From a bacterium (lineage in GTDB: Bacteria; 4484-113; JAFGCY01), in the NCBI GenBank assembly GCA_020440605.1, contig JAGRNT010000005.1:128404-192403 (forward strand): a DNA stretch of 64,000 nucleotides. Reading direction: 5' to 3'. Made by a program: the position numbers and the translations under genes. Positions within the stretch are counted from its first letter, which is position 1. Every line of letters starts with the position of its first letter. Positions 1 through 64,000 of the stretch are shown piece after piece. The notes under the pieces were generated by a model. It did no database searches and was not told the origin of the DNA. It saw only the letters and a program-made list of their open reading frames with translations.

Positions 1-130
1 CGTAGCGGGCCAGCATCTCGGCCTTCTGCCCGGCGCCGTAGGCCAGCAGCAGCACCACCGTGCCCACCCCGACAACCACCCCGAGTACCGTCAGCAGGCT
101 GCGGTTCCACCTCGCCGAGATGGACTTCAT
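1..130 (-). CDS. ABC transporter permease (FtsX-like), N-terminal fragment; rest of the gene lies outside the window
   Basis: ATG at complement 128-130. Translation begins MKSISARWNRSLLTVLGVVVGVGTVVLLLAYGAGQKAEMLARY, a typical FtsX/MacB N-terminal TM helix, paralogous to the next gene. Confidence 0.45.
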   Translation of the reverse strand, partial: MKSISARWNRSLLTVLGVVVGVGTVVLLLAYGAGQKAEMLARY

Positions 131-163
131 GCAGGCCAGGATGATCTCGTAACTGGACATTGC

Positions 164-1381
164 TTATTCGTAGGTCAGGGATTCGATCGGGTCGGTGGAA
201 CTGGCGAGCACCGCTGGCCAGGTCCCGGCCGCGAGTGCGATCACGAGTGAGACGAGCAGGGCCCCGACCATCAGCTGCTGGGAGAGCAGCGGGTCCGGGA
301 CGTTGGCATCCTCGGGCATCGCCGCCATCTTGGCACAGGCCACCACCGCCACGCCCAGACCGACGGCTCCACCGCTCAGGCAGACGATCAGCGCTTCGCT
401 GAGGAACTGACCGACGATCACCGGCCGCGTGGCCCCCAGCGCCTTGCGCAGCCCGATCTCGAGCGTGCGTTCCTCCACGGCCACGAGCATGATGTTCATC
501 ACGCCGACCGCACCGATGGTCAGGCAGAGCACGCCGATCACCAGCAGGAAGCGCGACATTGATCGTGCAGCCGCGGTCCGCCGTTCGATCCACTTGTTGA
601 CCATCCAGATGTTGAGCGGGTCCTCACCGCGCGCGGCCATCTCCATGTACTCCGGATGGCGGGCCTCGAGCACCTCGCGGATGCGTGTCTCCGCATAATC
701 CAGGTACTTCACGTCCCGGACCTCGCCGTTGATGCCGATGTTGGAGGCACGCAGCGGGAATTCCAGCAGGGCGGTGTTCGGGGGAATGCTCACCGTGTCA
801 TTGGTGTTGCCATGCCGGTTGTTGTCCTTGCGGGCCATCACGCCGATGACCTGGAATGCCTTGCCCTCGATCAGCAGCTCCAGCCCCAGCGGATCACGGT
901 TCATGAACAGTTCGTCGCGGACGTTGGCACCGATCACGCAGACCTGGTTCATGGAAAGATTGTCAGTTTCCGAATAGTTGCGGCCGCTGGCCATCTCCAC
1001 GCTGCGGGCCCGGAAGTACTGCGGCTCGGTGGCAACCAGGCTCACGCCTTCCTTCGTCATGCCGCCGAATTCCAGATCCATGCTGCCCATCTCGATGCTG
1101 GCGGCTGCCACGCTCAGCACCTCGACTTCCTCACGGAGGGCCCGGGCGTCATCCAGGGTAAGCATGCTGCGCTCGTCGACATTCCAGACTCCGGCGCTGA
1201 AGGAGGTCGCGCCGAAGCTGTCAAAGCGGTCCAGCAGCTGCTGGGTGTTGCCGGCGGAGTAGGCGATCAGGGTCACGACGCAGCCGACGCCTACGGCGAT
1301 GCCGAGGGTGGTGAGCAGTGAACGCAGCAGATTGGCGCGGATGCCGCGCAGGGCCATGCGAATCACTTCAAAGATGATCAT
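164..1381 (-). CDS. ABC transporter permease, FtsX/MacB/LolE-like, with large periplasmic domain
   Basis: 405-aa ORF, ATG start. N-terminal TM helix, large periplasmic domain, C-terminal FtsX 4-TM region (…GVLCLTIGAVGVMNIMLVAVEERTLEIGLRKALGA…). Confidence 0.8.
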   Translation of the reverse strand: MIIFEVIRMALRGIRANLLRSLLTTLGIAVGVGCVVTLIAYSAGNTQQLLDRFDSFGATSFSAGVWNVDERSMLTLDDARALREEVEVLSVAAASIEMGSMDLEFGGMTKEGVSLVATEPQYFRARSVEMASGRNYSETDNLSMNQVCVIGANVRDELFMNRDPLGLELLIEGKAFQVIGVMARKDNNRHGNTNDTVSIPPNTALLEFPLRASNIGINGEVRDVKYLDYAETRIREVLEARHPEYMEMAARGEDPLNIWMVNKWIERRTAAARSMSRFLLVIGVLCLTIGAVGVMNIMLVAVEERTLEIGLRKALGATRPVIVGQFLSEALIVCLSGGAVGLGVAVVACAKMAAMPEDANVPDPLLSQQLMVGALLVSLVIALAAGTWPAVLASSTDPIESLTYE

Positions 1382-1476
1382 GCCGGAAGGGCCAGCCCCC
1401 GTGCGCCGATACCCAACCTGCGAGGCGCACTATTGATGATATCCCAGTATCAGCTGATTGTTTCAACCTGGGCTGA

Positions 1477-2223
1477 TCAGGCGCGCTGTTCCAGCTGGCT
1501 GACGGTCCGTTCCATCAGCTTGCGCAGTTCCTCGTTGAGCAGTCCCTGGGACTCAATCTCAGGCATCAGCAGGGCTTCCACCTCACGGGCATTGGCCGCG
1601 GTCCGGATACTCAGGAAAAGCTTCTCGATGTGCCGCGGCAGGGCCTCCTCCCGCAGCAGGCGGTACATCACGCTCAGGCGCACCCACTGGAACAGTTCAT
1701 CATCGGCCTCGTCGCGATAGAGCAGGAACTGCTCATAGGCCCGGGTGATGGTTTCGAGGTCGCGGTAGCGGAAGGCGAAGTTGGAAGTGAAATACCACTG
1801 TTCGGCATGCATTTCCTGGAAGCTGAGCGTGGAGAACAGTTCACGGAATTCCTCAAGCGGCAGCACTTCAAGTCCCATGTTGTCAGCTACTATCCGCAGC
1901 TGCAGATAGTAGCGGCGGCGCATCAGGTCGCTTTCGGGCCCGCTGGAGGGTTCCAGCAGGCTGCTGCGGGTTTCAGGATAGGTTTCCTCCGCAATCTGCC
2001 AGTTGCGGAAGGCGACGTGCTGCAGGAAATTCAGGTAGACGCGGAAATACTCAAGCGAGCGTGCCATGTCCGCGCTGAGGTTGCCGGAACTGATGAGCTG
2101 CTCCGCACGCGTGAAATGGCTCCTGAATTCATCCGCGTCCAGCCGGTTGAGGGCTTCGGCCATCGGATCCATCAGGTCCGCATACAGTTGTGCTCTGTTG
2201 TATTGCTGCATTCCCGCCTTCAT
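1477..2223 (-). CDS. hypothetical cytoplasmic helical protein
   Basis: 248-aa ORF with ATG start and coding-like composition. No motif I recognise. Confidence 0.5.
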   Translation of the reverse strand: MKAGMQQYNRAQLYADLMDPMAEALNRLDADEFRSHFTRAEQLISSGNLSADMARSLEYFRVYLNFLQHVAFRNWQIAEETYPETRSSLLEPSSGPESDLMRRRYYLQLRIVADNMGLEVLPLEEFRELFSTLSFQEMHAEQWYFTSNFAFRYRDLETITRAYEQFLLYRDEADDELFQWVRLSVMYRLLREEALPRHIEKLFLSIRTAANAREVEALLMPEIESQGLLNEELRKLMERTVSQLEQRA

Positions 2224-2417
2224 GTCTGCATTCCGGACCGGTGGCTGCGAAAATGCGCCATCCTCGCCCCGGACTGAGGCTGCTGGAGGCCTCAGTAGAC
2301 GATACCCGCAAGCCGGAGGTTACATCTACCGCAGAGGATTAAGTCCCGATTCAGGCTGGATGCCCCTCCAGCGGGATCCGGTCTCAACGGCCCCAATAAC
2401 GGGGCAGGCGCAAGGAA

Positions 2418-3707
2418 ATGCAGGACGGCCCGGTATTGCATAATATGCAGATGCTTCACCCGGCGGCCATGCTGCTCAAGTCCACGCAGATGCAGGAGAT
2501 TGCAAAATCCCTGGCTGAACTGGGCGATGATTTCCACAGAACGATCAACAAGACCCTGCCGCTGCCCAGTGCTGAAACCGAGCTGGTTGGCGTGAATCTC
2601 GGCGAGCTGGTCTTTGCGGTGCTCGGGATCGCCGTGGCACTCGGCCTGCGCTGGTTCCTGGTCTGGATCGTGGGCCGCCTGCTGCACCGCATCAGCCCTG
2701 ACGCGGGGAATGACTGGCAGAACAGCATCTGGGTGCTCCTGATGCGCTATCTGAGCGCAAGTATCGTGCTGTTTGCATTGTTCTATGCCTTTGCGGTGAT
2801 CGAGCTGCCGCGCCGGCCCGTCAACTGGGAACTCTGGCTCTGGCAGGTCTACCTGAGCTGTGCGCTGGCCTACGCCGCCTGGCTCGTGATCAAGACCGTG
2901 GAGTTCGTGATCCGCAGCCTCGCCTGGCGCGCCGGGCGCGGCGGACGCAATGACCAGCTGCAGGTGCTGACGCTGCTGCGCGACCTGCTGCGCGTGGCAC
3001 TGATCATCGTCGCCGTGATCTTCGGCGTGCAGATCTGGGGCTACAACGCCACGACCCTGCTGGCCGGCGTCGGTATCGGCGGTCTGGCCGTGGCCTTCGC
3101 CGCCCAGGACTTCATCGCCAACATCCTCGGCACGATGGTAGTCTGGAGCGACCGGCCCTACAAGGTGGGCGACCACGTGATCCTCGACGGCGTGGAGGGC
3201 ATGGTGGAGGACATCGGCGTGCGCTCGACGCGCATCCGCATGTTTGACCGCACGCTGGTCAGCGTTCCCAACAAGGCCGCTGCCAACGAGAAGGTCTTCA
3301 ACATCGCCGCCATGAACAAGCGCCGCATCCGCTTCACGATCGGGCTGACCTACGACACGACTCCGGAGGAGATCCAGCAGGCGATCGAGACCGTGCTGGA
3401 GCTGATCTCCGCCAATGAGGAGATCGAGCCCGAAACCTTCTGGGCCTGGTTCACGGAGTTCAATTCCTACAGCCAGGACATCGTCGTGCAGTGCTTCACG
3501 AGAAGCAATGACTTCCAGGACTTCATGCGCATCCGCCACGGCCTGCTGCTGGACATCCGCCGGCGCTTCAATGCTCTGGGCCTGGAGTTCGCCTTCCCGA
3601 CCCAGGTGGAATACCAGCTGGAGCCGCGGCCCCTGCCCGTGCCGCCGCCCGTCCCGTCGAAGGGCGGACGCCGCAGGCCGGAAGCTGATGCCGGGAGGAA
3701 GGACTGA
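2418..3707 (+). CDS. mechanosensitive ion channel, MscS family
   Basis: N-terminal TM helices followed by the conserved MscS core GIGGLAVAFAAQDFIANILGTMVVWSDRPYKVGDHVILDGVEGMVEDIGVRSTRIRMFDRTLVSVPN. AAGGAA RBS upstream of ATG 2418. Confidence 0.8.
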   Translation: MQDGPVLHNMQMLHPAAMLLKSTQMQEIAKSLAELGDDFHRTINKTLPLPSAETELVGVNLGELVFAVLGIAVALGLRWFLVWIVGRLLHRISPDAGNDWQNSIWVLLMRYLSASIVLFALFYAFAVIELPRRPVNWELWLWQVYLSCALAYAAWLVIKTVEFVIRSLAWRAGRGGRNDQLQVLTLLRDLLRVALIIVAVIFGVQIWGYNATTLLAGVGIGGLAVAFAAQDFIANILGTMVVWSDRPYKVGDHVILDGVEGMVEDIGVRSTRIRMFDRTLVSVPNKAAANEKVFNIAAMNKRRIRFTIGLTYDTTPEEIQQAIETVLELISANEEIEPETFWAWFTEFNSYSQDIVVQCFTRSNDFQDFMRIRHGLLLDIRRRFNALGLEFAFPTQVEYQLEPRPLPVPPPVPSKGGRRRPEADAGRKD

Positions 3708-4915
3708 TGCTCCTGCAGGACGGCCAGGCCACGCCGGACATCGCCGCGGATTCCGTGAATGCCGTGAGCGAAGCCGTCAGCCAGTACGGCGAGCAGCTGC
3801 GCGGCTGGCTCTCACATTGGCTGCCCGTTGCCGGCAGCGCTGATGGCAGCGTGAGTCTTGTCAACGTGGCGCTGGTGGTGGGCCTGCTGCTCATGATGCT
3901 GCTCGTGCGCCTGCTGCTGCTGAAGGGCGCGGCGCGCCTGCTGGATGTTGACGACGAGGGTGAGATGGAACAGCGCCCCGTGGCGGCGGTGGTCTTCAAG
4001 CTGATCGGCGACGTACTGCTGCTGCTGGCGATCTTCGTTGGCGTGACCCTGCTCAACCTGCCGCAGAAGCCGCTGGACTGGAACATCTTCGCCCTGCGGG
4101 GCTGGATGACCGTGGCACTGGTGCTGGCCGCGCAGCTCAGCTACACCCTGCTCTCGCTGCAGATCCGGCTGCTGGGCCGCACGCGTCTGGCGCGCGAGCA
4201 TGAGGGCCTGTTTCGCCAGCTGCGCCCGCTGCTCAATGACGCCCTGAAGATCGCCATCGGGATCTTCAGCGTGGTGCTGCTGATCCAGATCTGGGGCTAC
4301 AACGCCGGTGCGCTGCTGGCCGGGCTCGGGATCGGCGGGCTGGCCTTCGCCTTCGCGGCCCAGAACAGCATTGCCAACATCTTCGGCACGGTGGTGATCT
4401 TCACGGACCGGCCCTACAAGGTGGGGGACTTCATCCGCATCGGCGAGACCGAGGGCTGGGTCGAGAAGATCGGCGTACGCTCGACGCGCATCCGCCAGCT
4501 GGACACGAACATCGTCACCGTGCCGAATGCGATGATCGCCGACACGGAGATTGTCAACATCACCGAGAGCCCGATGCGCAACATCCGCTTCACGGTCGGG
4601 CTGCTCTACAGCCATGACGCGGAGGTGCTGGAGCGGGCGCTGAGCGGGATCCGCGCGATCACAGCGGAACATGAGGGCCTGGTGCGCGGCATGGGCTGGG
4701 TGCACTTCGACGAATTCGGGGCTTCCAGCCAGGACATCCTCGTGAACGTCTTCGCGGACACCACCGACATCCAGCGCTACATGGAGATCAAGGAGGGCCT
4801 GCTGCTCAAGGTGCGCCGCGAGATGGACGCGATCGGGGCGGGCTTCGCCTTCCCGAGTCGCAGCATCTACCTGGAGGACAGCCCGGGACTGGAGCGGCTG
4901 CGGAGAGAAGAGTGA
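3707..4915 (+). CDS. mechanosensitive ion channel, MscS family (tandem paralog)
   Basis: Start overlaps the upstream stop (TGATG). Core GLGIGGLAFAFAAQNSIANIFGTVVIFTDRPYKVGDFIRIGETEGWVEKIGVRSTRIRQLDTNIVTVPN. GGGAGGAAGGA RBS. Confidence 0.8.
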   Translation: MLLQDGQATPDIAADSVNAVSEAVSQYGEQLRGWLSHWLPVAGSADGSVSLVNVALVVGLLLMMLLVRLLLLKGAARLLDVDDEGEMEQRPVAAVVFKLIGDVLLLLAIFVGVTLLNLPQKPLDWNIFALRGWMTVALVLAAQLSYTLLSLQIRLLGRTRLAREHEGLFRQLRPLLNDALKIAIGIFSVVLLIQIWGYNAGALLAGLGIGGLAFAFAAQNSIANIFGTVVIFTDRPYKVGDFIRIGETEGWVEKIGVRSTRIRQLDTNIVTVPNAMIADTEIVNITESPMRNIRFTVGLLYSHDAEVLERALSGIRAITAEHEGLVRGMGWVHFDEFGASSQDILVNVFADTTDIQRYMEIKEGLLLKVRREMDAIGAGFAFPSRSIYLEDSPGLERLRREE

Positions 4916-5039
4916 ACAGTTGAAGAGTACTGAAGCGTGAAGAGTAAAGCGTGATCAGGCAGCCCGCCGTTCACGGTGCTTCCATGGGAAGGTTGCAGGG
5001 AGCATGTTGCGGTTGCAGAAGAACCTGCATCATTGAACA

Positions 5040-5080
5040 GATGCAATTACGGGACTGTCCCTGCTGCATATAATTAAGCA
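5040..5080 (+). promoter_or_regulatory. candidate sigma70-type promoter for the lipoprotein gene
   Basis: Perfect TATAAT at 5069-5074 with a weak -35 (TTACGG). AGGGGAG RBS and ATG 5099 follow downstream. Confidence 0.35.
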
Positions 5081-5098
5081 GGGGAGAAGCTTGAAGGA

Positions 5099-6436
5099 AT
5101 GCAGACTTCGACCATAAAACCGGTTCGATTGATCTTGCTGCTACTGGGCCTGCTGCTGGCGGGCTGCGCTGGCTCTCAGTCCATTTCAGCAACTGATGTT
5201 GCCAGCGAGCCGGCCGTGGACGAGATGCCTGGGCTGAGCATGCCAGAACTGCCCCTGCCAAGCGAGATCCGGGTGCCCGCTGAAGTTTCCAGTGAATATC
5301 TTAAGCGAGGAGTAGACTACGAAACAGATCTCTACCATGAAGATGTTGAGATTCAAAATGATGCTCTACGATTTCGCACGACTGAAGAAATTATTGACGT
5401 TGCGATTACCTTGTACTGGTTGAAAGTGCCTGATTATGAATGCGAAAAAACGATCAGAACAGAATGGAGTAATAGTTACAAGACAAAATACATAGGTATT
5501 GCCAATTTTTCCGATAACAGATGGGAATGGGCAAGAATCCATGAAGGTCAGTATTCTGAAGATAACGTCAAGCAAGGCGCGATTCTCGTAGCTTTGGCTG
5601 TGAATGGCGATGCAGCCTTAAGATGGCTCATAGCTGGCGATCTTGCTCCTCCAGTAGTCAAGCGGGTCAGCCCAGCACTTCTAAGCGCGGGAGTTCAGTC
5701 TGAGTTCTATGCAAAGTTCGTGAATGATATTCCGGATCAGTATCTTTGGACTTTCGGCGGTGGTCTGTCCATCGACTCTTCCACTGAGGAAGTTCCAGAC
5801 GTTTATGTGGAGGGTCTAGGAAACTACACCGGTACGCTGACAGTTTCCAACCCGTCTGGAAGCAGTGACTTCGAATTCAGCTATGAGATACTAGATCAAA
5901 TGGAGTATGAACCGCTGCATTTGATTGCACTACCTCAGGGCAACCTATTCCATGTGGGAGAAGAAATTCCTATAACCGTATATACCGGAGAAATTCCGGA
6001 AGTGATGCCAATGGATTACGCTATTGTTGGCATGAGCTACCCGGATGCATTGCATTATGTGTTTGGCAGCTATGGAATTGGTGAGATTTCTGAAGATCGG
6101 TGGGAAGCAGATGGATTCTGGAGCAACCAGCCTGATCCAGACATCTGGTTCCTTGAACTTCCTGATGAGTACATCATTGAAGAATCAATCGATGGTACGC
6201 AATTGACATTTTTGTCACTTGTGCTAGCACCGGTTTCTTCTGTAGTGCATTACGGGGAAGGAGGTATCTGCAATCTCAAACTGAAAGCAACTATGCCAGG
6301 TGAATTCAAGCTGTCATTCCAAGAGTTGCGTCCAAACCAATCAACACTTGCAACATACTATAACCAAAATGGCACAACAGGTTTCTGGCATGACATCTCA
6401 AACGAGGGCCAGCCGAGCATCACGGTGCTTCCCTGA
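5099..6436 (+). CDS. lipoprotein, hypothetical; shares an N-terminal domain with the large PPC lipoproteins
   Basis: Signal peptide with lipobox MQTSTIKPVRLILLLLGLLLAGC. From about 5280 the body is visibly AT-rich compared with its flanks. Motif IANFSDNRWEWARI resembles ADYSSGRWDWIG of the 50-64 kb paralogs. Confidence 0.7.
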   Translation: MQTSTIKPVRLILLLLGLLLAGCAGSQSISATDVASEPAVDEMPGLSMPELPLPSEIRVPAEVSSEYLKRGVDYETDLYHEDVEIQNDALRFRTTEEIIDVAITLYWLKVPDYECEKTIRTEWSNSYKTKYIGIANFSDNRWEWARIHEGQYSEDNVKQGAILVALAVNGDAALRWLIAGDLAPPVVKRVSPALLSAGVQSEFYAKFVNDIPDQYLWTFGGGLSIDSSTEEVPDVYVEGLGNYTGTLTVSNPSGSSDFEFSYEILDQMEYEPLHLIALPQGNLFHVGEEIPITVYTGEIPEVMPMDYAIVGMSYPDALHYVFGSYGIGEISEDRWEADGFWSNQPDPDIWFLELPDEYIIEESIDGTQLTFLSLVLAPVSSVVHYGEGGICNLKLKATMPGEFKLSFQELRPNQSTLATYYNQNGTTGFWHDISNEGQPSITVLP

Positions 6437-6437
6437 A

Positions 6438-6505
6438 TCCGGTTTCCGGGATCCGGCTTCCGGGATCGGGAGAATGAATCCCGAAACCCGATACCGGAAA
6501 CCAGC
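6438..6505. terminator. inverted-repeat structure between convergent genes (possible bidirectional terminator)
   Basis: ccggtttccgggatccggcttccgggatcggg … cccgaaacccgataccggaaacc form an extended imperfect hairpin. No clear U-tract. Confidence 0.3.
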
Positions 6506-6561
6506 TGTTCAGCCTGCGCCGCCGCAGTTCCCTGTTGTCAGAATGAATTCTGACCTCCGCA

Positions 6562-7416
6562 TCAGCCACTGCGCTTCAACAGCCCCGTGCGCTTGGCATA
6601 CTTCTCCGCCATCAGGAAGATGAAGTAGCCGAGCGGCAGGAACACCGCGCCGGTGATCACGAGCCCCAGCAACTCCTGGCCCAGCGCGGAAAGAGGTGCG
6701 CCTTCCAGCAGGGCCTTCCTTTGCGCCGTGAGCGCCCAGTAGGCGGGGCTGGCAACCGCCGCGCCCTGCAGCCAGGCTGGCAGCACGCTGATCGGGTAGT
6801 AGACCCCGCTCACGAGCAGGATCACCGCCAGCAGGATGTGCGTGCCCTGCGCCCCCTTCTCCGGGCTGATCAGCGGCAGCACCGCGGCGATCAGGCCCAG
6901 CCCGACCACGGCGAAGCTGCCGATCACCAGCACGACGAGCGCGCTTACGATGTTGGCATTGCTGAGGTCGATGTGGAAGAACCAGACGAGCAGGCCCATC
7001 ATCAGGATGATCCTGACGATGCCGTAGAGCACTGCGAAGGCGCAGACCCCGAACAGATGCGTCAGGCGGTGGATCGGGGCCATGAAGGTGTACTCCAGCG
7101 TGCCCTCCCAGCGCTCCCAGGCCACGGTTTCGGCAACGATGATGAACAGCACCGAGAGGTAGCTCCACATGATCGCGCCGATCAGCAGGTAGAACACGTA
7201 GGGCTGCTCGCCGGCATGCGCGGGGGCCGCGCCGCTGGACATCCCGATCAGGCCGATGATCACGGCGTTGATCAGGTTGTAGGTCAGCCAGACGATGTCC
7301 CAGCCGAGGTAGCGCTTCGTCAGGTCGATGTCGCGCATGATGAAGGCCCGGATCGCCGAGAGTTCGCGCCAGAAGCGCGAGCCGCGGCCGCCGAGCCGTT
7401 GTTCGTTGACAGACAT
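6562..7416 (-). CDS. ABC-2 family transporter permease
   Basis: 284-aa ORF with 6 predicted TM segments of ABC-2 type. Perfect AAGGAGG SD 7 nt upstream of ATG 7416. Presumed partner of the ATPase at 15107-16075. Confidence 0.8.
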   Translation of the reverse strand: MSVNEQRLGGRGSRFWRELSAIRAFIMRDIDLTKRYLGWDIVWLTYNLINAVIIGLIGMSSGAAPAHAGEQPYVFYLLIGAIMWSYLSVLFIIVAETVAWERWEGTLEYTFMAPIHRLTHLFGVCAFAVLYGIVRIILMMGLLVWFFHIDLSNANIVSALVVLVIGSFAVVGLGLIAAVLPLISPEKGAQGTHILLAVILLVSGVYYPISVLPAWLQGAAVASPAYWALTAQRKALLEGAPLSALGQELLGLVITGAVFLPLGYFIFLMAEKYAKRTGLLKRSG

Positions 7417-7426
7417 TGTGTCCTCC

Positions 7427-7552
7427 TTTCCGAGGTTGTAGGATCTGGGTTGTGGGGAGTAGGGCTGGTGTCATGCTGCGCATGACCGGCAGCCCCTGGC
7501 GATGCCTGCGGCATCGCATCTGCTACAACCTACAACCTAGATCCCAGCTCCT
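7427..7552. repeat. MITE-like inverted-repeat element (family A: GGTTGTAGG…CCTACAACCTAG arms around internal palindromes)
   Basis: Left arm gaggttgtaggatctgggttgtgggg; central palindromes catgctgcgcatg and gatgcctgcggcatc; right arm ctacaacctacaacctagatcccagctcc. The right arm contains the stop codon and last codons of GNAT-1. Confidence 0.5.
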
Positions 7553-8079
7553 CGTTGCCATTGCTCACGGGAGATGCCGTAGTACACGGCCCCGTGCCAC
7601 TCACCCCTGCTGAATTCCTCGCAGGGCCTGATTCCGTAAAGCTGCATGCCGCACAGCTCGAGTCCGCGCCGTGCCGCATGGTGGTCGTCCATCGTCTCCG
7701 CACAGACATGCCGGATTGCGTAGTTGCCAAACAGCCAGCTGATCATCAGCCGCTTGGCTTCCACGCCGTAGCCCCGGCCGCGCAGCTCCGGGTGGATCCG
7801 CGTGCCGATCACAGCGCTCCACATGAAGCCGTCGTGCGAACTGTAATACTCATTGCCAATATGCCGGCCCGTTGCCAGCTGCTCCACGGCAAAGCAGCCG
7901 TACTCCGCTGACAGCAACCCGCTGCGTGAGAATTCGCGCCGGTCACGGATGCCCGGCTGTGGAACCGGCCCCCAGAAGGGGTTGCCTTCCCGGGCCTCGA
8001 GCTGCCGCCAGGCCTCGTACTCCGCGTAGTCACGGTAGGGCCTGAGCCGGATGCGCGCGCCATTGACAATCAGCTGCAT
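7537..8079 (-). CDS. GNAT family N-acetyltransferase (RimL/Acetyltransf_3-like), paralog 1
   Basis: ATG at complement 8077-8079 (MQLIVNGARIRLRPY…). Motif HPELRGRGYGVEAKRLM matches the acetyl-CoA-binding motif A. The 299-aa track ORF is an upstream over-extension. Confidence 0.75.
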   Translation of the reverse strand: MQLIVNGARIRLRPYRDYAEYEAWRQLEAREGNPFWGPVPQPGIRDRREFSRSGLLSAEYGCFAVEQLATGRHIGNEYYSSHDGFMWSAVIGTRIHPELRGRGYGVEAKRLMISWLFGNYAIRHVCAETMDDHHAARRGLELCGMQLYGIRPCEEFSRGEWHGAVYYGISREQWQRGAGI

Positions 8080-8080
8080 C

Positions 8081-8647
8081 TCAGCCGGCCCTCCGCACCG
8101 CGTGGCGGTAGTCCATTGCCTCCCACTCAGCGCGCGTGATCTGATAGGCAGCCGTCGCCTCGCGCCGTCCCCTGCACCAGTGCACGCAGGGTCGCAGACC
8201 GGCCGGGCGCATGCCGGCAAGTTCCATCCCGCGGATCGCCGCGGCGTGCGTTGCCACCGTGATTGCGAACAGCGATTCAAACGGATAGTTCTCGAACAGC
8301 TGGCAGGCCAGCAGCTGCTTGGCCGCGACACCGTACCCGCGCCGCTGCCAGGCGGGACGGATGAAGGTCCCGAGGTAGGCACTGAGACTCGGCAGCACGG
8401 CGGTGCTGCTTTCCTCATAACCGACGACCTCGCCACTGGCCAGGTCCTCGACAGCGAAGATGTTCAGGCCCTGCTCCGAGATGTAGCCGGAGGACATGAA
8501 GTCGCGCCGCTGCTCTGCAATCGGCCAGTGATGCGGACCCCACTGCTCGTTGCCACATTCCAGCTCCTCGTGCACGAGCACGAGATACTCATCCGCATCC
8601 CTGAAGGGCCGGATCCGCACCCGTTCATTCTGATAGACCGTATACAT
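8081..8647 (-). CDS. GNAT family N-acetyltransferase, paralog 2
   Basis: ATG at 8645-8647 (MYTVYQNERVRIRPF…). Motif QRRGYGVAAKQLL. C-terminus …WEAMDYRHAVRRAG. 1-nt gap to paralog 1. Confidence 0.75.
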   Translation of the reverse strand: MYTVYQNERVRIRPFRDADEYLVLVHEELECGNEQWGPHHWPIAEQRRDFMSSGYISEQGLNIFAVEDLASGEVVGYEESSTAVLPSLSAYLGTFIRPAWQRRGYGVAAKQLLACQLFENYPFESLFAITVATHAAAIRGMELAGMRPAGLRPCVHWCRGRREATAAYQITRAEWEAMDYRHAVRRAG

Positions 8648-8648
8648 G

Positions 8649-9212
8649 TCAGCTCCTCCTGACCCTGTGGCGGTAGTCCATTGCCTCCCACTCACTGCGC
8701 GAGATCTGGAAATAGATCACGCTGACCCAGCCACCCTGCCGGTAATGGCAACAGGGGCGGATTCCCAGGCAGCGCATCCCGCACAGCTCCAGCCCGCGGC
8801 GGGCCCGCTCATGCGTCCAGACCGTGTCAGCCATCACGGTCTGCAGCGGGTGGTTCTCGAACAGCATGCTGATCAGCAGCTGCTTGGCCTCCATCCCGAA
8901 TCCGCGCCGCTGATGCTCGGGACGGATAAAGGTCCCGATCCAGGCCGTCAGGCGCGGCAGCGTCAGCGGCCCGACTTCCTCGTAGCCCACCGCCTCGCCG
9001 CTATCCAGGCGCTCGATGCAGTACATGCGCCGGCCGTTCTCCGAGATCATGCCGTTGTCAGCGAAGTCCCGCCGCACGGCGGGCACGGTTTCATGGTAGG
9101 GACCCCAGTGGGCATTCGGTGTGCGGTTCTCCTCACTGAAGATCCGCAGCACCTCATCCTCACTGTGGAAGGGCCGCAGCCGTACGAGCTGCCCCTCATA
9201 GATCTGATGCAT
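8649..9212 (-). CDS. GNAT family N-acetyltransferase, paralog 3
   Basis: The track start is TTG at 9218; the first ATG is at 9210-9212 (MHQIYEGQLVRLRPF…). Motif HQRRGFGMEAKQLL. C-terminus …WEAMDYRHRVRRS. Confidence 0.75.
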   Translation of the reverse strand: MHQIYEGQLVRLRPFHSEDEVLRIFSEENRTPNAHWGPYHETVPAVRRDFADNGMISENGRRMYCIERLDSGEAVGYEEVGPLTLPRLTAWIGTFIRPEHQRRGFGMEAKQLLISMLFENHPLQTVMADTVWTHERARRGLELCGMRCLGIRPCCHYRQGGWVSVIYFQISRSEWEAMDYRHRVRRS

Positions 9213-9214
9213 GT

Positions 9215-9769
9215 TCAACTCCTGGCAACCACGTGCCGGTAATCCATTGACAGCCAGTCGCGCCGGCTGATTGCATAGAAAAGCTTGGCGACGTGCCGGC
9301 CGCAGCTGAAGTGCGCCGCGGGCTTGAGCCCGATGTAGCGCATCCCGCAGCGCTCCAGGCCGCGGATCGCCGCCGTATGGCCCTCAAGGGTCACGGCGTA
9401 GAGCGTGTCCAGCGGCAGGTTCTCGAACAGGAAGCAGGCCGCGAGCCGCTTGGCCTCCGAGCCGAAGCCGCGCCGGCGCCAGGCCCCGAACAGATGCGTG
9501 CCCGTCCAGTAGCTGAGCAGGTCACTGTGCAGGTTCAGGTAGCCCGCCATGCTGTTGCCGGCAAGTTCCTCGATGGCCCAGGTCAGGCCCTGCTCCAGAT
9601 CCAGCCCGCCATTGGCTGCGAAACGCTGCACCTGCATCGCCGAGGCCCCATGCCAGGGACCCCAGAGCCCAGGCGGGTCCTCAAGGCTGCTGGCCGTGAT
9701 CCTGGCCCATTCAGCTTCGCTGGCAACAGGCCGGATCCGCACCTGCTCGCCTGTGTAAGTGGTGTACAT
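9215..9769 (-). CDS. GNAT family N-acetyltransferase, paralog 4
   Basis: Starts MMYTTYTGEQVRIRPV (two consecutive ATGs, 9772 and 9769). Motif WRRRGFGSEAKRLA. C-terminus …LSMDYRHVVARS. Confidence 0.75.
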   Translation of the reverse strand: MYTTYTGEQVRIRPVASEAEWARITASSLEDPPGLWGPWHGASAMQVQRFAANGGLDLEQGLTWAIEELAGNSMAGYLNLHSDLLSYWTGTHLFGAWRRRGFGSEAKRLAACFLFENLPLDTLYAVTLEGHTAAIRGLERCGMRYIGLKPAAHFSCGRHVAKLFYAISRRDWLSMDYRHVVARS

Positions 9770-9772
9770 CAT

Positions 9773-10327
9773 TCAACTCCTGACAACCGCATGGCGGTAG
9801 TCCATCTGCTCCCATTCACTGCGCATGAGCTGGAAGTAATGTGTGTCAACGTAGCGGCCGCGCACGAAGTGCGAGAGCCGGGTACTGCCGGCAGGGCGGA
9901 AGCCCACGGCCTCCAGCCCGGCGCGGCTGCGCGCATGCACTGCAGTTGTGTCGGCCCAGAGTGACTCAAGCGGGAAGTTCTCGAACAGGAAGCACATGGC
10001 CAGCAGCTTGGCCTCGCGGCCGAAGCCCCGGCTCATCTGCGCCGGGATGATCCCCGTGGCCGGGAAGGCCGTGAGCTGCCAGCGGCCGATGCCGCAGTAT
10101 TCCAGCCCGACGAACTCTCCGTTGTCAGTGCGCTCAATCGCAAAGGCGAAGCTGTCCATGGATGTGGCCAGGCGCTGCCACTCGGATGCACTGCGCGCCG
10201 CCACATCCCACTGGATGCCGAGGTGCTCATTGGGCGAGACCGCGTAGCTGCGCACATAGGCGGCGAACTCCGCCTCGCTGGCGAAGGGCCTGATCCGAAC
10301 TTGTTGTCCTGCGTATGTTGTATACAT
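9773..10327 (-). CDS. GNAT family N-acetyltransferase, paralog 5
   Basis: ATG at 10325-10327 (MYTTYAGQQVRIRPF…). Motif MSRGFGREAKLLA. C-terminus …WEQMDYRHAVVRS. The track ORF is over-extended upstream. Confidence 0.75.
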   Translation of the reverse strand: MYTTYAGQQVRIRPFASEAEFAAYVRSYAVSPNEHLGIQWDVAARSASEWQRLATSMDSFAFAIERTDNGEFVGLEYCGIGRWQLTAFPATGIIPAQMSRGFGREAKLLAMCFLFENFPLESLWADTTAVHARSRAGLEAVGFRPAGSTRLSHFVRGRYVDTHYFQLMRSEWEQMDYRHAVVRS

Positions 10328-10441
10328 ATCTTCAGGTTGTAGGAGCTGGGTTGTAGGACATAGGGGATGTGTCGAGCTTCGCTCGACCTGATCAACCATG
10401 GTGACGCGGAGCGTCACACCAGCCCTACACCCGACAACCTA
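10328..10441. repeat. MITE-like inverted-repeat element, family A copy
   Basis: aggttgtaggagctgggttgtaggacatagg – gtgtcgagcttcgctcgac – ggtgacgcggagcgtcac – ccctacacccgacaacctagctcctatgtcct. It abuts the ATG of paralog 5 and contains the stop codon of paralog 6. Confidence 0.55.
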
Positions 10442-11002
10442 GCTCCTATGTCCTCTCCTTACGATTTCCCTGATCGGCAAGCGTTCCCAGTCCTCACGCA
10501 TGATCCGGTAGTAGATCCGTGCCGTATGGCCGCCCTGGCTGTACTGAGCAACTCGCTGACAGCCGCAGCGCTGCATCCCGATTGCTTCCAGTCCGCGGGC
10601 GGAGCGCCTGTGGTTTCCCAGTGTGACCGCCCAGACGGAGTGCAGCGGGAAATTCTCGAACATGTGGCACAGGGCCAGCAGCTTGGCTTCACGGCCGTAA
10701 CCGCGGCTGCGCTGCTCACTGAGGATTTCCGTGCCGATGCTGCCCGCCAGCTGGTCGCGTTGCGGCCGGGCGTTCACCCAGCCCACATGTTTACCCTTGC
10801 CGACCTGCTCGACTGCGAAACAGGTCTCCAGCCCGCTGGCAAGATTGAGGCGGTAACGCTCGACTGCGTCGTCAATCCGCCAGCGACAGTCACCGAACTG
10901 CGCATTGAGCATGGAGAACTGCACCGTGCAGAATTCGCGCAGTTCCGTCTCGTCCCTGAAGGGCCGGATCCGCACCAGCTGTCCCGTGTATGTCGTGTAC
11001 AT
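10439..11002 (-). CDS. GNAT family N-acetyltransferase, paralog 6 (subfamily ending WERLPIREIVRRGHRS)
   Basis: ATG at 11000-11002 (MYTTYTGQLVRIRPF…). Motif QRSRGYGREAKLLA. The last codons …GHRS* are encoded inside the repeat arm. Confidence 0.75.
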   Translation of the reverse strand: MYTTYTGQLVRIRPFRDETELREFCTVQFSMLNAQFGDCRWRIDDAVERYRLNLASGLETCFAVEQVGKGKHVGWVNARPQRDQLAGSIGTEILSEQRSRGYGREAKLLALCHMFENFPLHSVWAVTLGNHRRSARGLEAIGMQRCGCQRVAQYSQGGHTARIYYRIMREDWERLPIREIVRRGHRS

Positions 11003-11114
11003 AACTTCAGGTTGTAGGAGCTGGGTTGTAGGACATTGGGGGTGTCGAGCTTCGCTCGACCTGAATAATCATGGTGACGCGAAGCGTCACACCAGCCCTA
11101 CACCCTGCAACCTA
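11003..11114. repeat. MITE-like inverted-repeat element, family A copy (about 90% identical to 10328-10441)
   Basis: aggttgtaggagctgggttgtaggacattggg…gtgacgcgaagcgtcac…ccctacaccctgcaacctagctcctatgtcc. Confidence 0.55.
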
Positions 11115-11675
11115 GCTCCTATGTCCTCTCCTTACGATTTCCCGGATCGGCAAACGTTCCCAGTCTTCACGCATGATCTGGTACTTCACCCTGGCAACAC
11201 GCGTGCCCCGGTGCCGGAAGGCGCAGGGGATCGTACCCACATGCCTGAAGCCCAGTGCCTCAAGTCCGGCCCGGGCCCGGGTGTGCACGGCCAGGGTGTC
11301 GGCCCAGACGGATTCGATCGCGAAGTTCTCGAACAGGTGGCAGATTGACAGCAGCTTGGCCTCACGGCCGAAGCCCTGGTGCCAGTGCTCCCGCAGGATC
11401 TCGGTGCCGACGCTGGCCGCCAGCTGGTAGGTGCCGAGCACGGCGCTGACCCAGCCGATGGCCTCGCCGCTGTCCAGCCGTTCGATGCAGAAGCGCTCCG
11501 CCGCCTCATGCGAGATCGAGTTGCCAAAGCGCTTCCGGCTTTTGATCGCGCGGTGCCAGTCATCACCCCAGAAATCACTGAGCGTGATGAACTGGCGGCT
11601 GGAGAACTGCCAGAGCTCATCCGCATCGCGGAAGGGCCGCAGCTTTACTCTCTCACCTGTGTAGACAACATGCAT
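11112..11675 (-). CDS. GNAT family N-acetyltransferase, paralog 7
   Basis: ATG at 11673-11675 (MHVVYTGERVKLRPF…). Motif WHQGFGREAKLLS. C-terminus …WERLPIREIVRRGHRS. Confidence 0.75.
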   Translation of the reverse strand: MHVVYTGERVKLRPFRDADELWQFSSRQFITLSDFWGDDWHRAIKSRKRFGNSISHEAAERFCIERLDSGEAIGWVSAVLGTYQLAASVGTEILREHWHQGFGREAKLLSICHLFENFAIESVWADTLAVHTRARAGLEALGFRHVGTIPCAFRHRGTRVARVKYQIMREDWERLPIREIVRRGHRS

Positions 11676-11677
11676 TG

Positions 11678-11798
11678 CTCACTCCTGTTGAGGATCTAGG
11701 AGCTAGGTTGTAGGGTGTAGGGAATGTGTGACGCTTCGCGTCACCATGGTTATTCAGGTCGAGCGAAGCTCGACACCTACCCTAGGTCCTACAACCTA
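11678..11798. repeat. MITE-like inverted-repeat element, family A copy
   Basis: gaggatctaggagctaggttgtagggtgtaggg – gtgtgacgcttcgcgtcac – gtcgagcgaagctcgac – cctaggtcctacaacctagctcctacaccc. Confidence 0.5.
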
Positions 11799-12368
11799 GC
11801 TCCTACACCCTCGTTTCACTGTATTCCGGATCGGCATGCGCTCCCATTCCTCGCGCATGATCTGGTAGAGCGGCACTGCCACCTGCTGGCCGGCATGCCA
11901 GTGGATGCAGGGATACAGCCCGATCCGCCGCATCCCGACCGCCAGCAGCCCGGCCTGGGCCCGCAGGTGTTCAGCCGTGGTATCCGCCCAGACGGTCTGG
12001 ATCGGGAAGCTCTCGAACAGGTGGCAGAGCATAAGCAGCTTGGCCTCACGACCGAAGCCCCGGCTCCAGTGCCGCCTGTCAATCACGGTCCCGAGCCAGG
12101 TTGCCAGCCGGCCTGCGGCCGGCACGCCGAAGCTCTCGATGCCGATGCATTCACCCGTGTCCAGGCGTTCGATCGCCAGACTGTTCTCGCCCTTGTCATC
12201 CAGCAGTTCTCCGTTGCTGAACTCGCGGTCCAGTTTGCTGGCAACGGTGTGGTACGGCCCCCAGAAGGGGCTGTAGCTGAACTCATGCGAGGCCTGCAGC
12301 TGTTGCCATTCCTGCAGGTCCCGCACCGGCCGCAGCCTGACGAGTTCACCTGTGTAGACATTGTTCAT
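11796..12368 (-). CDS. GNAT family N-acetyltransferase, paralog 8
   Basis: ATG at 12366-12368 (MNNVYTGELVRLRPV…). Motif HWSRGFGREAKLLM. C-terminus …WERMPIRNTVKRGCRS. Confidence 0.75.
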   Translation of the reverse strand: MNNVYTGELVRLRPVRDLQEWQQLQASHEFSYSPFWGPYHTVASKLDREFSNGELLDDKGENSLAIERLDTGECIGIESFGVPAAGRLATWLGTVIDRRHWSRGFGREAKLLMLCHLFESFPIQTVWADTTAEHLRAQAGLLAVGMRRIGLYPCIHWHAGQQVAVPLYQIMREEWERMPIRNTVKRGCRS

Positions 12369-12491
12369 TCATCACTCCAATTGAGGATTTAGGATCTCGG
12401 TTGTAGGACCCAGGGGATGTGTCGAGCTTTGCTCGACCAGAATGATTCCGGTGACGCGAAGCGTCACACAAACCCTACTCCCTACAACCTA
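12369..12491. repeat. MITE-like inverted-repeat element, family A copy
   Basis: gaggatttaggatctcggttgtaggacccagggg – gtgtcgagctttgctcgac – ggtgacgcgaagcgtcac – ccctactccctacaacctagctcctacaccc. Confidence 0.5.
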
Positions 12492-13061
12492 GCTCCTACA
12501 CCCTCGCTGCACCGTCTGCCTGATTGGCAGCTTTTCCCATTCATCGCGCAGGATCCTGTAACAGGGCGATGGCAACAGTCTGCCGGCCTTGTAGAGGTAG
12601 CCGTAATGCTTGCCGGCCAGCTGCATCCCGCAGGCCATCAGCCCGGCCTTGGCCCTGCTGTGCTCGTCCGTGGTGTCCGCCCAGACGCATTCGATCGGAA
12701 AGTTCTCGAACAGGTGGCAGAGATTGAGCAGCTTGGCCTCGCGGCCGAAGCCCTGGCCCCAGTGCTGCCTGGCAATGATCGTGCCGATCCAGGTGTTCGT
12801 GCGCGTTGCATTCATCCCGCCGTACTCCTCGAAGCCGACGGCCTCGCCGGTGTCCAGGCGCTCGATCGCGAAGCAGGAGTACTCGTCCGTGGACAGCATC
12901 CCGCCCGGTACGAACTCCTTTCGCTTCTGGAGTTCCGGCCAGTGCCAGTCCCCCCAGAATTCGTTGAAGTTGCTTTCCATGTCCGTCTGCACCTTCATCC
13001 ATTCATCCAGATCCCTGAAGGGTCTGATCCGGGTGCGCTCACCCGTGTACACAACATGCAT
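12489..13061 (-). CDS. GNAT family N-acetyltransferase, paralog 9
   Basis: The track start is TTG at 13073; the ATG is at 13059-13061 (MHVVYTGERTRIRPF…). Motif HWGQGFGREAKLLN. C-terminus …WEKLPIRQTVQRGCRS. Confidence 0.75.
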   Translation of the reverse strand: MHVVYTGERTRIRPFRDLDEWMKVQTDMESNFNEFWGDWHWPELQKRKEFVPGGMLSTDEYSCFAIERLDTGEAVGFEEYGGMNATRTNTWIGTIIARQHWGQGFGREAKLLNLCHLFENFPIECVWADTTDEHSRAKAGLMACGMQLAGKHYGYLYKAGRLLPSPCYRILRDEWEKLPIRQTVQRGCRS

Positions 13062-13074
13062 TGCTCTCTCCAAT

Positions 13075-13145
13075 AGTGGTGAGTGCTCAGTGGTCAGAAT
13101 TCAGATCAACCTGACTACTGACCACTGACTACTGACCACTCTCCT
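13075..13145. repeat. heptamer tandem/inverted repeat array (CTGACCA/CTGACTA), family B
   Basis: cagtggtcag … ctgactactgaccactgactactgaccact. Overlaps the last codons of paralog 10. Confidence 0.45.
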
Positions 13146-13674
13146 GCCATTCACTCCGTGTGATCCCGCAGTAGACGATTCCCGTCCACTTTCCGCGGGA
13201 GTACCAGTTGACCCGGGTCCGGCCCAGCTCACGCATCCCGCAGCTCAGCATCCCGCCGATCGCCGCCTGATGGCTGGCCAGCGTCCCGCCGTAGACCATC
13301 TCCACCGGGAAGTTGTCAAACAGCAGCTGCATGGCCAGCTGCTTGGCCTCCCGGCCGTAACCCCTGCGCCAGTGCGGCTCGAGGATCATCGTGCCGATCT
13401 CCGTGGCGGTGCGGCTGCCCGTCGGGAAGCGCAGCACCTCGTAGCCGACCAGCTCCCGCTCCGCCAGCGTCTCGATTGCCAGGAAGGAGAAGTAGTGCGA
13501 CTCGTCCAGCATCCCGCAGCGGGACCAGTCCTGCTCGAGTGAGGACAGTGCCGTCCAGCCGTAGCCCCACCAGTCGTCGCGCTGCATCCACAGCTCATGG
13601 TTGAGCTGTGCATACTCCGCGGCGCTGGCGAAGGGCCTGAGCCTGACGAGCCTGCCTTCGATTGTCATCTGCAT
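13129..13674 (-). CDS. GNAT family N-acetyltransferase, paralog 10
   Basis: ATG at 13672-13674 (MQMTIEGRLVRLRPF…). Motif HWRRGYGREAKQLA. Confidence 0.75.
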   Translation of the reverse strand: MQMTIEGRLVRLRPFASAAEYAQLNHELWMQRDDWWGYGWTALSSLEQDWSRCGMLDESHYFSFLAIETLAERELVGYEVLRFPTGSRTATEIGTMILEPHWRRGYGREAKQLAMQLLFDNFPVEMVYGGTLASHQAAIGGMLSCGMRELGRTRVNWYSRGKWTGIVYCGITRSEWQESGQ

Positions 13675-13679
13675 ACCAG

Positions 13680-13792
13680 TGCTCCTTCGGAACAGTAAGT
13701 GGTCAGTAGTCAGTGGTCAGTAGTCAGTGGTAAGGAAGGATTCAGTCTGACCACTGACCACTGACTACTCACCACTCACTACTGTCCAGCGA
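13680..13792. repeat. heptamer inverted repeat array (GTGGTCAGTAGTCAGTGG … CTGACCACTGACCACTGACTACT), family B
   Basis: Two opposed arrays of 7-nt units flank aggaaggattcagt. Together they form a long imperfect hairpin. Confidence 0.45.
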
Positions 13793-14360
13793 ATTCCCGC
13801 CGCTGCTGCTCGGCCAGTTCCCGGTAGGCCGGGGCGATCCAGCCGTAATGGTGCACCGCCACCGGCTCACCGAGCCACATCTGCATGCGCTCGAACACCA
13901 CCTCCAGCTCATAGCCGCAGTCCTTCAGCCAGCCGGCCTTGGCGGCTTCCGGCTCGATGATCTCGCAGCCGATCCGCACGGGGTCGTGCCAGTCCATCAT
14001 CAGCGACTCATAGGCCTTCAGCAGGTCGATGCCGACGGCGTCACGGTCCGCGATGTTGTCATCGACATGCACCGTGGTCCAGTAGACGCGGTTCTGGCCG
14101 CGCTGGATCAGGAAGCCCACCACACCGCCGGCCCTGCGCACCGCGACGTAGTACTTCTCCCCGCTGCTCCAGAGCCCGGGGTCCTTCTCGTCCTCGAACT
14201 TCTTCTTCAGCCGCTGCAGGGTCCAGGGCGTGGGCTTGCGTTCGCAGGGGTTCTGCGCCATCAGCGGGGCCAGCTGCTCGAGGTCCTTCTCCAGCACGGG
14301 GCGCAGCACGATATGCTCGCCCTCCACGAAGCCGCGTTCGGTGTTTGCGTTGTCAGTCAT
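13779..14360 (-). CDS. GNAT-like acetyltransferase, divergent paralog 11
   Basis: ATG at 14358-14360 preceded by an AGGAGA SD (MTDNANTERGFVEGEHIVLRPVLEKD…). Motif IVLRP plus a GNAT-like core. More divergent than paralogs 1-10. Confidence 0.6.
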   Translation of the reverse strand: MTDNANTERGFVEGEHIVLRPVLEKDLEQLAPLMAQNPCERKPTPWTLQRLKKKFEDEKDPGLWSSGEKYYVAVRRAGGVVGFLIQRGQNRVYWTTVHVDDNIADRDAVGIDLLKAYESLMMDWHDPVRIGCEIIEPEAAKAGWLKDCGYELEVVFERMQMWLGEPVAVHHYGWIAPAYRELAEQQRREFAGQ

Positions 14361-14970
14361 TTCCGTTCTCCTGTGTTCCATTCTCTCGTTCAGTCATGTT
14401 GCCACCGTTCCCACGGTGGACTTCCGCCAGCCAGGGCTGGCTGCGCCATTCCCGGCGCGTGATCACCCAGTGGCTCATCGCCGCGTGACTGCCGGCGCTG
14501 TACTGGCTGCAGGGCACGAGACCCTCGCAGCGCATCCCGCAGCGCCGCAGTCCGGTCAGGGCCCGCACATGCGTTGCCAGGGTCCGGGCGCTGACGCGTT
14601 CCACCGCGAAGTTCTCAAACATGTAGCACATTGCCAGGCGCTTGGCCTGCATGCCGAATCCGCGGCTCCAGTGGCGCCTGAGGATCAGCGTACCGATCAG
14701 GGCGTCGAGCTGGCCCTCGCACATCGGTGCGAGGATCTCGATGCCCACCGCCCGGTCATCCGTGCCGTCAGTGATCGCCAGCTGGCCCCAGCTGCCGTTG
14801 TCAATTCCGCTGTCACGCTCGAAGGTGCTGCGCAGAACCCGTTCGGTGCGCCACATCGGACCCCAGAACGGGTTGAACTCGTCCTCCAGCCCGCGCCGGA
14901 CGCGCATGAATTCATCCAGGTCCCTGAAGGGCCTGAGACGCACTGGTCCTGCGGCGTAGTGCAGCTGCAC
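14353..14970 (-). CDS. GNAT family N-acetyltransferase, paralog 12
   Basis: GTG start per the track (MQLHYAAGPVRLRPF…); no nearby in-frame ATG. Motif HWSRGFGMQAKRLA. First GNAT after the ABC ATPase. Confidence 0.65.
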   Translation of the reverse strand: MQLHYAAGPVRLRPFRDLDEFMRVRRGLEDEFNPFWGPMWRTERVLRSTFERDSGIDNGSWGQLAITDGTDDRAVGIEILAPMCEGQLDALIGTLILRRHWSRGFGMQAKRLAMCYMFENFAVERVSARTLATHVRALTGLRRCGMRCEGLVPCSQYSAGSHAAMSHWVITRREWRSQPWLAEVHRGNGGNMTERENGTQENGND

Positions 14971-15106
14971 GGCTCAGCGCCGTCCGGCTGCCTGGTTCGC
15001 TGGCAGGACCCGCCTGCCTGTGCCTGTCATTGTCATTGTCATTTCCCATTTCCTTTTCCCTGGATTTCCCGCGGACGATTCCGCGGGATGCTGCGGATGC
15101 GGCCTG

Positions 15107-16075
15107 TCAGGTCTGGTCCACATCCTCCTCCGCGCTCAGCCATTCGTGGCCGGTCAGTTCCATGAACACCGCTTCCATCCCCGGAGCCGCATCCCCCCTG
15201 GAGGCCTCCCCGCGCTCGATGCGCCGCGCCAGCACCTGCTGCTTCAGTTCCTCAGCCGTGCCGCGGGCCACGAAACGGCCCTCCGCCATCAGCGCGATCC
15301 TGCCGCAGAGCCGCTCCACCTCGTCCATGTCATGGCTGGTGAGCAGCACCGTGGCATCATGCGTGCGCTGCAGCTCGAGGATGTAGTCCTGCACGTCGCG
15401 CTTGCTGCGCGGGTCGAGACCCGTGGTCGGCTCGTCAAGCAGCAGCAGCACAGGGCTCGTCAGCAGCGCGCGCGCGATTGCCACCTTCTGCTGCATTCCG
15501 CGGCTCAGCTCCTGCATGCTGTCCGTCAGCCGGCCCTCCTCGAGCCCCAGCTTCTGGAGGATCTGCTCGGCGCGCTTCAATGCCGACCTGTCGTCAACAC
15601 CGTAGAGCCGTGCCGCATACAGCAGGTTCTCGTTCGGCGACAGCTTCTTGAAGAAGGCCGCATCCACGCTCACGCGGTTCAGCAGGCGCTGCACCTGGTA
15701 GGTGCTCTTCAGCGGGTCCATCCCGAACACGCGGATATCACCGCTGCTCTGCTCCAGCAGCGTGCTGATCATGCGGATCAGCGTGCTCTTGCCACTGCCG
15801 TTGTGCCCGACCACGCCGAAGATCTCGCCGCGCCTGAGCGTCATGCTGATGTTGTCAACAGCCAGCTTCTTCTTCTTCGGCCGGGCGATGCCGCGCCACA
15901 GCTTCGCGAAGCCCGAGGCAGGCGGCAGTTCCTTCTTCGGTACATTGACGATGAAGTGCTTGCTGAGGCCACGGAGCTCCAGGGCATCCGTGGCCGCATC
16001 CACCTGCATCAGTTCCAGTTCCGGGTGCAGGGGCCGGTGTTCGATCGCATCCATGTTGTCATCTCCTGCGGGCAT
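15107..16075 (-). CDS. ABC transporter ATP-binding protein (ABC-2 exporter type)
   Basis: Walker A GHNGSGKST, signature LSRGMQQKVAIARAL, Walker B LLLLDEPTTGLD, H-loop TSHDMDE. The ATG at 16073-16075 overlaps the methyltransferase stop. Confidence 0.85.
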   Translation of the reverse strand: MPAGDDNMDAIEHRPLHPELELMQVDAATDALELRGLSKHFIVNVPKKELPPASGFAKLWRGIARPKKKKLAVDNISMTLRRGEIFGVVGHNGSGKSTLIRMISTLLEQSSGDIRVFGMDPLKSTYQVQRLLNRVSVDAAFFKKLSPNENLLYAARLYGVDDRSALKRAEQILQKLGLEEGRLTDSMQELSRGMQQKVAIARALLTSPVLLLLDEPTTGLDPRSKRDVQDYILELQRTHDATVLLTSHDMDEVERLCGRIALMAEGRFVARGTAEELKQQVLARRIERGEASRGDAAPGMEAVFMELTGHEWLSAEEDVDQT

Positions 16076-16899
16076 CACTGCCCGTCCTTCCGGCGGCAGG
16101 TGTAGATCAGCTCTCCCCGCCGTTCACTGAGTGCCGCTCCCTCATAGGAGGACAGCACCTGTGCCGCCTCCAGCCCGCTGAGTTCCAGCAGCAGCAGCAT
16201 CTCGTTGTGGGTCATCCAGCGCATTCCGAAGCGCTCCTCGGCGTTGTCAACGACCCGCCCTGCGGCATCGAGCCGCTCGAGGCGCATCGTCACATCATGC
16301 CGCTGCAGGCCGGAGTCAGTGCTGATGCGGGTGTAACGCCGCAGCAGCCCGCCCTCCGCACACTCCTCTTCCATGTCCTGCTGGAATCGTCCCTCGGCAC
16401 CATAGGCACCGATTTTGGCGAAGTCCGGGTCGAACAGATCCAGCACCAGCCGGCCGCCATCCGTGAGCTGGCGGCGCACGCAGGCCAGACAGGCCCGCTG
16501 CTCATCCGTCGCCAGCAGGTGCTGGAAGGCCCGGAAGGGGATCAGTACCAGATCGAAACGCTGCTCCAGCGCGAAGTCCTGCATCCCGGCCTGCACGGTG
16601 CTGATCCGCTCGCGGACTTCCGCGGGCTCGCTGGCAAGCTTCTCCTCAAGCCGGGCGAGCATCTCGGAACTCAGGTCGAGTGCCGTGACGCGGTGACCGG
16701 CACGGGCCAGCGGAATGCTGATCCGGCCGGTGCCGCAGCCCAGTTCGAGGATCTCGCAGGCCGTTCCGCCGGCGCAGTCCAGCCAGAACTGCAGGTCCAC
16801 GGCGCTGCGGAATTCGTAGAGCTCGTCGTACCAGCGCGCGATCGCGCCATAGTTGGTGTAGACGTTGCCAGTATCTTGCGTTGTCGTCTCGCCTTGCAT
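16075..16899 (-). CDS. class I SAM-dependent methyltransferase
   Basis: ATG at 16897-16899 (MQGETTTQDTGNVYTNYG…). SAM-binding motif LELGCGTGRISIPLARAGHRVTALDLS. Confidence 0.7.
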   Translation of the reverse strand: MQGETTTQDTGNVYTNYGAIARWYDELYEFRSAVDLQFWLDCAGGTACEILELGCGTGRISIPLARAGHRVTALDLSSEMLARLEEKLASEPAEVRERISTVQAGMQDFALEQRFDLVLIPFRAFQHLLATDEQRACLACVRRQLTDGGRLVLDLFDPDFAKIGAYGAEGRFQQDMEEECAEGGLLRRYTRISTDSGLQRHDVTMRLERLDAAGRVVDNAEERFGMRWMTHNEMLLLLELSGLEAAQVLSSYEGAALSERRGELIYTCRRKDGQ

Positions 16900-17334
16900 G
16901 GAAATGCTCCTGATGCCTGGGGTCGGGATCCGACGGCGGGACAGGCTGTACACGAACGGACGCCTGATCCGGGTCAGATCTGTACAGGTCTGTGGGTGGG
17001 TGGGGAATCCTGCCTTGTCAGCAGGCGTGAATCAATGGAAGAAGCAGAACCCAGTGTGACCGGTACGGATGCGCTTGCCGTCGAGCGGCTTTCTGTTCAT
17101 GTTCATCGCATGTACCTCCTTCACTGGGATTCTCCGCAATGCGGATGTTGCCGGTATTATACCCGGATTGAATGATCTGGCAAGCACCTGCAGCGGCTTT
17201 TCTGCGCAGCACGGTGATCCGGGACATTATTAGTTTCTGGAAATTCCCGGGATTACGGACCGGGAGGCCGTGGCTGGTCGCATTCACGTTGCCAGAATGC
17301 GATGCAAAGCGGGGGAATCAGCAGGAAGCGGCGA

Positions 17335-17583
17335 TCAGCCGGGCGCTTCCTCGCCGCCGAGGCTGCTCTTGATCTTGCTGAGCATGCGGTTGCGGCAGTC
17401 CTCGCTGACACTTTCCTGCGGCTCGCAGTTCTTGATCTTGCTCAGCAGCTTCTCGATCACCTGGCGTTCGCGGGCGCAGTCCCCGCACTTCTCGAGGTGG
17501 TCGCGTGTCGCCTCAAGCTCCGCCTCGCTGCTTTCGCCGTAGACGAAGTTGAATATCACATCCTGAATCTTCTTGCAGTCCAT
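17335..17583 (-). CDS. anti-sigma factor, zf-HC2 type
   Basis: MDCKKIQDVIFNFVYGESSEAELEATRDHLEKCGDCARE… is the canonical N-terminal pattern, with an HLxxCxxC zinc-finger motif. Lies directly downstream of the ECF sigma. Confidence 0.6.
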   Translation of the reverse strand: MDCKKIQDVIFNFVYGESSEAELEATRDHLEKCGDCARERQVIEKLLSKIKNCEPQESVSEDCRNRMLSKIKSSLGGEEAPG

Positions 17584-17687
17584 CTCAGTCGTCCTTGCAC
17601 CGGCGGGTGATGTTGCCAATTCCGGCTCCCCGCGGCTCTCCAGCCTGACCATCCAGTTCCGTCCGTTCCCGAAGCCCCTTCACGCGC

Positions 17688-18314
17688 TCAGTCCTCTTCA
17701 ACGCCCAGCCAGCGGCGGAGCTTGTTGACTGCATAGCGCATCCGCGAGAGCACCGTGCTCAGCGGACATTCGCAGATCTCTGCGATTTCCTCGAAGGTCA
17801 GTTCGTGGTAGATCTTGAGGATCACCACGGTACGCTGCTTTTCTGGCAACCTGTCTATCAGTACCTTGAGGGTTTCCGAAAAATTCTCACGCTCCAGCAC
17901 GTTTTCGGGCAGATCCCGGAAATCCTCGATGAAATCCTGCCGCTCACTCTCGCTGCCCTCGTCACCGACGGGCGTGTTCAGCGAGAAGGTCTGCTTGGCA
18001 GCGCTCTTCTTCCAGTGGCGCTTGACTTCATTGAGGGCGATCTTGTAGACCCAGCTCGAGAACTTCTTCGAGGTGTCGAAGTTCTTCGAGCTCTTGAAGA
18101 CGCGCAGGAAGACTTCCTGCACAAGGTCCTCGATGTTCTCGCGCTCACTGACCTGCTTGCGGATGAAGTTGTAGATCTGCTTGTGGTAGCGGTCGAAGAT
18201 CTGGTCGAAGGCCGCGGCATCGCCGGCGGCGAGCTGCATCACCAGCTCCTCATCGCTGCCCGGCGCCGGGAGGCTCGCCACTTCAAGATTCCTGCTGTCT
18301 GCTGTGCTTTCCAT
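17688..18314 (-). CDS. RNA polymerase sigma-70 factor, ECF subfamily
   Basis: Region 2 (DLVQEVFLRVFKS…FSSWVYKIALNEVKRHW) and region 4 (LTFEEIAEICECPLSTVLSRMRYAVNKLRR) are both recognisable. Confidence 0.85.
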   Translation of the reverse strand: MESTADSRNLEVASLPAPGSDEELVMQLAAGDAAAFDQIFDRYHKQIYNFIRKQVSERENIEDLVQEVFLRVFKSSKNFDTSKKFSSWVYKIALNEVKRHWKKSAAKQTFSLNTPVGDEGSESERQDFIEDFRDLPENVLERENFSETLKVLIDRLPEKQRTVVILKIYHELTFEEIAEICECPLSTVLSRMRYAVNKLRRWLGVEED

Positions 18315-18328
18315 GTACCGCTTCCAGT

Positions 18329-18745
18329 CTACCCGCTGTCCCCGTTGTGCTGCAGCTCCACCAGTTCCGTGAGCACCCCGCTGGCACTCTTCGGGTGGAT
18401 GAAGAACACCCGGCCCTCGGCCCCCTGCTTCGGGGCCTCATTCAGGAGTGTCAGTCCGCCGCTGCCCAGCCGTGCATGGGCCTCGTCCACATCAGTGCTC
18501 GCGAAGCAGAGGTGGTGCAGGCCCTGGCCGCGCTTCTCGAGGAAACGCTGCACGCTGCCCGCCGGGTCCGTGGCCTCCAGCAGCTCGAGCTTGATGTTGC
18601 CCTGCAGCATCGCGATCCGCACACCCTCGGAAGGCACTTCGTGATACTCCACTTCGGACTGCGGATAGGACAGCAGCTCGCACCAGACCGGCACTGCGCT
18701 CTCCAGTGATTCCACCACGATTCCGATGTGATCCAGGCTGAACAT
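18329..18745 (-). CDS. methylmalonyl-CoA epimerase / VOC family protein
   Basis: LDHIGIVVESLESAV…GLHHLCF…GVLTELVE is typical of methylmalonyl-CoA epimerase. 138 aa. Confidence 0.65.
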   Translation of the reverse strand: MFSLDHIGIVVESLESAVPVWCELLSYPQSEVEYHEVPSEGVRIAMLQGNIKLELLEATDPAGSVQRFLEKRGQGLHHLCFASTDVDEAHARLGSGGLTLLNEAPKQGAEGRVFFIHPKSASGVLTELVELQHNGDSG

Positions 18746-18916
18746 GTTGCTTAGATTCTAATGCGTCCGCTGGGGACATCCCGGCTTGCTACCGGTCAAG
18801 CCCGGACTTTGTTTCATCATGCCCCCTGCAGCTGCGGCAGCCTGCTTCTCGCTTGCAGCCTGCTTCAGATTGATGCTGCAAATGCTTCATCAACGTTAAG
18901 GCTCATGCCGGCTTTG

Positions 18917-18946
18917 TTGATAACTTTGTTGATACAATGTTAATAT
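18917..18946 (+). promoter_or_regulatory. candidate promoter for the TPR/beta-barrel gene
   Basis: TTGATA-N17-TTAATA (or N18-TAATAT) in an AT-rich patch of the divergent intergenic region. Confidence 0.25.
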
Positions 18947-19045
18947 CCGCGGCATTCGGGCCAGGTGGGCTTATCCCCGCCGCCTGAGCGGAGAACACGC
19001 AAGGCAAAGAGGAACAGAGGAACGGCCGCATAGGCGGCCGAAGGC

Positions 19046-22000
19046 ATGACAATCAGCGGAGGATGGCGCATCTGGCTGCTGGCTGTGACCGTCTGCACGG
19101 TCATGGTCCTGCCTGCGCTCGCCCAGGAGGATGCCTTCAGCCGCGCCGATGCGGCCTATGCCCGCGGGGAGTGGGCGGTGGCCCGCCAGGAATACGAACG
19201 CATCGTTGAAATCTACCCCGGGACCGCCAGTGCCTGGCTGCGTCTGGCACGGATCCATACAGAGCTCGGCAACTGGAACGATGCGATCCTGATGTACGAA
19301 ACCCTCGACGGGCTGGGGCCGATGGACCGCGATACCCGCATGGCCTACGGCGATACCCTGCGCAGCGCAGGCCGGCTGGAGGAAGCGCTGGTCCAGTATG
19401 AGCTGGCGGTGCATGAGGCTCCCGTCGTGGATAGCGTGGATGCCGCCCTGTCCGCCGCCAAGGCCGCGCTGGAGCGCGGTGATCAGGATCAGGCGCTCTC
19501 CACCTATGAGCAGATCACACGCAACTGGCCCGGACATCCGACCGCCTGGCTCGGTCTGGCCCGGATCAGGGCCGCGCGCGCGGAATGGGATGCAGCCGTG
19601 GCGGCCTTCGTGAAGCTGGAGGAACTTGGTCCGCTGGGCCGCGAGATCCGCCTGGAATATGGCGACGCCCTGCGCGGTGCCGGCCGGCTGGAGGAGGGCG
19701 TGGCCCAGTACAACATGGCGGTGGGCCAGCCGATGTCGCCGGAATTCCAGCAGACCGCGCGCTACCTGCCGGATGCCGTGACCGTGCAGATCGTCGACGC
19801 CTCCCGGCTGGAGGAACAGGACAGCCGCCGCCCGCAGCATATGCTCGTGGTTCCCGGTGAGGAGCAGCGCAGTCTGGAGCAGGCCAGCCTCCGCCTGGAG
19901 GAACAGTCTCCGCAGAATGAAGTACCGCCTGCCGCGGATGCCCCGACGACTCAGCAGGATCCGCCGCCGCTGCAGGCGCAGCACACTGAGCGCGCGACTG
20001 ACAACTGGAAGGACTTCGATCCGGCCGCTGCCAGTTTCCGCAGTTCGCGGATCGAGGACCTGCCGGGCGAGGATGAACAGAGCATCATGGCGGCCCTGCT
20101 GCCGCCCGAGCCGCCGCTGCGTGAGGCTGGCAACACGGATGTGCCGTCCGATGAAGCGGACGGTGCCAACCGCCGTCTGCGCAATACCGCCGAGTTCTTC
20201 AAGGGTGCGGAAATCCATACCCTGCAGACCGCCGATGCCGATCCGGCCACGGCCGGGGGCAGCATGGACTGGCTGGCAACGGCCCGCGGGCATTTCGATG
20301 CCGAGCAGTGGCAGGACAGCGTGCTGGCCTTCGAGAACTACATCGAGCAGGTCGGTGACGACGCGCTTGAGCCGGAGATCCGTCTAGAGTACGCCCTGGC
20401 GCTGCTGGAGGCCGGCCAGAACGGACTGGCCGAGGAGAATATCTCGCTCGTGCTGCACCAGCAGCCGGACAGCACCGCGGGCCGGATCGCGCTTGCCAAG
20501 CTGCTCTCGCGCACAGGCGAGCTGAATGACTCGATGCTGCTGCTGGACCAGCTGCGCATGGACAGGAACAGCCAGACGGAAGTGCGTCTCGCGCGGATCT
20601 ACGGCTACTTTCACAATGACTACATCCAGGAAACCCTGATGGACCTCGGCGAGCTGATCGCCACCAACCCGGCCAATGCCGACATCAAGGAGCTCGTCGC
20701 CAGCGGCGCACCCTGGACTGAGGTCCGCCCGCTGCTGGAGGCCCGGCCCGGCAATGAGCGGATCATCGAGATGGCGGAGGTCGTCAAGGCCCGCCTGCTC
20801 TCGGAGATGGACGTGGGTGAGGCCGACATCGCCAGTGTGGCGATCCAGCTCTATGAAAGCGGGGAGTACGACGCTGCCAGGGAGGACTTCGAGGCCCGTG
20901 TGGCGGCGGATCCGGAGGACAGCCAGAGCTGGCGCGGGCTGGCGGTGCTGACAATGGTGGCCCGTGACAACGCGGCGAGCATCGCGGCCTGGGAGGCCTA
21001 TCTGGAGCTGCTGCCCGATGACACCGATGCGCGGCTGTACTACGCCCAGGTGCTGATGCGCTGCGACTGCAGCCGCGCGCTGTGCGAACTCTGGGGCCTG
21101 ATCGCGCTCGGTGAGCCGGAGAACGAGGCCGGGCGCAAGCTCTATGAATTCCAGCCGGGAGTGACAACGCTGCCGGAGGATGCCTGGGTCGATGCCGCGA
21201 CCTACGAGGATGCGCTGCTGAACTACGCCATCGCACTTTCGATCTGCGAGCGCGGCAAGGAATCGCTCTACTGGTTCCGCCAGGCGCTGTACTGGCAGCC
21301 TGACAACCCGGACTGGCAGAGCTACTACGCAGGTGCGCTGAACACGCTCGGGCGCTACGAGGAGGCGCTCGGGATCTACTGCAGCGTGCTGCGCAGCAAT
21401 CCGGGGCATGGTGCGGCGGTGCTGGGGCGGGGCTACACCCATGCTTCGATGGGCCGCTACCGCGATGCCTTCCGCGACTGGGACGGGATTCCGCTGGACA
21501 GCCAGTTCTACGTCCCGGGGCGGATTGCCAAGGCCTACGGCCTGCTCTGGAAGGGCCAGCGCAGCGAGGCGATGGCGATGGCCTGCTATGCGATGCGCGA
21601 GGATCCGGAGAGCTGCGAGGTCTGGGACCTGCTGCGCGCACTGAAGGACATCCCCGACCCGAGCATGGACCAGGCCTGGCGTCAGAGTCATGACAGCGAA
21701 GACAACGACCTGCGTGCCAACACCACGAGCATCAACATCCCGCTCGATGCCCGCGGTTCAGCGGCGAGCATCGTGCATGAGGAATTCCGGCTTGACAACA
21801 CGGAGCAGGGCCAGCTCAGCGACGGCACAGCCACGAGCCTCGGCTTCAGCCTGCCGCGCAATGACCGCGAGCGCTTCAGCGTGCTGGCCCGCTACCTCGA
21901 GATTGACAACGACACCGATCCCGGGACTGACAACTGGGACTGGTCGGCGGCCTACAGCCTGCGGATCAATGACCGGCGCAGCCTGCGCCTGGCCCGGGAC

Positions 22001-22552
22001 AGCCGGATGTTCTATGACACGCCGCAGCTGGCCCGCAGCGGGGTCGTGCTCGACGAATGGACGCTGAGCGCTGAAATGCCCTTCATGGGGGATGAGGACA
22101 CGCAGCTGATCGCCAGCCTGTTCAGCGGCAGCCTCAGCGATGGCAACAGCCGCATCGGCACGGACTGGCGCCTGCAGCGTGAGCACATGCACTGGGGCAT
22201 GGGCCGGCTGATCTACGGCCTGCACTTCGCCACGCTGGACTACTGCCAGGATCTGAGCAGCGGCTACTGGGACCCCAACAACTACCGCTTCGGTGAGGTC
22301 TACGCCGACTGGGTGGACATGAGCCGCAACGACTTCCTCTGGGATTTCGGCGTCGGCTACGGCTGGGATGACGCCGCCGACCGCTCGCCCTCCGACGTGC
22401 TGCGCTACAAGGTCGGGCTGCGGGCGCGGCTGTTCCACGACCGGCTGACGATGCGTGCCGGTTACAGCAACAGCGAGCTGGCGACGATCGTCAGCGACGG
22501 GCCGGGCTACCGCTTCGCGCAGTGGAGTCTCTCCGGCCAGGTGAAGTTCTGA
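19046..22552 (+). CDS. TPR-repeat protein with C-terminal outer-membrane beta-barrel (BcsC/PgaA/PelB-like polysaccharide export scaffold and porin)
   Basis: Signal peptide MTISGGWRIWLLAVTVCTVMVLPALAQED. Many TPR-like repeats. The C-terminal about 300 aa have an alternating hydrophobic pattern and end in …WSLSGQVKF (aromatic terminus). Confidence 0.7.
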   Translation: MTISGGWRIWLLAVTVCTVMVLPALAQEDAFSRADAAYARGEWAVARQEYERIVEIYPGTASAWLRLARIHTELGNWNDAILMYETLDGLGPMDRDTRMAYGDTLRSAGRLEEALVQYELAVHEAPVVDSVDAALSAAKAALERGDQDQALSTYEQITRNWPGHPTAWLGLARIRAARAEWDAAVAAFVKLEELGPLGREIRLEYGDALRGAGRLEEGVAQYNMAVGQPMSPEFQQTARYLPDAVTVQIVDASRLEEQDSRRPQHMLVVPGEEQRSLEQASLRLEEQSPQNEVPPAADAPTTQQDPPPLQAQHTERATDNWKDFDPAAASFRSSRIEDLPGEDEQSIMAALLPPEPPLREAGNTDVPSDEADGANRRLRNTAEFFKGAEIHTLQTADADPATAGGSMDWLATARGHFDAEQWQDSVLAFENYIEQVGDDALEPEIRLEYALALLEAGQNGLAEENISLVLHQQPDSTAGRIALAKLLSRTGELNDSMLLLDQLRMDRNSQTEVRLARIYGYFHNDYIQETLMDLGELIATNPANADIKELVASGAPWTEVRPLLEARPGNERIIEMAEVVKARLLSEMDVGEADIASVAIQLYESGEYDAAREDFEARVAADPEDSQSWRGLAVLTMVARDNAASIAAWEAYLELLPDDTDARLYYAQVLMRCDCSRALCELWGLIALGEPENEAGRKLYEFQPGVTTLPEDAWVDAATYEDALLNYAIALSICERGKESLYWFRQALYWQPDNPDWQSYYAGALNTLGRYEEALGIYCSVLRSNPGHGAAVLGRGYTHASMGRYRDAFRDWDGIPLDSQFYVPGRIAKAYGLLWKGQRSEAMAMACYAMREDPESCEVWDLLRALKDIPDPSMDQAWRQSHDSEDNDLRANTTSINIPLDARGSAASIVHEEFRLDNTEQGQLSDGTATSLGFSLPRNDRERFSVLARYLEIDNDTDPGTDNWDWSAAYSLRINDRRSLRLARDSRMFYDTPQLARSGVVLDEWTLSAEMPFMGDEDTQLIASLFSGSLSDGNSRIGTDWRLQREHMHWGMGRLIYGLHFATLDYCQDLSSGYWDPNNYRFGEVYADWVDMSRNDFLWDFGVGYGWDDAADRSPSDVLRYKVGLRARLFHDRLTMRAGYSNSELATIVSDGPGYRFAQWSLSGQVKF

Positions 22553-22628
22553 ACCCACCCCGCTTTACCCCGATTTAACCGGATTGCCAATCCTCCCTTC
22601 CCCCGGCTGCCAACAGCGCTGCGCCTGA

Positions 22629-22657
22629 TTGACAGCACCCCGCTGGCGGGCTACACT
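22629..22657 (+). promoter_or_regulatory. candidate sigma70-type promoter for the MBOAT gene
   Basis: TTGACA (22629-22634), 17-nt spacer, TACACT (22652-22657). Confidence 0.4.
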
Positions 22658-22718
22658 GGTGCCCGTCCAGCCGGGACATGTGGAGAATGGCAGCGCCCTC
22701 AGGCGGCCTGCCCCCGCC

Positions 22719-24125
22719 ATGCAGTTCCAGACCCTGATCTTCGCCGTGTTCTTCGTGCTCGTGCTCAGCGCGAACTGGCTGCTGCGCCGCCGGGACATGC
22801 CGCGCAAGATCCTGCTCGTGCTGGCCAGCTACTACTTCTACGGGGCCTTCAACTTCTTCCTGCTGGCGGTGCTCGGCAGCTCCTCGCTCCTCAACTACCT
22901 CTGCGGCGAGGGTATCCACCGCGCCCGTGAGGCCGGCAACAAGGCTCTGCAGCGCACCTGGTTCATGGCCGGGATCTGGCTGAACCTGCTGGCACTCGGG
23001 ATGTTCAAGTACTACGGCTTCTTCCAGGCCAGCCTCGAGGACCTGCTGGGCCGCTTCAACATGAGTTCGCACCTGCCGATCCTCGAGATCATGCTGCCGG
23101 TCGGGCTGTCCTTCTACACCTTCCAGGGCCTGAGCTACATCATGGACCTGAACCGCGGCAAGGGCCTGCGCGCCAGGACGGTGGTGGACTTCCTGCTCTA
23201 CATCTCCTTCTTCCCGCAGCTGCTCTCCGGCCCGATCTGCCGCCCGAAGGAACTGCTGCCGCAGCTGCATGAGGGCCTGCCTGAAAGCATCCCGGAACCC
23301 GGCCGCGCGGTCTCCCTGATCCTCTCCGGCCTGTTCAAGAACGTGGTGCTCAGCCATTACCTCTACATGCACATCGTCGGCAATGTCTTCAACGACCCCT
23401 CCGACTACTCCGCGCCCACGCTCTGGGTGGCGATGTTCGCCTATGCGCTCTACATCTACGTGGACTTCAGCGGCTACACCGATCTCGCCGTGGGTCTCTC
23501 GCTGCTGATGGGAATCCGCATCCCGCACAACTTCAACCATCCCTACCTGGCAACGGATGTCTCGAACTTCTGGGGCCGCTGGCACATCACGCTTTCGCGC
23601 TGGATCAATGACTACCTGTTCGTGGCGCTGGGCGGGCGTGACATCAACAGGCGCTGGAGCGCGCTGTTCTGGGCCTGGGTGCTGGCCGGGCTCTGGCACG
23701 GCGCGGCCTGGACCTACATCCTCTGGGGCACATACTTCGCCCTGGCTCTGCTGCTGCACCACTATCTGAGGAGCGGCATCAAGAAGAAATGGAAGGGCGG
23801 CGTGGCCGGCCAGCTCGGGACCTTCCTCGTGGTCTGCTTCGGCTGGCTGATCTTCGCCTCGCCGGACCTCGAAAGCCTCTGGGCCTACCTGACGGGGATG
23901 TGGCGCTTCGGTGCACCGGGCGAGGGCTTCGAGGCCTTCGTGCTCGTGGTGCTGGCCCTCGGCGCCGTGATGCACATCTTCGGCGAGCGGCTGCGCAGTG
24001 GCTTCATCCGGGTGCATGATGCGATGCCGCTGGCGCTGCGGCCGGTGGCCTGGCTGGCGATCGGGCTCGTGATCCTCGCGCTCAAGCCCAGCGGCATGTC
24101 GCCAAATCTCTACTTCGGATTCTGA
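22719..24125 (+). CDS. MBOAT family O-acyltransferase (AlgI/DltB/PatA/WssH-like)
   Basis: Polytopic membrane protein with the MBOAT His motif GRWHITLSRWINDYLF. Probable start MQFQTLIFAVFF at 22719; the track ORF begins 90 nt earlier. Confidence 0.85.
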   Translation: MQFQTLIFAVFFVLVLSANWLLRRRDMPRKILLVLASYYFYGAFNFFLLAVLGSSSLLNYLCGEGIHRAREAGNKALQRTWFMAGIWLNLLALGMFKYYGFFQASLEDLLGRFNMSSHLPILEIMLPVGLSFYTFQGLSYIMDLNRGKGLRARTVVDFLLYISFFPQLLSGPICRPKELLPQLHEGLPESIPEPGRAVSLILSGLFKNVVLSHYLYMHIVGNVFNDPSDYSAPTLWVAMFAYALYIYVDFSGYTDLAVGLSLLMGIRIPHNFNHPYLATDVSNFWGRWHITLSRWINDYLFVALGGRDINRRWSALFWAWVLAGLWHGAAWTYILWGTYFALALLLHHYLRSGIKKKWKGGVAGQLGTFLVVCFGWLIFASPDLESLWAYLTGMWRFGAPGEGFEAFVLVVLALGAVMHIFGERLRSGFIRVHDAMPLALRPVAWLAIGLVILALKPSGMSPNLYFGF

Positions 24126-24126
24126 G

Positions 24127-24441
24127 ATGGACGAACATACACAGACTGACAGTTCGACGGAGGAGCAGCAGGGGCGGATGAGCCCGGTCTTCCTGATCGT
24201 GAGCAGCTGGCTGATCCTCGGCCTGCTGATCCTGCTGTTCGGCTATGACATCAATTACTGGGCCTTCGGCTCCGACAACGACTTCATGCAGGAGCAAGTC
24301 GTGCCCCGGACCCAGAAGCTCAGCGGCTTCTGCGTCGACAGCGGGATCCGTGGAGCGCGCACGGCGGTGGAGGATAAGGTGCATCCGCTATATGACGATT
24401 CCCCGCTCTGGGCTGAGATCGAGGAAGCGGATGAGGAGTAG
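24127..24441 (+). CDS. small membrane protein coupled to the MBOAT gene
   Basis: ATG overlaps the MBOAT stop (TGAGATG). One TM helix (VFLIVSSWLILGLLILLFGY) and an acidic C-terminus. Confidence 0.45.
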   Translation: MDEHTQTDSSTEEQQGRMSPVFLIVSSWLILGLLILLFGYDINYWAFGSDNDFMQEQVVPRTQKLSGFCVDSGIRGARTAVEDKVHPLYDDSPLWAEIEEADEE

Positions 24442-24563
24442 TTTTGCATCGGACAGGCGCGATCCGATACTGAACAGCAGCTCAGCGCTGTCGTCAGAAG
24501 CGCGGTAATCAAGCAAGCGGGAGTCGGCCGGGCGGTGATCCCTCCCCGGCTATAATCAGCAAC

Positions 24564-25283
24564 ATGTCAATCAAGCGAATCAGAATCACGGCAATGGCAA
24601 TCCTGGCTGCGGCCTTCATGCTTGCCAACCTGGGCACGGCGCGCGCCGAGAGCACCACGATCCTCGTGGTCGGCGCTTCCTCGATCGAGGGCACGCTGGG
24701 CAAGGAGCTGGAGGACCGGCTCGAGGGCTACAAGGATGTCAGGATCGTGCGCTGGGGCCAGCATTCCACCGGGCTTGCCAACCCCGAGCTGCTGGACTGG
24801 CAGGCCAAGCTCGAGGAGCTCCTGAAGGCCCACAAGCCGGACCTGGTGCTGGCGGACCTCGGTGAGAACGACTGCGCCCCGGTCACGGATGCCAGCGGCC
24901 CGCTGGCCCGCTTCGGTACCCCGGAGTGGGAGAAGATCTACGGCGAGCGCGTGGAGAAGTTCGTGAGCACGGTGGTTGCCAGCGGCGCTGACAGCGTGAT
25001 GATGGGGATTCCCACGATGCGCGACCGCCAGTTCAGCCAGCAGGTGGAGCAGCTCAACAAGGTGCTGAAGGCCTCGACCGAGGCCGGCGGCGGATTCTAC
25101 CTCGACACCTGGGCCTTCACGGCCGATGCCAAGGGCCGCTACGTGCCGAACCTTGAGTACGAGGGCAAGGACCGCATGATCCGCGCCAGCGACGGCGTGC
25201 ACTTCAGCAAGCACGGCTCCGAGTACATGGCCTTCAAGGTCTGCGCGATCCTCGAGGACCGCTACGGACTGCAGTCCAAGTAG
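24564..25283 (+). CDS. SGNH/GDSL-like hydrolase-fold protein (AlgJ/AlgX/PatB-like acetyltransferase partner of MBOAT)
   Basis: Signal peptide. ILVVGASSIEG block (a GDS(L)-like motif with an Ala substitution) and LGENDC block II. TATAAT sits 8 nt upstream of the ATG. Confidence 0.6.
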   Translation: MSIKRIRITAMAILAAAFMLANLGTARAESTTILVVGASSIEGTLGKELEDRLEGYKDVRIVRWGQHSTGLANPELLDWQAKLEELLKAHKPDLVLADLGENDCAPVTDASGPLARFGTPEWEKIYGERVEKFVSTVVASGADSVMMGIPTMRDRQFSQQVEQLNKVLKASTEAGGGFYLDTWAFTADAKGRYVPNLEYEGKDRMIRASDGVHFSKHGSEYMAFKVCAILEDRYGLQSK

Positions 25284-25287
25284 CCCC

Positions 25288-25362
25288 GCAGTCCGCCGGA
25301 CTGCGTGATTTAAGCATTATTTAAGCGGGGATTGCCAGCGCAGTCCCCGCATTGTCATTTTC
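25288..25362 (+). terminator. candidate Rho-independent terminators (two hairpins)
   Basis: gcagtccgccggactgc (7-bp stem) followed by gtgattt. gcggggattgccagcgcagtccccgc followed by attgtcattttct. Confidence 0.4.
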
Positions 25363-25423
25363 TGCGGCTAGAATACGCAACTGTCGAGCCCGCTCATGGA
25401 TGGATCGACGGGAGATATCGGAA

Positions 25424-25528
25424 ATGCTGCGCAAGGCGTTGATTGTCATCGGGGTGATCGGAGTTGTCATCGGCGTGAACCTGCTGCTGTTCGGCCCCGT
25501 GTATGAGATGGTGAACGTGATTCAGTGA
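25424..25528 (+). CDS. possible 34-aa hydrophobic peptide
   Basis: GGAGA RBS 7 nt upstream of the ATG. MLRKALIVIGVIGVVIGVNLLLFGPVYEMVNVIQ is a single TM helix. Confidence 0.3.
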   Translation: MLRKALIVIGVIGVVIGVNLLLFGPVYEMVNVIQ

Positions 25529-25593
25529 GCCGCCCGGCTGCGGCCGTCTGAGCGAGCACGCCCGCCGGCGTTTCCAGAACTGGATGGTCCCCG

Positions 25594-27276
25594 ATGCCGC
25601 GACTGACCCACTGCCTGCTGTGCCTCACGCTTCTGGCCACGCTAGCGCTGCCCTGTGGCACGAGCGCTGCCCCTGACTCCTCCGGGCCGGCCTTCCCGCG
25701 CCTCGTGATGTGGTATCCCACGCACCCGAAGACCCGCATGGAGGACCGTGCGCGCTTCGACCTGTTCGTGGGTGACTTCGCCACCGGCGTTCCCGGTGAA
25801 CGGCCCAGCGGCAGGAACAAGGGCAGGACCCTGGCCTCCGAGCTGCGCCGTGCCAACGGCAGCACGCAGCTGCTGACCTACTACCGGCCGCTGGTGATCC
25901 GCCCCAGCTCACTCTACGAGGGGACGCGCAAGCACAATCCGCTGCTGGGCAGCTGGCCCGTGAACTGGTTCATGACCGAGGCCGGCAGCAGCCTCGCGGC
26001 CCCGCTCACTGCAGGCGACACGCAGCTGAAGGTGGTGGACTGGGAGCAGTCGGGCGAGGCCCAGGGCAGCCGCCCGCGCAGCTGGGTGATCTGGAAGGCC
26101 AGCCAGGATATCCAGGTCGACAATGAGATCATGACGATCAGCGCCGTGGATGAAGCCACGCGCACGCTCACCGTACAGCGCGGCATGAACGGCACGCAGG
26201 CTGCGGCGCATGCGGCCGGGACGCGCACTGCCCCGCTGGCCCGCTTCTGGCGCGGCAGCTACATCATGAACCTCACCGACACCAGCGGCACTGCCAGTCT
26301 GGACGGGGCCGGAAGCGCCGAGGACTACGCCGGCTACGCCTTCCGCATGGGCCTTGAGGGTGCCAACGAGTGGTTCGGCTACATCGGAGGCGACCAGGAC
26401 GGCTTCCTCTGGGACATGCTGCCTGACAACCTGAGCTGGCTGATGTGGACCGACACCCGCAGCCTGGATCTCGACCGTGACAACGTCCCCGACAGCTTCG
26501 CGAGTCTCGACAGCGCCTGGGAGCGTGCGCTCGCCCGGCAGAATGCCATGTTCGCCGAGCGCTTCCCCGGCAAGGCGATCGTGCGCAACCAGAGCCGCAG
26601 CCGCGACTTCGACAGCTACAACGGCGAAAGCTTCGTCTCCTTCCCGCACGACCAGTGGAACGGCGGCGACCCGGATGACACCGCGGGCTGGACGCGCTTC
26701 TGGCATGACGTGTTCCTCGGCGGCCCGGAGGAGGCGCGCGGCGGGATCGCGCAGTTCCAGCAGGGCAATGTCACGCCGAACTTCACGCAGATCATCACCG
26801 ACGACCTGGAGATGGACCTCGACAGTGCGGGCTTCCCGGAGCTGAAGAACCCGGAGACGGCCTCGCGCTTCAGGCCGAACTACCGCAAGATGCGCTGGGG
26901 TCTGTGCTCGGCGCTGCTTTCCGGCAGCTACTACGGCTACGTGATCACCACGGACGGCTACGGCCTGCGCGGGATCGAGTGGTTCGATGAATATGACGAC
27001 GCCGGCAGCGGCCGCGGCTACCTCGGCTTCCCGCAGGGCGAGATGCAGCAGCTGAGCAGAAGCGCTGACAACGCTGATCACGGTGTCTGGGGCCGCGAGT
27101 ATGACAACGGTTACGTGCTTGTCAACCCGCTTGAGCGCGCGGTGGAGGTGCAGCTGCCGGCCGGGAAATGGCAACGCATAAAGGGCACGCAGGTCCCGGA
27201 GGTCAACAGCGGCGCAGTCGAGGAGGGCAGTGTGACGGTGCCGGCCTTTGACGGACTGATTTTGAAGAGGATCTAG
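25594..27276 (+). CDS. secreted protein, possible glycoside-hydrolase-like TIM-barrel (polysaccharide processing)
   Basis: Signal peptide MPRLTHCLLCLTLLATLALPCGTSAAP. 560 aa, Trp/Asp-rich. The context with MBOAT/SGNH/TPR-porin suggests a PelA-like role. No catalytic motif confirmed. Confidence 0.5.
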   Translation: MPRLTHCLLCLTLLATLALPCGTSAAPDSSGPAFPRLVMWYPTHPKTRMEDRARFDLFVGDFATGVPGERPSGRNKGRTLASELRRANGSTQLLTYYRPLVIRPSSLYEGTRKHNPLLGSWPVNWFMTEAGSSLAAPLTAGDTQLKVVDWEQSGEAQGSRPRSWVIWKASQDIQVDNEIMTISAVDEATRTLTVQRGMNGTQAAAHAAGTRTAPLARFWRGSYIMNLTDTSGTASLDGAGSAEDYAGYAFRMGLEGANEWFGYIGGDQDGFLWDMLPDNLSWLMWTDTRSLDLDRDNVPDSFASLDSAWERALARQNAMFAERFPGKAIVRNQSRSRDFDSYNGESFVSFPHDQWNGGDPDDTAGWTRFWHDVFLGGPEEARGGIAQFQQGNVTPNFTQIITDDLEMDLDSAGFPELKNPETASRFRPNYRKMRWGLCSALLSGSYYGYVITTDGYGLRGIEWFDEYDDAGSGRGYLGFPQGEMQQLSRSADNADHGVWGREYDNGYVLVNPLERAVEVQLPAGKWQRIKGTQVPEVNSGAVEEGSVTVPAFDGLILKRI

Positions 27277-27800
27277 GTTCTAGGTGCTCGGTACTAGGTT
27301 CTAGGGCTGGCGTATCAATGGTCCGTGAAGTAAGCTGCTGGAAACCACAAAAGGAATATCTCCATGGATATCCAGTCTCATCGCGACCTGATTGTCTGGC
27401 AACGTTCCATGCAGCTTGTCAGGCAGGTTTATGAACTCACTCGCCGATTTCCACGGGAGGAGCTTTACGGACTCACTTCGCAACTGAGGCGAGCAACCGT
27501 GTCCATTCCGGCGAATATCTCCGAAGGGCATGGCCGGGGCACGCGCAGGGATTACGCCCACTTCGTGACTATGGCAATGGGAAGCGCTTGTGAGGTGGAA
27601 ACTCTGCTCGAAACGAGTGTGATCGTCGGCATTGTTTCCTATGACGAGATTCGCATTTGTGCGGGTCTTCTTGACGAAACGGGAAGAATGCTAAGGGTGC
27701 TCCGCAGGAGACTGCTGAGTCGGGAATAGCTGAAATGGCCGGAGTTGGCAGGGATTCCCCTAGCACCTAGCACCTCACACCTAGAACCTAGTTCGACTTA
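27258..27800. mobile_element. MITE-like element with CTAGG-rich terminal inverted repeats carrying a four-helix-bundle gene
   Basis: Left TIR ctaggttctaggtgctcggtactaggttctaggg. Right TIR cctagcacctagcacctcacacctagaacctag is its near reverse complement. Confidence 0.45.
27364..27729 (+). CDS. four-helix-bundle protein (23S rRNA intervening-sequence protein family, TIGR02436)
   Basis: IVWQRSMQLVRQVYELTRRFPREELYGLTSQLRRATVSIPANISEGHGR is the family hallmark. AAGGA RBS. Confidence 0.8.
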   Translation: MDIQSHRDLIVWQRSMQLVRQVYELTRRFPREELYGLTSQLRRATVSIPANISEGHGRGTRRDYAHFVTMAMGSACEVETLLETSVIVGIVSYDEIRICAGLLDETGRMLRVLRRRLLSRE

Positions 27801-28510
27801 CTGGGTAAATACGGAATCAGCCGCTGGGCCAGTTCACGGATCACCTGGTGCTGCAGCCAGACCTTGCCCGGGCCGGTCAGCGTTGCCAATGCCAGGCCCT
27901 CACCCGAAAGGAAGATGTTCTTGAGCTTCTTCTGGATCTCGAAGTTGTAGGTCACCGTGTCCTCGAAGGCCGCGATATGCCCCGTGTCCACCTTGATGGT
28001 CTGGCCGGCCTCCAGCTCCATCGCGGACAGCTCACCGTCGATCTCCAGGAAGACCGTGCCCGGACCGCTCATGCGCTGCAGGATGAAGCCCTCCCCGCCG
28101 AGGAAGCCCTTGCCGAGCCCCGTCGGCTCCAGCTTGACCGTGCAGCTGTCCTGGCTGCAGAGGAAACTGCCGCGCTGCGCGAGCAGGCTGCGTCCCGGCT
28201 GGATGTCATAGGGCACGATATGCCCGGGGAAGCTCGAGGCGAAGGCCACGCGGCCGCTGGAGCCCTCGGCCTGGAAGTAGTTCATGAAGATGCTTTCGCC
28301 GGCCACCGCACGCCCGAGCGCGCCGCCGATCATCCCCATCAGCCCGCCGCCGCTTTCCGGCATCGAGGTGTCGAGGTCGATGTTGGGGTCCATCCAGATC
28401 ATCCCGCCGGTCTCGCTCATCACGCGCTGCCCCGGCTGCAGCTGCAGCTCCACGATCTGGTGGATCGTCCCGCGGATCTCATAGTTCAGTCCCGTCGCGC
28501 TGATTGCCAT
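27788..28510 (-). CDS. TIGR00266/AIM24 family protein
   Basis: ATG at 28508-28510 (MAISATGLNYEIRG…). Repeated beta-rich segments (…GEGFILQRMSGPGTVFLEIDGEL…TLTGPGKVWLQ) are typical of DUF124/AIM24. Confidence 0.7.
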   Translation of the reverse strand: MAISATGLNYEIRGTIHQIVELQLQPGQRVMSETGGMIWMDPNIDLDTSMPESGGGLMGMIGGALGRAVAGESIFMNYFQAEGSSGRVAFASSFPGHIVPYDIQPGRSLLAQRGSFLCSQDSCTVKLEPTGLGKGFLGGEGFILQRMSGPGTVFLEIDGELSAMELEAGQTIKVDTGHIAAFEDTVTYNFEIQKKLKNIFLSGEGLALATLTGPGKVWLQHQVIRELAQRLIPYLPSKSN

Positions 28511-28591
28511 TGCCAGTCTCCCTCTGCGGCTGCTGCCGTGCTGGGCTGATTCTAGCAGGCAAATGTGCACGCGCGCCTATAATCAGGGGAC

Positions 28592-30472
28592 ATGCCAGCG
28601 GGACAGCGACAGCGGGTGGAAAGCGGTGCACTGTGCTTCGAGTACGGTCCGCTGCCGCAGCTCGGGGAGCTGCAGGACCACGCCGCACTTGTGGATCAGC
28701 TGCGCGCGCCGCTGCGCATCCTGCAACAGGGCGAAACCCTGCATGAATCCGGCCCGGATTTCCCGCTGCTGGAGTTCGCGCTGGACTTCGCGAGCTGGTG
28801 CTGCCCGCATGCCTTCTGGCTGTTCGAGCAGCATCCGCGCCTGCGCGATGAAATGGAACACCTGCCCGGCGGGCTCGGCAGTGCGGACTTCGCCGCAGTG
28901 GACAGCGTGGGGGAGCTGCTGCTTGGCATCCAGGCCGAGGGGCCGCTGCTGCTGCTGCCGGATCCGCAGGCTGACAACGGACTGCGCAGTACTGCACTGC
29001 GCACTGAACCCGCCCAGCTCAGGGAGCTCGGGCAGCGCCTGCTCTCCACACTGGCGGCTGATCTGGCAACGCAGTCCGGCTGGGACATCACGCCGCTCGT
29101 GCGCCGCCGCTGGCGCATGGCACTCCTTGACAAACCGCGGCGCGGCCCGGCACCGGCGCTGGATGTGGCAACACGCCTGGCCTGGGAGAAGCGCCTGCTG
29201 CATGTGGATCAGGCCGGCTGGCAACTGAGCTTCAGCCTGGCGGAGCCGGCGCGCGACGTGGCCTCGCTTGAGGAACTGCCCGGCGTCGTCAGTGGCAGCC
29301 TGAGTCTGCGCGGCCCCTCCGGCAAGCTGCTGCAGCTGGAGGACTTCCCGCTGCTGGAATTCGCCCTGACGGCGCTCGACTGGCTCAGCGATGCCGGGCA
29401 TGCCAGCCTGCGCCTCAGGCGTGGCAGCACTGAACCGCAGTGGGGCGGCTATGAACTGGGCAGCGCTGCCAATGGCAGCCTGCTCGTGGCCCTGCGCCGC
29501 CGCAGCGGCGGGGTGGAGATCCTCGGCCCCGGCCAGCGCGCACGCGGCAGCCTGCTGCCGGAGCAGCAGCTCGGCCGGTTGCTGCTGGAATTCGCCGCCG
29601 AACTGCTGCGCGAGCTGCATGCGCGCACGGGCTGGTCAGCCCTGCCGCTGTTTGGCAAGGCCCACGGCCATGTGATCGAGGCGCATCCGGCGGTGCTGCC
29701 GAACTTCGAACTGCTGCCGCTCATGCTGGAGCGGCCCGGCAGCCGCAGCCTGGCCGGCCGCGAGAAGTCCCTGCCCCTGCCGGCCACAGCGCTGACTGAT
29801 CTGGCCCCGGAGGTGCTGCTGGAGGGACCGGCCCCCGGCCTGGAGCTGCCGGAACCGCCCACGGCCAGTGCGCTCAGCCTGGAGCTGCGCCTGCTGGATC
29901 TGCCCCAGCGCCCGCAGACCCCCGCCGACCTGCAGGAGGCCCTGCGCTGCAGCGTGCAGCTCCGGCGCGGCAGCCGTCTGGCAATCGCCGACGAGGAGGG
30001 CCTGCCGCTGCTGGACTTCTGCCTGAACTGCCTCGTCTGGCTCTGCCGCCACGAAAGCGTCAGCCCGGCAGCCAGCCGTGAGCGTGACCCGCGCCGCCGC
30101 GGCCGGCCCGTGGACTTCATCCTCGCCTATCCGCAGCAGGGGGGCCTGCAGCTCGGCCTGCGCGAGGACCCGCATGGCTACCTGCTGCTGCTGGAACGGC
30201 CGGGGCGGCCCGTTGCCAGCCTGCTGCTCAGCCACAGTGAGGCCTGGATGCTGATGTTCGACATCGCCGCCGCACTGGTGCAGGGCGTGCATGCGCGCTG
30301 GGGCTGGGACATCCGCCCGCTGTTCGGCGCACGCAGCTACCACTTCAGCGAACGACCGCTGCAGCTCGTGCCGAGCATCGGCTATATGAACCTTGAGCGC
30401 GACGTGCGCGAACTGAGCGACTGGCGCCATGGGATCACCCGCGGCCCGGCGGGTTGCCTGCCGAGTTTCTAG
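28592..30472 (+). CDS. hypothetical protein with three internal repeats of about 190 aa
   Basis: 626 aa, Leu/Arg-rich. Repeated blocks DFPLLEFALDFASWCC…TQSGWDITPL, DFPLLEFALTALDWLSDAG…RTGWSALPLFG and GLPLLDFCLNCLVWLCRHE…RWGWDIRPLFG. TATAAT 8 nt upstream of the ATG. Confidence 0.6.
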   Translation: MPAGQRQRVESGALCFEYGPLPQLGELQDHAALVDQLRAPLRILQQGETLHESGPDFPLLEFALDFASWCCPHAFWLFEQHPRLRDEMEHLPGGLGSADFAAVDSVGELLLGIQAEGPLLLLPDPQADNGLRSTALRTEPAQLRELGQRLLSTLAADLATQSGWDITPLVRRRWRMALLDKPRRGPAPALDVATRLAWEKRLLHVDQAGWQLSFSLAEPARDVASLEELPGVVSGSLSLRGPSGKLLQLEDFPLLEFALTALDWLSDAGHASLRLRRGSTEPQWGGYELGSAANGSLLVALRRRSGGVEILGPGQRARGSLLPEQQLGRLLLEFAAELLRELHARTGWSALPLFGKAHGHVIEAHPAVLPNFELLPLMLERPGSRSLAGREKSLPLPATALTDLAPEVLLEGPAPGLELPEPPTASALSLELRLLDLPQRPQTPADLQEALRCSVQLRRGSRLAIADEEGLPLLDFCLNCLVWLCRHESVSPAASRERDPRRRGRPVDFILAYPQQGGLQLGLREDPHGYLLLLERPGRPVASLLLSHSEAWMLMFDIAAALVQGVHARWGWDIRPLFGARSYHFSERPLQLVPSIGYMNLERDVRELSDWRHGITRGPAGCLPSF

Positions 30473-30574
30473 TATGTGAGTTAAATGTCGAATGGAAACA
30501 AAACCTTCACAATTGTAATCAACTTGATTTCTAGAATGTAGATATGGTTCGATCGAGAAATTGCTATAGGAGGT

Positions 30575-31183
30575 CTATTCGAACAATACCTTTGACGTTA
30601 CTCTGTTTCCATTCTTTGCAAAACTATTTCCCAAGTTACGTGATTGCATTAGTGATTCAATGTTTACTACAGCACCAAAAGTGATGAATACATTATGAAA
30701 TCGATTAAAGTTCTGTCCCCAATAGATCATCGCACAGGACATTGGAGCACCTTTCCCCGTGTCTTTGCCGCATTCCAAAAATTTCAGTCTTGTGTCATAT
30801 AGGAAGCATATTCCGTTAGCTGCGCCCCACACGCTATTCTTCCAATGTGAAGTATTGGTTGCCACCGGTACTAAAGCCAATACTTCTGAGCCAAATTGTA
30901 TATGAGCCATATAACATTTTTCTAACCAGGAACTAATACGCGTTCCTCTTTGATGATCTTTGCCATAAGGTGGATTTACATAAATCGTTCTATAATTCCA
31001 AGTGTTTGCTAAGCCATCATTATCTGGTAGCATCCACTCAGTTTCTGCATTAACAATAGAATATTCACTTGAGCAAGGATCTAGTAATATTTGTCCACCG
31101 AAGAAATCTCGAACTGCATTAACATACTTTGCGGGTGTTCCCCAGTCTTGGCGTTTAGTGTAGATTGTGCGACCAGCGGTCAT
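30575..31183 (-). CDS. DNA N6-adenine methyltransferase, phage Dam-like (PF05869-type)
   Basis: ILLDPCSSEYS and YVNPPYGK (the DPPY-class motif IV). The first ATG at 31181-31183 overlaps the upstream gene's stop (ATGA). The gene is AT-rich compared with the rest of the window. Confidence 0.7.
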   Translation of the reverse strand: MTAGRTIYTKRQDWGTPAKYVNAVRDFFGGQILLDPCSSEYSIVNAETEWMLPDNDGLANTWNYRTIYVNPPYGKDHQRGTRISSWLEKCYMAHIQFGSEVLALVPVATNTSHWKNSVWGAANGICFLYDTRLKFLECGKDTGKGAPMSCAMIYWGQNFNRFHNVFITFGAVVNIESLMQSRNLGNSFAKNGNRVTSKVLFE

Positions 31184-32322
31184 TGCAGTATGTTTCTCCA
31201 ATCCTTTTGTGCTAGAGCTTTCAGATCTGCTCGAAGTTTGTCTAAATCCTGATCTCTCGGCGCGATGACATTATACCATGAATATATATGCGCAATATTC
31301 TCGTCAAAATACCTCATCAATTGCAAGTGCGCGTCCAAACCGATCTTAACTTTTGTGAACTGATTGTTTCCACTTTTTCCAGAATAACTGCTGCGAAAAA
31401 TATCTCTAATTATCGAATAATCTCCAGATGGATTTATAAGGAGATTGTGTATGAATTCTCCAATGCCTTCGTCTGTTAGGAAAAGCAACCAGTCGTAACT
31501 TTGCGCCAGAACTCTCATTTCTTTATTCATGTTTTCTGCAGTGAACCAATTTCCATGATTGCTTACGATGCCTATTGTCAACGTGAAATTTTCCAATGTG
31601 AATGGATCATTACTTTGAATAATAGTATCTAGAAAATTTGAATAATTATCAACAACTAGTTGTCCACTATTGTTTGCCTGAATACCGACGACGGTACCAT
31701 CTGGCATGCGGAAGCGCTGAAGTGATGATACGGTGCGAGCGACATACGCTCCCTGTTTTGCTTTTTCTATAGTTTGTGGACCCTTTTTCATTCCTTCTTC
31801 CACACCAACGCGCTTGCATTCAACGATTGCATAGGGCGATGAGTAGATTTTTACAATAGAGAGATTCGCTTTCATCTCCTTAAAATCAGAGAGAAACGCT
31901 TGATAGTATGTGTTTCCAGATTCTGCAATGACACAACTGTTTCTATAAACAAAGTCCTTGGACAATAATTGATTGTTCTTCTTGTCTGTCTCAATTTTTC
32001 TCCTAAGCTCATTTGGAACAGACTTGAGTATTCTGGCGGTTGACAGGGGTCGATCAATAAGCGAAACAGGGATAACTTCACTATCAATGATAGGATGTAA
32101 AGAGAATTCAACATTGTGTGCTATTTCGCTGTTTGAATATTCAGAAATTGTATTTTCTATAGAAATACTGTCTCGCAGTCCCCATGTAACAAGCGTGTAA
32201 TATGTCATCAATTCTACAAAAGTCCCTAACGCTCTACCCGCTGCCTTTTTCCTGTCTTTGGCATAACTAAAAACTGTTTCAGCAAGTTCATTCTGTAGCT
32301 TGTCCACTGAATCAGGTGTCAA
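31180..32322 (-). CDS. putative Type II restriction endonuclease (partner of the methyltransferase)
   Basis: 380 aa, AT-rich. TTG start with a GGGAGA SD. Candidate PD-(D/E)xK core …SPYAIVECKRVG…. Stop overlaps the MTase start. Confidence 0.4.
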   Translation of the reverse strand: MTPDSVDKLQNELAETVFSYAKDRKKAAGRALGTFVELMTYYTLVTWGLRDSISIENTISEYSNSEIAHNVEFSLHPIIDSEVIPVSLIDRPLSTARILKSVPNELRRKIETDKKNNQLLSKDFVYRNSCVIAESGNTYYQAFLSDFKEMKANLSIVKIYSSPYAIVECKRVGVEEGMKKGPQTIEKAKQGAYVARTVSSLQRFRMPDGTVVGIQANNSGQLVVDNYSNFLDTIIQSNDPFTLENFTLTIGIVSNHGNWFTAENMNKEMRVLAQSYDWLLFLTDEGIGEFIHNLLINPSGDYSIIRDIFRSSYSGKSGNNQFTKVKIGLDAHLQLMRYFDENIAHIYSWYNVIAPRDQDLDKLRADLKALAQKDWRNILQ

Positions 32323-32339
32323 GATTGTTCTCCCAGTTT

Positions 32340-32395
32340 AGTCTATTAGCTGCATAGCCCTTCGCTACACCCTAGCTCCCAGCTCCTACGTCCTT
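32340..32395. repeat. solo MITE-family-A terminal repeat
   Basis: gctacaccctagctcccagctcctacgtcc sits at the junction of the AT-rich island and high-GC DNA. Confidence 0.35.
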
Positions 32396-33607
32396 CTTTA
32401 TCACGCCATGCTTCTCGCCGCAGCGGATGAAGGCCTCCACGCAGTGGTCGATCTGCTCCGTGGTGTGGCTCGCTGACAACTGCACACGGATGCGGGCCTT
32501 GCCCATCGGCACCACCGGATGGCTGAAGCCGATCACGTAGATCCCCTCGTCCAGCATCGAGCGCGCCATGTCGGCAGCGAGGCGGGCATCGCCGAACATC
32601 ACTGGCACGATCGGGCTCTCGCCCTGCACCAGCGTGAAGCCCGCTGCCTCCATGCGCCTGCGGAAATGCGCAGCGTTGGCTTCCAGGGTGTCGCGCAGCG
32701 CGGTGCCTTCCGTCAGCATCTCCATCACTTCCAGCGCGCCGTAGATCACCGCAGGCGGCACGGCATTGCTGAACAGGTAGGGGCGGCCGCGGTTGCGCAG
32801 CAGGCTGACAATCTCCGGCGGGCCGGCCACCAGGCCTCCCGAGGCCCCGCCGAGCGCCTTGCCGAGCGTGGTGGTGATCACATCCACCCTGTCCATCACA
32901 TTGTGGTGCTCATGCGTGCCGCGCCCCGTCCGGCCGATGAAGCCCGTGGCATGGCTGTCGTCAACCACCAGCAGCGCGCCGTACTGCTCGCAGAGTTCGG
33001 CGATGCGGTCCAGCGGCGCGATCATCCCGTCCATGCTGAACACGCCGTCGGTGACGACGCAGATGCTGCGCGCCTTGTCCTTCCACATCTGCAGCTTCTT
33101 CTCGAGGTGCGCCGTGTCGCTGTTCTTGTAGGTGTCGCGCTGGGCCTCGCAGAGCCGGATGCCGTCAATCAGCGAGGCGTGGATCAGGCGGTCGGAGATG
33201 ATCACGTCCTCCCTGCCGAAGAACACCTCGAAGAAGGCCGCGTTGGCATCGAAGCAGCTCGCAAACAGGATCGCCTCCGGCATCCCGAGGAACTCCGCCA
33301 GGCGCTGCTCCAGCTCGTTGTGGCTGTCCTGCGTGCCGCAGATGAAGCGCACGCTGGACATGCCGTAGCCGCGCTCATCGAGCCCGCGCCGGGCCGCCTC
33401 CACCACCCGTGGATGGCTGGCCAGCCCGAGGTAGTTGTTGGCGCAGAAGTTGAGCACGCGGCGCGGGGCGCTGCCCAGCGGGTACTCGACCTCGATCTCC
33501 ACGCCCTGGGCACTGCGGATGTAGCGCTCGTCCTTGCTCAGGCCGGCGGCGCTGAGTTCCTCCAGGGTCTGCGTGAGCCGCGTGCGCAGCTCGTTCGTAT
33601 ATGCCAT
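32372..33607 (-). CDS. alpha-oxoamine synthase, PLP-dependent (glycine C-acetyltransferase Kbl / serine palmitoyltransferase-like)
   Basis: Class II aminotransferase fold. VRFICGTQDSHNELE and the PLP-lysine region TLGKALGGASGGLVAG are present. 411 aa. Confidence 0.8.
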   Translation of the reverse strand: MAYTNELRTRLTQTLEELSAAGLSKDERYIRSAQGVEIEVEYPLGSAPRRVLNFCANNYLGLASHPRVVEAARRGLDERGYGMSSVRFICGTQDSHNELEQRLAEFLGMPEAILFASCFDANAAFFEVFFGREDVIISDRLIHASLIDGIRLCEAQRDTYKNSDTAHLEKKLQMWKDKARSICVVTDGVFSMDGMIAPLDRIAELCEQYGALLVVDDSHATGFIGRTGRGTHEHHNVMDRVDVITTTLGKALGGASGGLVAGPPEIVSLLRNRGRPYLFSNAVPPAVIYGALEVMEMLTEGTALRDTLEANAAHFRRRMEAAGFTLVQGESPIVPVMFGDARLAADMARSMLDEGIYVIGFSHPVVPMGKARIRVQLSASHTTEQIDHCVEAFIRCGEKHGVIKKDVGAGS

Positions 33608-33640
33608 CGGGGTTCCCCCTGCCGTCCGCGCGGACGGATC

Positions 33641-33895
33641 CTAATGCCTTTCCTGCAGCTTGCGGCTGACGAGGGACTGGATGCGGCTGACGGTCTCGAA
33701 TTCCTCCGTGCTGGCCTCGTCGTCGTCAATCTCGATCTCGAACTCCTGCTCGAGGTACAGCTTCAGGCTGACCATCGAGAATGAGTCCACGAGCCCGCTG
33801 GAGATCAGCGGGGTGTTGTCATCGACCTCGGTGCCGTCGTCAACGTATTCATCATGGATGAACTGGATGATCTTCTCGCGCAGCTCTCCGCTCAT
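33641..33895 (-). CDS. acyl carrier protein (dedicated, phosphopantetheine-binding)
   Basis: ATG at 33893-33895. ISSGLVDSFSMVSL contains the DSF/DSL phosphopantetheine-attachment Ser. Acidic, 84 aa. Confidence 0.65.
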   Translation of the reverse strand: MSGELREKIIQFIHDEYVDDGTEVDDNTPLISSGLVDSFSMVSLKLYLEQEFEIEIDDDEASTEEFETVSRIQSLVSRKLQERH

Positions 33896-33967
33896 GGCGC
33901 TCCTCCCACATTCTGGCAATCACCGCCAGGGCGGCGTCCACCATTATAGCGAAGTACGGCCTGCGGC

Positions 33968-34450
33968 TCAGGAGTCCAGCGGGCTGGTGCCGGGCCAGCT
34001 GCCGTCGTAGGCGAAGACCGAGAGCACGCTGACCCCGCTCTCCACATCGAGGTGCAGCTGCGTGATGTAGCGCCCGTCGGCGGAGATGTACTCACGCGTG
34101 AGCGGCTTGTCCCAGTTGAGTTGGTAGCCGAGCGGCTCATGCTGCAGGGCGAAGCCGGCCAGCTGCTGCTCCCAGCTCACTTCGCTCGTGAAGGCCACGC
34201 TCCACATCTTCCCGCTGTTCTCGCTGCGCTCATTGAAGGCCAGGCCGCTGGCCTGGTAGGGGTTGCCCTCATCGCTGGGGAAGGCCCCGGGCAGGCTGGC
34301 CGGGCGGCTGTCCTCCGGCACGCTGATCTGCGCCAGCGGCCATTTGTAGGGCATCGGGAAGGGGGCCGCGGCACTGGCCTGCTGGTGGGCACGGTTGCAG
34401 CCGGCCAGCAGCAGGCAGGCGGCGATGATCACTGGGCAGAGGCGCGGCAC
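33968..34450 (-). CDS. lipoprotein, hypothetical
   Basis: MPRLCPVIIAACLLLAGCNRA has a lipobox. GTG-type start per the track. Confidence 0.5.
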   Translation of the reverse strand: MPRLCPVIIAACLLLAGCNRAHQQASAAAPFPMPYKWPLAQISVPEDSRPASLPGAFPSDEGNPYQASGLAFNERSENSGKMWSVAFTSEVSWEQQLAGFALQHEPLGYQLNWDKPLTREYISADGRYITQLHLDVESGVSVLSVFAYDGSWPGTSPLDS

Positions 34451-34519
34451 AGCTACATCTTACCCTGACCCGGCCCGGGACTGGCGGCGCACAGATGTTG
34501 TAGGTATAATCTTCGTCCT

Positions 34520-35827
34520 ATGTTCAACAAGATGCAGGATCGCATCCTCGGGGCACTCAAGAACATGGCCAAGAGTGGCCGCCTGAGTGAAGCGGATGTC
34601 GACAAGGGGCTCAGGGAGATCCGCCTGGCACTGCTGGAAGCGGACGTCAACCTTGAGGTAACCAAGAAGTTCATCAACCGAGTGAAGCAGAAGGCCGTCG
34701 GCCAGGATGTACTCGGCCAGCTCAATCCGGTGGACACGCTCGTGATGATCGTGTACGAGGAGCTCACCGAGCTGCTCGGCGGCAAGGAGTACGACCCGAA
34801 GTTCGCGCCCGGTGTGAAGCGGATCATGATGGTCGGTCTGCAGGGCAGTGGTAAGACCACGACCTCGGGCAAGCTCGCCAACCGCTTCAAGAGCGAGGGC
34901 AGGAAGCCGCTGCTGATCGCCGCTGACCTCAGCCGCCCGGCGGCCGTGGACCAGCTGCAGGTGCTCGGCAAGCAGATCCATGTGGATGTGTTCGCTGATC
35001 CGAAGAGCAACCCGGTGGAGCTTGCGAAGAACGGCCTGAAGCAGGGCGACAAGGACAGCAACACCCCGGTGATCATCGACACCGCGGGCCGGCTGGCGAT
35101 CGACGAGGAGCTGATGGAGGAGCTGGTGCAGGTCAAGGCGGCCTTCCAGCCCGATGAGATCCTGCTCGTGGTGGATGCCCTGACCGGCCAGGACGCCGTG
35201 GAGACCGCCCAGCGCTTCAACGAGAAGCTGGACATCACCGGCATCGTGCTCACCAAGATGGACGGCGACGCCCGCGGTGGTGCGGCGATGTCCATGAGCA
35301 GCGTGACCGGCAAGCCGATCCGCCTGACCGGTACCGGCGAGAAGCTGGACGCGCTGGAGTACTTCTTCCCGGACCGCATGGCGAGCCGCATCCTTGGACG
35401 CGGTGACATCGCCAGCCTGATCGAGAAGGCCAGCAAGGAATTCGACGATGAGGATGCGGAGAAGCTTGAGAAGAAGCTCCGGCGCCAGAAGACCTTCGAC
35501 CTCGAGGACTTCATCGTGGCCCTGCGCCAGACCCGGCGCATGGGCAGCATGAAGTCACTGCTGAACATGATCCCCGGCGTGCGCGTGAGTGATGAACAGG
35601 CCGAGGCGGGTGAGAAGCAGCTCCGGAAGTTCGAGGCCATCGTGAATTCGATGACCCGCCAGGAGCGCCTCAACCCGAAGCTGCTGAATGCCAGCCGCCG
35701 CCGCCGCATCGCGATGGGCAGCGGGACCTCGGTGCAGGACATCAACAGCTTCATCAACAACTTCAAGCAGATGCAGCGCATGACGAGCACGATGCTCAAC
35801 AGCGGCGCCTTCAAGCGCATGCGCTAG
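34520..35827 (+). CDS. ffh: signal recognition particle protein Ffh
   Basis: N domain, G domain with GLQGSGKTTTSGKLA, DTAGR and TKMDGD. The M domain is Met-rich. TATAAT 9 nt upstream of the ATG. Confidence 0.9.
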   Translation: MFNKMQDRILGALKNMAKSGRLSEADVDKGLREIRLALLEADVNLEVTKKFINRVKQKAVGQDVLGQLNPVDTLVMIVYEELTELLGGKEYDPKFAPGVKRIMMVGLQGSGKTTTSGKLANRFKSEGRKPLLIAADLSRPAAVDQLQVLGKQIHVDVFADPKSNPVELAKNGLKQGDKDSNTPVIIDTAGRLAIDEELMEELVQVKAAFQPDEILLVVDALTGQDAVETAQRFNEKLDITGIVLTKMDGDARGGAAMSMSSVTGKPIRLTGTGEKLDALEYFFPDRMASRILGRGDIASLIEKASKEFDDEDAEKLEKKLRRQKTFDLEDFIVALRQTRRMGSMKSLLNMIPGVRVSDEQAEAGEKQLRKFEAIVNSMTRQERLNPKLLNASRRRRIAMGSGTSVQDINSFINNFKQMQRMTSTMLNSGAFKRMR

Positions 35828-36080
35828 AAGAGGGGTGTAGGAGCTGGGGTGTAGGGTGTAGCAGAAGGGGTCTAGTGGGCAGGAGGTGCGACTTTAGTCG
35901 CACAATATTCCTTGTCTGCTAACTGCCGGCCTGGTACGGAATTCGGAGTTCATTGTGCGACAGCAAGTGTCGCACCTCCTGAAGTTTCGCTGCACCCTGC
36001 AACCAGTACCCAGTAACCAGAGCCAGGCTTGCAGCCTGGCCTCCGCTACACCCTAGCTCCAAGCTCCTATATCCTCGGCG
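35825..36080. repeat. MITE-like element, family A arms around a palindromic core
   Basis: Left arm ggggtgtaggagctggggtgtagggtgtagc and right arm gctacaccctagctccaagctcctatatcc. Core contains ggaggtgcgactttagtcgcac … gtgcgacagcaagtgtcgcacctcc. Confidence 0.4.
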
Positions 36081-36094
36081 GCTGGAAGCCGCCG

Positions 36095-36604
36095 CTACAG
36101 TTCGTAGCTGGCGTTCCGCGCCTCGCTGTGGCCGGGCAGTTCGTTATGCACGATCAGGCGCGGGCAGCTGGCCCACTTCGCCGCGAGATCCGCGGCCAGG
36201 AACTGCTTCAGTGGCTCGGGCTGGAAGTTCGCGGCCAGCAGCTCCTCCGGCGTCAGCAGCTCCGGGGAGATCATCTCCTCCGTGTCCGGCGTGAGCTGGC
36301 TGAGCAGGTCACCCTCGATCGGGCGCAGCGGATGGCAGAGGAAGTAGTAGCCGATCTCATGCAGCTTGCTGCCCTGCCGCGCCCAGTAGTTCTCCATCAG
36401 GTACAGCAGCTTGACCGGCGCTACATCAAGCCCGACCTCCTCGCGCACCTCGCGCACCACGCTGTCGATCATCGGCTCGCCGACCTTCATGTGCCCGCCC
36501 AGCAGGTTGTGGAAGGGTGCACGCTTGCCGTCGTCAAGCACGGTCACGAGGAACTTGCCCTCATGCACGATCACGGCGCGGGCGATCAGGTTCAGTCCGA
36601 ACAT
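36095..36604 (-). CDS. NUDIX hydrolase
   Basis: Nudix box GGHMKVGEPMIDSVVREVREEVGL. Confidence 0.75.
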   Translation of the reverse strand: MFGLNLIARAVIVHEGKFLVTVLDDGKRAPFHNLLGGHMKVGEPMIDSVVREVREEVGLDVAPVKLLYLMENYWARQGSKLHEIGYYFLCHPLRPIEGDLLSQLTPDTEEMISPELLTPEELLAANFQPEPLKQFLAADLAAKWASCPRLIVHNELPGHSEARNASYEL

Positions 36605-36758
36605 CGCTCAAGTGTAGCACCGCCGTAATGAGACACTGCAGGCCGCATCCCAGCTGGTTTAACCACAATTTAACTTTGACAACTCGATTCAAAAATCAGG
36701 CGAATTCTGCTAGGCTTTGTGTGCCGTGAAACGGCGAAGGAAGAGGGAGCTCGTCGGG

Positions 36759-37133
36759 ATGACAACGATTGCCAAGAACAAACACGTGACGGTCATATCC
36801 AACTTCTCGGTCAATCCGGGGGACCAGGACCGCCTGCTCAACCATCTCGTGGACGCCTTCAGCCGCGTGATCAGCAAGCAGCCGGGATTCATCGCCGCCA
36901 ACTTCCACAAGAGCCAGGACGGCACGAAGGTCGTCAACTACGCGCAGTGGGAAAGCCGCGAGGACTTCTACGCCTACCTCGAGAAGCCGCTGGCCTGGGC
37001 CACGGTGCGCGAAGCACTCAAGCTTGGGCATGCGGAGTACAACGTCTACGACGTATATGAGATCGTGGAGCGTGATCCCGGCAGCGGTGTTGAGACCCGC
37101 GTGGTGGAGGCCTCCGAAGTCAACAGCTACTGA
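36759..37133 (+). CDS. antibiotic-biosynthesis-monooxygenase (ABM/Dabb)-like small protein
   Basis: ATG 36759 after a GAAGGAAGAGGGAG RBS. About 125 aa with a ferredoxin-like pattern (VTVISNFSV…GFIAANFHKSQDGTKVVNYAQWES). Confidence 0.45.
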   Translation: MTTIAKNKHVTVISNFSVNPGDQDRLLNHLVDAFSRVISKQPGFIAANFHKSQDGTKVVNYAQWESREDFYAYLEKPLAWATVREALKLGHAEYNVYDVYEIVERDPGSGVETRVVEASEVNSY

Positions 37134-37141
37134 GCCGCGGC

Positions 37142-38056
37142 TCAGTCCTGATCCTCATCACGCTCCACCGGAGTGATCTCCGGGCGGTTGCCCGGCTCCT
37201 TCGGCAGATTCCAGAGCTTGGCCACGAACTCACTCTTGCGCCGTGCGCTCATCTTGCTGACCTCACCCAGATGGCTGTCCTGGTTCCAGCCACCGCTCCT
37301 GAGCATCTTGCGCAGCACCCGCATCTCACCCTTCGAGAATGTGCGTGAATTGAGGATGTGCTCCTCGAAGGCCTCAAACGCCACGGGGCAGACACGCCGC
37401 GCGCATTCCGCCAGCGCCTCGGCGTAGACCCGGATCTCATACTGCGCATGCGGGTCGAGGCGCAGGCGCAGGAAGTGGAAGAGGTTGTGCAGGTCGATCT
37501 GCCAGTACCACTCCGTATAAAGCGAAAGCGGCAGGTTGAGCCGTGCCAGCTCGCGGGCCATGCCCTGCTCCACCATTTCCTCATAGTGGCCGTAGAGCCG
37601 CTGCTGGTCGCCCTCGATTTCACCGACCATCCGCGCCGCGTAGTCCGCCGGCATGCTGTCGCCGCTGCCCTGCTTGTTGTCGGCGCTCTGGTACTGGATC
37701 CGCGCGCTGTCCGGGACGTAGAACTCGTCCGTCATGATGCTGTAGCGCCCGCTCACCTCATTCAGGCGGGCCGTGCGGTGCCGCACCCACTGGCGGGCCA
37801 CGAAGATCGGCATCTTGCAGTGGAAGGTCATCTGCACCTGCTCGAAGGGGCTGGTATGCCAGTTGCGCAGCAGGTAGTTGATCAGGCCCTTGTCCTCGCG
37901 CACGCTCTTGGTGCCGGCACCGTAGCTCACGCGTGCGCTCTGCACGATGCTGTGGTCGCCGCCCATGTAGTCCACCAGGCGTACGAAGCCGCGGTCGAGC
38001 ACCTTGAACTGCTTGTTGAGGATCGCGTCGGCGGCCGGGACGTTCTTGCGGGGCAT
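37142..38056 (-). CDS. thyX: FAD-dependent thymidylate synthase ThyX
   Basis: ThyX motif RHRTARLNEVSGRYS. The first ATG is at 38054-38056; the track start is GTG at 38074. Confidence 0.85.
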   Translation of the reverse strand: MPRKNVPAADAILNKQFKVLDRGFVRLVDYMGGDHSIVQSARVSYGAGTKSVREDKGLINYLLRNWHTSPFEQVQMTFHCKMPIFVARQWVRHRTARLNEVSGRYSIMTDEFYVPDSARIQYQSADNKQGSGDSMPADYAARMVGEIEGDQQRLYGHYEEMVEQGMARELARLNLPLSLYTEWYWQIDLHNLFHFLRLRLDPHAQYEIRVYAEALAECARRVCPVAFEAFEEHILNSRTFSKGEMRVLRKMLRSGGWNQDSHLGEVSKMSARRKSEFVAKLWNLPKEPGNRPEITPVERDEDQD

Positions 38057-38179
38057 CAGAAAATTATATGACACAAACCTGCGTCACACCCGCTGGGGCA
38101 GGCAGCCGGGCCTGGACCCTGCGGCAGGCAGGGCAGGCCGGAGGCTGCTAACATAGGCTCCTGTTCTGAAGGCACACAC

Positions 38180-39865
38180 ATGGACAATTCTGATCTGACT
38201 CCCCGGCTGGACTGGCCGGAACTGAAGTCGCAGCTCGAGGAGCTCTGCGACGAGACTCCCTCGGCGGAAAGCGTCGACGCATGGCTGAAGCGCTGGACCG
38301 AACTGGCCGCTCAGCTCAGCGAATACGGCACGCTCACGCATCTGGCGACCATGGTCGACACCCGGGATGCGGAGGCCCAGCAGCGCTACCGCGACTACAT
38401 CGACGAAATCGATCCGCAGGCCAAGGAGCTGGACCAGCGCCTCAAGCAGGTGCTGCTGGACAGCGGCGTGGTTCCGGCAGGGATGGAGATCCCGCTGCGC
38501 CGGCTGCGAAGTGAGGCCGAGCTGTTCCGCGAGGAGAACCTGCCGCTGCAGGCCCAGCTGGCCAAGCTCGGGATGGAATACAACGAGATCTGCGGCAACT
38601 GGAGCGTGGACTGGGAAGGCCGGCAGGTGCCGATCGCGGCGCTGCGCCGCCACGTGGAAAGCAATGATCGCAGCGTGCGGGAGAAGGCCTGGCGCCTCGG
38701 GGCTGAGCGCATGAAGCAGGACCGCGCGCGGCTCAGTGAGATCTGGGCTGAGATGCTGGAGCTGCGCCTGCAGATCGCGCGCAATGCCGGCTTTGACAAC
38801 TTCACGGACTACTCCTGGCAGAGCTGGGGCCGGCATGACTACACTCCCGGGGATGCCCGCACCTTCCAGCAGGCCGTGCTGGAGGTCGTGACCCCGGCAC
38901 TCAGCCGCCAGCTGGCAGAGCGCCGCACGAGCCTCGGGATCGGGAGCCTGCGCCCCTGGGATCTGACCTGTGACAGTGAGGGCCGGGCCCCGCTGCAGCC
39001 CTTCGCCGATGCAGCTGAGCTGGAGAGCCGCACGCAGGAGGTCTTCTCGCGCCTGGATGGCCGGCTCGGCGGCTGGGTCGGCGAGATGGCCGGCAGCCGG
39101 ATGTTCGATCTCGCCAACCGCGAGGGCAAGGCCCCGGGCGGCTTCATGACCGTGCTGGCCGAGCGCTGGCAGCCCTTCATCTTCATGAACGCCGTGGGCA
39201 TGAGCCAGGACGTGCGGATCATGCTGCATGAATGCGGCCACGCCTTTCATGTCTACCAGACCGCTGATCTGCCCTACATGCAGCAGCGCGACGTGCCGAT
39301 GGAATTCGCGGAGGTTGCCAGCATGTCGATGGAGCTGCTGGCCGCGCCATACCTGACTGCCGACCAGGGCGGATTCTACAGCGCGGAGGATCATGCCCGC
39401 GACCACAGCACGCAGCTGGAGTACATCATATTCACCTGGGTGATGATCGCCGTCGGCGATGCGCTGCAGCACTGGATCTACAGCAACCCGGAGCAGGCGA
39501 AGGATGCCGCGAATGTTTCGGCGAAGTACCTCGAACTGTTCCAGCGCTACTACCCCGAAGTTGACATCAGCGGTCTGGAGGATGAAGCGGCCTGGAACTG
39601 GCAGCGCGTGCTGCACTTCTTCCTCTATCCGTTCTACTACATTGACTACGGCCTGGCGCAGCTGGGCGCGGTGCAGATCTGGGCCAACTCGCTTAAGGAT
39701 GAGAAGCAGGCGGTGACGCAGTACCTCAGCGGCCTGGCGCTCGGCGGTACGGCGAGCCTGCCGCAGCTCTTCGAGACTGCGGGTGCGCACTTCGGCTTTG
39801 ACAACGCCACCTTCGGGAATGCCGTGGGCATCATCGAGGACCGCCTCCGGCAGATGAAGGGCTAG
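38180..39865 (+). CDS. M3 family oligoendopeptidase (PepF-like)
   Basis: Zinc site HECGHAFH plus a downstream Glu. 561 aa, the length of oligoendopeptidase F. Confidence 0.85.
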   Translation: MDNSDLTPRLDWPELKSQLEELCDETPSAESVDAWLKRWTELAAQLSEYGTLTHLATMVDTRDAEAQQRYRDYIDEIDPQAKELDQRLKQVLLDSGVVPAGMEIPLRRLRSEAELFREENLPLQAQLAKLGMEYNEICGNWSVDWEGRQVPIAALRRHVESNDRSVREKAWRLGAERMKQDRARLSEIWAEMLELRLQIARNAGFDNFTDYSWQSWGRHDYTPGDARTFQQAVLEVVTPALSRQLAERRTSLGIGSLRPWDLTCDSEGRAPLQPFADAAELESRTQEVFSRLDGRLGGWVGEMAGSRMFDLANREGKAPGGFMTVLAERWQPFIFMNAVGMSQDVRIMLHECGHAFHVYQTADLPYMQQRDVPMEFAEVASMSMELLAAPYLTADQGGFYSAEDHARDHSTQLEYIIFTWVMIAVGDALQHWIYSNPEQAKDAANVSAKYLELFQRYYPEVDISGLEDEAAWNWQRVLHFFLYPFYYIDYGLAQLGAVQIWANSLKDEKQAVTQYLSGLALGGTASLPQLFETAGAHFGFDNATFGNAVGIIEDRLRQMKG

Positions 39866-39982
39866 GGGAGGCCCGGAGCGATCCGGGCAAGGAGGCCGAG
39901 CAGTAAGCCTGGCAATGGAGCTGCGGCGCTGGTCACACAACGCAGCTCCTCCGGGAAGCCGCGAAGTATAGCTTCGCAGGCA

Positions 39983-40360
39983 CTAGCCTCCGCTCACGTA
40001 GTCCCGCGCGGCGTGGATCATTTCCTCTTCGGCGCGGATCGCGTCCAGATCGTCATTGTCAATATAGATCCAGCCCTTCATCGGCTTGCCGGCCCCCATC
40101 GGCTCGAAGGGCCGCGCGCGTCCCTCGGCCAGCATGTCGTTGGCAAGTTCCACGGGCAGCTTGAGCGTGATCCCGTTCTCGAAGGCCGAGGTGAACAGCT
40201 TCTTCTTCCCCGCCACCATCACATACCAGGAAGGATGGCCCATCATCTGGCCGCGGATGATGTTGTCGTCATCCGCGAACAGATCATCGAGCATGGCCGC
40301 GACATCCTCACGGTAGCCATGCCAGTCTGAGTTCTGCTTCTTCTTCGTTGCCACGGACAT
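39983..40360 (-). CDS. hypothetical protein (possibly TfoX-N/YjbR-like fold)
   Basis: 125 aa, AGGAG RBS. GKKKLFTSAFENGITLKLPVE weakly resembles the TfoX N-terminal domain. Confidence 0.4.
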   Translation of the reverse strand: MSVATKKKQNSDWHGYREDVAAMLDDLFADDDNIIRGQMMGHPSWYVMVAGKKKLFTSAFENGITLKLPVELANDMLAEGRARPFEPMGAGKPMKGWIYIDNDDLDAIRAEEEMIHAARDYVSGG

Positions 40361-40363
40361 ACT

Positions 40364-40462
40364 CCTGTAACTTCAGCGCGACCCGGATGCGCGGATGCGC
40401 AGCCGCAGCGCCAGACCGTCGAACACTCGTGTGAGATGGCAAATCATTCCGCCTGAAGGCCC
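40364..40462. repeat. direct-repeat modules X (cagcgcgacccggatgcgc…agccgcagcgccagaccgtc) and Y (cgcctgaaggcccggctacctgt), copy 1
   Basis: The same two modules recur in swapped order at 40947-41018, flanking the VOC gene 40501-40878. Confidence 0.4.
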
Positions 40463-40500
40463 GGCTACCTGTCTTCTGCTTCTCATTCTGTTCCTGTTTC

Positions 40501-40878
40501 TCAATTTCCTCTGCGCTGGTTCGTGCTGAACAGGCCGACATGGTTGCCATGCGGGTCCTCGAAGGAGGCCCACCATCCGAAGCCGGTGTCCTCGGCCCCG
40601 ATGTGCAGACGCTCGGTCAGGACTTTCCCGCCGAGCTGCCTGACCATGGCCAGCCGGGCCTCAAGGTCCTCGACCTTCACGAAGATCACCGGTCCGGCCT
40701 GCGGGCTTGGTTCTCGGCCGGTGGTGAAGCCGCCGCCCAGTCCGTGCTCGCCGTCATTGAAGAGCAGGTAGCTATCGGTGTTGGGCACGAAGCTCCAGCC
40801 GAACAGGCTGCCGTAGAAGTCCTGCGACTCGGTCAGGCTGCGTGAGGGAATGTTGATGTGGCAGATGCTGTCGGGCAT
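40501..40878 (-). CDS. VOC family protein (glyoxalase/bleomycin-resistance fold)
   Basis: ICHINIPSRSLTESQDFYGSLFGW…HGNHVGLFS. GAGGAA RBS. Confidence 0.7.
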   Translation of the reverse strand: MPDSICHINIPSRSLTESQDFYGSLFGWSFVPNTDSYLLFNDGEHGLGGGFTTGREPSPQAGPVIFVKVEDLEARLAMVRQLGGKVLTERLHIGAEDTGFGWWASFEDPHGNHVGLFSTNQRRGN

Positions 40879-40946
40879 ATGTTCCTCGGCTCCGGTTTGA
40901 TGATTCCGTTGGCAGGTCGTCTATGGCCTGTGCGTCAAACGTGCTG

Positions 40947-41018
40947 CGCCTGAAGGCCCGGCTACCTGTATCGCACCATCAGCGCGACCCGGATGCGCAG
41001 CCGCAGCGCCAGACCGTC
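40947..41018. repeat. direct-repeat modules Y then X, copy 2
   Basis: Near-identical to the 40364-40462 modules but in the order Y…X. Confidence 0.4.
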
Positions 41019-41044
41019 AAGCCCCTGGGCGAGACGGCAACACA

Positions 41045-41560
41045 CTATGCCAATGTACCACCGGGACGGACTGCGTTGTCAACTGCGCGGTCCTCGGCAT
41101 GCTCCTTCAGGCGCCTGCCGATCAGCTCCGTCCAGCCCTCAACATAGCCGGAGTGCGCATCCTCGCTGTACTGATTGAAGCAGTGGTGGCTGAGCTTCAG
41201 CACGGTGCCATTGCCATCTTCGGCATCCGCGAACACCAGCCGGAACATCCCGGCCCCGCTCCACATCACGCCCTCTGGAATCGAGAAGCTGATCATCCGC
41301 CCCGGGCTCAGGCTCTGCACGAAGGCCCAGAGGCAGCCGCCGCCACCCTCCCAGACCTCCAGCAGCCGTCCGCCGGGCTGCTGCTCGATCACGATCTCCG
41401 TAGTGCGCGGACCGCCCATTACCCAGTCGCGGCTCCACCACTGCGATATCCCGTTGACATAACAGTCGTAGACATGCGCGGGCGGAGCGGCGATTGTCAG
41501 CTCCTGCTCGATCTCCACGCTGGCAAGTTCAACCCTGTTCGTGCGTCCCTCGATCTGCAT
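41045..41560 (-). CDS. SRPBCC family protein (Aha1/AHSA1-like)
   Basis: ATG at 41558-41560 (MQIEGRTNRVELASVEIEQELTIAAPPAHVYDCYVNGISQWW…). Confidence 0.65.
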   Translation of the reverse strand: MQIEGRTNRVELASVEIEQELTIAAPPAHVYDCYVNGISQWWSRDWVMGGPRTTEIVIEQQPGGRLLEVWEGGGGCLWAFVQSLSPGRMISFSIPEGVMWSGAGMFRLVFADAEDGNGTVLKLSHHCFNQYSEDAHSGYVEGWTELIGRRLKEHAEDRAVDNAVRPGGTLA

Positions 41561-41561
41561 G

Positions 41562-42194
41562 CTAGTCCCGGTCCTCATACTCCACTGGGGCAATCCCCGC
41601 AGGGATCACGGCATCAGCGATGTCCTCGCCGGCGCAGTAGCGGCGGAAGTTCTCGGCAACGAGCTTCGTCCAGCCCATGGCGTAACCCTCCGCGCCGTCT
41701 ATCTCCGCATCGTACTGCTGGAAGGCGCGGTGCTCCAGACGGAAATCCGTGCCACCCTCCGCCCCCGGGCTGAAGCTGACATTGATCGAACCGGCCCCGC
41801 TCCAGAAGCTGCCCTCCGGCACGCTCATACCGAGGTAGCTGCCGGGGATCACCTGGATCACATTGGCCCAGAGGCTTTCGCCGTTCTCGTCAATCTCCAG
41901 CAGGCGTCCGCCGGCATAGGCCTCAAGCTGCATGTTGAGGCAGCCCGCGCCGCCCATCGTGAAGTCGCGGCTCCACCAGCCGGAGGTCTCCGCGGTGAAC
42001 AGCTCATAGACATCCCAGGGCTCGCGCTCCAGGTGCATTGTCAGCGTCACGCCGGCATCTCCGACCGTGGTTTCCTGCCAGGCGGTTTCCAGCATGTAGG
42101 GCTGGCCTGTTTTTCCCTCGCCATCCTGCGCGAGCGCCACTCCCGGGATTGCCAGACTGATGAGCAGCAGCGCGCTTGCGATCCGTGTTCCCAT
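41562..42194 (-). CDS. SRPBCC family protein with signal peptide
   Basis: MGTRIASALLLISLAIPGVALAQDGEG signal peptide, then the Aha1-like core (…YELFTAETSGWWSRDF…). Confidence 0.65.
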   Translation of the reverse strand: MGTRIASALLLISLAIPGVALAQDGEGKTGQPYMLETAWQETTVGDAGVTLTMHLEREPWDVYELFTAETSGWWSRDFTMGGAGCLNMQLEAYAGGRLLEIDENGESLWANVIQVIPGSYLGMSVPEGSFWSGAGSINVSFSPGAEGGTDFRLEHRAFQQYDAEIDGAEGYAMGWTKLVAENFRRYCAGEDIADAVIPAGIAPVEYEDRD

Positions 42195-42220
42195 TGTCAA
42201 CTCCTTCGGGCCGGCGCGGC

Positions 42221-42748
42221 TCAGGCCTGCTGCCGGGCCCATTGCGGCTCATGACCGAGCCCCTGTCTTGTTCCATTCTCGCACCATTCCCGCAGCCGGC
42301 CACCCAGCAGATCATTCCAGCCGGTGTAGTAATTGTCCTGGCGTTCCTTCCCGAAGGGGCCGTGGGCACGGTGGCGGAACTTCAGCAGGGTGCCGCCCTG
42401 GCCGTCATCCGCGAGGCTGTAGCTCCAGTTGCCGGTGGCGGGCCACTGCAGGCCGCAGCTGCCCTCCAGCTCCAGATAGCTGTCCGGTGTCAGACCGCCG
42501 ACGATGCCCCACAGCACCTGCGTGCCGTCGGCACCCTTCTCCAGCATCGCCCCTCCGGCCCGCAGTTCGACCAGGATCTCCTGTGTGTCATCACAGCAGA
42601 GGTAGGGCGCTCCCCACCAGGCCTGGATCTCCTCCGTGAGTGCGCGCCAGACCCGCTTGGGCGGTGCGGCAATCGTGTACTCCGCCTGCACATCCATCAG
42701 GTTGAAGCTGACAGCGGGCAGGCTGCCTTCACTGTGTGTTTCAGACAA
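42221..42748 (-). CDS. SRPBCC family protein
   Basis: TTG start with an AAGGAG SD (the first ATG is 51 nt downstream). …YTIAAPPKRVWRALTEEIQAWWG…. Confidence 0.6.
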   Translation of the reverse strand: MSETHSEGSLPAVSFNLMDVQAEYTIAAPPKRVWRALTEEIQAWWGAPYLCCDDTQEILVELRAGGAMLEKGADGTQVLWGIVGGLTPDSYLELEGSCGLQWPATGNWSYSLADDGQGGTLLKFRHRAHGPFGKERQDNYYTGWNDLLGGRLREWCENGTRQGLGHEPQWARQQA

Positions 42749-42771
42749 TCCGTACTCCTTGGCAATGAACC

Positions 42772-43131
42772 CTAGGGATGGCCCGGCGGGTTCTGGTGCA
42801 GGCCGACGATGTTGCCACTGGGGTCCCTGAAGAAGGCGGACCAGCCGACATCCGGGCTGATCTCCTTTTTCGGCACGACCACCGTGCCACCCAGCTCGGT
42901 GACCTTCGCGAGAACTGCGTCGATGTCGTCAACATTCACGTAGACCACAGTCTGCGGTGTGCCCTCCGGGCAGTTCTCACGGAAGCCACCACCGGGGCCG
43001 CTCTCCGGCATCCAGACCTCGTAGCCCGGCATGAAGGACTGCATCTTCCAGCCGAACAGGCCCGAGTAGAACTCAGCCTGGGCCTTGTTGTCAGCGGATG
43101 CGAATTCAATCCAGTCGATATGGTGTGCCAT
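42772..43131 (-). CDS. VOC family protein
   Basis: ATG at 43129-43131 (MAHHIDWIEFASADNKAQAEFYSGLFGW…DPSGNIVGLHQ). Confidence 0.7.
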   Translation of the reverse strand: MAHHIDWIEFASADNKAQAEFYSGLFGWKMQSFMPGYEVWMPESGPGGGFRENCPEGTPQTVVYVNVDDIDAVLAKVTELGGTVVVPKKEISPDVGWSAFFRDPSGNIVGLHQNPPGHP

Positions 43132-43191
43132 CTCTGTTCTCCCTGTGCAGCGGAAGCGGTGCACGGCTGCACACCGCTTCCCTGCCGAGTG

Positions 43192-43545
43192 TTATTCCTG
43201 ACTCCAGATCCCGACGCAGGTGCCGCTCGGGTCGAGGAACAGCGCGAAGCTGCCGTGCTCATCCGAGATCTTGGTCTTCGGCATCACCTGCGTGCCGCCG
43301 TTGGCCATGATCTGCTCCATGCTCTGATCGATGTTCTCGACATGGATGTAGATCAGGGTCTTCTGCATGTCCGGGCCCTTCTCCTCAACGCGGAAGCCGC
43401 CGCCCAGTTCGCCCTCGCCGGGCACCCAGCCGCCGTAGTTCGGCATCATGTCGGAGCACTGCCAGTTGAAGACCTTCGAATAGAAGTCCTTGGTGCCCTC
43501 CAGGTCGTGGGAGACGATTTCGACGTGACAGATCTTGTGGATCAT
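43192..43545 (-). CDS. VOC family protein
   Basis: MIHKICHVEIVSHDLEGTKDFYSKVFNW…DPSGTCVGIWS. Confidence 0.7.
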   Translation of the reverse strand: MIHKICHVEIVSHDLEGTKDFYSKVFNWQCSDMMPNYGGWVPGEGELGGGFRVEEKGPDMQKTLIYIHVENIDQSMEQIMANGGTQVMPKTKISDEHGSFALFLDPSGTCVGIWSQE

Positions 43546-43625
43546 TGTGTTTTCCTACCTCTCAGAATGTATGTGAATCAACTGCATCAGCCGCGCCCGC
43601 TGGGCACAGCCCTCAATGCACTGTG

Positions 43626-44156
43626 TCAGTGGTTGTGGCCGGCATGCGGATCCGCGGCCTCGGTCTCTTCCTCCATGGCGGGCATGGACTGGTTGGAGGA
43701 GAACAGGCCGATCAGATTGCCGGAGGGGTCATGGAACATCCCGATGTAGCCTTCGCCGACGTACAGCTCCATCCCGGTGGACTTGCCGCCTGCGGCCTCG
43801 ATTGCTGCATAGCTGTCCGCAATGCTCTCGCTGTAGATGTAGAACACCACGCCGCCATCCGGGTTGGGCTTGCCGTCGCCGGTGAAGCCGCCCATCGCGG
43901 TGCCGCCGTCACTCCAGAACATGTAGTCCATGCCCTCGGGTCCCGGCATCGCGGTCCAGCCGAATACATCGCCGTAGAAGGCTGCCGACTGGTCCAGATC
44001 GAGACTGGGGATCTCGATGTGCACGACCTGTCCGGCCTGGGGGTTCCACTCCGGCATCGGAGCATCGCCTTCCTGGGCTCCGGCAAGGGAGCAAAGCAGC
44101 ATGAGCGCCAGCAGCGCTGAAACAAAGAAACGCATTTTCCTGACCATCCTTTCCAT
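43626..44156 (-). CDS. VOC family protein with signal peptide
   Basis: MRFFVSALLALMLLCSLAGAQEG signal peptide, VOC core HIEIPSLDLDQSAAFYGDVFGW, His-rich C-terminus. Confidence 0.65.
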   Translation of the reverse strand: MERMVRKMRFFVSALLALMLLCSLAGAQEGDAPMPEWNPQAGQVVHIEIPSLDLDQSAAFYGDVFGWTAMPGPEGMDYMFWSDGGTAMGGFTGDGKPNPDGGVVFYIYSESIADSYAAIEAAGGKSTGMELYVGEGYIGMFHDPSGNLIGLFSSNQSMPAMEEETEAADPHAGHNH

Positions 44157-44206
44157 ATTGCCAACGGGACCTTCCCGCCGGCGAAAATGCCAGTATCAGC
44201 CGGTCC

Positions 44207-44731
44207 TCAGCCGTTGGGGCTGATCAGACCGAGCATATTCCCCTGGGGATCGTTGAACAGCCCGACAGTCGCCCTGCCGCCCTCGATCTCCATCGTGAAG
44301 TCAATGGACCGCCCGCCGGCGCGGTTGATCCGCTTGAAGCTCTCGTCAATGTCATCGCTGTAGAGGTAGATCACCACACCGCGCCCCTCACCGGGTGCCA
44401 CGAAGCTCGTGATCCCGCCGGTGTTGCCGGCCGGGTCGACCCAGTTGAGGATCTTTCCGCCCGTTTCCTCGTTGTCGCTGATCTCCCAGCCGAAGACCTC
44501 GCTGTAGAACTCACGCGACTCCTCCAGATCGTTCGACGGAATGTCCACGCGGATCATTGCACCGTCCAGCATCCCGGGCATCCCGGCTGCCAGCTCCCGG
44601 CCGCTCAGTTCTCCGGCCACGGCAGGTTCAGGCTCCGCGGCAGCCACATCCTGGGCCTGGACCCGGTTGAGCCCGAGCATCAGCAGCAGGCAGAGCAGTA
44701 CGATCAGGTTCAGCGAATGCAGCACTTTCAT
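44207..44731 (-). CDS. VOC family protein with signal peptide
   Basis: MKVLHSLNLIVLLCLLLMLGLNRVQAQD signal peptide. VOC core RVDIPSNDLEESREFYSEVFGW. Confidence 0.65.
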   Translation of the reverse strand: MKVLHSLNLIVLLCLLLMLGLNRVQAQDVAAAEPEPAVAGELSGRELAAGMPGMLDGAMIRVDIPSNDLEESREFYSEVFGWEISDNEETGGKILNWVDPAGNTGGITSFVAPGEGRGVVIYLYSDDIDESFKRINRAGGRSIDFTMEIEGGRATVGLFNDPQGNMLGLISPNG

Positions 44732-44754
44732 GATTCAGATTCCCCGAATAGCTT

Positions 44755-44784
44755 AACTATACACATGTTTGGTGGTAATTGCAA
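44755..44784 (-). promoter_or_regulatory. candidate sigma70-type promoter (minus strand)
   Basis: Read on the minus strand: TTGCAA, 17-nt spacer, TATAGT. Lies in an AT-rich intergenic region upstream of the gene starting at 44731. Confidence 0.4.
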
Positions 44785-44820
44785 GAGCCTGTCACCAGAC
44801 ATTATGTATATTCCACAGAC

Positions 44821-45330
44821 CTACTTGTTCATTTCCGCAAGCTGGCGCCAGTCGAGGTCATCCTCCACCCAGGAGCGTAGGGCCTTCATCAACCCCACGC
44901 TGCCCTCCGTGCGGCCATCGAGCATCGCCTGGCTGATGTGGCCCATCATCTCGCCGCGCGTGCGCAGCAGGGTGCCGCCGTCCTGCTCGATCAGCTTCCA
45001 GATCCCGCCGCTGTTGATGGAGCCGAACATGCCCCACTGGCCGACCGCGGCAAAGGCATTCGGCGGATCACAGTAAGTGACCATCGCATACAGCGCTCCG
45101 TTACCCTTGTCGTCGAAGCGCTCCTCCCAGCGGCCCATCACGCGCGGCTCGAAGACCACGGTGCTGCCGGGCTTGAAGCGGTGCATCCACCAGCTGTCCA
45201 TCCCGTCCACGATCTTCTCCCAGGCCTTGCCGATCGGCGCGCGCAGGAAGATCTCGTACTCCGAGGAGACGAGCTCCACCTTGAGCGGGTCCTGGAAGTT
45301 GAAGCCGACTTCCCTGTTGTCAGAATCCAT
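44821..45330 (-). CDS. SRPBCC family protein (Aha1-like)
   Basis: ATG at 45328-45330 with a GGAGA SD (MDSDNREVGFNFQDPLKVELVSSEYEIFLRAPIGKAWEKI…). Confidence 0.65.
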   Translation of the reverse strand: MDSDNREVGFNFQDPLKVELVSSEYEIFLRAPIGKAWEKIVDGMDSWWMHRFKPGSTVVFEPRVMGRWEERFDDKGNGALYAMVTYCDPPNAFAAVGQWGMFGSINSGGIWKLIEQDGGTLLRTRGEMMGHISQAMLDGRTEGSVGLMKALRSWVEDDLDWRQLAEMNK

Positions 45331-45359
45331 TGCTTTCTCCAATTCCTTGATCTTGGTTG

Positions 45360-45827
45360 TCAGCCGCGCCCCTCGAGCAGCGGCTTGAGTTTCCCGGCAT
45401 AGACCTCGGCGCTGCCGGCCAGCATGTTGGCGATCATCTTCTGTGAGACATCCCCGGCCCCGAGCGTCACCTCGCGTAGCAGCGTGCCGCCATCCTGCGC
45501 ACTGAGCTCCAGGTCGAAGATGAAATGCACGGCCTTCAGCATCCCGACATTGCCGCTGTAGCGCAACCGGTAGGGCGGCATGATCAGCTCCACCCTGCCA
45601 TAGAGCACACCGTTGCCGCTTTCATCGAACTGCTCGAAGAAGCGTCCGCCGATGCGCGGCTCGAGGATGATGCTGTGCGGGTTCTCGCTCCAGGTGTGGG
45701 TCCAGTACAGATGCGGTTCCTCCACGAGCGCACGGAAGGTGTGCTCCACCGGGGCATTGATGAACACCTCGTAGTCGATGCGGAACTTGCCGACCTCGCT
45801 CAGCAGCTGGTGTGTATCATGCTCCAT
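45360..45827 (-). CDS. SRPBCC family protein (Aha1-like)
   Basis: ATG at 45825-45827 (MEHDTHQLLSEVGKFRIDYEVFINAPVEHTFRALVEEPHLYWTH…). The track ORF is over-extended upstream. Confidence 0.65.
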   Translation of the reverse strand: MEHDTHQLLSEVGKFRIDYEVFINAPVEHTFRALVEEPHLYWTHTWSENPHSIILEPRIGGRFFEQFDESGNGVLYGRVELIMPPYRLRYSGNVGMLKAVHFIFDLELSAQDGGTLLREVTLGAGDVSQKMIANMLAGSAEVYAGKLKPLLEGRG

Positions 45828-45828
45828 C

Positions 45829-46431
45829 TCAGTCTTCCCGGCCGGCACTGCGGTCCACGCGCTCGCCATCCTCAATGAAGCGCTTGAGTGAAAGCCAGAC
45901 CTCGCGCGTGCCCTCGACCCGACCCTCGCCGATCTCCTCCAGTTCACCGATCGCCGCGCCATTGGTGGTGATCAGCGTGCCGCCGTCCAGTTCCTCGAAC
46001 TTCCAGACCCCGCCGCTGACATTCGCGCGCGGCATGCCCCACTGTCCGTCGAGCTTCACGATCCGCCCGTCTTCGATGTAGAGCACATGCCCGAAGATCG
46101 CCCCCGTGTCACCGCCGCGGAACTGTTCATAGACGCGTCCGCCGGCCCAGGGCTCAAACAGGATGCGGCTGTCCGGCTTGTAGCTGTGCGGCCACCAGCC
46201 GTCGATGTCGAGGATCGCCTTTTGCCAGACCTCATCCACAGGGGCATCGATCCACAGCCGGGTTTCGATGCGCAGCATCTGCGCTGTTTCCAGTTCGCCA
46301 TAGGTCACTTCGATCTCCGCCGGCACCTGCGGCTGCGCCTCCTCTTCCTGCGCGAGGCAGGCGAAGGGCAGAAGCAGCAGCACTGCCAGCAGCAGTGTCG
46401 CAGCATTTGTCTTCATTCGCATGATTGTCAT
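45829..46431 (-). CDS. SRPBCC family protein with signal peptide
   Basis: MTIMRMKTNAATLLLAVLLLLPFACLAQEEE signal peptide, then an Aha1-like core (…IDAPVDEVWQKAILDIDGWW…). Confidence 0.6.
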   Translation of the reverse strand: MTIMRMKTNAATLLLAVLLLLPFACLAQEEEAQPQVPAEIEVTYGELETAQMLRIETRLWIDAPVDEVWQKAILDIDGWWPHSYKPDSRILFEPWAGGRVYEQFRGGDTGAIFGHVLYIEDGRIVKLDGQWGMPRANVSGGVWKFEELDGGTLITTNGAAIGELEEIGEGRVEGTREVWLSLKRFIEDGERVDRSAGRED

Positions 46432-46483
46432 AACAGTTTCCACCTTGTTGATTGATTGGCGGCATTGCCCCGCCGCCGGTTCG

Positions 46484-47062
46484 TCAGGCCAGACGTTCCA
46501 CCGGAGCGCCGGCCAGTCTGAGCATCGTCTGCAGCACGCTGCGGTGCCCGTTCTCATGCGCCACCAGGAAAAGGATGGCCGACACCAGGCTGCCAGGGCC
46601 CGCGGCCTCCAGAGCGGCGGTGTCCTCTCCCTTCTCCCTGAGTGCACTGAGCTGCTGCGTGTAACTCCCCTGCGTGCCAACCGTTGGCATGAGCAGCGTG
46701 CTGAAGCCCTGCTCCAGCCAGGGCTGGATCAGGCTGCGGCTGAACTGCAGGCGCTCGATGATCTCCGTGAGACTGCCCTCGCGGAACTGCCAGGGCTGAT
46801 CGCGTCCCGGGTAGTCAGCCGCCCAGCGTACGTAGCCGGCCTTCTCGCCGGAGAGCATCTCCGCCACGTAGGCGCGGTAGTCAGCGATGTGCTTGAGCTG
46901 CTCACCGACGCTGAAGCTGTAGCTGCCATCGGGCATCTCTGGTCGCCAGTCCACCAGCTCCTCAGTGACCACGGCCGCGATCTTGTCCGTGTAGTCCAGC
47001 ATCGCCGTGATGCTCCAGATGGCATCGATGATGCGCGGATCATTGGCTGCCTGCATATCCAT
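46484..47062 (-). CDS. DinB/YfiT-like family protein
   Basis: 192 aa, four-helix DinB_2-like pattern with conserved His (…LFLVAHENGHRSVL…). Confidence 0.55.
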   Translation of the reverse strand: MDMQAANDPRIIDAIWSITAMLDYTDKIAAVVTEELVDWRPEMPDGSYSFSVGEQLKHIADYRAYVAEMLSGEKAGYVRWAADYPGRDQPWQFREGSLTEIIERLQFSRSLIQPWLEQGFSTLLMPTVGTQGSYTQQLSALREKGEDTAALEAAGPGSLVSAILFLVAHENGHRSVLQTMLRLAGAPVERLA

Positions 47063-47087
47063 TCACTTGTCTCCTTTCAATCGGTAA

Positions 47088-47666
47088 TCAGTTGTCAACC
47101 GGCTCTGCGCTGGCCTGCGGCTTCACGAGTGCTGCAATCACCAGCCCGGCGAGCGTCCAGCCGATCAGCCCGTCGCTCATTTCAATCAGCAGATGGCGCA
47201 TGGGATACATGAAGAAGCCGCCGTTGATCCAGCTGGTGCAGAGGAAGGCCGCGGCCCCGAACAGCGTGCAGAGCAGCACGCGGCCACCGTAACCGGAGCG
47301 GCCGGGCAGCAGCAGCATGAACTGGGCCACGAGCAGCGCGGCTACGATCGCACCGAGCAGGCCCCGCAGATGCGGCATGGGGTCGTTCATGTCCATCCCG
47401 TCAGGGCTGAAGCTCATGATGCCGATGCCGGGCACACTCTTCGCGAGCTGGATGTGCTCCTCACGGCTCATGCCCTCCACCGTTCCCGGGTAGTAGTTCA
47501 GGCCCGGCTCCGCACCCATCTCCAGCAGCAGGGCGTCCAGCCGTGCGCTGTGTTCGATGCCGTTGAGGCTCTCCATGTGGAAGGGCAGCAGCGCCCAGGA
47601 GATGAAGAGCCAGATGTAAAGGGCCAGTCCACCCAGGGCTCCGGCCAGCAGTACCCGCAGATTCAT
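47088..47666 (-). CDS. membrane protein (about 4 TM), hypothetical
   Basis: ATG at 47664-47666 (MNLRVLLAGALGGLALYIWLFISWALLPF…). The track ORF is over-extended upstream. Confidence 0.55.
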   Translation of the reverse strand: MNLRVLLAGALGGLALYIWLFISWALLPFHMESLNGIEHSARLDALLLEMGAEPGLNYYPGTVEGMSREEHIQLAKSVPGIGIMSFSPDGMDMNDPMPHLRGLLGAIVAALLVAQFMLLLPGRSGYGGRVLLCTLFGAAAFLCTSWINGGFFMYPMRHLLIEMSDGLIGWTLAGLVIAALVKPQASAEPVDN

Positions 47667-47679
47667 TCCAGTCCTCCTG

Positions 47680-48027
47680 TTACTTCCCATCATTGTCGTC
47701 CCTGTGCAGGTCCCGTTCCACATGGTCCTTGAGCCGCAGGAGCGAGCTGGACCAGAGTTCCGCATACGGCCCCATCCAGCGCTCGTAGACCTGGCGGATC
47801 GGCACCGTGTTGAGGTAGTTGAAGCGCTGCCGCCCTTCGCGCCTGACGAGCACCAGCCCGGCATCCGCCAGGATCCCGAGATGCTTCATCACGGCGAAGC
47901 GTGACAGCTCCGCAAAAGCCCCGCACAGCTGGCCTGTGGTCTTCGGGCCCGGCTTCAGCAGATCCAGGATCCTCCGCCTCGTCGGATCCGCCAGGGCCTT
48001 GAAGACTGCATCCAGCGCATCATCCAT
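47680..48027 (-). CDS. ArsR/SmtB family transcriptional regulator
   Basis: LADPTRRRILDLLKPGPKTTGQLCGAFAELSRFAVMKHLGILADAGLV is a winged-HTH. First gene of the minus-strand detox array. Confidence 0.8.
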   Translation of the reverse strand: MDDALDAVFKALADPTRRRILDLLKPGPKTTGQLCGAFAELSRFAVMKHLGILADAGLVLVRREGRQRFNYLNTVPIRQVYERWMGPYAELWSSSLLRLKDHVERDLHRDDNDGK

Positions 48028-48324
48028 GTTATGTGACTAAATAGTAACATGTTTTTTGGATGTGTCAAGTGGAGAAGGAGCTGCCCGCTTCAGCGGCAGT
48101 AGCGGCCAGGTCTTGGCCTTGTGATAGTGCGAATAGTCTGAGTAGTACGAATAGTGGGGAAGTAGAAGATACTTGAGAGTCGGGTAGAGGTGCGGCCCTG
48201 CCGCACCATGGAGAGGATGTAGCGAATGGCCAACCAACATGATCCTGGCAATCCAGTGATGCAGGCAAGCTGCGCGCCTCGGCATTCCCTCCGGTAGAAT
48301 CCAGGTGCTGAGGAGATTGAGCTG

Positions 48325-50406
48325 ATGAGACCGGGAACATACATATATGTAGTGCTGGCGGGCCTGCTGCTGGGCAGTGGCTGTGCGAGGGCAGGTGCGC
48401 CGGAGGCGTCCCAGCCGGTCAATCCGCAACTGCCAGCTGCGACTGCTGAAGCTGCTTTCAGCGAGGGTATTCCATCCCCCTCCGCGCTGCTGCGCGCCGC
48501 CAGTGCGGACCATCCCGGCCAGCAGCTCGACGGCTCCTCATATTCAACGGCTTTCGGTCCACAGCGGGTTGCAGGGGCGGACAGCACTGCCGTATTCACA
48601 CCGGACTGGCTGCAGGGTGACAGTGAATCGGCGATGCAGCCAGCCTGGGCCGCCTGGATGCTGGATCTTTCCTCTGAGACCGACACGAATGTGCTTAAGC
48701 TCGACTGGAAGGCCGCCCCGCAGCAGGCCTATGTCGCGCTCGCCGACTGGGGCAGCGACCGCTGGATCTGGCGCAGCTTAAGCAATCCGGCGGAGCTGGA
48801 ATTCCTGCCCGCTGCATCCCTGCTGCATCCTGATGACAACACCCTGGCCTGCGTGATCCTGGCAACGGGCCAGGACCAGTCCGTGCTGAACGGCATCCAG
48901 GCCGTGTTCCGGGACGAGCTGCCTGGTGGCTTCATCAATGACGGAAACCCCCTCGGGATGAACCTCGAGGGCCTGGCCGACTGGGGCCGCAGCATCCCCT
49001 TCACCGATGTCTTCAGGCTCTCACGCAGCTGGATCCCGCAGGAGGCCGAGGGCTGGACCTGGGATACCGGTGAAACGCTGGATATCGATGCCAACGGCTG
49101 GGTTGCCAGCCTTGAGCCGGGTCAGGCCGCCGGCAATGTGCTCGTGACCAATAATGCGGGCAACTACCCGGAGGGAGACTACATCTGCCTCTACGACGGC
49201 GAGGGCACGATCACCTGGGGCATCAATGCCAGTGTGGTCAGTGAGGAGCCGGGCCGCCAGGTGGTGCACATCACCCCCGGAGCTGACAACACGGCGCACA
49301 TCAAGATCACCGCCACCAACTCAGCCGATCCCGTGCGCAACATCCGCCTGATCCTGCCGGGGCACGAGGCGGACTACATGGACAACATCTGGAATCCGGA
49401 TTTCGTTGCCACGCTGGAACCCTTCTCCTGCCTGCGCTTCATGGATCTGCAGAACACCAACGGTACGCAGGTTGAGCACTGGAGCGAGCGCACCACACCT
49501 GATCATTCCAGCCAGGCCCGCGCTGCCGGGATCTGCCCGGAGTATCTGGTGCTGCTTGCCAACCAGGCGCAGAAGGACCCCTGGTTCTGCATGCCGCACC
49601 GCGCCGATGACGACTACATCACGCAGTTCGCGACGCTCGTGCGCGACACCCTGGACCCGGAGCTGCGCATCTACATCGAGTACTCCAACGAGGTCTGGAA
49701 CGGTTCCTTCCCCGCCGCCGGCTATGCCCAGGAGCGCGGGCTGGCACTCGGCCTGTCGGAGAATGCCTACGAGGCGCACCTGCGTTACTACTCCCAGCGT
49801 TCCGTCGAGATCTTCGCGATCTGGCAACAGGTCTTCAGCGGGCAGGAGGACAGGCTCGTGCGCGTGATCAGCGGCCAGCATGTCAACGCCTGGGCGGCGG
49901 ACCAGATCCTCGACTGGCAGAATGCCTACGAGCACGCCGACTGCTATGCCACCGCGCCCTACTTCGGCGGCGGGATCGGCAGTTCCCCGAATGCGGATGC
50001 CGCGTTGACGATGTCACTGGCGGAGATCGTGCAGTTCTGCGCGGACAGCCTGCCCCAGAACTATGCCACGATGCAGGAGAATGCCGAGGATGCCCACAGC
50101 CGCGGTCTGAAGCTGATTGCCTACGAGGGAGGGCAGCACATGGTGGGCTACGGCGAGTGGCAGAACAATGATGCCCTGACGGCGAAGCTGACCGCTGCCA
50201 ACCGCGATCCCGGCATGCGCCAGGTCTACGCGGACTATCTTGCCAACTGGAGCCTGGCGGGTGGCGAGCGCTTCATGGCCTTCTCGCACATCGGCGGCTA
50301 TGGCCGCTACGGCTCCTGGGGCGTGATGGAACGCCTGGCCCAGCCGCTCAGCGAAAGCCCCAAGCTGCAGGGCCTGCTGGACTGGCAGGCCACGCAGCAG
50401 GACTGA
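48325..50406 (+). CDS. lipoprotein, hypothetical (possible glycoside-hydrolase-like C-terminal region)
   Basis: MRPGTYIYVVLAGLLLGSGC lipobox. N-terminal domain VALADWGSDRWIWRS is homologous to that of the PPC lipoproteins. GAGGAG RBS with TAGAAT upstream. Confidence 0.7.
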   Translation: MRPGTYIYVVLAGLLLGSGCARAGAPEASQPVNPQLPAATAEAAFSEGIPSPSALLRAASADHPGQQLDGSSYSTAFGPQRVAGADSTAVFTPDWLQGDSESAMQPAWAAWMLDLSSETDTNVLKLDWKAAPQQAYVALADWGSDRWIWRSLSNPAELEFLPAASLLHPDDNTLACVILATGQDQSVLNGIQAVFRDELPGGFINDGNPLGMNLEGLADWGRSIPFTDVFRLSRSWIPQEAEGWTWDTGETLDIDANGWVASLEPGQAAGNVLVTNNAGNYPEGDYICLYDGEGTITWGINASVVSEEPGRQVVHITPGADNTAHIKITATNSADPVRNIRLILPGHEADYMDNIWNPDFVATLEPFSCLRFMDLQNTNGTQVEHWSERTTPDHSSQARAAGICPEYLVLLANQAQKDPWFCMPHRADDDYITQFATLVRDTLDPELRIYIEYSNEVWNGSFPAAGYAQERGLALGLSENAYEAHLRYYSQRSVEIFAIWQQVFSGQEDRLVRVISGQHVNAWAADQILDWQNAYEHADCYATAPYFGGGIGSSPNADAALTMSLAEIVQFCADSLPQNYATMQENAEDAHSRGLKLIAYEGGQHMVGYGEWQNNDALTAKLTAANRDPGMRQVYADYLANWSLAGGERFMAFSHIGGYGRYGSWGVMERLAQPLSESPKLQGLLDWQATQQD

Positions 50407-50414
50407 AGCAGGCT

Positions 50415-53400
50415 TCAGTCGATCAGCATATTGAGGTTGTACTCCAGATCGGAGGAGCTGCTCACGAGCACCGCGTACTCATGGCCGGCCACCACGGGCA
50501 GGCGCATCAGCTGCGTGCCGTCGCTGTCAACGATCCGGCCATGGGCCAGCACTGTGCCGCTTGCGTCATCGATGATCCGCATGTAGACAATCAGCGGCTC
50601 ATCGCGCCAGGTCTTCAGCGTGACCTGCAGCACTCCGTCAGCGGCGGGCTGCACAGCGTAGTAGTCGTTGAGGTCATTGCCACCGGCGGCATTGATGTCG
50701 GCGAAGTCCGTACTGGCATTGATGTCCAGCGGCAGGGAGACGGGGGTGGCGGTGGCCCGGGAATTGTTCGGCTCACCGAAGTCATGGTTGTTGTAGCTGG
50801 CGGTGAAATCAACCTGCTCATCCTTGTCAATCAGCTCGACGGACACCTTGCCGGCGGGGCTGACATCATGGTTGGCAACGAACATCTCGATCTGGTAGCT
50901 GCCGACGGGGTAGTAGCCCAGGTCGTAATCGGGGCTGAACAGCCGTACCAGGCTACCGGTGGTGTGGTTGAGCACGTAGAGCTCGCCGTAGCTCTCACCC
51001 GGCTTGCCGTGGTCCAGCGTGCCGTGGATGCGGTAGAGCTCCTTCTCGGACTTGGCAATAGTGAGGCTGTAGGCGCCGTCACCGCCGGAGGCTGAGAGCC
51101 GCAGTTCGTAGTCCAGCCCCCCCACAACGGGGGCGTAGAAGTTCTGGCCGTCGCGCAGGTCATTTCCGCGGTATGTGTATGTCCCGTCCGCGCTCTCCAG
51201 CTGCAGGCTGACCCGGTTGTCAGGATCATCCGTTTGCAGCGTGAAGACCAGCGGCGCCGTATCCATACCGGTCAGCAGGTAGTAGTCCAGGGTGTCCGTT
51301 TCCTCGCTGAGCGTGGCAATGATCTCCTGGGGCAGGCCCTCCAGTACAGCGGCTGTGTCGTGGCCGTCATTGCTCTCCAGCGCGTCATCGTCGTAGTCGG
51401 CAGCCGCAGCGGCAAGCGTGTCACCGTTGATCTCGACCCAGTGTGAGGACGGTGAGAACTGCAGGCCGAAGGCCTGGTAGCTGAGCAGGATCTGCTCACC
51501 GTCATACAGCGGCAGGCCGATCTCCACGGAGTCCGCCTCGATGTCCAGGTTATCCGCGAACACGCCGTCAATGCTCCGCCAGTGAATCTCGCCATGGTCC
51601 AGCGGCTGATCCTTGAGGCTGATCTGCGCTGTCAGCGTGCGTGCCTCAAAGTCGAAGACATCCAGCGCATAGTTGCGCAGATCGCCATTGTAGAAAACCA
51701 TCAGGTAGTAGACACCGGCGGGCAGCGGATCCCTGCTGCGGATGGCGTTGCCGGTTTCGGATACCGCGGATTCCATACCCAGGCTGACCTCCCCTGATGT
51801 CTGCAGCGCCATGAAGCCGACATCATCGGGATCCGCCAGGTCATGCCCCGGGAACTGCACGCGGGCATAGACATGCCGGCCTTCCTGCACATTGAAGCGG
51901 TACCAGTCCACGTAGTCATCCCCCGTGGCATCCTTCCCGCCCAGCCAGCCCTCGACGGGTGCCGTAAGCGGCAGGCTCAGCACCGTTGCCTCGCCGAATG
52001 TGTCATTCGGTTCAGCCGGGTCAATCGGTGCGATGGTCGTGATGTTGAAGTCCAGGTCCAGCAGGTCGTCAGCGGCGAAGTCATAGCTGAAGTCCGTGGG
52101 ATTGAAGCTGTGGTGCGGATGCCGTGGGGTGATCTGCACCTGCTGCGGCGGGATGTAGTCATGCTCGAATGCGCCGTTGCTGAAACTGAGCAGCTGGCAG
52201 AGCGTGCCATCCACATCGAGCTCGATCACCGTGTTGGCAAGTTCCTCCTCCTGGCCGTCACCACCGTCACCGGGCAGGCCGCTGTCCGCCAGCTTGCCGC
52301 TGAGTTTCGAGGTCTCTCCGCTGATCAGTTCCAGCTCATAGCTGCCGCCCCCCGCCTCGCAGGTGATCTGGGCGATGTAGCTGCCCGCCTCGGGGAAGTA
52401 GTAACCAACCCAGTTGGCCCCCGAAAGGATGTCCGAGCTGCGCGCCGCTGCATGCCGCTGATCAAGGTAGAGCTGGATCAGCGGGAAGAGCACGGTCTCC
52501 GCGCTGCGCATCTCCAGGTAGTACCAGCCCTCGGCGGGGATGTCGAACCCGATGTTGTCAATCCTGTCGTCCAGGGCGCTGATGTAGCCGCCGCTGATCA
52601 GGCTGCCCGGCACATGGAAGGCGTTCTCGAGCTCGTTGTTGGGCTCATGCGGGTCCTGACCGCTGAAGCCCCAGGTCTGCGGCACGAGCCGGATTTCCAC
52701 GTTGTCAAGGTCACCACCGCTGACCGTGACCTGCAGGCCGTCCAGCGGCTGGACCCAGCCCGCCAGTGTCGCCATCACGGCCCAGTTGCCATCGGGGATT
52801 CCGTTCAGTTCGAAGCTGCCGTCCGCCCCGCTGAAGACCTGCTGCGGATCCGAGAGGTTCGTCGTCACCAGGGCGCCCTGCAGCGGATTGCCAGCCAGGT
52901 CGGTCACGTACCCGCTGAGATCATGGCGCAGCAGGTACTCGATCGTGACCGTGTCCGCGCTGAAGTCACTGCCGGGCGTGGCCACCAGCGCCACGTAGAT
53001 GAAGCCCGCCGGAGAGCTGTGCTGGCCTGGGCTGCCCGCGGCGTCCGCCTCGAAGTTGGCACCGCCGGCAGCACTGCCCAGCCAGTCCCAGCGTCCGCTG
53101 GCATAGTCGGAGATGCCCACGCTCAGCTCAGTGCCGGGCTGGGCTGAGGAAATGGCGATGTTCACGAGGCCGACACTGTCCTGCGGCGTGCCTGCGAAGC
53201 GCCAGATGGCGTACTCGATGTCCCCGGCAGCGCTGAACTGCGCCGATTCCGCATTGATGCCCACACCGCTGCTGGCTTCCTCGAAGTCAGCTCCGGCCAG
53301 ACTCAGGCTCGATACGGCCGGAACACGCGTGGGGCTGAAGCTGCCATCCATCGGCAGGCCCGCGCGGAAGATCTCCGCCTCCGGCAGCTGCTCCGGCTGT

Positions 53401-53498
53401 GAGACAGCGGAGGAGCCGTTGTCAACCGTCCCGTTGCGGCCGGTACAGGCGCTGAGCAGCAGGCTCAGTAGCAGGGCAATTGTCAGGATGAAGCGCAT
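50415..53498 (-). CDS. large surface lipoprotein: shared N-domain, carboxypeptidase-regulatory-like domain, then 4-5 PPC-type domains (paralog A)
   Basis: MRFILTIALLLSLLLSAC lipobox. ISDYASGRWDWLG motif. CarbopepD_reg-like block GYVTDLAGNPLQGALVTTN. Repeated EPN[ND]…DYY… PPC signatures. No catalytic domain seen. Confidence 0.7.
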   Translation of the reverse strand: MRFILTIALLLSLLLSACTGRNGTVDNGSSAVSQPEQLPEAEIFRAGLPMDGSFSPTRVPAVSSLSLAGADFEEASSGVGINAESAQFSAAGDIEYAIWRFAGTPQDSVGLVNIAISSAQPGTELSVGISDYASGRWDWLGSAAGGANFEADAAGSPGQHSSPAGFIYVALVATPGSDFSADTVTIEYLLRHDLSGYVTDLAGNPLQGALVTTNLSDPQQVFSGADGSFELNGIPDGNWAVMATLAGWVQPLDGLQVTVSGGDLDNVEIRLVPQTWGFSGQDPHEPNNELENAFHVPGSLISGGYISALDDRIDNIGFDIPAEGWYYLEMRSAETVLFPLIQLYLDQRHAAARSSDILSGANWVGYYFPEAGSYIAQITCEAGGGSYELELISGETSKLSGKLADSGLPGDGGDGQEEELANTVIELDVDGTLCQLLSFSNGAFEHDYIPPQQVQITPRHPHHSFNPTDFSYDFAADDLLDLDFNITTIAPIDPAEPNDTFGEATVLSLPLTAPVEGWLGGKDATGDDYVDWYRFNVQEGRHVYARVQFPGHDLADPDDVGFMALQTSGEVSLGMESAVSETGNAIRSRDPLPAGVYYLMVFYNGDLRNYALDVFDFEARTLTAQISLKDQPLDHGEIHWRSIDGVFADNLDIEADSVEIGLPLYDGEQILLSYQAFGLQFSPSSHWVEINGDTLAAAAADYDDDALESNDGHDTAAVLEGLPQEIIATLSEETDTLDYYLLTGMDTAPLVFTLQTDDPDNRVSLQLESADGTYTYRGNDLRDGQNFYAPVVGGLDYELRLSASGGDGAYSLTIAKSEKELYRIHGTLDHGKPGESYGELYVLNHTTGSLVRLFSPDYDLGYYPVGSYQIEMFVANHDVSPAGKVSVELIDKDEQVDFTASYNNHDFGEPNNSRATATPVSLPLDINASTDFADINAAGGNDLNDYYAVQPAADGVLQVTLKTWRDEPLIVYMRIIDDASGTVLAHGRIVDSDGTQLMRLPVVAGHEYAVLVSSSSDLEYNLNMLID

Positions 53499-53614
53499 GT
53501 CAGTCTCCCGGGCTGGTTCCGCACGCCTGGCAGGCGCATCATGCCTATCCTAACAGAGGATGCGGCGGCATGCGATGCGGCGGGCCAGCAGGCTGCACGG
53601 TTCGTGCCGTCAAC

Positions 53615-56600
53615 TCAGAATACGTAGCCGGCCGTCAGGTCATACTCCAGGTCCAGGCCATTGCTGATGATGATGTAGTAGGTCTTGCCGCTGATCACCG
53701 GGTAGCGGATCAGCTGCTCGCCGGTGCCGGCATTGCGCTTGCCGCTGCTGACGGTGCTGGACCAGATATCCTGGGCCAGTACAACCCGGAATCCCGAGGC
53801 CCAGTCCGCAGCGGGCAGCACCGTGATCTCGAACACACCATCGCTGGCCGCCGTGAACCTGTAGTAATCGGCGTTGTCATTGCCCGGCCCGGCATCATTG
53901 TCATAGTCCAGAGTGGCGTGCAGTGCAGCCGGAATCGTCAGCTCGTAGGCCACACCGGAGTTGTTGTTCGGTTCGCCGAAGTCGTGGTCCACGTGCACGG
54001 CACTGAAGTTCTGAACTACGTCTGCATTGGTCAGCGTGATCGTGGTCTTGCCGGCGGGTGTGACGCTCTTGTTGGCCACCTGCCATTCCACCTGGTAACT
54101 GCCTGCCGGGTACCAGCCGAGGGTGTAGTTGCCGAGCGTCACCGGATTGACGGTGATGCCCGCGGTATGGTTGACAACATAGGTGGTGAAGGCCTGCTCG
54201 CCGGGTACTCCGGTGTCGATGCTGCCGCTGATCCTGTAGACCGGTGCCGTCGACTCACGGATGCGCAGCCTGTATGCACACTCACCCTCGGTTCTGGCGC
54301 TGACCTTGAAGCGGTAGTCATCCGCGTTCTCCGCCCTGATGAAGCAGTGCAGGTCTCCCTGCTGATCACAGCTGAACACATTGGTGCTGGTGGAGACGCG
54401 CGATACCGTGAATTCAGTGTGGCAGTCCTGGTCGGACACTTCGAGGAATATCTCAAGCGCCTCACCGTCCAGGCCGTTGATCTGGTAGCTGTCGCTGTTG
54501 TCAGTGCTGCTGCTGGTTGAGGCATTCAGGTCAACGGGCAGCGTGAGTTCCTTGCTGCTGCCCGAACTGTAGTTCTCCTCGAGACTGTCAAGGTCATAAC
54601 TGATCAGCGGTGTCAGGTTGATGTCATCGCCGCTGAATTCGACCCACTCGGAGGGTGGATCGAATTGCAGACCGAAGCGGTTGTAGTCGAGCAGTGCACG
54701 CTCCCCATCCATGAACAGGTAGTAGAACTCACACAGGCCATTCGCCGCACTCTGCACCTCGTACCAGCTCTGGTCTGCGGTCAGCATGCGGGCGGAGCCG
54801 TATTCAAGCGGGTCGCCGTCGATTGTCATCCCGACAGTCAGCAGGCGGGGCTCGAATTCCGTCAGCTCCAGTTCATAGCGCATCACCGGACCTTCCATGA
54901 ACACCCGCAGGTAGTAGGTCCCGGCGGCCAGCGGATCAGAGCTCCGCTTGTGCAGGATGAGTTCCGAATAATTGTCAGTGGGCACATTGTTCTGGCTTTC
55001 GTCATACAGGTCGATGTACCCTGCATCCGGATATGAACCCGGCCCGTTCTCGGGGAAGCGGACCCTGGCCATCAGGTGCTTGCCACCCTGCACCTCGAAC
55101 TTGTAGAAGTCGTAGGAATCATCATTGGTCAGCTCAAAGCCGCCGATCCAGCCCTCCAGCGGCTCCGCCAGCGGCAGGTTGAGTACGCTGGCCTCGGCGA
55201 AGTCGTCGTTCGGCTCCAGATCGTCAACAGGTGCAGCGGCCGAGACATTGAAGTCAAAGCCGCTCAGCGGCCCGCCGGAGAAGTCATGCACCACGAAGGG
55301 CGGGTCAAAGGTGTAGAGCGGGCTGAGCGGTGTGATGGTTGCCATCACGGGCGGGATGTGGTTATGCACCATGGTCCCGGTGCCGGAGCTAGAGGCGTAA
55401 CCATGTACGTCATCAAAGGAGATCTCCACCGTGGTCATGTAGAGTTCCTCGTACAGGCCGTCACCGCCGTCACCGACGCTGCCGTCATCTCCGAGGTAGA
55501 CATCCATCTTCTGCGTCTGGCCGGCGTGCAGGCTCAGGCTGTACTGACCGCCGCCGCCCTCGCAGCCCAGCTCCACCACGTAGTTGCCTGCACGCGGGAA
55601 GTAGTAGCCGAGCCAGTTCGCGCCATACACGGAGGATGAACAGGCAACGGTGTCCAGGTAACTGTCAACATGCATGGTGAGGCTCGGGAACAGGATGCTG
55701 TCATTGCCCTCGTACTGGATGTAGTACCAGCCCTGGGCGGGTACCTGGAACTGGTAGAAGTCCTTGGGGTCGTCGAGGATGCTGATCGTGGCGCTCGGCG
55801 GGCTGCCGCCGGTGTCGCTCGCGTTGTCATACAGGTTGTTCGGTTCGTAGGGGTCGTCGCCGACCCAGCCGCTGACCTGCGGGTTGCCGCGCAGCTCTAG
55901 GCCGTCGACATTGGCATCGGCGACGTTGACAGTCAGCATCGCAGGGCTGAACTGGTAGCCGTCCAGGGCAACCATCACGGTCCAGCTGCCATTCGGGATG
56001 CCGTGCAGCGTGAAGCCCCCGCTCGGTCCGGACAGCACCGGTTCCGAATCCAGCAGGTTCGTGGTGATCAGTGCCATGCCCAGCGGCTGGTCCAGCATGT
56101 CGAGCACGACGCCGCTCACGTCGTAGCGCTGCAGGTACTCGATCGACACATCGTAGACACTGAAGGCCACGTCGCTGTCCGCCAGCACCGCCACATAGAT
56201 ATAGCCTGCCGGGGAGCTGTGCTGGCCTGCATTGCCATTGAGCTGGAACTGGAATTCCTCCCCTTCCGCCGCATGCCCGATCCAGTCCCAGCGCCCGCTG
56301 GAGTAGTCCGCCACGGCAACCCAGAAGCTCGTGCCGGGGCCGCCGTCGCCATATTCAACCAGCACGCTGCCAACGCTGTCTGCGGGTGTGCCGGCGAAGC
56401 GCCAGAGCCCGTACTCGACGGCTCCGGCCGGTGCAAACTCCGCATCCAGGCCACTGGCCGTCACGTTGGCGGAGGCCTCGTGGAACTCACTGCCGGACTG
56501 GGACAGGCTGGAGACGGCCGGCACGCGCACGGAGTTGAATTCCCCGTCCAGCGGCAGGGCCGCACTGAAGATCTCCGGTGCGGCATTGCCATCCTGCAGC

Positions 56601-56707
56601 ACGGCGGGAATCAGCCTGGCTTCACTGAGCGTCGGGCGTTCAGTGCCACCGCCGCAGGACACCAGCAGCAGTGCCGGCAGCAGCCAGCAGATCAGCAGTC
56701 TGTTCAT
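53615..56707 (-). CDS. large surface lipoprotein with PPC-type domains (paralog B)
   Basis: ATG at 56705-56707 (MNRLLICWLLPALLLVSCGGG). Same architecture as paralog A (VADYSSGRWDWIG; EPNNLYDNA; EPNDDFAEASVL…DSYDFYKF). Confidence 0.7.
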   Translation of the reverse strand: MNRLLICWLLPALLLVSCGGGTERPTLSEARLIPAVLQDGNAAPEIFSAALPLDGEFNSVRVPAVSSLSQSGSEFHEASANVTASGLDAEFAPAGAVEYGLWRFAGTPADSVGSVLVEYGDGGPGTSFWVAVADYSSGRWDWIGHAAEGEEFQFQLNGNAGQHSSPAGYIYVAVLADSDVAFSVYDVSIEYLQRYDVSGVVLDMLDQPLGMALITTNLLDSEPVLSGPSGGFTLHGIPNGSWTVMVALDGYQFSPAMLTVNVADANVDGLELRGNPQVSGWVGDDPYEPNNLYDNASDTGGSPPSATISILDDPKDFYQFQVPAQGWYYIQYEGNDSILFPSLTMHVDSYLDTVACSSSVYGANWLGYYFPRAGNYVVELGCEGGGGQYSLSLHAGQTQKMDVYLGDDGSVGDGGDGLYEELYMTTVEISFDDVHGYASSSGTGTMVHNHIPPVMATITPLSPLYTFDPPFVVHDFSGGPLSGFDFNVSAAAPVDDLEPNDDFAEASVLNLPLAEPLEGWIGGFELTNDDSYDFYKFEVQGGKHLMARVRFPENGPGSYPDAGYIDLYDESQNNVPTDNYSELILHKRSSDPLAAGTYYLRVFMEGPVMRYELELTEFEPRLLTVGMTIDGDPLEYGSARMLTADQSWYEVQSAANGLCEFYYLFMDGERALLDYNRFGLQFDPPSEWVEFSGDDINLTPLISYDLDSLEENYSSGSSKELTLPVDLNASTSSSTDNSDSYQINGLDGEALEIFLEVSDQDCHTEFTVSRVSTSTNVFSCDQQGDLHCFIRAENADDYRFKVSARTEGECAYRLRIRESTAPVYRISGSIDTGVPGEQAFTTYVVNHTAGITVNPVTLGNYTLGWYPAGSYQVEWQVANKSVTPAGKTTITLTNADVVQNFSAVHVDHDFGEPNNNSGVAYELTIPAALHATLDYDNDAGPGNDNADYYRFTAASDGVFEITVLPAADWASGFRVVLAQDIWSSTVSSGKRNAGTGEQLIRYPVISGKTYYIIISNGLDLEYDLTAGYVF

Positions 56708-56756
56708 GCTTTGAACCTCAGTATTCTGTACAGCACACTGTCCGGTGCAGGCCCGC

Positions 56757-59700
56757 TCAGAAACGGTAGCCTGCCTCCAGATCGTATTCCAGATCGTCGG
56801 CATTGTCGACGATGATGTAGTAGAGCATGCCGGCCTTGACCGGGTAGCGCATCAGCTTCTGACCGTTGAGCGGGTTGCGCTTGCCGGCGTTGACGAAGTT
56901 GAAGCGGGTGCCCTCCGAGAGCTTCACGTCGAAGCCGCCGTACCAGTCGGCATCGGGCTGGACGGTGATCTCGAATGCCCCGTCGGTGGGGGCTGTGAAC
57001 TTGTAGTAGTCAATCCGGTCGGCTGTGATGGCGGAATCATTGTCGTCATCCAACGTGGCATGCAGGCTGGCTGGCAGCGTCAGTTCGGTGGCGCTGCCCG
57101 AGTTGTTGTTCGGTTCACCGAAGTCGTGGTCCGCATTGCTCGCCGTAAAGTCCTGCAGCACATCCGCATTGCTGAGCACGATCGTGGTCTTGCCGGCCGG
57201 CACGAAGCTCTTGTTCGATCCCTGCCACTCGATCTGGTAGCTGCCGGCGGGCAGCCAGCCCAGGCTGTAGCTGTCGGCAAATGGCAGCACCGCCAGGCCC
57301 ATCGTATGATTGACGACATACATGCGGGAGGTGCTTTCGCCGGGAACGCCCGGGTCCAGCGTGCCGCTGATCCTGTGGACGGGCTCCGCGGCCGCATTGA
57401 CCCTGAGCTGGTATTCACTCTCACCGTAGCCGAGGCTCGAGACAATCACCATGTAGTCGTCAGCCGTCTCGGCCTTCAGCCAGCACTGCAGGTTGCCACT
57501 GTGCTGGGTGCGGAACAGCGGAATGCCGTCCGCCAGCGCCATGATATTGATTTCATAGCCCCAGTCGGGGTCGACCGGATCCACAAGGATCTCCAGTTCC
57601 TCGCCGTCAAGTCCCTTAAGCACGTAGAAGTCCTGATGGTCGTCGCCACTGCTGGCGGAGGCATTGATGTCCACCGGCAGGCTCAGTTCCTGCACGTAGC
57701 TGTTGCTGTCATTTGCCTCATTGCTGTCAGTACTCAGGGTGATGACCGGGTCAAGCAGCACGTCGGAGCCATTGAATTCCACCCATTCGTAGGGCGGATC
57801 GAAATCCAGGCCGTAGCGCTGATGGCTGACCAGCACACGCTCGCCATCCGCGAAGGGGTAGTAGAACTCAACCAGCCCGTCACTGGGCGTGGTGGATTCT
57901 GAGTAGCTCTGGTCGGCCGTGATGAAGCTGCAGGTGCCGTGCAGCAGCGGCAGGCCGTCGAGGAAGTAGTCGGCACTGAGGAAGCGCGCCTCGAATTCCC
58001 GGATCTCCAGTTCATATGGCATCACCGGGCCTTCCATGTACAGGAAGACGTAGTACGTGCCGGCATCCAGCGGGTCCAGGGTGCGGATATGCAGTACGGA
58101 GTCGGAGTATGACTCAACGCTGATGTAGTTCTCCGCGGAGTCATAGAGCTCCAGGGCGCCGGCATCCGGGAAGTAGTGGGGGGCATTCTGCGGGAAGCGT
58201 ACGCGCACCATCAGGTCCATGCCCTGCTGCACCTCGAAGCTGAACACATCCACGGTGTCGCCATTGGTCAGGTCAGCGCCGCCGATCCAGCCCTCCACCG
58301 GCGCGCTGAGCGGCAGGCTCAGCGGGGTGGCCGCTGGGAAGTCGTCATTGGGCTCCATGCCGTCAGCAGGAGCAGTCGCGCTCATGTTGAAGTCCTGATT
58401 CGCCAGCGGACCGCCGGCGAAGTCATGCACCACACTGGGCGGATCGAAGGTGTAGATCTCACTTTGCGGCGTGATCGTACCGCTGTGCGGCGGTATGTAA
58501 CTGTGGGTGACCGCGCCATTGCTGAAGGAGGTGAGCCTGGCGCGCAGGCCGTCGATCTCCAGGAAGACTGCGCTGACGGCCAGCTCCTCGTACAGCCCGT
58601 CGCCGCCATCCCCGCTGGCACCGGTGTCAATCAGCTCCAGGCGCATGCTCTCGGTCCGGCCTGCCAGCAGGTTGATGGAGTAGCTGCCGCCCCCTCCCTC
58701 GCAGCTGAACTTCACGATGTAGCTGCCCTGGCGCGGGAAGTAGAAGCCCAGCCAGGTCGCGCCGCTCAGCACGGGGGAGCTGGAGAGCACGGTGATCCGG
58801 CTGTCAACGAGCAGCTCCAGGCGCGGGAAGAGGATCCTGTCGTCTCCGCTGTACTGCAGGTAGTACCAGCCCTCGTCCGGCACCTGGAATTCGTAGTAGT
58901 CCACGGGATCGTCAAGCACGCTGATCCAGGCCGTCGGCGGCGTGCCGGCGGTGTCAAACGCATTCTCGTAGAGGTCATTCGGCTCGTAGGGGTCATCCGC
59001 GACATGCTGCGTGGTATCGGGCCAGCCGCGCAGCAGCAGCCCATTCAGATCCGCTCCGCTGACAGTGAATTCCAGCGCGTCCGGGATGAAGACATACCCG
59101 TCCAGCGCCGCCATCAGATGCCAGCTGCCCTCGGGGATCCCGCTGAGCGTGAAGCTGCCGTCCGCCGCGCTATGGGTCTGGATCCCGTCGATCAGTTCCG
59201 TTGTCAGCAGCACGCCCTCCAGCGGGCGGTCCGCCATGTCCAGCACCACGCCGCTGATGCTGTAGCGGCTGGCATAGTGCAGGGTCAGATTGTCAACACT
59301 GAACTGGGCCGCGGCATCGGTCAGGACCGCGACGTAGATGTAGCCGGCCGGGGAGCTGTAGCGGCCCGGCGTGCTGTCCAGCGTCTCACTGAAGCCGTTG
59401 TCAGCGCTGGCCTGGGACAGCCAGTCCCAGCGGCCGCTGCCGTAATCGGCGAGCGCCAGCCAGTAGTCGGCACCGGCTGCGGCTCCGCTGACCGTGATGT
59501 CGATGCCGGACAAGGCATCCTGCGGCGTGCCGTAGAAGCGCCAGATCGCATACTCCACGCTGTCCAGCGGGCTGAACTGCGCGCTGTCCGTCTGCACCGC
59601 GACGTTCGTGCTGGAATCACTGAACAGGCTGCCGCTCTGGCTGACAGCGGCTTCGGCGCTGACGCGCTGCGGGTTGAAGCTGCCCTCATCCGGGAGGGCG

Positions 59701-59846
59701 GCGTTGAACACGCCGGTGCCGGGAGCATTGTCAAGCACGGCGGCGGGCAGCAGCGCGGACTCAGCCCGCGGGGCAGTTTCCTTGCCGCCGCAGGCAGCCA
59801 GCAGCAGGCAAGGCAGCAGCAGTGCTGCCATGAGCAGTCGATTCAT
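56757..59846 (-). CDS. large surface lipoprotein with PPC-type domains (paralog C)
   Basis: ATG at 59844-59846 (MNRLLMAALLLPCLLLAACGG). LADYGSGRWDWLS; EPNDLYENA; EPNDDFPAATPL…. Confidence 0.7.
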   Translation of the reverse strand: MNRLLMAALLLPCLLLAACGGKETAPRAESALLPAAVLDNAPGTGVFNAALPDEGSFNPQRVSAEAAVSQSGSLFSDSSTNVAVQTDSAQFSPLDSVEYAIWRFYGTPQDALSGIDITVSGAAAGADYWLALADYGSGRWDWLSQASADNGFSETLDSTPGRYSSPAGYIYVAVLTDAAAQFSVDNLTLHYASRYSISGVVLDMADRPLEGVLLTTELIDGIQTHSAADGSFTLSGIPEGSWHLMAALDGYVFIPDALEFTVSGADLNGLLLRGWPDTTQHVADDPYEPNDLYENAFDTAGTPPTAWISVLDDPVDYYEFQVPDEGWYYLQYSGDDRILFPRLELLVDSRITVLSSSPVLSGATWLGFYFPRQGSYIVKFSCEGGGGSYSINLLAGRTESMRLELIDTGASGDGGDGLYEELAVSAVFLEIDGLRARLTSFSNGAVTHSYIPPHSGTITPQSEIYTFDPPSVVHDFAGGPLANQDFNMSATAPADGMEPNDDFPAATPLSLPLSAPVEGWIGGADLTNGDTVDVFSFEVQQGMDLMVRVRFPQNAPHYFPDAGALELYDSAENYISVESYSDSVLHIRTLDPLDAGTYYVFLYMEGPVMPYELEIREFEARFLSADYFLDGLPLLHGTCSFITADQSYSESTTPSDGLVEFYYPFADGERVLVSHQRYGLDFDPPYEWVEFNGSDVLLDPVITLSTDSNEANDSNSYVQELSLPVDINASASSGDDHQDFYVLKGLDGEELEILVDPVDPDWGYEINIMALADGIPLFRTQHSGNLQCWLKAETADDYMVIVSSLGYGESEYQLRVNAAAEPVHRISGTLDPGVPGESTSRMYVVNHTMGLAVLPFADSYSLGWLPAGSYQIEWQGSNKSFVPAGKTTIVLSNADVLQDFTASNADHDFGEPNNNSGSATELTLPASLHATLDDDNDSAITADRIDYYKFTAPTDGAFEITVQPDADWYGGFDVKLSEGTRFNFVNAGKRNPLNGQKLMRYPVKAGMLYYIIVDNADDLEYDLEAGYRF

Positions 59847-59901
59847 CTTCTGTACCTCTTTCATTCAGTCGGTGTGCCGGTGCAGGGTTCCGCACCGGGG
59901 A

Positions 59902-62900
59902 TCAGGGCAGATAGGCCACATCAAGCTGATAGCGCAGGTCCTGGCCATTGCTGACCCTCAGGAAGTAGGTCCGGCCTGCACCCACTTCATAACGGATCAG
60001 CCTGACGCCGGTTACGGGATCAATCCGGCCGTAGTTCACGTACAGTGGCCAGGAGTCCTCGGACAGGGTGAACGAGAAGGAGCCGGGGAAGCCGGGCCAG
60101 GGCGTGACACTGGCCTCGATCACACCGTCGCTGGGTGCCACGAAGGTGTAGTAATCACTGTAGTCCTGCTCCAGGCCGCCCAGGTAGCTGTTCTTGTAGT
60201 CCAGGGTGGCCTGCACCGTGGCGGGCAGGCTCAGCACGGCGGCGGCGCCGGAGTTATCATTCGGCTCCAGGCTGTCCTGGTCCAGATAGCTGGAGCTGTA
60301 GTTCAGTACCTCATCGGCATTGCTGATCGTCACTGTGGTCTTGCCCGGCGGCGAGATGCTGCGGTTGGCGATCAGCCACTGCACGTCGTAGCTGCCGGCC
60401 GGATAGAATCCCAGCAGGTAGCCGCCGCTGACTGCATCCGCGTAGTGTCCCGTCGTGTGGTTGATGACGTAGCAGCCGGTCAGGGGTTCCGTCGGCTCGC
60501 CGTTGTCAAGCGTGCCGCTGATGCTGAAGACCTCAAACTCCGCCTTGTTCACCTCCAGCAGGTAGGCGTGCTCTCCCTTGTGGTAGTTCCGGACCGCCAC
60601 GATGTACACGCCCGCGCTGTCCGCGCGGTAGTAGCTGGTGGTGTCCTCCGAGATGCGGTGCTCAATGTGCTGCGAATAGTTGTTCTCAGGATAGAACTGC
60701 AGGCTCAGTTCCGCACCATCATCAGCAGGAGCGAGCCGGATGCTGAGCGACAGCGGATCATCGAGCAGGATCCTGTAGTAGTCACTGGGGTCCGTATCGG
60801 TGCTGACACTGGCCTCGATCTGCACAGGCAGCTCCAGTTCAGGTTCCCCGGAAACGCTGGTATTCGGTTCCGCCTGGTCAAGGTCATAGCTCAGCAGCGG
60901 AGTCAGTTCGATGTCACTGTCCGTGAACTCCACCAGTTCAGAAGCTGGGGTGAAGCTCGTGCCGAAGCGTTCGTGGTAGACGAGTACGCGTTCGCCGGGC
61001 AGGAAGGGGTACTGCACCATTGCCGTCCCGTCGGGAGCACTGCTGTCAACATAGAGTTCGCCGCTCGGATAGAATTCCGCATGCAGGTCCACGCTGCGCT
61101 GGGGCGCACCGGCGATTTCATAGTAGGCGGACAGGTACAGGGCGTCGAAGGTCCGGACTTCGAGTTCGTACTGCATCAGCGAGCCTTCCATGAAGAGCTT
61201 GATGTAGTAGGTTCCGGCCGGCAGCGGATCCTGGCTGCGCAGCTCCAGGATCCCGTTGTTCAGGTCATAGGTGGATTCATTGCCGAAGCCGGAATCATAC
61301 AGATCGAGGCCGCCGCTGTCGGCAGCCTCGATATCCAGGTGGTCGGGGAAACGCACGCGGGCCAGCAGGTACTTGCCTTCCGGCACATCCACTCTGAAGT
61401 AATCGTAGTTGTCATCGTCCGTCACTCCGCCACCGCCGATCCAGCCCGCCAGCGGCTCCGCCATCGGCAGGCTCACGGGAGTGGCATCAGCGAAGTCGTC
61501 ATTCGGTTCCATCGCATCCACGGGAGCCGTTGCCTGCATGTTGAAGTCGAAGTCCTGGTCAGCGCTGCTGAAATCCAGCACCGTGCTTAGCGGGCTGAAG
61601 ACGTACAGCGGATCGACCGGCTTGAGCGTGACCTCCTCCGGGGGCAGGTGCTTGTTGTAAATGGTGCCGGTTCCCTGTGTGGTCATCTCACTGGTGAGCC
61701 CGCTGCCAATCGTGCAGAACATGCTGCAGTTGTAGAGTTCGTCGTAGATCCCGTCATCACCGTCGCCGGGATCGCCGCTGTCCCCCAGGTAGACATTCAT
61801 TTCCCGGGTGCGGCCGCTCTTCAGCTCGAGGCTGTATTCCCCGCTGCCGCCCTCGCATTTCACTTCCACGAAGTATTCCCCGGCCTTGGGGAAGTAGTAT
61901 CCGAGCCAGGTGGCTCCGCGCACGACGTAGAGGCAGCTGTAGAGCGTGGCGGTGCCCAGATCCGTGTAGATCGTGATGTAGGGGTAGAGGATGCTGTCAT
62001 CCCCGCTGTACTCGATGTAGTACCAGCCCGCGGAGGGCGCATTGAAGCGGTAGCAGTCAGTGTCATCGTCGAGTGCGGCGATCACGGCCCCTGTCAGCAT
62101 GCTGCCGCTGAAGTCCGCCGCATTCGTGTTGTAGTTGTTCGGTTCATAGGGATCGACCGGCAGCAGGCCGCCTGTGCGTGGCTTGCCCAGCAGCACGAGA
62201 TCAGTGACGTCCGCATCGCTGACGGTCACCATCATCGGCTCCGGCCAGAACTGCCAGCCCTGCAGCGTTGCCATCACGGCCCAGCTGCCGTTGGGAATGC
62301 CGTTCAGCGTGAAGCTGCCATCGGCGGCGGTCAGCACCTGCTGCGGGTCGGCGAGGTTCGTCGTGACCAGCACACCTTCAAGAGGCTTGTCCTCCAGGTC
62401 ACGCACGAAGCCGCTGAGGTTGTAGCGCTGCAGGTATTCAATGGCGACGCTTGCCACGCTGAAATCCGCACTGCCGTCGCTCAGCACAGCCACGTAGATG
62501 TAGCCGGCGGGCGAGCTGTGCTGGCCGGCGCTGCCTGCGAGATCGTCCGTGAAGCTGCTGCCCTCACCGGCGTTGCCACGCCAGTCCCAGCGTCCGCTGG
62601 AATAGTCCGCCACACCGACCCAGTAACTGCTGCCTGCTTCGGCTCCGCTGATGGACACGCTGATCGTACCGACGCTGTCCTGCACAGTGCCCTCGAAGCG
62701 GTAGATGGCGTACTCCACGCCGCCAGCCGGGCTGAAGCTGCCCAGATCGCCGATCGCGGCCACATTGGCACTGGCCTCCTGGAACTGCGCTCCCTTGCGG
62801 CTGAATACGGAAACGGCGGGGACCCGCACACTGGCGAATTCACCCTCAATGGGCAGGGCGGCCTGGAAGATCTCCGTGCCACCGGCCTGCTCCTCGATCA

Positions 62901-63012
62901 CCACCGGCGTGAGCCGGGCCTGAACGGCGGGCTCGCCCCCGTCCCTGCTTGCACCGCCGCACGCTGCCAGCAGCGCGAGGACGGGAAGCAGCAGTACTAG
63001 CAGTACACGCAT
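59902..63012 (-). CDS. large surface lipoprotein with PPC-type domains (paralog D)
   Basis: MRVLLVLLLPVLALLAACGG lipobox. VADYSSGRWDWRG; EPNNYNTNA; EPNDDFADATPV…. Confidence 0.7.
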   Translation of the reverse strand: MRVLLVLLLPVLALLAACGGASRDGGEPAVQARLTPVVIEEQAGGTEIFQAALPIEGEFASVRVPAVSVFSRKGAQFQEASANVAAIGDLGSFSPAGGVEYAIYRFEGTVQDSVGTISVSISGAEAGSSYWVGVADYSSGRWDWRGNAGEGSSFTDDLAGSAGQHSSPAGYIYVAVLSDGSADFSVASVAIEYLQRYNLSGFVRDLEDKPLEGVLVTTNLADPQQVLTAADGSFTLNGIPNGSWAVMATLQGWQFWPEPMMVTVSDADVTDLVLLGKPRTGGLLPVDPYEPNNYNTNAADFSGSMLTGAVIAALDDDTDCYRFNAPSAGWYYIEYSGDDSILYPYITIYTDLGTATLYSCLYVVRGATWLGYYFPKAGEYFVEVKCEGGSGEYSLELKSGRTREMNVYLGDSGDPGDGDDGIYDELYNCSMFCTIGSGLTSEMTTQGTGTIYNKHLPPEEVTLKPVDPLYVFSPLSTVLDFSSADQDFDFNMQATAPVDAMEPNDDFADATPVSLPMAEPLAGWIGGGGVTDDDNYDYFRVDVPEGKYLLARVRFPDHLDIEAADSGGLDLYDSGFGNESTYDLNNGILELRSQDPLPAGTYYIKLFMEGSLMQYELEVRTFDALYLSAYYEIAGAPQRSVDLHAEFYPSGELYVDSSAPDGTAMVQYPFLPGERVLVYHERFGTSFTPASELVEFTDSDIELTPLLSYDLDQAEPNTSVSGEPELELPVQIEASVSTDTDPSDYYRILLDDPLSLSIRLAPADDGAELSLQFYPENNYSQHIEHRISEDTTSYYRADSAGVYIVAVRNYHKGEHAYLLEVNKAEFEVFSISGTLDNGEPTEPLTGCYVINHTTGHYADAVSGGYLLGFYPAGSYDVQWLIANRSISPPGKTTVTISNADEVLNYSSSYLDQDSLEPNDNSGAAAVLSLPATVQATLDYKNSYLGGLEQDYSDYYTFVAPSDGVIEASVTPWPGFPGSFSFTLSEDSWPLYVNYGRIDPVTGVRLIRYEVGAGRTYFLRVSNGQDLRYQLDVAYLP

Positions 63013-63091
63013 CCGATATACCTCTCAATTCATCTATCCGTCCAGGGACAATCATTCTAACCGGCAGCGGACGGTCTGCCTTGGAAGGGGA

Positions 63092-64000
63092 TCAGGGCAG
63101 GAAATCTCCCGTCACCCCGTAGCGCACATCCTCACTGGAGTTGATGTACAGGAAATAGGTCAGCCCGGCCTTGACTTCATAGCCCAGCCTGCGTGAGCCA
63201 TTCGCCGGGTTGAGCCTGCCGATGTTGACGACATTGCTGAAGGACTCCTCGCTGAGCGAGACCGGGAACACCTCCAGACCTTCATATAACGGAAGCACCG
63301 TGATCTGGAAGAAGCCGTCCTGGGCCGGCACGAACTTGTAGTAGTCACGGCTGTCGCGCCCGCCGGCCAGCAGGTCATTGTCATTGTCAAGCGTGGCGGA
63401 GAAGCTGAAGGGGATGCTCAGTACAGCCCCGGTGTTCGCTGAGTCATTGGGCTCCAGGTTGTCCTGGTCAACATAGCTGGCCGTGAAGTCCTGCACGGCA
63501 TCACTTCCACTCACCGTCACCGTCACTGCTCCGGCCGGTGCCACCGTGTGGTTGGCGATGTACCAGCGGATGTCGTAGTCGCCATCGGGGTAGGGGCCGA
63601 GCTGGTAGCTGCCGCTGTTGGGTTCGTAGACCTCACCGCTTGTTTCATTCACGATCAGCGTACCCGCGTAGCTCTCGGCCGGCTTGCCGTGGTCCAGGGT
63701 CCCGTTGATGTAATGCACCGGGCCGGAAGGCTCGATCTTCAGGTTGTAGTCCGTCTCACCGTTGTTGGCAAACACCCCGAAGGTGTAGTCGTCATCATCC
63801 GGCAGGATGAACCAGAAGGTCGAGCTGCCGCGGGCCTTGTGCTGGCCGAACAGAGCGCTGCCGGAGGTCTTCTCCACCCAGCATTCCAGCTCCACGTCCT
63901 CCTGCTCAGGGGTGAGCGTGAGCATCACGGGCCCGCTGGTCATGCCCTGCAGGCCGTAGTAGTCGGCGTAGTCCGAGATAGCGCTGGCCCAGCCGTTGAC
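63092..64000 (-). CDS. large surface lipoprotein paralog E, C-terminal part (N-terminus outside the window)
   Basis: The C-terminal PPC-like domain and terminus (…LEPNDSANTGAVLSIP…DYYKF…VRYGVTGDFLP) are shared with paralogs A-D. Confidence 0.6.
   Translation of the reverse strand, partial: VNGWASAISDYADYYGLQGMTSGPVMLTLTPEQEDVELECWVEKTSGSALFGQHKARGSSTFWFILPDDDDYTFGVFANNGETDYNLKIEPSGPVHYINGTLDHGKPAESYAGTLIVNETSGEVYEPNSGSYQLGPYPDGDYDIRWYIANHTVAPAGAVTVTVSGSDAVQDFTASYVDQDNLEPNDSANTGAVLSIPFSFSATLDNDNDLLAGGRDSRDYYKFVPAQDGFFQITVLPLYEGLEVFPVSLSEESFSNVVNIGRLNPANGSRRLGYEVKAGLTYFLYINSSEDVRYGVTGDFLP

Follow-up and report, generated by a model that had tools for sequence, protein, structure and literature searches.

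The locus raises the question of whether ~1.9 kb of AT-rich DNA, lying between two GC-rich genes in the 64-kb stretch of bacterial DNA analyzed here (the window), is a restriction-modification (R-M) module that arrived by horizontal transfer, and whether the 380-aa protein that it encodes is the nuclease of that module. An earlier note on this DNA had proposed such an origin and had named three findings that would speak against it: a match of the 380-aa protein to a non-nuclease family, placement of the NPPY-bearing protein outside the DNA methyltransferases, and a composition shift within normal genomic variance. Each was looked for and none was obtained. We consider it probable, at roughly 80%, that the island is a Type II R-M cassette gained by horizontal transfer, in which a gene for a putative nuclease (R) lies upstream of, and is coupled to, a methyltransferase gene (M).

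Composition, borders and insertion site of the island

The inserted island extends from position 30464 to 32362 (no strand assigned), as delimited by GC content, broken synteny and an empty site in a related genome. Its GC content was 0.391 as a whole and 0.35 to 0.42 in every 300-nt segment between 30500 and 32300, while both flanks measured 0.65 to 0.74; the remaining 1.9-kb segments of the 64 kb averaged 0.630 (sd 0.025, minimum 0.505), a deficit for the island of ~9.5 sd. The earlier estimate of about 40% GC was thus borne out (39% measured versus 63% elsewhere), and a shift of this size, coupled with the empty site in a relative, is not normal variance. Codon usage followed the same pattern, with GC3 values of 0.36 for R and 0.33 for M versus 0.85 to 0.91 in four neighboring genes.

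The island sits between the 3' ends of two convergent genes, one encoding a 626-aa hypothetical protein on the left (28592-30472, plus strand) and the other a kbl-like gene of 411 aa on the right (32372-33607, minus strand), whose product is a PF00155 member of the alpha-oxoamine synthase family, as had been claimed, and is labeled glycine C-acetyltransferase by the sources. Synteny with relatives was lost at ~30460 and between 32392 and 32415. In relative L249 (kbl identity 87%), the same two flanking genes lie just 117 nt apart, from which it follows that the island was inserted, and in L246 a different insert occupies the same position. In this lineage the spacer between the kbl-like and 626-aa genes is a hotspot for insertions, its content differing among three related genomes. 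Both marks of a genomic island, atypical composition and absence from the orthologous site (L249), were found, and the island is horizontally acquired, foreign DNA.

A dispersed 26-nt repeat is represented at the right border by one arm only (32363-32388, plus strand), recognized by its recurrence in the 64-kb stretch at 36044-36069 (plus), 35837-35862 (minus) and 7530-7552; the pair at 35837/36069 forms an element of ~230 nt with inverted ends. The last codons and the stop of the kbl-like gene come from this arm, and the homologous spacer of L249 carries a two-armed, CTAG-rich palindromic element. Of the solo MITE arm described earlier at 32340-32395, the single arm at the right border stands, and its extent is shorter than had been given. 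At the left border, a second repeat arm and a target-site duplication were searched for and not found. The cassette carries no mobility gene and was inserted into this repeat-bearing spacer between convergent genes.

The methyltransferase gene

The M gene (30575-31183, minus strand) encodes a 202-aa DNA N6-adenine methyltransferase of PF05869 (phage T1/HP1 Dam-type), an assignment drawn from Pfam, PHROG and alignment evidence. M scored 53.3 bits against PF05869 (gathering score 28.1) over profile positions 6-163 of 169, close to the whole profile, and matched phrog_111 "DNA methyltransferase" at E 1.5e-23; the earlier identification of a phage-Dam-family enzyme with DPCS and NPPY motifs was therefore upheld. 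The DPCS motif occupies residues 35-38 (31081-31070, minus strand) and the catalytic NPPY motif residues 70-73 (30976-30965, minus strand), and DPC (D35, P36, C37) and NPPY are invariant across 30-81 relatives of M, which itself deviates at one of 79 highly conserved columns.

M shares with the solitary phage T1/HP1-type Dam enzymes (such as M.EcoT1Dam, specific for GATC) the Pfam family, the small size and the order of DPx and NPPY, but it is only ~30% identical to the phage members and is linked to a putative restriction gene. Against the NCBIfam equivalog TIGR01712 phage_N6A_met it scored 36.6 bits, short of the 97.05 required, so that neither phage-Dam function nor GATC specificity should be transferred to it. 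A 35%-identical M.EcoT1Dam relative methylates GATC and has off-target activity too (PMC4996451).

The stop of R and the start of M (ATG, 31183-31181) overlap in an ATGA at 31180-31183 (minus strand), read directly from the sequence as first described, and this overlap suggests translational coupling of the two genes. A scan for promoters and terminators gave no signal above shuffled expectation, and an internal promoter for M was accordingly unsupported.

The 380-aa protein and its family

The R gene (31180-32322, minus strand) encodes a 380-aa putative Type II restriction endonuclease, a designation that draws on the reading frame, linkage, motifs and a PADLOC match. All of the features previously reported for it were located: a TTG start (32322-32320) with a TGA stop (31182-31180), a GGGAGA Shine-Dalgarno sequence 6 nt 5' of the TTG (32334-32329, minus strand), and AIVECK at residues 165-170 (31830-31813, minus strand), a candidate (D/E)xK catalytic strand by alignment. 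The start codons of both R and M are supported by homologues that begin at the same positions. AIVECK lies within a predicted beta strand (residues 165-172), and E168, C169, K170 and R171 are invariant within the family. An N-terminal core at residues 29-75 (32098-32238, minus strand) comprises a GRALGTxVE helix (E37), IE (E56) and HNVEF (H69, E72).

Relatives of R, here called family 1, number at least 3,488 proteins, every one of them named "hypothetical", and were found in 552 GTDB species from many bacterial phyla and two archaea. Searches of Pfam, NCBIfam and PHROG left the 380-aa protein unmatched, the 32 family-1 members scanned against Pfam gave no consistent match, and tblastn searches against plasmids and against 50,697 phage records returned none. 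Thus no non-nuclease family claimed the protein, and the sole family-level signal was a Type II restriction endonuclease (REase) model of PADLOC, REase_II PDLC03437, which R matched weakly and locally (E 3e-4) and which 22 of the 32 family-1 members matched, the best at E 1.5e-5. The match of R was confined to residues 151-199, aligned to profile positions 204-250 of 381, whereas true members of PDLC03437 align over positions 3-357, with E values from 1e-56 to 1e-270.

Relationship of R to the pBspH1-type endonuclease

The REase link of R is strengthened by an intermediate, a second partner family (family 2) that pairs with the same methyltransferase lineage and matches PDLC03437 over its full length (E 1e-56 to 3e-69). 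The apparent founder of that model is a 381-aa ORF (WP_176538537.1) of plasmid pBspH1, which matched it from end to end (1-381 of 381) at E 1e-270 and to which family 2 is ~40% identical. This ORF lies in a C-R-M cluster, and the plasmid belongs to the BspHI producer, Acinetobacter sp. NEB 394, a strain formerly designated Bacillus species H.

When family 1 was aligned by hhalign with family 2 or with the pBspH1 protein, three collinear blocks emerged (E 7e-6, 1.6e-5, and 2e-3 to 3e-5): GRxxGxxxE / IE / HxVEF, ECK(R/K)VGVE, and GPQTxEKAKQ. In family 2 the segment aligned with the AIVECK region is IIECKKVGVE (E 1.6e-5), and thirteen residues, G29, R30, G33, E37, E56, H69, E72, G181, P182, Q183, E186, K189 and Q190, are invariant in both families. 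At the level of sequence profiles, these alignments establish that R is remotely homologous to a REase family derived from REBASE, with detectable similarity spanning only ~110 residues; the insertions (E 0.35) and the C-terminal halves (E 0.41) of the two families gave no hhalign signal. Stretches such as SNHGNWF/SHWEEKS and YDWLLFLTD/NDYNLIIPD were considered as further homologous blocks and, on these values, dropped. R has the core motifs in the same order but no full-length match to PDLC03437, and so it stands outside the pBspH1-type family as a distant relative.

The methyltransferases that accompany the two R families form one interleaved set, in which identity averaged 0.661 from group to group versus 0.663 within the family-1 partners, and cross-group nearest neighbors reached 84% identity. 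Beyond the common motifs, the R proteins of the window and of pBspH1 are of near-equal length (380 and 381 aa), and both systems, with R of the window as a prediction, belong to Type II and combine R with an adenine or amino-methyltransferase. They differ in three respects. The large beta-rich insertion precedes the ExK strand in the window family and follows it in the pBspH1 type; R and M of the window are co-directional and overlapping, in that order, without a C protein, whereas C and R of pBspH1 converge with M; and the methyltransferase is a 202-aa PF05869 protein in the window but a 411-aa PF01555 protein on pBspH1.

BspHI recognizes T^CATGA. The pBspH1 C-R-M cluster is most likely the BspHI system by elimination, as BspHII is the BREX PglX (PMC12707154) and BspHIII and BspHIV are Type III (PMC8259958). 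A search of the literature for the sequence or fold assignment of R.BspHI or M.BspHI found no direct statement, and BspHI is absent from the main text of Orlowski and Bujnicki 2008. A TCATGA/CATG-type recognition site is our first guess for the two enzyme types. In palindrome-avoidance statistics for carrier loci and viral contigs, 6-bp palindromes were generally depleted, and in carriers TCATGA, at rank 18 of 64, did not stand out; it was little avoided in viral contigs with close methyltransferases and likewise in control viral contigs, and the avoidance test therefore does not discriminate.

Predicted fold and proposed activity

Confident AlphaFold models were obtained with pLDDT 88 and pTM 0.90 for family 1 and pLDDT 88.7 and pTM 0.86 for family 2. 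Foldseek searches at E <= 0.001 found no match, PD-(D/E)xK structures included, in the PDB (families 1 and 2) or in BFVD (family 1); sequence and profile searches of the PDB returned no solved REase, the hits being at chance level (mTOR, E 0.04; archaeal S3Ae, E 0.006). The predicted secondary structure of R runs alpha-beta-beta-beta...beta(ExK)-alpha, an order of elements that is compatible with that of PD-(D/E)xK enzymes. The spacing from HKVEF to ECK in family 2 is ~22 aa, which is canonical; family 1 carries a poorly conserved and unusual insertion of ~90 aa between the HNVEF and ExK strands. A PD-(D/E)xK-like catalytic center of R would be built from helix 24-46 (E37), the strands bearing E56 and H69/E72, strand 165-172 (E168-x-K170) and helix 183-198 (GPQTIEKAKQ).

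EcoRI is a classical co-directional R-then-M Type IIP system with a PD-(D/E)xK nuclease. The cassette of the window resembles that type in having two genes with R 5' of M, a low GC content relative to its host, and horizontal spread across phyla, and R likewise presents E...ExK in a predicted alpha-beta-beta-beta-alpha context. It differs in that neither sequence nor Foldseek similarity of R to any solved REase was found and in that ~90 aa separate what would be core strands two and three of R.

R is most likely the cognate restriction enzyme of M. In the mechanism that we propose, the 202-aa Dam-family enzyme would methylate adenine N6 at a short specific site of the host chromosome, and the 380-aa protein, as a cognate Mg2+-dependent endonuclease, would cut that site wherever it lacks the methyl group, as in incoming phage or plasmid DNA. 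For R, then, we infer nuclease activity, fold, cognate specificity and current activity.

Linkage of R and M and alternative explanations

The earlier note had left a choice between an R-M module and a solitary methyltransferase plus a nuclease, two readings that are separable by linkage data alone. The search seeded with the 380-aa family yielded loci from 552 GTDB species, of which the best 80 made up the GTDB linkage survey. M was directly 3' of family-1 R in all 85 loci examined, with a gap of 0 to 42 nt, and was also present on each of the four viral contigs that carry R. One locus (L002), recorded in its gene calls as R without M, was rejected as such, for its DNA encodes an intact methyltransferase. 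When the search was seeded with M, the 80 metagenome loci contained family-1 R in 61, family-2 R in 11 and neither in five, and among the 27 viral loci of 50% identity or more, 23 carried M by itself. In seven loci an interrupted or truncated R adjoins an intact M: R of L055 has an in-frame stop, and in L097, L101, L110, L119, L137 and L146 it is split or truncated. Thus R was always accompanied by M in the examined loci, M was sometimes alone, and R decays first, an asymmetry that fits a toxin/antidote pair, and the linkage data favor a cognate R-M pair over a solitary methyltransferase plus nuclease.

The same decay at related loci lends some weight to a different view of the window, namely that the cassette is a decaying remnant in which the methyltransferase remains active, in effect an orphan, beside an intact R reading frame whose product is catalytically dead. 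Two highly conserved positions of R do carry non-conservative substitutions (R57N and D332H), and PADLOC labels M as an orphan-type methyltransferase. The R reading frame is nevertheless full length and keeps all family-invariant residues, including E37, E56, H69, E72, E168 and K170; its deviations, at 8 of 142 highly conserved columns, lie inside the family range of 0-12; and a GC contrast this extreme points to recent acquisition and hence to little time for decay. We regard this reading as unlikely.

Less probable still is that the 380-aa protein is not a nuclease but a DNA-recognition or regulatory partner needed by the small methyltransferase. Such a role would suit an enzyme of just 202 aa without a separate target-recognition domain, the strict linkage seen when the search starts from the partner, and the structure search that recovered no nuclease fold. 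However, at 23 viral and 5 metagenome loci the methyltransferase lineage is present by itself, and the partner is thus not needed; an interrupted partner beside an intact M is what is expected of a dispensable or toxic component; and the homologous core recurs in a pBspH1 protein, the apparent founder of an REase model derived from REBASE, whose companions are a C protein and a full-size N6_N4 methyltransferase unrelated to M.

That the island is a phage or mobile-element fragment, with a methyltransferase for anti-restriction self-protection and an unrelated cargo neighbor, is very improbable: PF05869 is phage-typical, ~30%-identical homologues of M occur in 129 phage records and close relatives on IMG/VR contigs, but the island contains two genes only, with no integrase, tRNA or other phage gene, the partner is unmatched among the phage records and occurs on just four IMG/VR contigs, and a two-gene cassette conserved in 552 cellular species is not random cargo.

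Significance of the cassette

R-M systems are an ordinary kind of bacterial defense, and the R family of this horizontally acquired cassette is unannotated and missed by standard tools. By linking family 1 to a characterized REase lineage, R-M and defense pipelines could recognize such loci. We suggest, tentatively and as a view that may well prove wrong, that the R family represents a structurally unrecognized architecture, with a minimal BspHI-like core, a variable subdomain of ~90 aa before ExK and a C-terminal half without relatives, and that its methyltransferase lineage has been exchanged with the pBspH1 type. If this is true, the two R architectures would be isoschizomers that have diverged beyond recognition outside the active site, and an unannotated R-M system would be present in at least 552 species in which defense-finding pipelines now score an orphan methyltransferase. 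Two related, differently built enzymes are thereby nominated for determination of specificity and structure. Where viral contigs carry the methyltransferase by itself, it is a candidate for a phage counter-defense against the cassette, and for the host genome the island is a mark of recent horizontal acquisition.

Composition and gene layout of the island

To either side of an AT-rich island of 1.9 kb (30464-32362), GC content was 0.65-0.74, as compared with 0.35-0.42 across positions 30500-32300 (300-nt windows). Over 30480-32370 it was 0.391, while the remaining 1.9-kb windows of the 64 kb had a mean of 0.630 (sd 0.025, minimum 0.505). Third-codon-position GC agreed with this contrast (0.36 and 0.33 for the island genes versus 0.85-0.91 for four neighbouring genes), and the AT-rich island proposed in an earlier note on this DNA was thus confirmed. 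The gene layout described there was likewise present in full: two overlapping minus-strand ORFs, the first (putative restriction gene, R; 31180-32322) encoding a protein of 380 aa with AIVECK at residues 165-170, from a TTG start that GGGAGA precedes by 6 nt, and the second (methyltransferase gene, M; 30575-31183) encoding 202 aa with DPCS and NPPY motifs, its ATG overlapping the R-gene TGA as ATGA. Because homologues of the 380-aa and 202-aa proteins alike begin at the same residues, both start codons are supported. The island is bordered by a gene for a 626-aa hypothetical protein (28592-30472, plus strand) and a 411-aa glycine C-acetyltransferase-like alpha-oxoamine synthase gene (32372-33607, minus strand).

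Elsewhere in the window, a second lower-GC patch (5000-6500, GC 0.45-0.48) coincided with a 445-aa ORF with a lipoprotein-like N-terminus (5099-6436, plus strand), which may be another acquired gene, and a moderate dip (27200-27900, GC 0.53-0.56) was seen just beyond an AIM24-family gene (27788-28570, minus strand).

Insertion site and border repeat

The junction was compared on the contigs that carry the nearest homologues of the synthase gene. In one relative (L249, 87% synthase protein identity) the synthase and 626-aa genes are convergent and separated by a spacer of just 117 nt, which contains a CTAG-rich palindromic element. A second relative (L246, 90% identity; Planctomycetales MAG CP060262.1) carries at the same junction a different insert of ~1.7 kb (L246:9194-10886; GC 0.39-0.54) with one unannotated 263-aa ORF that had no Pfam match and is flanked by ~140-nt direct repeats (~9320-9460 and ~10520-10660). 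Nucleotide synteny between the window and its relatives was lost at ~30460 and between 32392 and 32415. Because of the short spacer in the first relative, the different insert in the second and the synteny breaks at the island edges, the cassette is an insertion at a local hotspot. No integrase was found in the island and no tRNA gene in the whole window.

The earlier note had also placed a solo MITE arm at 32340-32395; a single repeat arm does lie at the border, but it extends over 26 nt only (CGCTACACCCTAGCTCCCAGCTCCTA, 32363-32388), and the synthase gene ends within it, with its final ~7 codons and its stop. Further copies occur at 36044-36069, 35837-35862 (inverted) and 7530-7552, the last of these, like the border copy, being a solo arm. 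Inverted copies form the ends of a ~230-nt element (35837-36069) that has hairpins inside and looks MITE-like.

The methyltransferase and its linkage to the R gene

The 202-aa protein matched Pfam PF05869 (Dam) at 53.3 bits (gathering score 28.1; profile positions 6-163 of 169) and phrog_111 'DNA methyltransferase' at E 1.5e-23, which bears out its earlier description as a Dam-family methyltransferase, and it also matched a PADLOC 'orphan methyltransferase' model. Its score for the phage equivalog TIGR01712 fell short of the cut-off, and phage enzymes differ from it considerably (~30% identity). DPC, NPPY and some 60 further positions were invariant among its relatives, and of 79 highly conserved family columns the window protein deviated in a single one; no sequence relative was found in the PDB.

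A Dam-family gene lay 0-42 nt downstream of the R homologue (family 1) in all 85 loci examined, with cassette GC below flank GC in nearly all of them. From the M side, a search with the methyltransferase-family alignment A2 yielded 80 metagenome loci with 58-68% identity to the window methyltransferase: a family-1 gene was upstream of M in 61, a gene of a second, putative restriction-enzyme family (family 2, 370-398 aa) was downstream and convergent in 11, and neither partner was beside M in 5. Among 27 IMG/VR viral loci with at least 50% identity, M was alone in 23; only 4 viral contigs held a family-1 gene, and M was present in all 4. At seven loci (L055:2933-4051, L097, L101, L110, L119, L137 and L146), which look like decaying cassettes, the family-1 gene was split, truncated or carried an in-frame stop next to an intact M. 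That R never occurs without M, that M often occurs without R, and that R decays first is the pattern expected of a restriction gene paired with the methyltransferase that protects against it.

The solitary viral copies sit among phage-like genes (loci L166-L203, e.g. L166:6001-6591, L170:6001-6591 and L173:6001-6570) and have 50-66% identity to the window M and up to 89% to cassette-borne copies; they are candidates for phage counter-defence against an R-M system of the window's type.

The 380-aa protein and its distant relatives

No match to the 380-aa protein was obtained in Pfam, NCBIfam or PHROG. At least 3,488 homologues exist, equal in length, ~50% identical and every one named 'hypothetical'. 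An exhaustive profile search gave 421 clusters at 50% identity, and GTDB species representatives contained 552 family-1 loci, in Planctomycetota, Verrucomicrobiota, Bacteroidota, Chloroflexota, Cyanobacteriota, Latescibacterota, Patescibacteria, proteobacteria and two archaea. The gene was without a match in 50,697 phage records and 72,556 plasmids.

Family 2, which likewise had no Pfam or NCBIfam match, gave full-length matches (E 1e-56 to 3e-69) to PADLOC model PDLC03437 ('Type II restriction enzyme'); the window protein matched this model locally (E 3e-4), as did 22 of 32 family-1 members. For family 2 the sole plasmid match was a 381-aa 'hypothetical' ORF (39.6% identity) on pBspH1 from Acinetobacter sp. 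NEB 394, known earlier as Bacillus species H and the producer of BspHI, whose site is T^CATGA. This ORF covers PDLC03437 from position 1 to 381 of 381 (E 1e-270), so that it appears to be effectively the founder of that model. On one side of it lies an HTH controller-type gene, on the other the gene of a 411-aa PF01555 methyltransferase in convergent orientation. With BspHII assigned to BREX PglX (PMC12707154) and both BspHIII and BspHIV to Type III (PMC8259958), elimination leaves BspHI as the most likely identity of this Type II cluster.

Profile-profile alignment of family 1 with family 2 or the pBspH1 protein revealed three collinear blocks: window residues 29-75 with GRKVGDAIEL...IE...HKVEF, residues 164-181 (AIVECKRVGVEEG) with IIECKKVGVEQT (E 1.6e-5), and residues 181-195 (GPQTIEKAKQGAYVA) with GPQTPEKAKQASFVS (E 7e-6). 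G29, R30, G33, E37, E56, H69, E72, G181, P182, Q183, E186, K189 and Q190 were invariant in both families, while their insertions and C-terminal halves had no similarity. In family 2, ~22 residues separate the HKVEF and ECK strands, the usual PD-(D/E)xK spacing between such strands, and a beta-rich insertion of ~125 aa comes next; in family 1, HNVEF and ECK have between them a ~90-aa segment of poor conservation. The predicted order of elements (helix, three strands, ExK strand, helix) is compatible with a PD-(D/E)xK core, a fold that we only infer, since Foldseek returned no similar structure for confident models of either family. C-terminal positions 284-375 of the joint family-1/2 profile (window residues ~284-375) had marginal similarity to archaeal ribosomal protein S3Ae/eS1, which at E 0.006-0.07 was taken as chance.

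The M partners of the two families were interleaved (mean identity 0.661 between groups versus 0.663 within family-1 partners), and the nearest neighbour of several family-2-linked Ms was a family-1-linked M with 79-84% identity. Convergent M and family-2 pairs were seen at L111, L121 and L161 and at 8 more metagenome loci (e.g. L121:4585-5697, minus strand). Methyltransferases at 79-84% identity usually share specificity, which makes it probable that the restriction enzymes of both families recognise the same site; a Nanomotif preprint gives 80% identity as the threshold for motif transfer. As to whether both would act on the recognition sequence of the pBspH1 enzyme, site-avoidance statistics did not discriminate.

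Interpretation

Foreign composition, a PF05869 methyltransferase, R-M linkage and an R core related to the PDLC03437 family together support the restriction-modification reading of the earlier note. On this sequence evidence the island is most probably a recently acquired Type II cassette of an adenine methyltransferase and a putative cognate endonuclease, the latter from a widespread unannotated family whose predicted catalytic core is distantly related to the pBspH1 (probably BspHI) enzyme. Type II R-M is an already known kind of system, to which the cassette adds a further example. The displaced insertion, unmatched fold and partner swapping are a modest structural and evolutionary curiosity; the main value is annotational, in that a large 'hypothetical' family has been overlooked by defence pipelines.

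Follow-up and report, generated by a model that had tools for sequence, protein, structure and literature searches.

The closest described counterpart of the gene array analyzed here is a gene pair of Mycobacterium tuberculosis: Rv0576, which combines ArsR, START and DinB-like domains, and the VOC protein Rv0577 (CFP32/TB27.3). Published descriptions give Rv0576 DNA-binding and START domains plus a four-helix bundle termed a "mycothiol-dependent enzyme" domain, and connect it with Rv0577 (PMC13525633; PMC12806118). We take the four-helix bundle to be a DinB-superfamily domain, and Rv0576 is compared here by its description in the literature. The processes with which Rv0577 has been associated are those of methylglyoxal and glycerol, not the handling of xenobiotics. 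Both small folds of the array are otherwise represented among drug-binding proteins: CalC, of the AHSA1-type helix-grip family, protects through binding and self-sacrifice, and TnmS1-3 sequester drugs by stoichiometric binding in a VOC fold.

In the window, the stretch of 64,000 nucleotides that was analyzed, the minus strand carries between positions 39983 and 48068 an arsR gene, genes for a four-transmembrane-helix (4-TM) protein and a DinB_2 protein, six SRPBCC/AHSA1 paralogs (S1 to S6), five VOC paralogs (V1 to V5) and a conserved gene, X. From arsR, the order is 4-TM, DinB_2, S1-S2-S3, V1-V2-V3-V4, S4-S5-S6 and V5. The features are as follows:

48041 to 48068, minus strand: P_arsR, sigma-70-like promoter TTGACA-16-(TG)TACTAT, 10 of 12 matches, extended -10 TG
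48025 to 48051: candidate ArsR operator, CATGTTA-N13-TAACATG, an inverted repeat without mismatches that covers both the -10 box and the start codon of arsR
47680 to 48027, minus strand: ArsR/SmtB-type winged-helix repressor, 115 aa, Pfam HTH_20/HTH_5
47088 to 47666, minus strand: 4-TM membrane protein, 192 aa
46484 to 47062, minus strand: DinB_2-family protein, 192 aa, Pfam PF12867, 32.8 bits (cutoff 24.8)
45829 to 46431, minus strand: S1, predicted exported SRPBCC, 200 aa, signal peptide ...FACLA|QEEE
45360 to 45827, minus strand: S2, cytoplasmic SRPBCC/AHSA1, 155 aa, PF08327, start 1 nt past the S1 stop
44821 to 45342, minus strand: S3, cytoplasmic SRPBCC, 173 aa (TTG 45342) or 169 aa (ATG 45330), BLASTP to S1 1e-32 and to S2 3e-22
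44756 to 44784, minus strand: P_V1, sigma-70-like promoter inside the array, TTGCAA-17-TATAGT, between S3 and V1 (gap of 89 nt)
44207 to 44731, minus strand: V1, predicted exported VOC, 174 aa, PF00903, ...NRVQA|QD followed by an acidic/Ala/Pro linker
43626 to 44156, minus strand: V2, predicted exported VOC, 176 aa or 169 aa (ATG 44135), PF00903, ...SLAGA|QE
43192 to 43545, minus strand: V3, cytoplasmic VOC, 117 aa, PF00903
42772 to 43131, minus strand: V4, cytoplasmic VOC, 119 aa, PF00903
42221 to 42748, minus strand: S4, cytoplasmic SRPBCC/AHSA1, 175 aa, TTG start, PF08327
41562 to 42194, minus strand: S5, predicted exported SRPBCC, 210 aa, signal peptide ...GVALA|QD
41045 to 41560, minus strand: S6, cytoplasmic SRPBCC/AHSA1, 171 aa, PF08327, start 1 nt past the S5 stop
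40392 to 41051: species-specific direct repeats, one of 62 nt (79% identity) and one of 23 nt (100%), common to the S6-V5 gap and the V5-X gap
40501 to 40878, minus strand: V5, cytoplasmic VOC, 125 aa, PF00903
39983 to 40360, minus strand: X, conserved protein, 125 aa, after V5

Family assignment and BLASTP bear out the gene content, order and strand given for an ArsR-headed array in an earlier note on this DNA, including its count of eleven paralogs of two folds. The paralogs are unbroken, as that note had it: frames are intact throughout, with no disruption found in the array genes. NCBI annotation numbers the seven proteins from V1 to ArsR consecutively and thus agrees with the gene model. 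The tight packing described earlier holds within the block, where gaps measure 1 to 89 nt (those flanking V5 are 166 and 140 nt), but the assignment of ATG starts may hold only in part: S3 may start at TTG 45342 or ATG 45330 and S4 possibly at TTG 42748. Assignment by HMM, which had been proposed as a check, placed all five VOCs in PF00903 but only three of the six SRPBCCs (S2, S4 and S6) in PF08327; S3 had no match in the Pfam search. S1, S3 and S5 were joined to the other SRPBCCs by BLASTP (S1-S3 1e-32; S5-S6 4e-33) and by a family HMM. The lower boundary had been drawn at 40361, too high to include X.

Array paralogs are 25 to 40% identical to each other, whereas 1:1 orthologs in three syntenic metagenomic relatives (L005, L006 and L096) are 55 to 88% identical (S2, 74 to 76%; S3, 69 to 72%; V3, 79 to 81%; V5, 58 to 61%); no S1 ortholog was found in any of the three. 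As judged from these identities, the paralogs are old and have been conserved as a set; the array is not a recent amplification. The syntenic loci are flanked by genes for peptidase M3, thyX, ABM, NUDIX and ffh, and no biosynthetic, metal-transport or defense-system genes were found in the flanks. A comparative search for such arrays, suggested earlier, recovered further ones at the P0014 locus and in L091, L093 and L098, with homologs of the same ArsR, DinB, TM, SRPBCC and VOC families plus YCII and with a mixture of predicted exported and cytoplasmic members; the V4-S4 adjacency is also present in L098. The GNAT array that the earlier note set beside this one, as a further tandem expansion of small domains, exists. 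The ArsR array is no one-off expansion, since four or more further uncultured lineages have the same architecture.

The best NCBIfam match of ArsR was HTH_metalloreg (60.2 bits, cutoff 55), followed by the SdpR model, whose 55.9 bits fall short of its cutoff of 100. An alignment of 22 ArsR sequences contained no conserved Cys/His set and, at alpha-3 or alpha-5, no conserved Cys or His/Asp/Glu set; ArsR lacks metal-sensing residues. Its C-terminal extension, VPIRQ[IV]YERWMxPYAELW, is conserved, and it has more than 3200 homologs. In all 22 closest ArsR loci of named genomes, a single SRPBCC adjoins arsR or is fused to it in frame (one locus has two such units), in keeping with the ArsR-Aha1-domain association mentioned in the earlier note; no VOC, DinB or TM gene was found within 10 kb of these loci. 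On this comparative evidence, ArsR belongs to a large subfamily whose usual partner is one SRPBCC, either encoded beside it or joined to it in a fusion protein. These pairs and fusions, widespread in Acidobacteriota, Planctomycetota, Bacteroidota, Myxococcota and Actinomycetota, share with the array both the ArsR subfamily (46 to 61% identity, same C-terminal extension) and the SRPBCC subfamily (HMM E values of 1e-17 to 1e-39). Beside them, an array of this size is unusual, as had been proposed.

In L005 and L006, the segment from the P_arsR -35 box to the ATG is almost unchanged, while the proteins are 55 to 88% identical, and the CATGTTA-N13-TAACATG palindrome is kept with one mismatch. The internal promoter noticed earlier was found at 44784-44756, and its -35-to--10 block is likewise almost unchanged in these two relatives. 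The arsR gene comes first, as stated earlier, but the array is not one simple operon, since a second strongly conserved promoter precedes V1. Both promoters contain AAACATGT, two more copies of which sit within coding DNA. The direct repeats around V5 are probably a relic of local duplication or deletion.

Export was predicted with a uniform N-terminus heuristic combined with conservation in orthologs. The heuristic flagged exactly four N-termini (S1, S5, V1 and V2) and none of the other seven, so the "four to five" signal peptides of the earlier note settle at four. These have the n-h-c layout of Sec-type signal peptides and end in AxA|Q followed by [DE]. The cleavage motif is conserved in orthologs though the hydrophobic cores diverge: V1 orthologs retain VQA|QD, V2 orthologs have AAA|Q, and the S5 orthologs of L006 and L096 retain the signal peptide (AQA|QD and ALA|QE; S5 is absent from L005). 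The predicted exported S1 groups with exported SRPBCCs from L091 and from L093 in a clade that spans three lineages (bootstrap 99/100). Exported VOCs, considered atypical in the earlier note, are indeed a minority, but not a rare one: Sec or lipoprotein-like N-termini occur in 17 of the 150 closest VOC family representatives (~11%).

The earlier note had singled out metal-site residues for inspection; the VOCs lack the metal tetrad of glyoxalase I. All 15 aligned VOC sequences have Gly at the position of the last metal-binding Glu, and the first-strand His is replaced by Arg in V1 and by Trp in V4, so canonical glyoxalase I chemistry is unlikely; the VOC alignment revealed neither a complete metal site nor a Cys pair in the array VOCs. 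Among 5.8 billion proteins, V1 has no more than 8 close relatives, and the nearest PDB entry to V3 is Rv0577 (9e-11). The C-terminal tail of V2, DPHAGHNH, is common to the window and L005 only and is missing in L006. The His triad of DinB_2 (H58, H169 and H173) is intact and does not vary among the seven DinBs compared, which come from six arrays. In the 4-TM protein, TM1 is followed by a loop of ~70 aa, and the motif ISWxxLPxH is invariant; its gene starts 13 nt after arsR, its position relative to arsR varies between arrays, and distant homologs occur without any array. X comes after the array in each of the four syntenic genomes, with orthologs 66 to 67% identical; no X was found with the arrays of L091 and L093. 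Searches of Pfam, NCBIfam and PDB gave no match for X; a faint YjbR match (E = 0.025) appeared in one ortholog only.

The best reading, drawn from family relationships, is that the array serves inducible small-molecule binding and detoxification. We propose, at somewhat less than an even chance, a two-promoter island under a non-metal-sensing ArsR-type repressor that encodes a fixed set of small ligand-binding or detoxifying proteins for cytoplasm and periplasm. ArsR would bind the palindrome that covers the -10 box and start codon of its own gene, repressing arsR-TM-dinB-S1-S2-S3 until a hydrophobic or electrophilic small molecule lifts repression; the sensor may be the SRPBCC domain that is always paired with or fused to this ArsR subfamily. 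DinB would be a metal-dependent, probably thiol-dependent, transferase. Each SRPBCC or VOC paralog would bind a different chemotype and sequester or modify it, like CalC and the TnmS/bleomycin-binding proteins, respectively, and the exported copies might catch compounds ahead of inner-membrane crossing. A xenobiotic-handling role, which derives entirely from family relationships, is plausible. Against this proposal, the likeness to CalC, TxnO9 and TnmS is at superfamily level only (E values of 1e-15 to 3e-5) and does not imply the same ligands, and the short AAACATGT element shared with P_arsR is the only link between P_V1 and ArsR.

Detoxification of endogenous reactive metabolites (methylglyoxal-like aldehydes, quinones or electrophiles) by the VOCs and DinB, with the SRPBCCs as carriers and foreign toxins not the target, is an unlikely alternative on balance: the closest solved relative of the VOCs, Rv0577/CFP32, has been proposed to act in detoxification of methylglyoxal and glycerol by-products, the flanking genes are of housekeeping type, and the DinB His triad is intact (DinB-superfamily enzymes are typically thiol-dependent), but the universal Gly substitution and the loss of the first-strand His in V1 and V4 speak against such chemistry, four exported paralogs fit a purely cytoplasmic by-product poorly, and eleven divergent pockets suggest many ligands, not one. 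We give little credence to the idea that the SRPBCCs and VOCs act as sensors or co-regulators instead of effectors, informing ArsR of their ligand occupancy and, by way of the TM protein, of periplasmic signals. Eleven sensors for a single regulator are implausible, and DinB with its intact metal site looks enzyme-like. The placement of the membrane-protein gene immediately after arsR and the sub-threshold SdpR match recall SdpI, which sequesters SdpR; that match, however, is far under the cutoff, and the TM gene both changes position between arrays and has distant homologs outside them. The recurrent in-frame fusion of this ArsR subfamily to an SRPBCC domain is consistent with sensing, as is the suggested sensing role of the Rv0576 START domain (PMC13525633).

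A metal(loid) resistance or homeostasis locus, in which ArsR senses the metal(loid) and CadI/ArsI-like VOCs, some periplasmic, bind or transform it, is improbable given the absence of a conserved Cys or His/Asp/Glu set at ArsR alpha-3/alpha-5, of a complete metal site or Cys pair in the VOCs, and of any metal transporter, reductase or chaperone in the array or its flanks. The regulator does belong to the ArsR/SmtB family, and CadI and ArsI are VOC proteins beside ArsR-type regulators; the His-rich V2 tail also points this way, but it is not kept in L006. That the proteins tailor a natural product, with polyketide cyclase-like SRPBCCs and ring-cleaving VOCs, strikes us as very improbable: TxnO9, which among solved structures matches the SRPBCC profile best, comes from the trioxacarcin pathway, and one gene of the L098 array is Polyketide_cyc-type, but core biosynthetic genes, whether PKS, NRPS, terpene or other, are absent within 10 kb in all the syntenic loci, and export of four members fits cytoplasmic tailoring poorly.

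Like SdpR-SdpI of Bacillus subtilis, the array has an ArsR-family (in SdpR, autorepressor) gene directly followed by one for a small polytopic membrane protein, but its TM protein has four helices against the six of SdpI, there is no detectable similarity between the two, and gene order differs in other arrays. TxnO9 (2e-15) and CalC, from an enediyne system (2.5e-11), are the best solved matches of the SRPBCC profile; CalC is cytoplasmic, single copy and encoded in a biosynthetic cluster, whereas array identity to it is low and no biosynthetic cluster is present. The TnmS, bleomycin- and mitomycin-binding proteins resemble the array in their VOC fold without catalytic metal chemistry and in the occurrence of several paralogs together, but TnmS-type proteins are cytoplasmic and belong to producer gene clusters. 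The solved matches of the VOC profile are led by the two-domain VOC Rv0577 (3OXH, 5e-25) and 2R6U, followed far more weakly (3e-5) by 5UMP and 5W27, annotated "Glyoxalase/bleomycin resistance" and presumably TnmS-type. Rv0577 has the Gly of the DPxGxxVGL motif found in all array VOCs, and its domain 1 has the Trp of V4. The Rv0576-Rv0577 pair has four domain families in common with the array, but there the domains are fused into two genes with no predicted export, whereas the array has separate genes, six SRPBCCs and five VOCs, four of these paralogs predicted to be exported, and adds the 4-TM protein and X. The array resembles an enlarged form of a module that has been little studied but occurs in many bacteria, M. 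tuberculosis among them.

Fifteen consecutive minus-strand genes span positions 39983-48068 of the window. An ArsR-type repressor gene heads genes for a membrane protein with four transmembrane helices (TM protein), a DinB_2-family protein, six SRPBCC paralogs (S1-S6), five VOC paralogs (V1-V5), and a conserved protein denoted X. Gaps are 1-89 nt inside the block, and 166 and 140 nt flanking V5. The earlier note's account of the array agrees with the gene calls, Pfam, and BLASTP, except that X must be added to the block.

Genes and associated sequence elements of the array (positions in the window)
48068-48041, minus strand, predicted arsR promoter TTGACA-16-TGtTACTAT, directly upstream of arsR
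47680-48027, minus strand, arsR
47088-47666, minus strand, TM protein, 192 aa, four hydrophobic helices
46484-47062, minus strand, DinB_2 protein gene
45829-46431, minus strand, S1, SRPBCC
45360-45827, minus strand, S2, SRPBCC (Pfam AHSA1, PF08327)
44821-45342, minus strand, S3, SRPBCC
44784-44756, minus strand, predicted internal promoter TTGCAA-17-TATAGT, in the S3-V1 gap
44207-44731, minus strand, V1, VOC (Pfam PF00903)
43626-44156, minus strand, V2, VOC (Pfam PF00903)
43192-43545, minus strand, V3, VOC (Pfam PF00903)
42772-43131, minus strand, V4, VOC (Pfam PF00903)
42221-42748, minus strand, S4, SRPBCC (Pfam AHSA1, PF08327)
41562-42194, minus strand, S5, SRPBCC
41045-41560, minus strand, S6, SRPBCC (Pfam AHSA1, PF08327)
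40501-40878, minus strand, V5, VOC (Pfam PF00903)
40392-40472 and 40947-41051, direct repeats of the V5 gaps; one 62-nt copy covers the last codons and stop of S6
39983-40360, minus strand, X, 125 aa

Base composition does not differ between the array and its flanks. Scanned with family HMMs, the 64-kb window has no SRPBCC or VOC gene outside the array; an Rfam scan of the window gave no match, and PADLOC reported no defense system, the ArsR giving generic wHTH matches only and seven other tested proteins none. The GNAT array mentioned in the same note was confirmed: seven tandem minus-strand genes (positions 9215-13674; products of ~185-215 aa) match Pfam Acetyltransf_3, and an eighth open reading frame (ORF; 13779-14381) has no hit. 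Divergent from arsR, on the plus strand, lies a gene for a 693-aa protein (48325-50406) with a lipoprotein-like N-terminus (LLLGSGC); this protein matches neither Pfam nor NCBIfam, and in L006 and L096, two metagenomic relatives with a syntenic array, genes of comparable length (704 and 692 aa) are found at the equivalent position.

All five VOC proteins matched Pfam PF00903 (32.0-42.2 bits; cutoff, 20.6), and S2, S4, and S6 matched AHSA1 (PF08327; 27.2, 32.0, and 23.3 bits, respectively; cutoff, 22.1). S1, S3, and S5 had no Pfam hit and are tied to the family by BLASTP (S1-S3, 1e-32; S2-S3, 3e-22; S5-S6, 4e-33) and by the family profile, which likewise joins them to other SRPBCC proteins. The best solved matches of the SRPBCC profile were TxnO9 (2e-15) and CalC (2.5e-11). 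In self-sacrifice resistance of the CalC type, the protein binds the toxin and is cleaved oxidatively at a defined glycine. The VOC profile matched Rv0577 (5e-25) and 2R6U (1e-18), which places these proteins in the Rv0577/2R6U branch, and was weakly similar to 5UMP and 5W27 (3e-5), which we take to be TnmS-type VOC structures. Drug-sequestering VOC proteins, namely bleomycin-binding proteins and those of the TnmS type, bind a natural-product toxin stoichiometrically and with high affinity. The second-best hit of the VOC profile in the representative library was a 1431-aa protein (P0129) with eight matched VOC stretches, which would make it a giant multi-VOC protein.

The metal-site residues, which the note proposed to check, do not form a glyoxalase I-type site in the VOC proteins. 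The comparison with the His/Glu/His/Glu tetrad of glyoxalase I covered the first-strand His and the last-strand Glu, the middle two positions not being reliably alignable: the final metal-binding Glu is replaced by Gly in 15/15 VOC sequences (DPxGNxxGL), and at the first-strand position V1 has Arg and V4 has Trp instead of His, both replacements being kept in orthologs. Because of these substitutions, canonical glyoxalase I chemistry is unlikely. The VOC score against the glyox_I model TIGR00068 was far below the cutoff.

The DinB protein matched PF12867 (32.8 bits; cutoff, 24.8), and its His triad (H58, H169, and H173) is invariant in seven of seven copies from six arrays, as would be expected of an active DinB/YfiT-type metalloenzyme. 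A metagenome scan with a peptide pattern from the DinB alignment, which was too narrow, returned one 1.1-kb fragment. In the TM protein, the outer end of TM1 bears an invariant ISWxxLPxH motif, and a loop of ~70 residues, which is poorly modeled, should face the periplasm by the positive-inside rule. The protein has no informative structural neighbor and scored 18.7 bits against DUF1761 (PF08570; cutoff, 31). Homologs of the TM protein that are 30-33% identical occur as single genes outside any array at two loci (L094 and L095), one in a Kapabacteria MAG and the other adjoining a WYL-domain regulator. Protein X has no PDB, Pfam, or NCBIfam match and no recognizable family; for YjbR/MmcQ (PF04237), the window protein had no hit, and one ortholog scored 15.7 bits versus a cutoff of 30.1. 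The single-sequence AF2 model of X has a pLDDT of 53.

Signal peptides were assessed by one heuristic rule for all proteins, based on a charged n-region, a hydrophobic h-region, and a small-x-small cleavage motif. The rule flagged S1, S5, V1, V2, and the first helix of the TM protein, and none of the remaining paralogs and their orthologs; exported members are thus predicted as the note had it, but their number is exactly four rather than "four to five." In alignments, these four proteins carry N-terminal extensions relative to the cytoplasmic paralogs, each consisting of a positively charged start, an uncharged hydrophobic core of 12-16 residues, and a small-x-small motif, after which come Gln and an acidic residue (predicted cleavage sites: S1, CLA/QEE; S5, ALA/QD; V1, VQA/QD; V2, AGA/QE). 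In orthologs of V1, V2, and S5, the cleavage motif is conserved and the hydrophobic cores diverge, as expected of real signal peptides. No twin-arginine motif is present in the N-termini of the four proteins, and the strong, if provisional, prediction is that they are Sec-dependent substrates of signal peptidase I.

Exported VOC proteins, regarded as atypical in the note, are indeed a minority but not rare: in a library of 1.84 billion proteins, the N-terminus is Sec or lipoprotein-like in 17 (11%) of the 150 best representatives of the VOC subfamily. In neighbor-joining trees, the exported S1 clusters with exported SRPBCCs of L091 and L093, two large ArsR arrays of other uncultured lineages (bootstrap 99/100), and V1 and V2 are sister exported paralogs (88/100). 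Signal peptides were also gained or lost, because one exported SRPBCC of L091 is nearest to the cytoplasmic S6. A single clade uniting all exported VOC proteins across lineages had a bootstrap of only 44/100 and was dropped. V2 ends in a His-rich tail (DPHAGHNH; window 43626-43660), which reads DPHAGHNHD in the syntenic relative L005 and is missing in L006; the tail may bind metal in the periplasm.

In a collection of 5.8 billion proteins, V1 has no more than eight relatives. Three of these are encoded on long metagenomic contigs that carry the same locus (L005, L006, and L096), flanked as in the window by peptidase M3 and thyX and, beyond these, by ABM, NUDIX, and ffh in L005 and L006, where the contig reaches. 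The array genes have 1:1 orthologs in all three relatives, except for S1, which among the syntenic genomes is confined to the window, and S5, which is absent from L005; each syntenic genome has 9-11 SRPBCC/VOC paralogs, and array content differs only at the margins. Orthologs are 83-88% identical for ArsR, 56-65% for the TM and DinB proteins, and 55-81% for the SRPBCC and VOC genes, compared with only 25-40% identity between paralogs inside the window. Because ortholog identity so greatly exceeds paralog identity, the duplications are older than the divergence of the syntenic genomes, and each copy has been retained.

The 3' end of the array shows traces of birth-and-death. Between V5 and X, L005 has a 46-aa ORF (13541-13681) that is 65% identical to the N-terminus of X and is a gene fragment left over from a duplication. 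In the window, the S6-V5 and V5-X gaps share a 62-nt direct repeat (79% identity) and a perfect 23-nt repeat, with no other copy in the window or in any fetched locus; in L096, the same gaps measure 20 and 0 nt. These repeats are probably a relic of local duplication or deletion.

A consensus scan found two promoter-like sites on the minus strand versus 1.4 expected, a number that alone is no more than chance. Both sites are almost invariant in L005 and L006 amid diverged intergenic DNA and proteins, which is good evidence that both promoters are functional. A perfect inverted repeat, CATGTTA-N13-TAACATG, lies in the arsR promoter over the -10 box and the start codon and is conserved in the relatives apart from one mismatch, making it a natural candidate for an autorepression operator. 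The only element common to the two promoters is the 8-mer AAACATGT, present in four copies in the window versus 0.6 expected; it was rejected as a shared operator, since two of the four copies are in GC-rich coding DNA and look like chance. Joint control of both promoters is possible. No convincing terminator was found between the array genes.

The ArsR has an ArsR/SmtB winged helix-turn-helix, with matches to HTH_20 (44.1 bits; cutoff, 27), HTH_5 (32.4 bits; cutoff, 22), and NF033788 (60.2 bits; cutoff, 55), and scored 55.9 bits against the SdpR autorepressor model NF033789 (cutoff, 100). In a 22-sequence ArsR alignment, no metal-ligand set (alpha-3 CxC-type or alpha-5 Asp/His/His/Glu) is conserved, no Cys is invariant or nearly invariant, and the sole invariant His is in the recognition-helix motif VMKHL. 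The closest solved structures are uncharacterized structural-genomics ArsRs. The subfamily, which is very large and highly conserved and keeps a C-terminal extension, gave more than 3200 hits at E<=1e-10, many of them 60-85% identical.

With the ArsR alignment as an anchor, we collected 80 loci from named GTDB genomes and analyzed the 22 closest, which come from Acidobacteriota, Phycisphaerae, Bacteroidota, Nannocystales, and Eisenbacteria and encode ArsRs that are 46-61% identical. Each of the 22 has a single SRPBCC of the same subfamily per ArsR, adjacent or fused in frame, and none has a VOC gene; in L024, two ArsR-SRPBCC units lie ~5 kb apart. Fusions were confirmed by Pfam in L021 and L030 and were counted in L024, L025, L027, and L029 from in-frame ORFs with a tblastn ArsR match and an SRPBCC HMM hit. 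Apparent fusions in L039 and L055 were rejected: the long ORFs have no Pfam HTH, and the ArsR gene overlaps in another frame.

Compared with these single-SRPBCC loci devoid of VOC genes, the array is unusual, as had been claimed, but similar arrays exist in several uncultured lineages. Metagenomic ArsRs that are 76-84% identical head large arrays at four loci (the P0014 locus, L091, L093 [GCA_020849855.1], and L098), with other gene orders and mostly other flanks. The "hypothetical" genes of these arrays are, according to HMMs, homologs of the TM, DinB, SRPBCC, and VOC families, and each array mixes signal-peptide and cytoplasmic members. The P0014 locus has two DinB, about five SRPBCC, and six VOC-domain genes, two of the latter fused to YCII. 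YCII is a fifth small-domain family traveling with the arrays and is absent from the window; its fusions to VOC were seen in L091 (15333-16220) and in the P0014 locus (genes of 334 and 313 aa), one of them with a signal peptide. L099, with an ArsR that is 66% identical, is a small version with three SRPBCC genes, one DinB, and a second ArsR. Given the single-SRPBCC loci, this small version, and the large arrays, the module ranges continuously from a pair or fusion up to a large array. The window array is a largest-class form of this widespread ArsR-SRPBCC module without assigned function and is conserved in its own lineage. An apparent VOC::SRPBCC fusion in L098 (14953-15852; 299 aa; V4-like and S4-like by HMMs) was resolved into two genes joined by a 1-nt frameshift: three-frame translation revealed the VOC C-terminus and stop in the second frame, then a ribosome-binding site and the ATG of the S4 ortholog. 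The frameshift is probably an assembly error, the contig name ("_4x_") suggesting low coverage; automatic gene calls on low-coverage contigs can mimic domain fusions.

The best-supported reading, which we advance tentatively, is that the array is an inducible island, controlled by a ligand-responsive, non-metal-sensing ArsR, that equips cytoplasm and periplasm alike with a fixed repertoire of small-molecule-binding or -modifying proteins. Catalysis would probably fall to DinB; the SRPBCC and VOC paralogs would be chemotype-specific binders or enzymes, as CalC and the TnmS and bleomycin-binding proteins suggest by analogy. In this reading, the operator and the type of inducer are inferred, as are the sensing role of an SRPBCC and the output, sequestration or detoxification. 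A bolder version, possible but doubtful, has the arrays as an undescribed ancient cassette of several uncultured lineages that serves as an inducible broad-spectrum "molecular sponge" for natural-product toxins, with an SRPBCC as the sensor of the ArsR. Such a cassette would comprise the ArsR, the 4-TM protein, DinB, SRPBCC clades, VOC clades, and sometimes YCII, and its approximately ten differently shaped pockets in the periplasm and cytoplasm would capture and neutralize diverse toxins.

One alternative is detoxification of endogenous electrophiles; the glyoxalase tetrad is absent from the VOC proteins, the exported copies imply substrates from outside the cell, and we consider this alternative unlikely. 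A sensing or co-regulatory role of the small proteins has a distinctly lower probability. The metal ligands are absent from the ArsR, and handling of a metal or metalloid appears more improbable again, whereas natural-product tailoring by the array genes can hardly be credited at all.

If the sequestration or detoxification reading of the inducible island is true, the arrays would constitute a stock of proteins that bind reactive natural products and would give access to the role of Rv0576/Rv0577; if it is false, the locus would still show cleanly how eleven paralogs are retained over long periods and would serve the study of subfunctionalization. ArsR-SRPBCC pairs are among the commonest bacterial gene neighborhoods without an assigned function. 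In this locus and its relatives, four domain families occur as genes of their own, amplified and each conserved in its own right, and some clades are dedicated to export. This amounts to a natural dissection of the module, with every domain open to expression and screening by itself. The set of paralogs points to more than one ligand.

A literature search found no description of ArsR-DinB-SRPBCC-VOC arrays. The closest described counterpart is the Mycobacterium tuberculosis gene pair Rv0576-Rv0577 (CFP32/TB27.3), which encodes a known antigen of unclear biochemistry. Rv0576 includes a domain of the mycothiol-dependent enzyme family, which presumably belongs to the DinB superfamily. A recent review of bacterial START proteins describes Rv0576 as a DNA-binding domain, a START domain, and a four-helix bundle, encoded in an operon with TB27.3/CFP32 (2026; PMC13525633). 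According to InterProScan, an HTH metal-responsive regulator takes up residues 1-81 of Rv0576 and a "mycothiol-dependent enzyme" residues 254-424, and Rv0576 may regulate Rv0577 (2025 genomics paper; PMC12806118). The roles proposed for Rv0577, namely, methylglyoxal-related detoxification, neutral-red staining, and TLR2 agonism, are unsettled. Because of these Rv0576 domains and because Rv0577 is the best solved match for the window VOC proteins, the mycobacterial pair unites the four families of the window; the likeness, co-location of an ArsR HTH with SRPBCC/START, DinB-superfamily, and VOC domains, is one of family content. The array is valuable mainly because it allows the function of ArsR-SRPBCC(-DinB-VOC) modules such as Rv0576/Rv0577 to be approached one domain at a time: in M. 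tuberculosis, the four families are contained in two genes, whereas in the window they are unfused and amplified.
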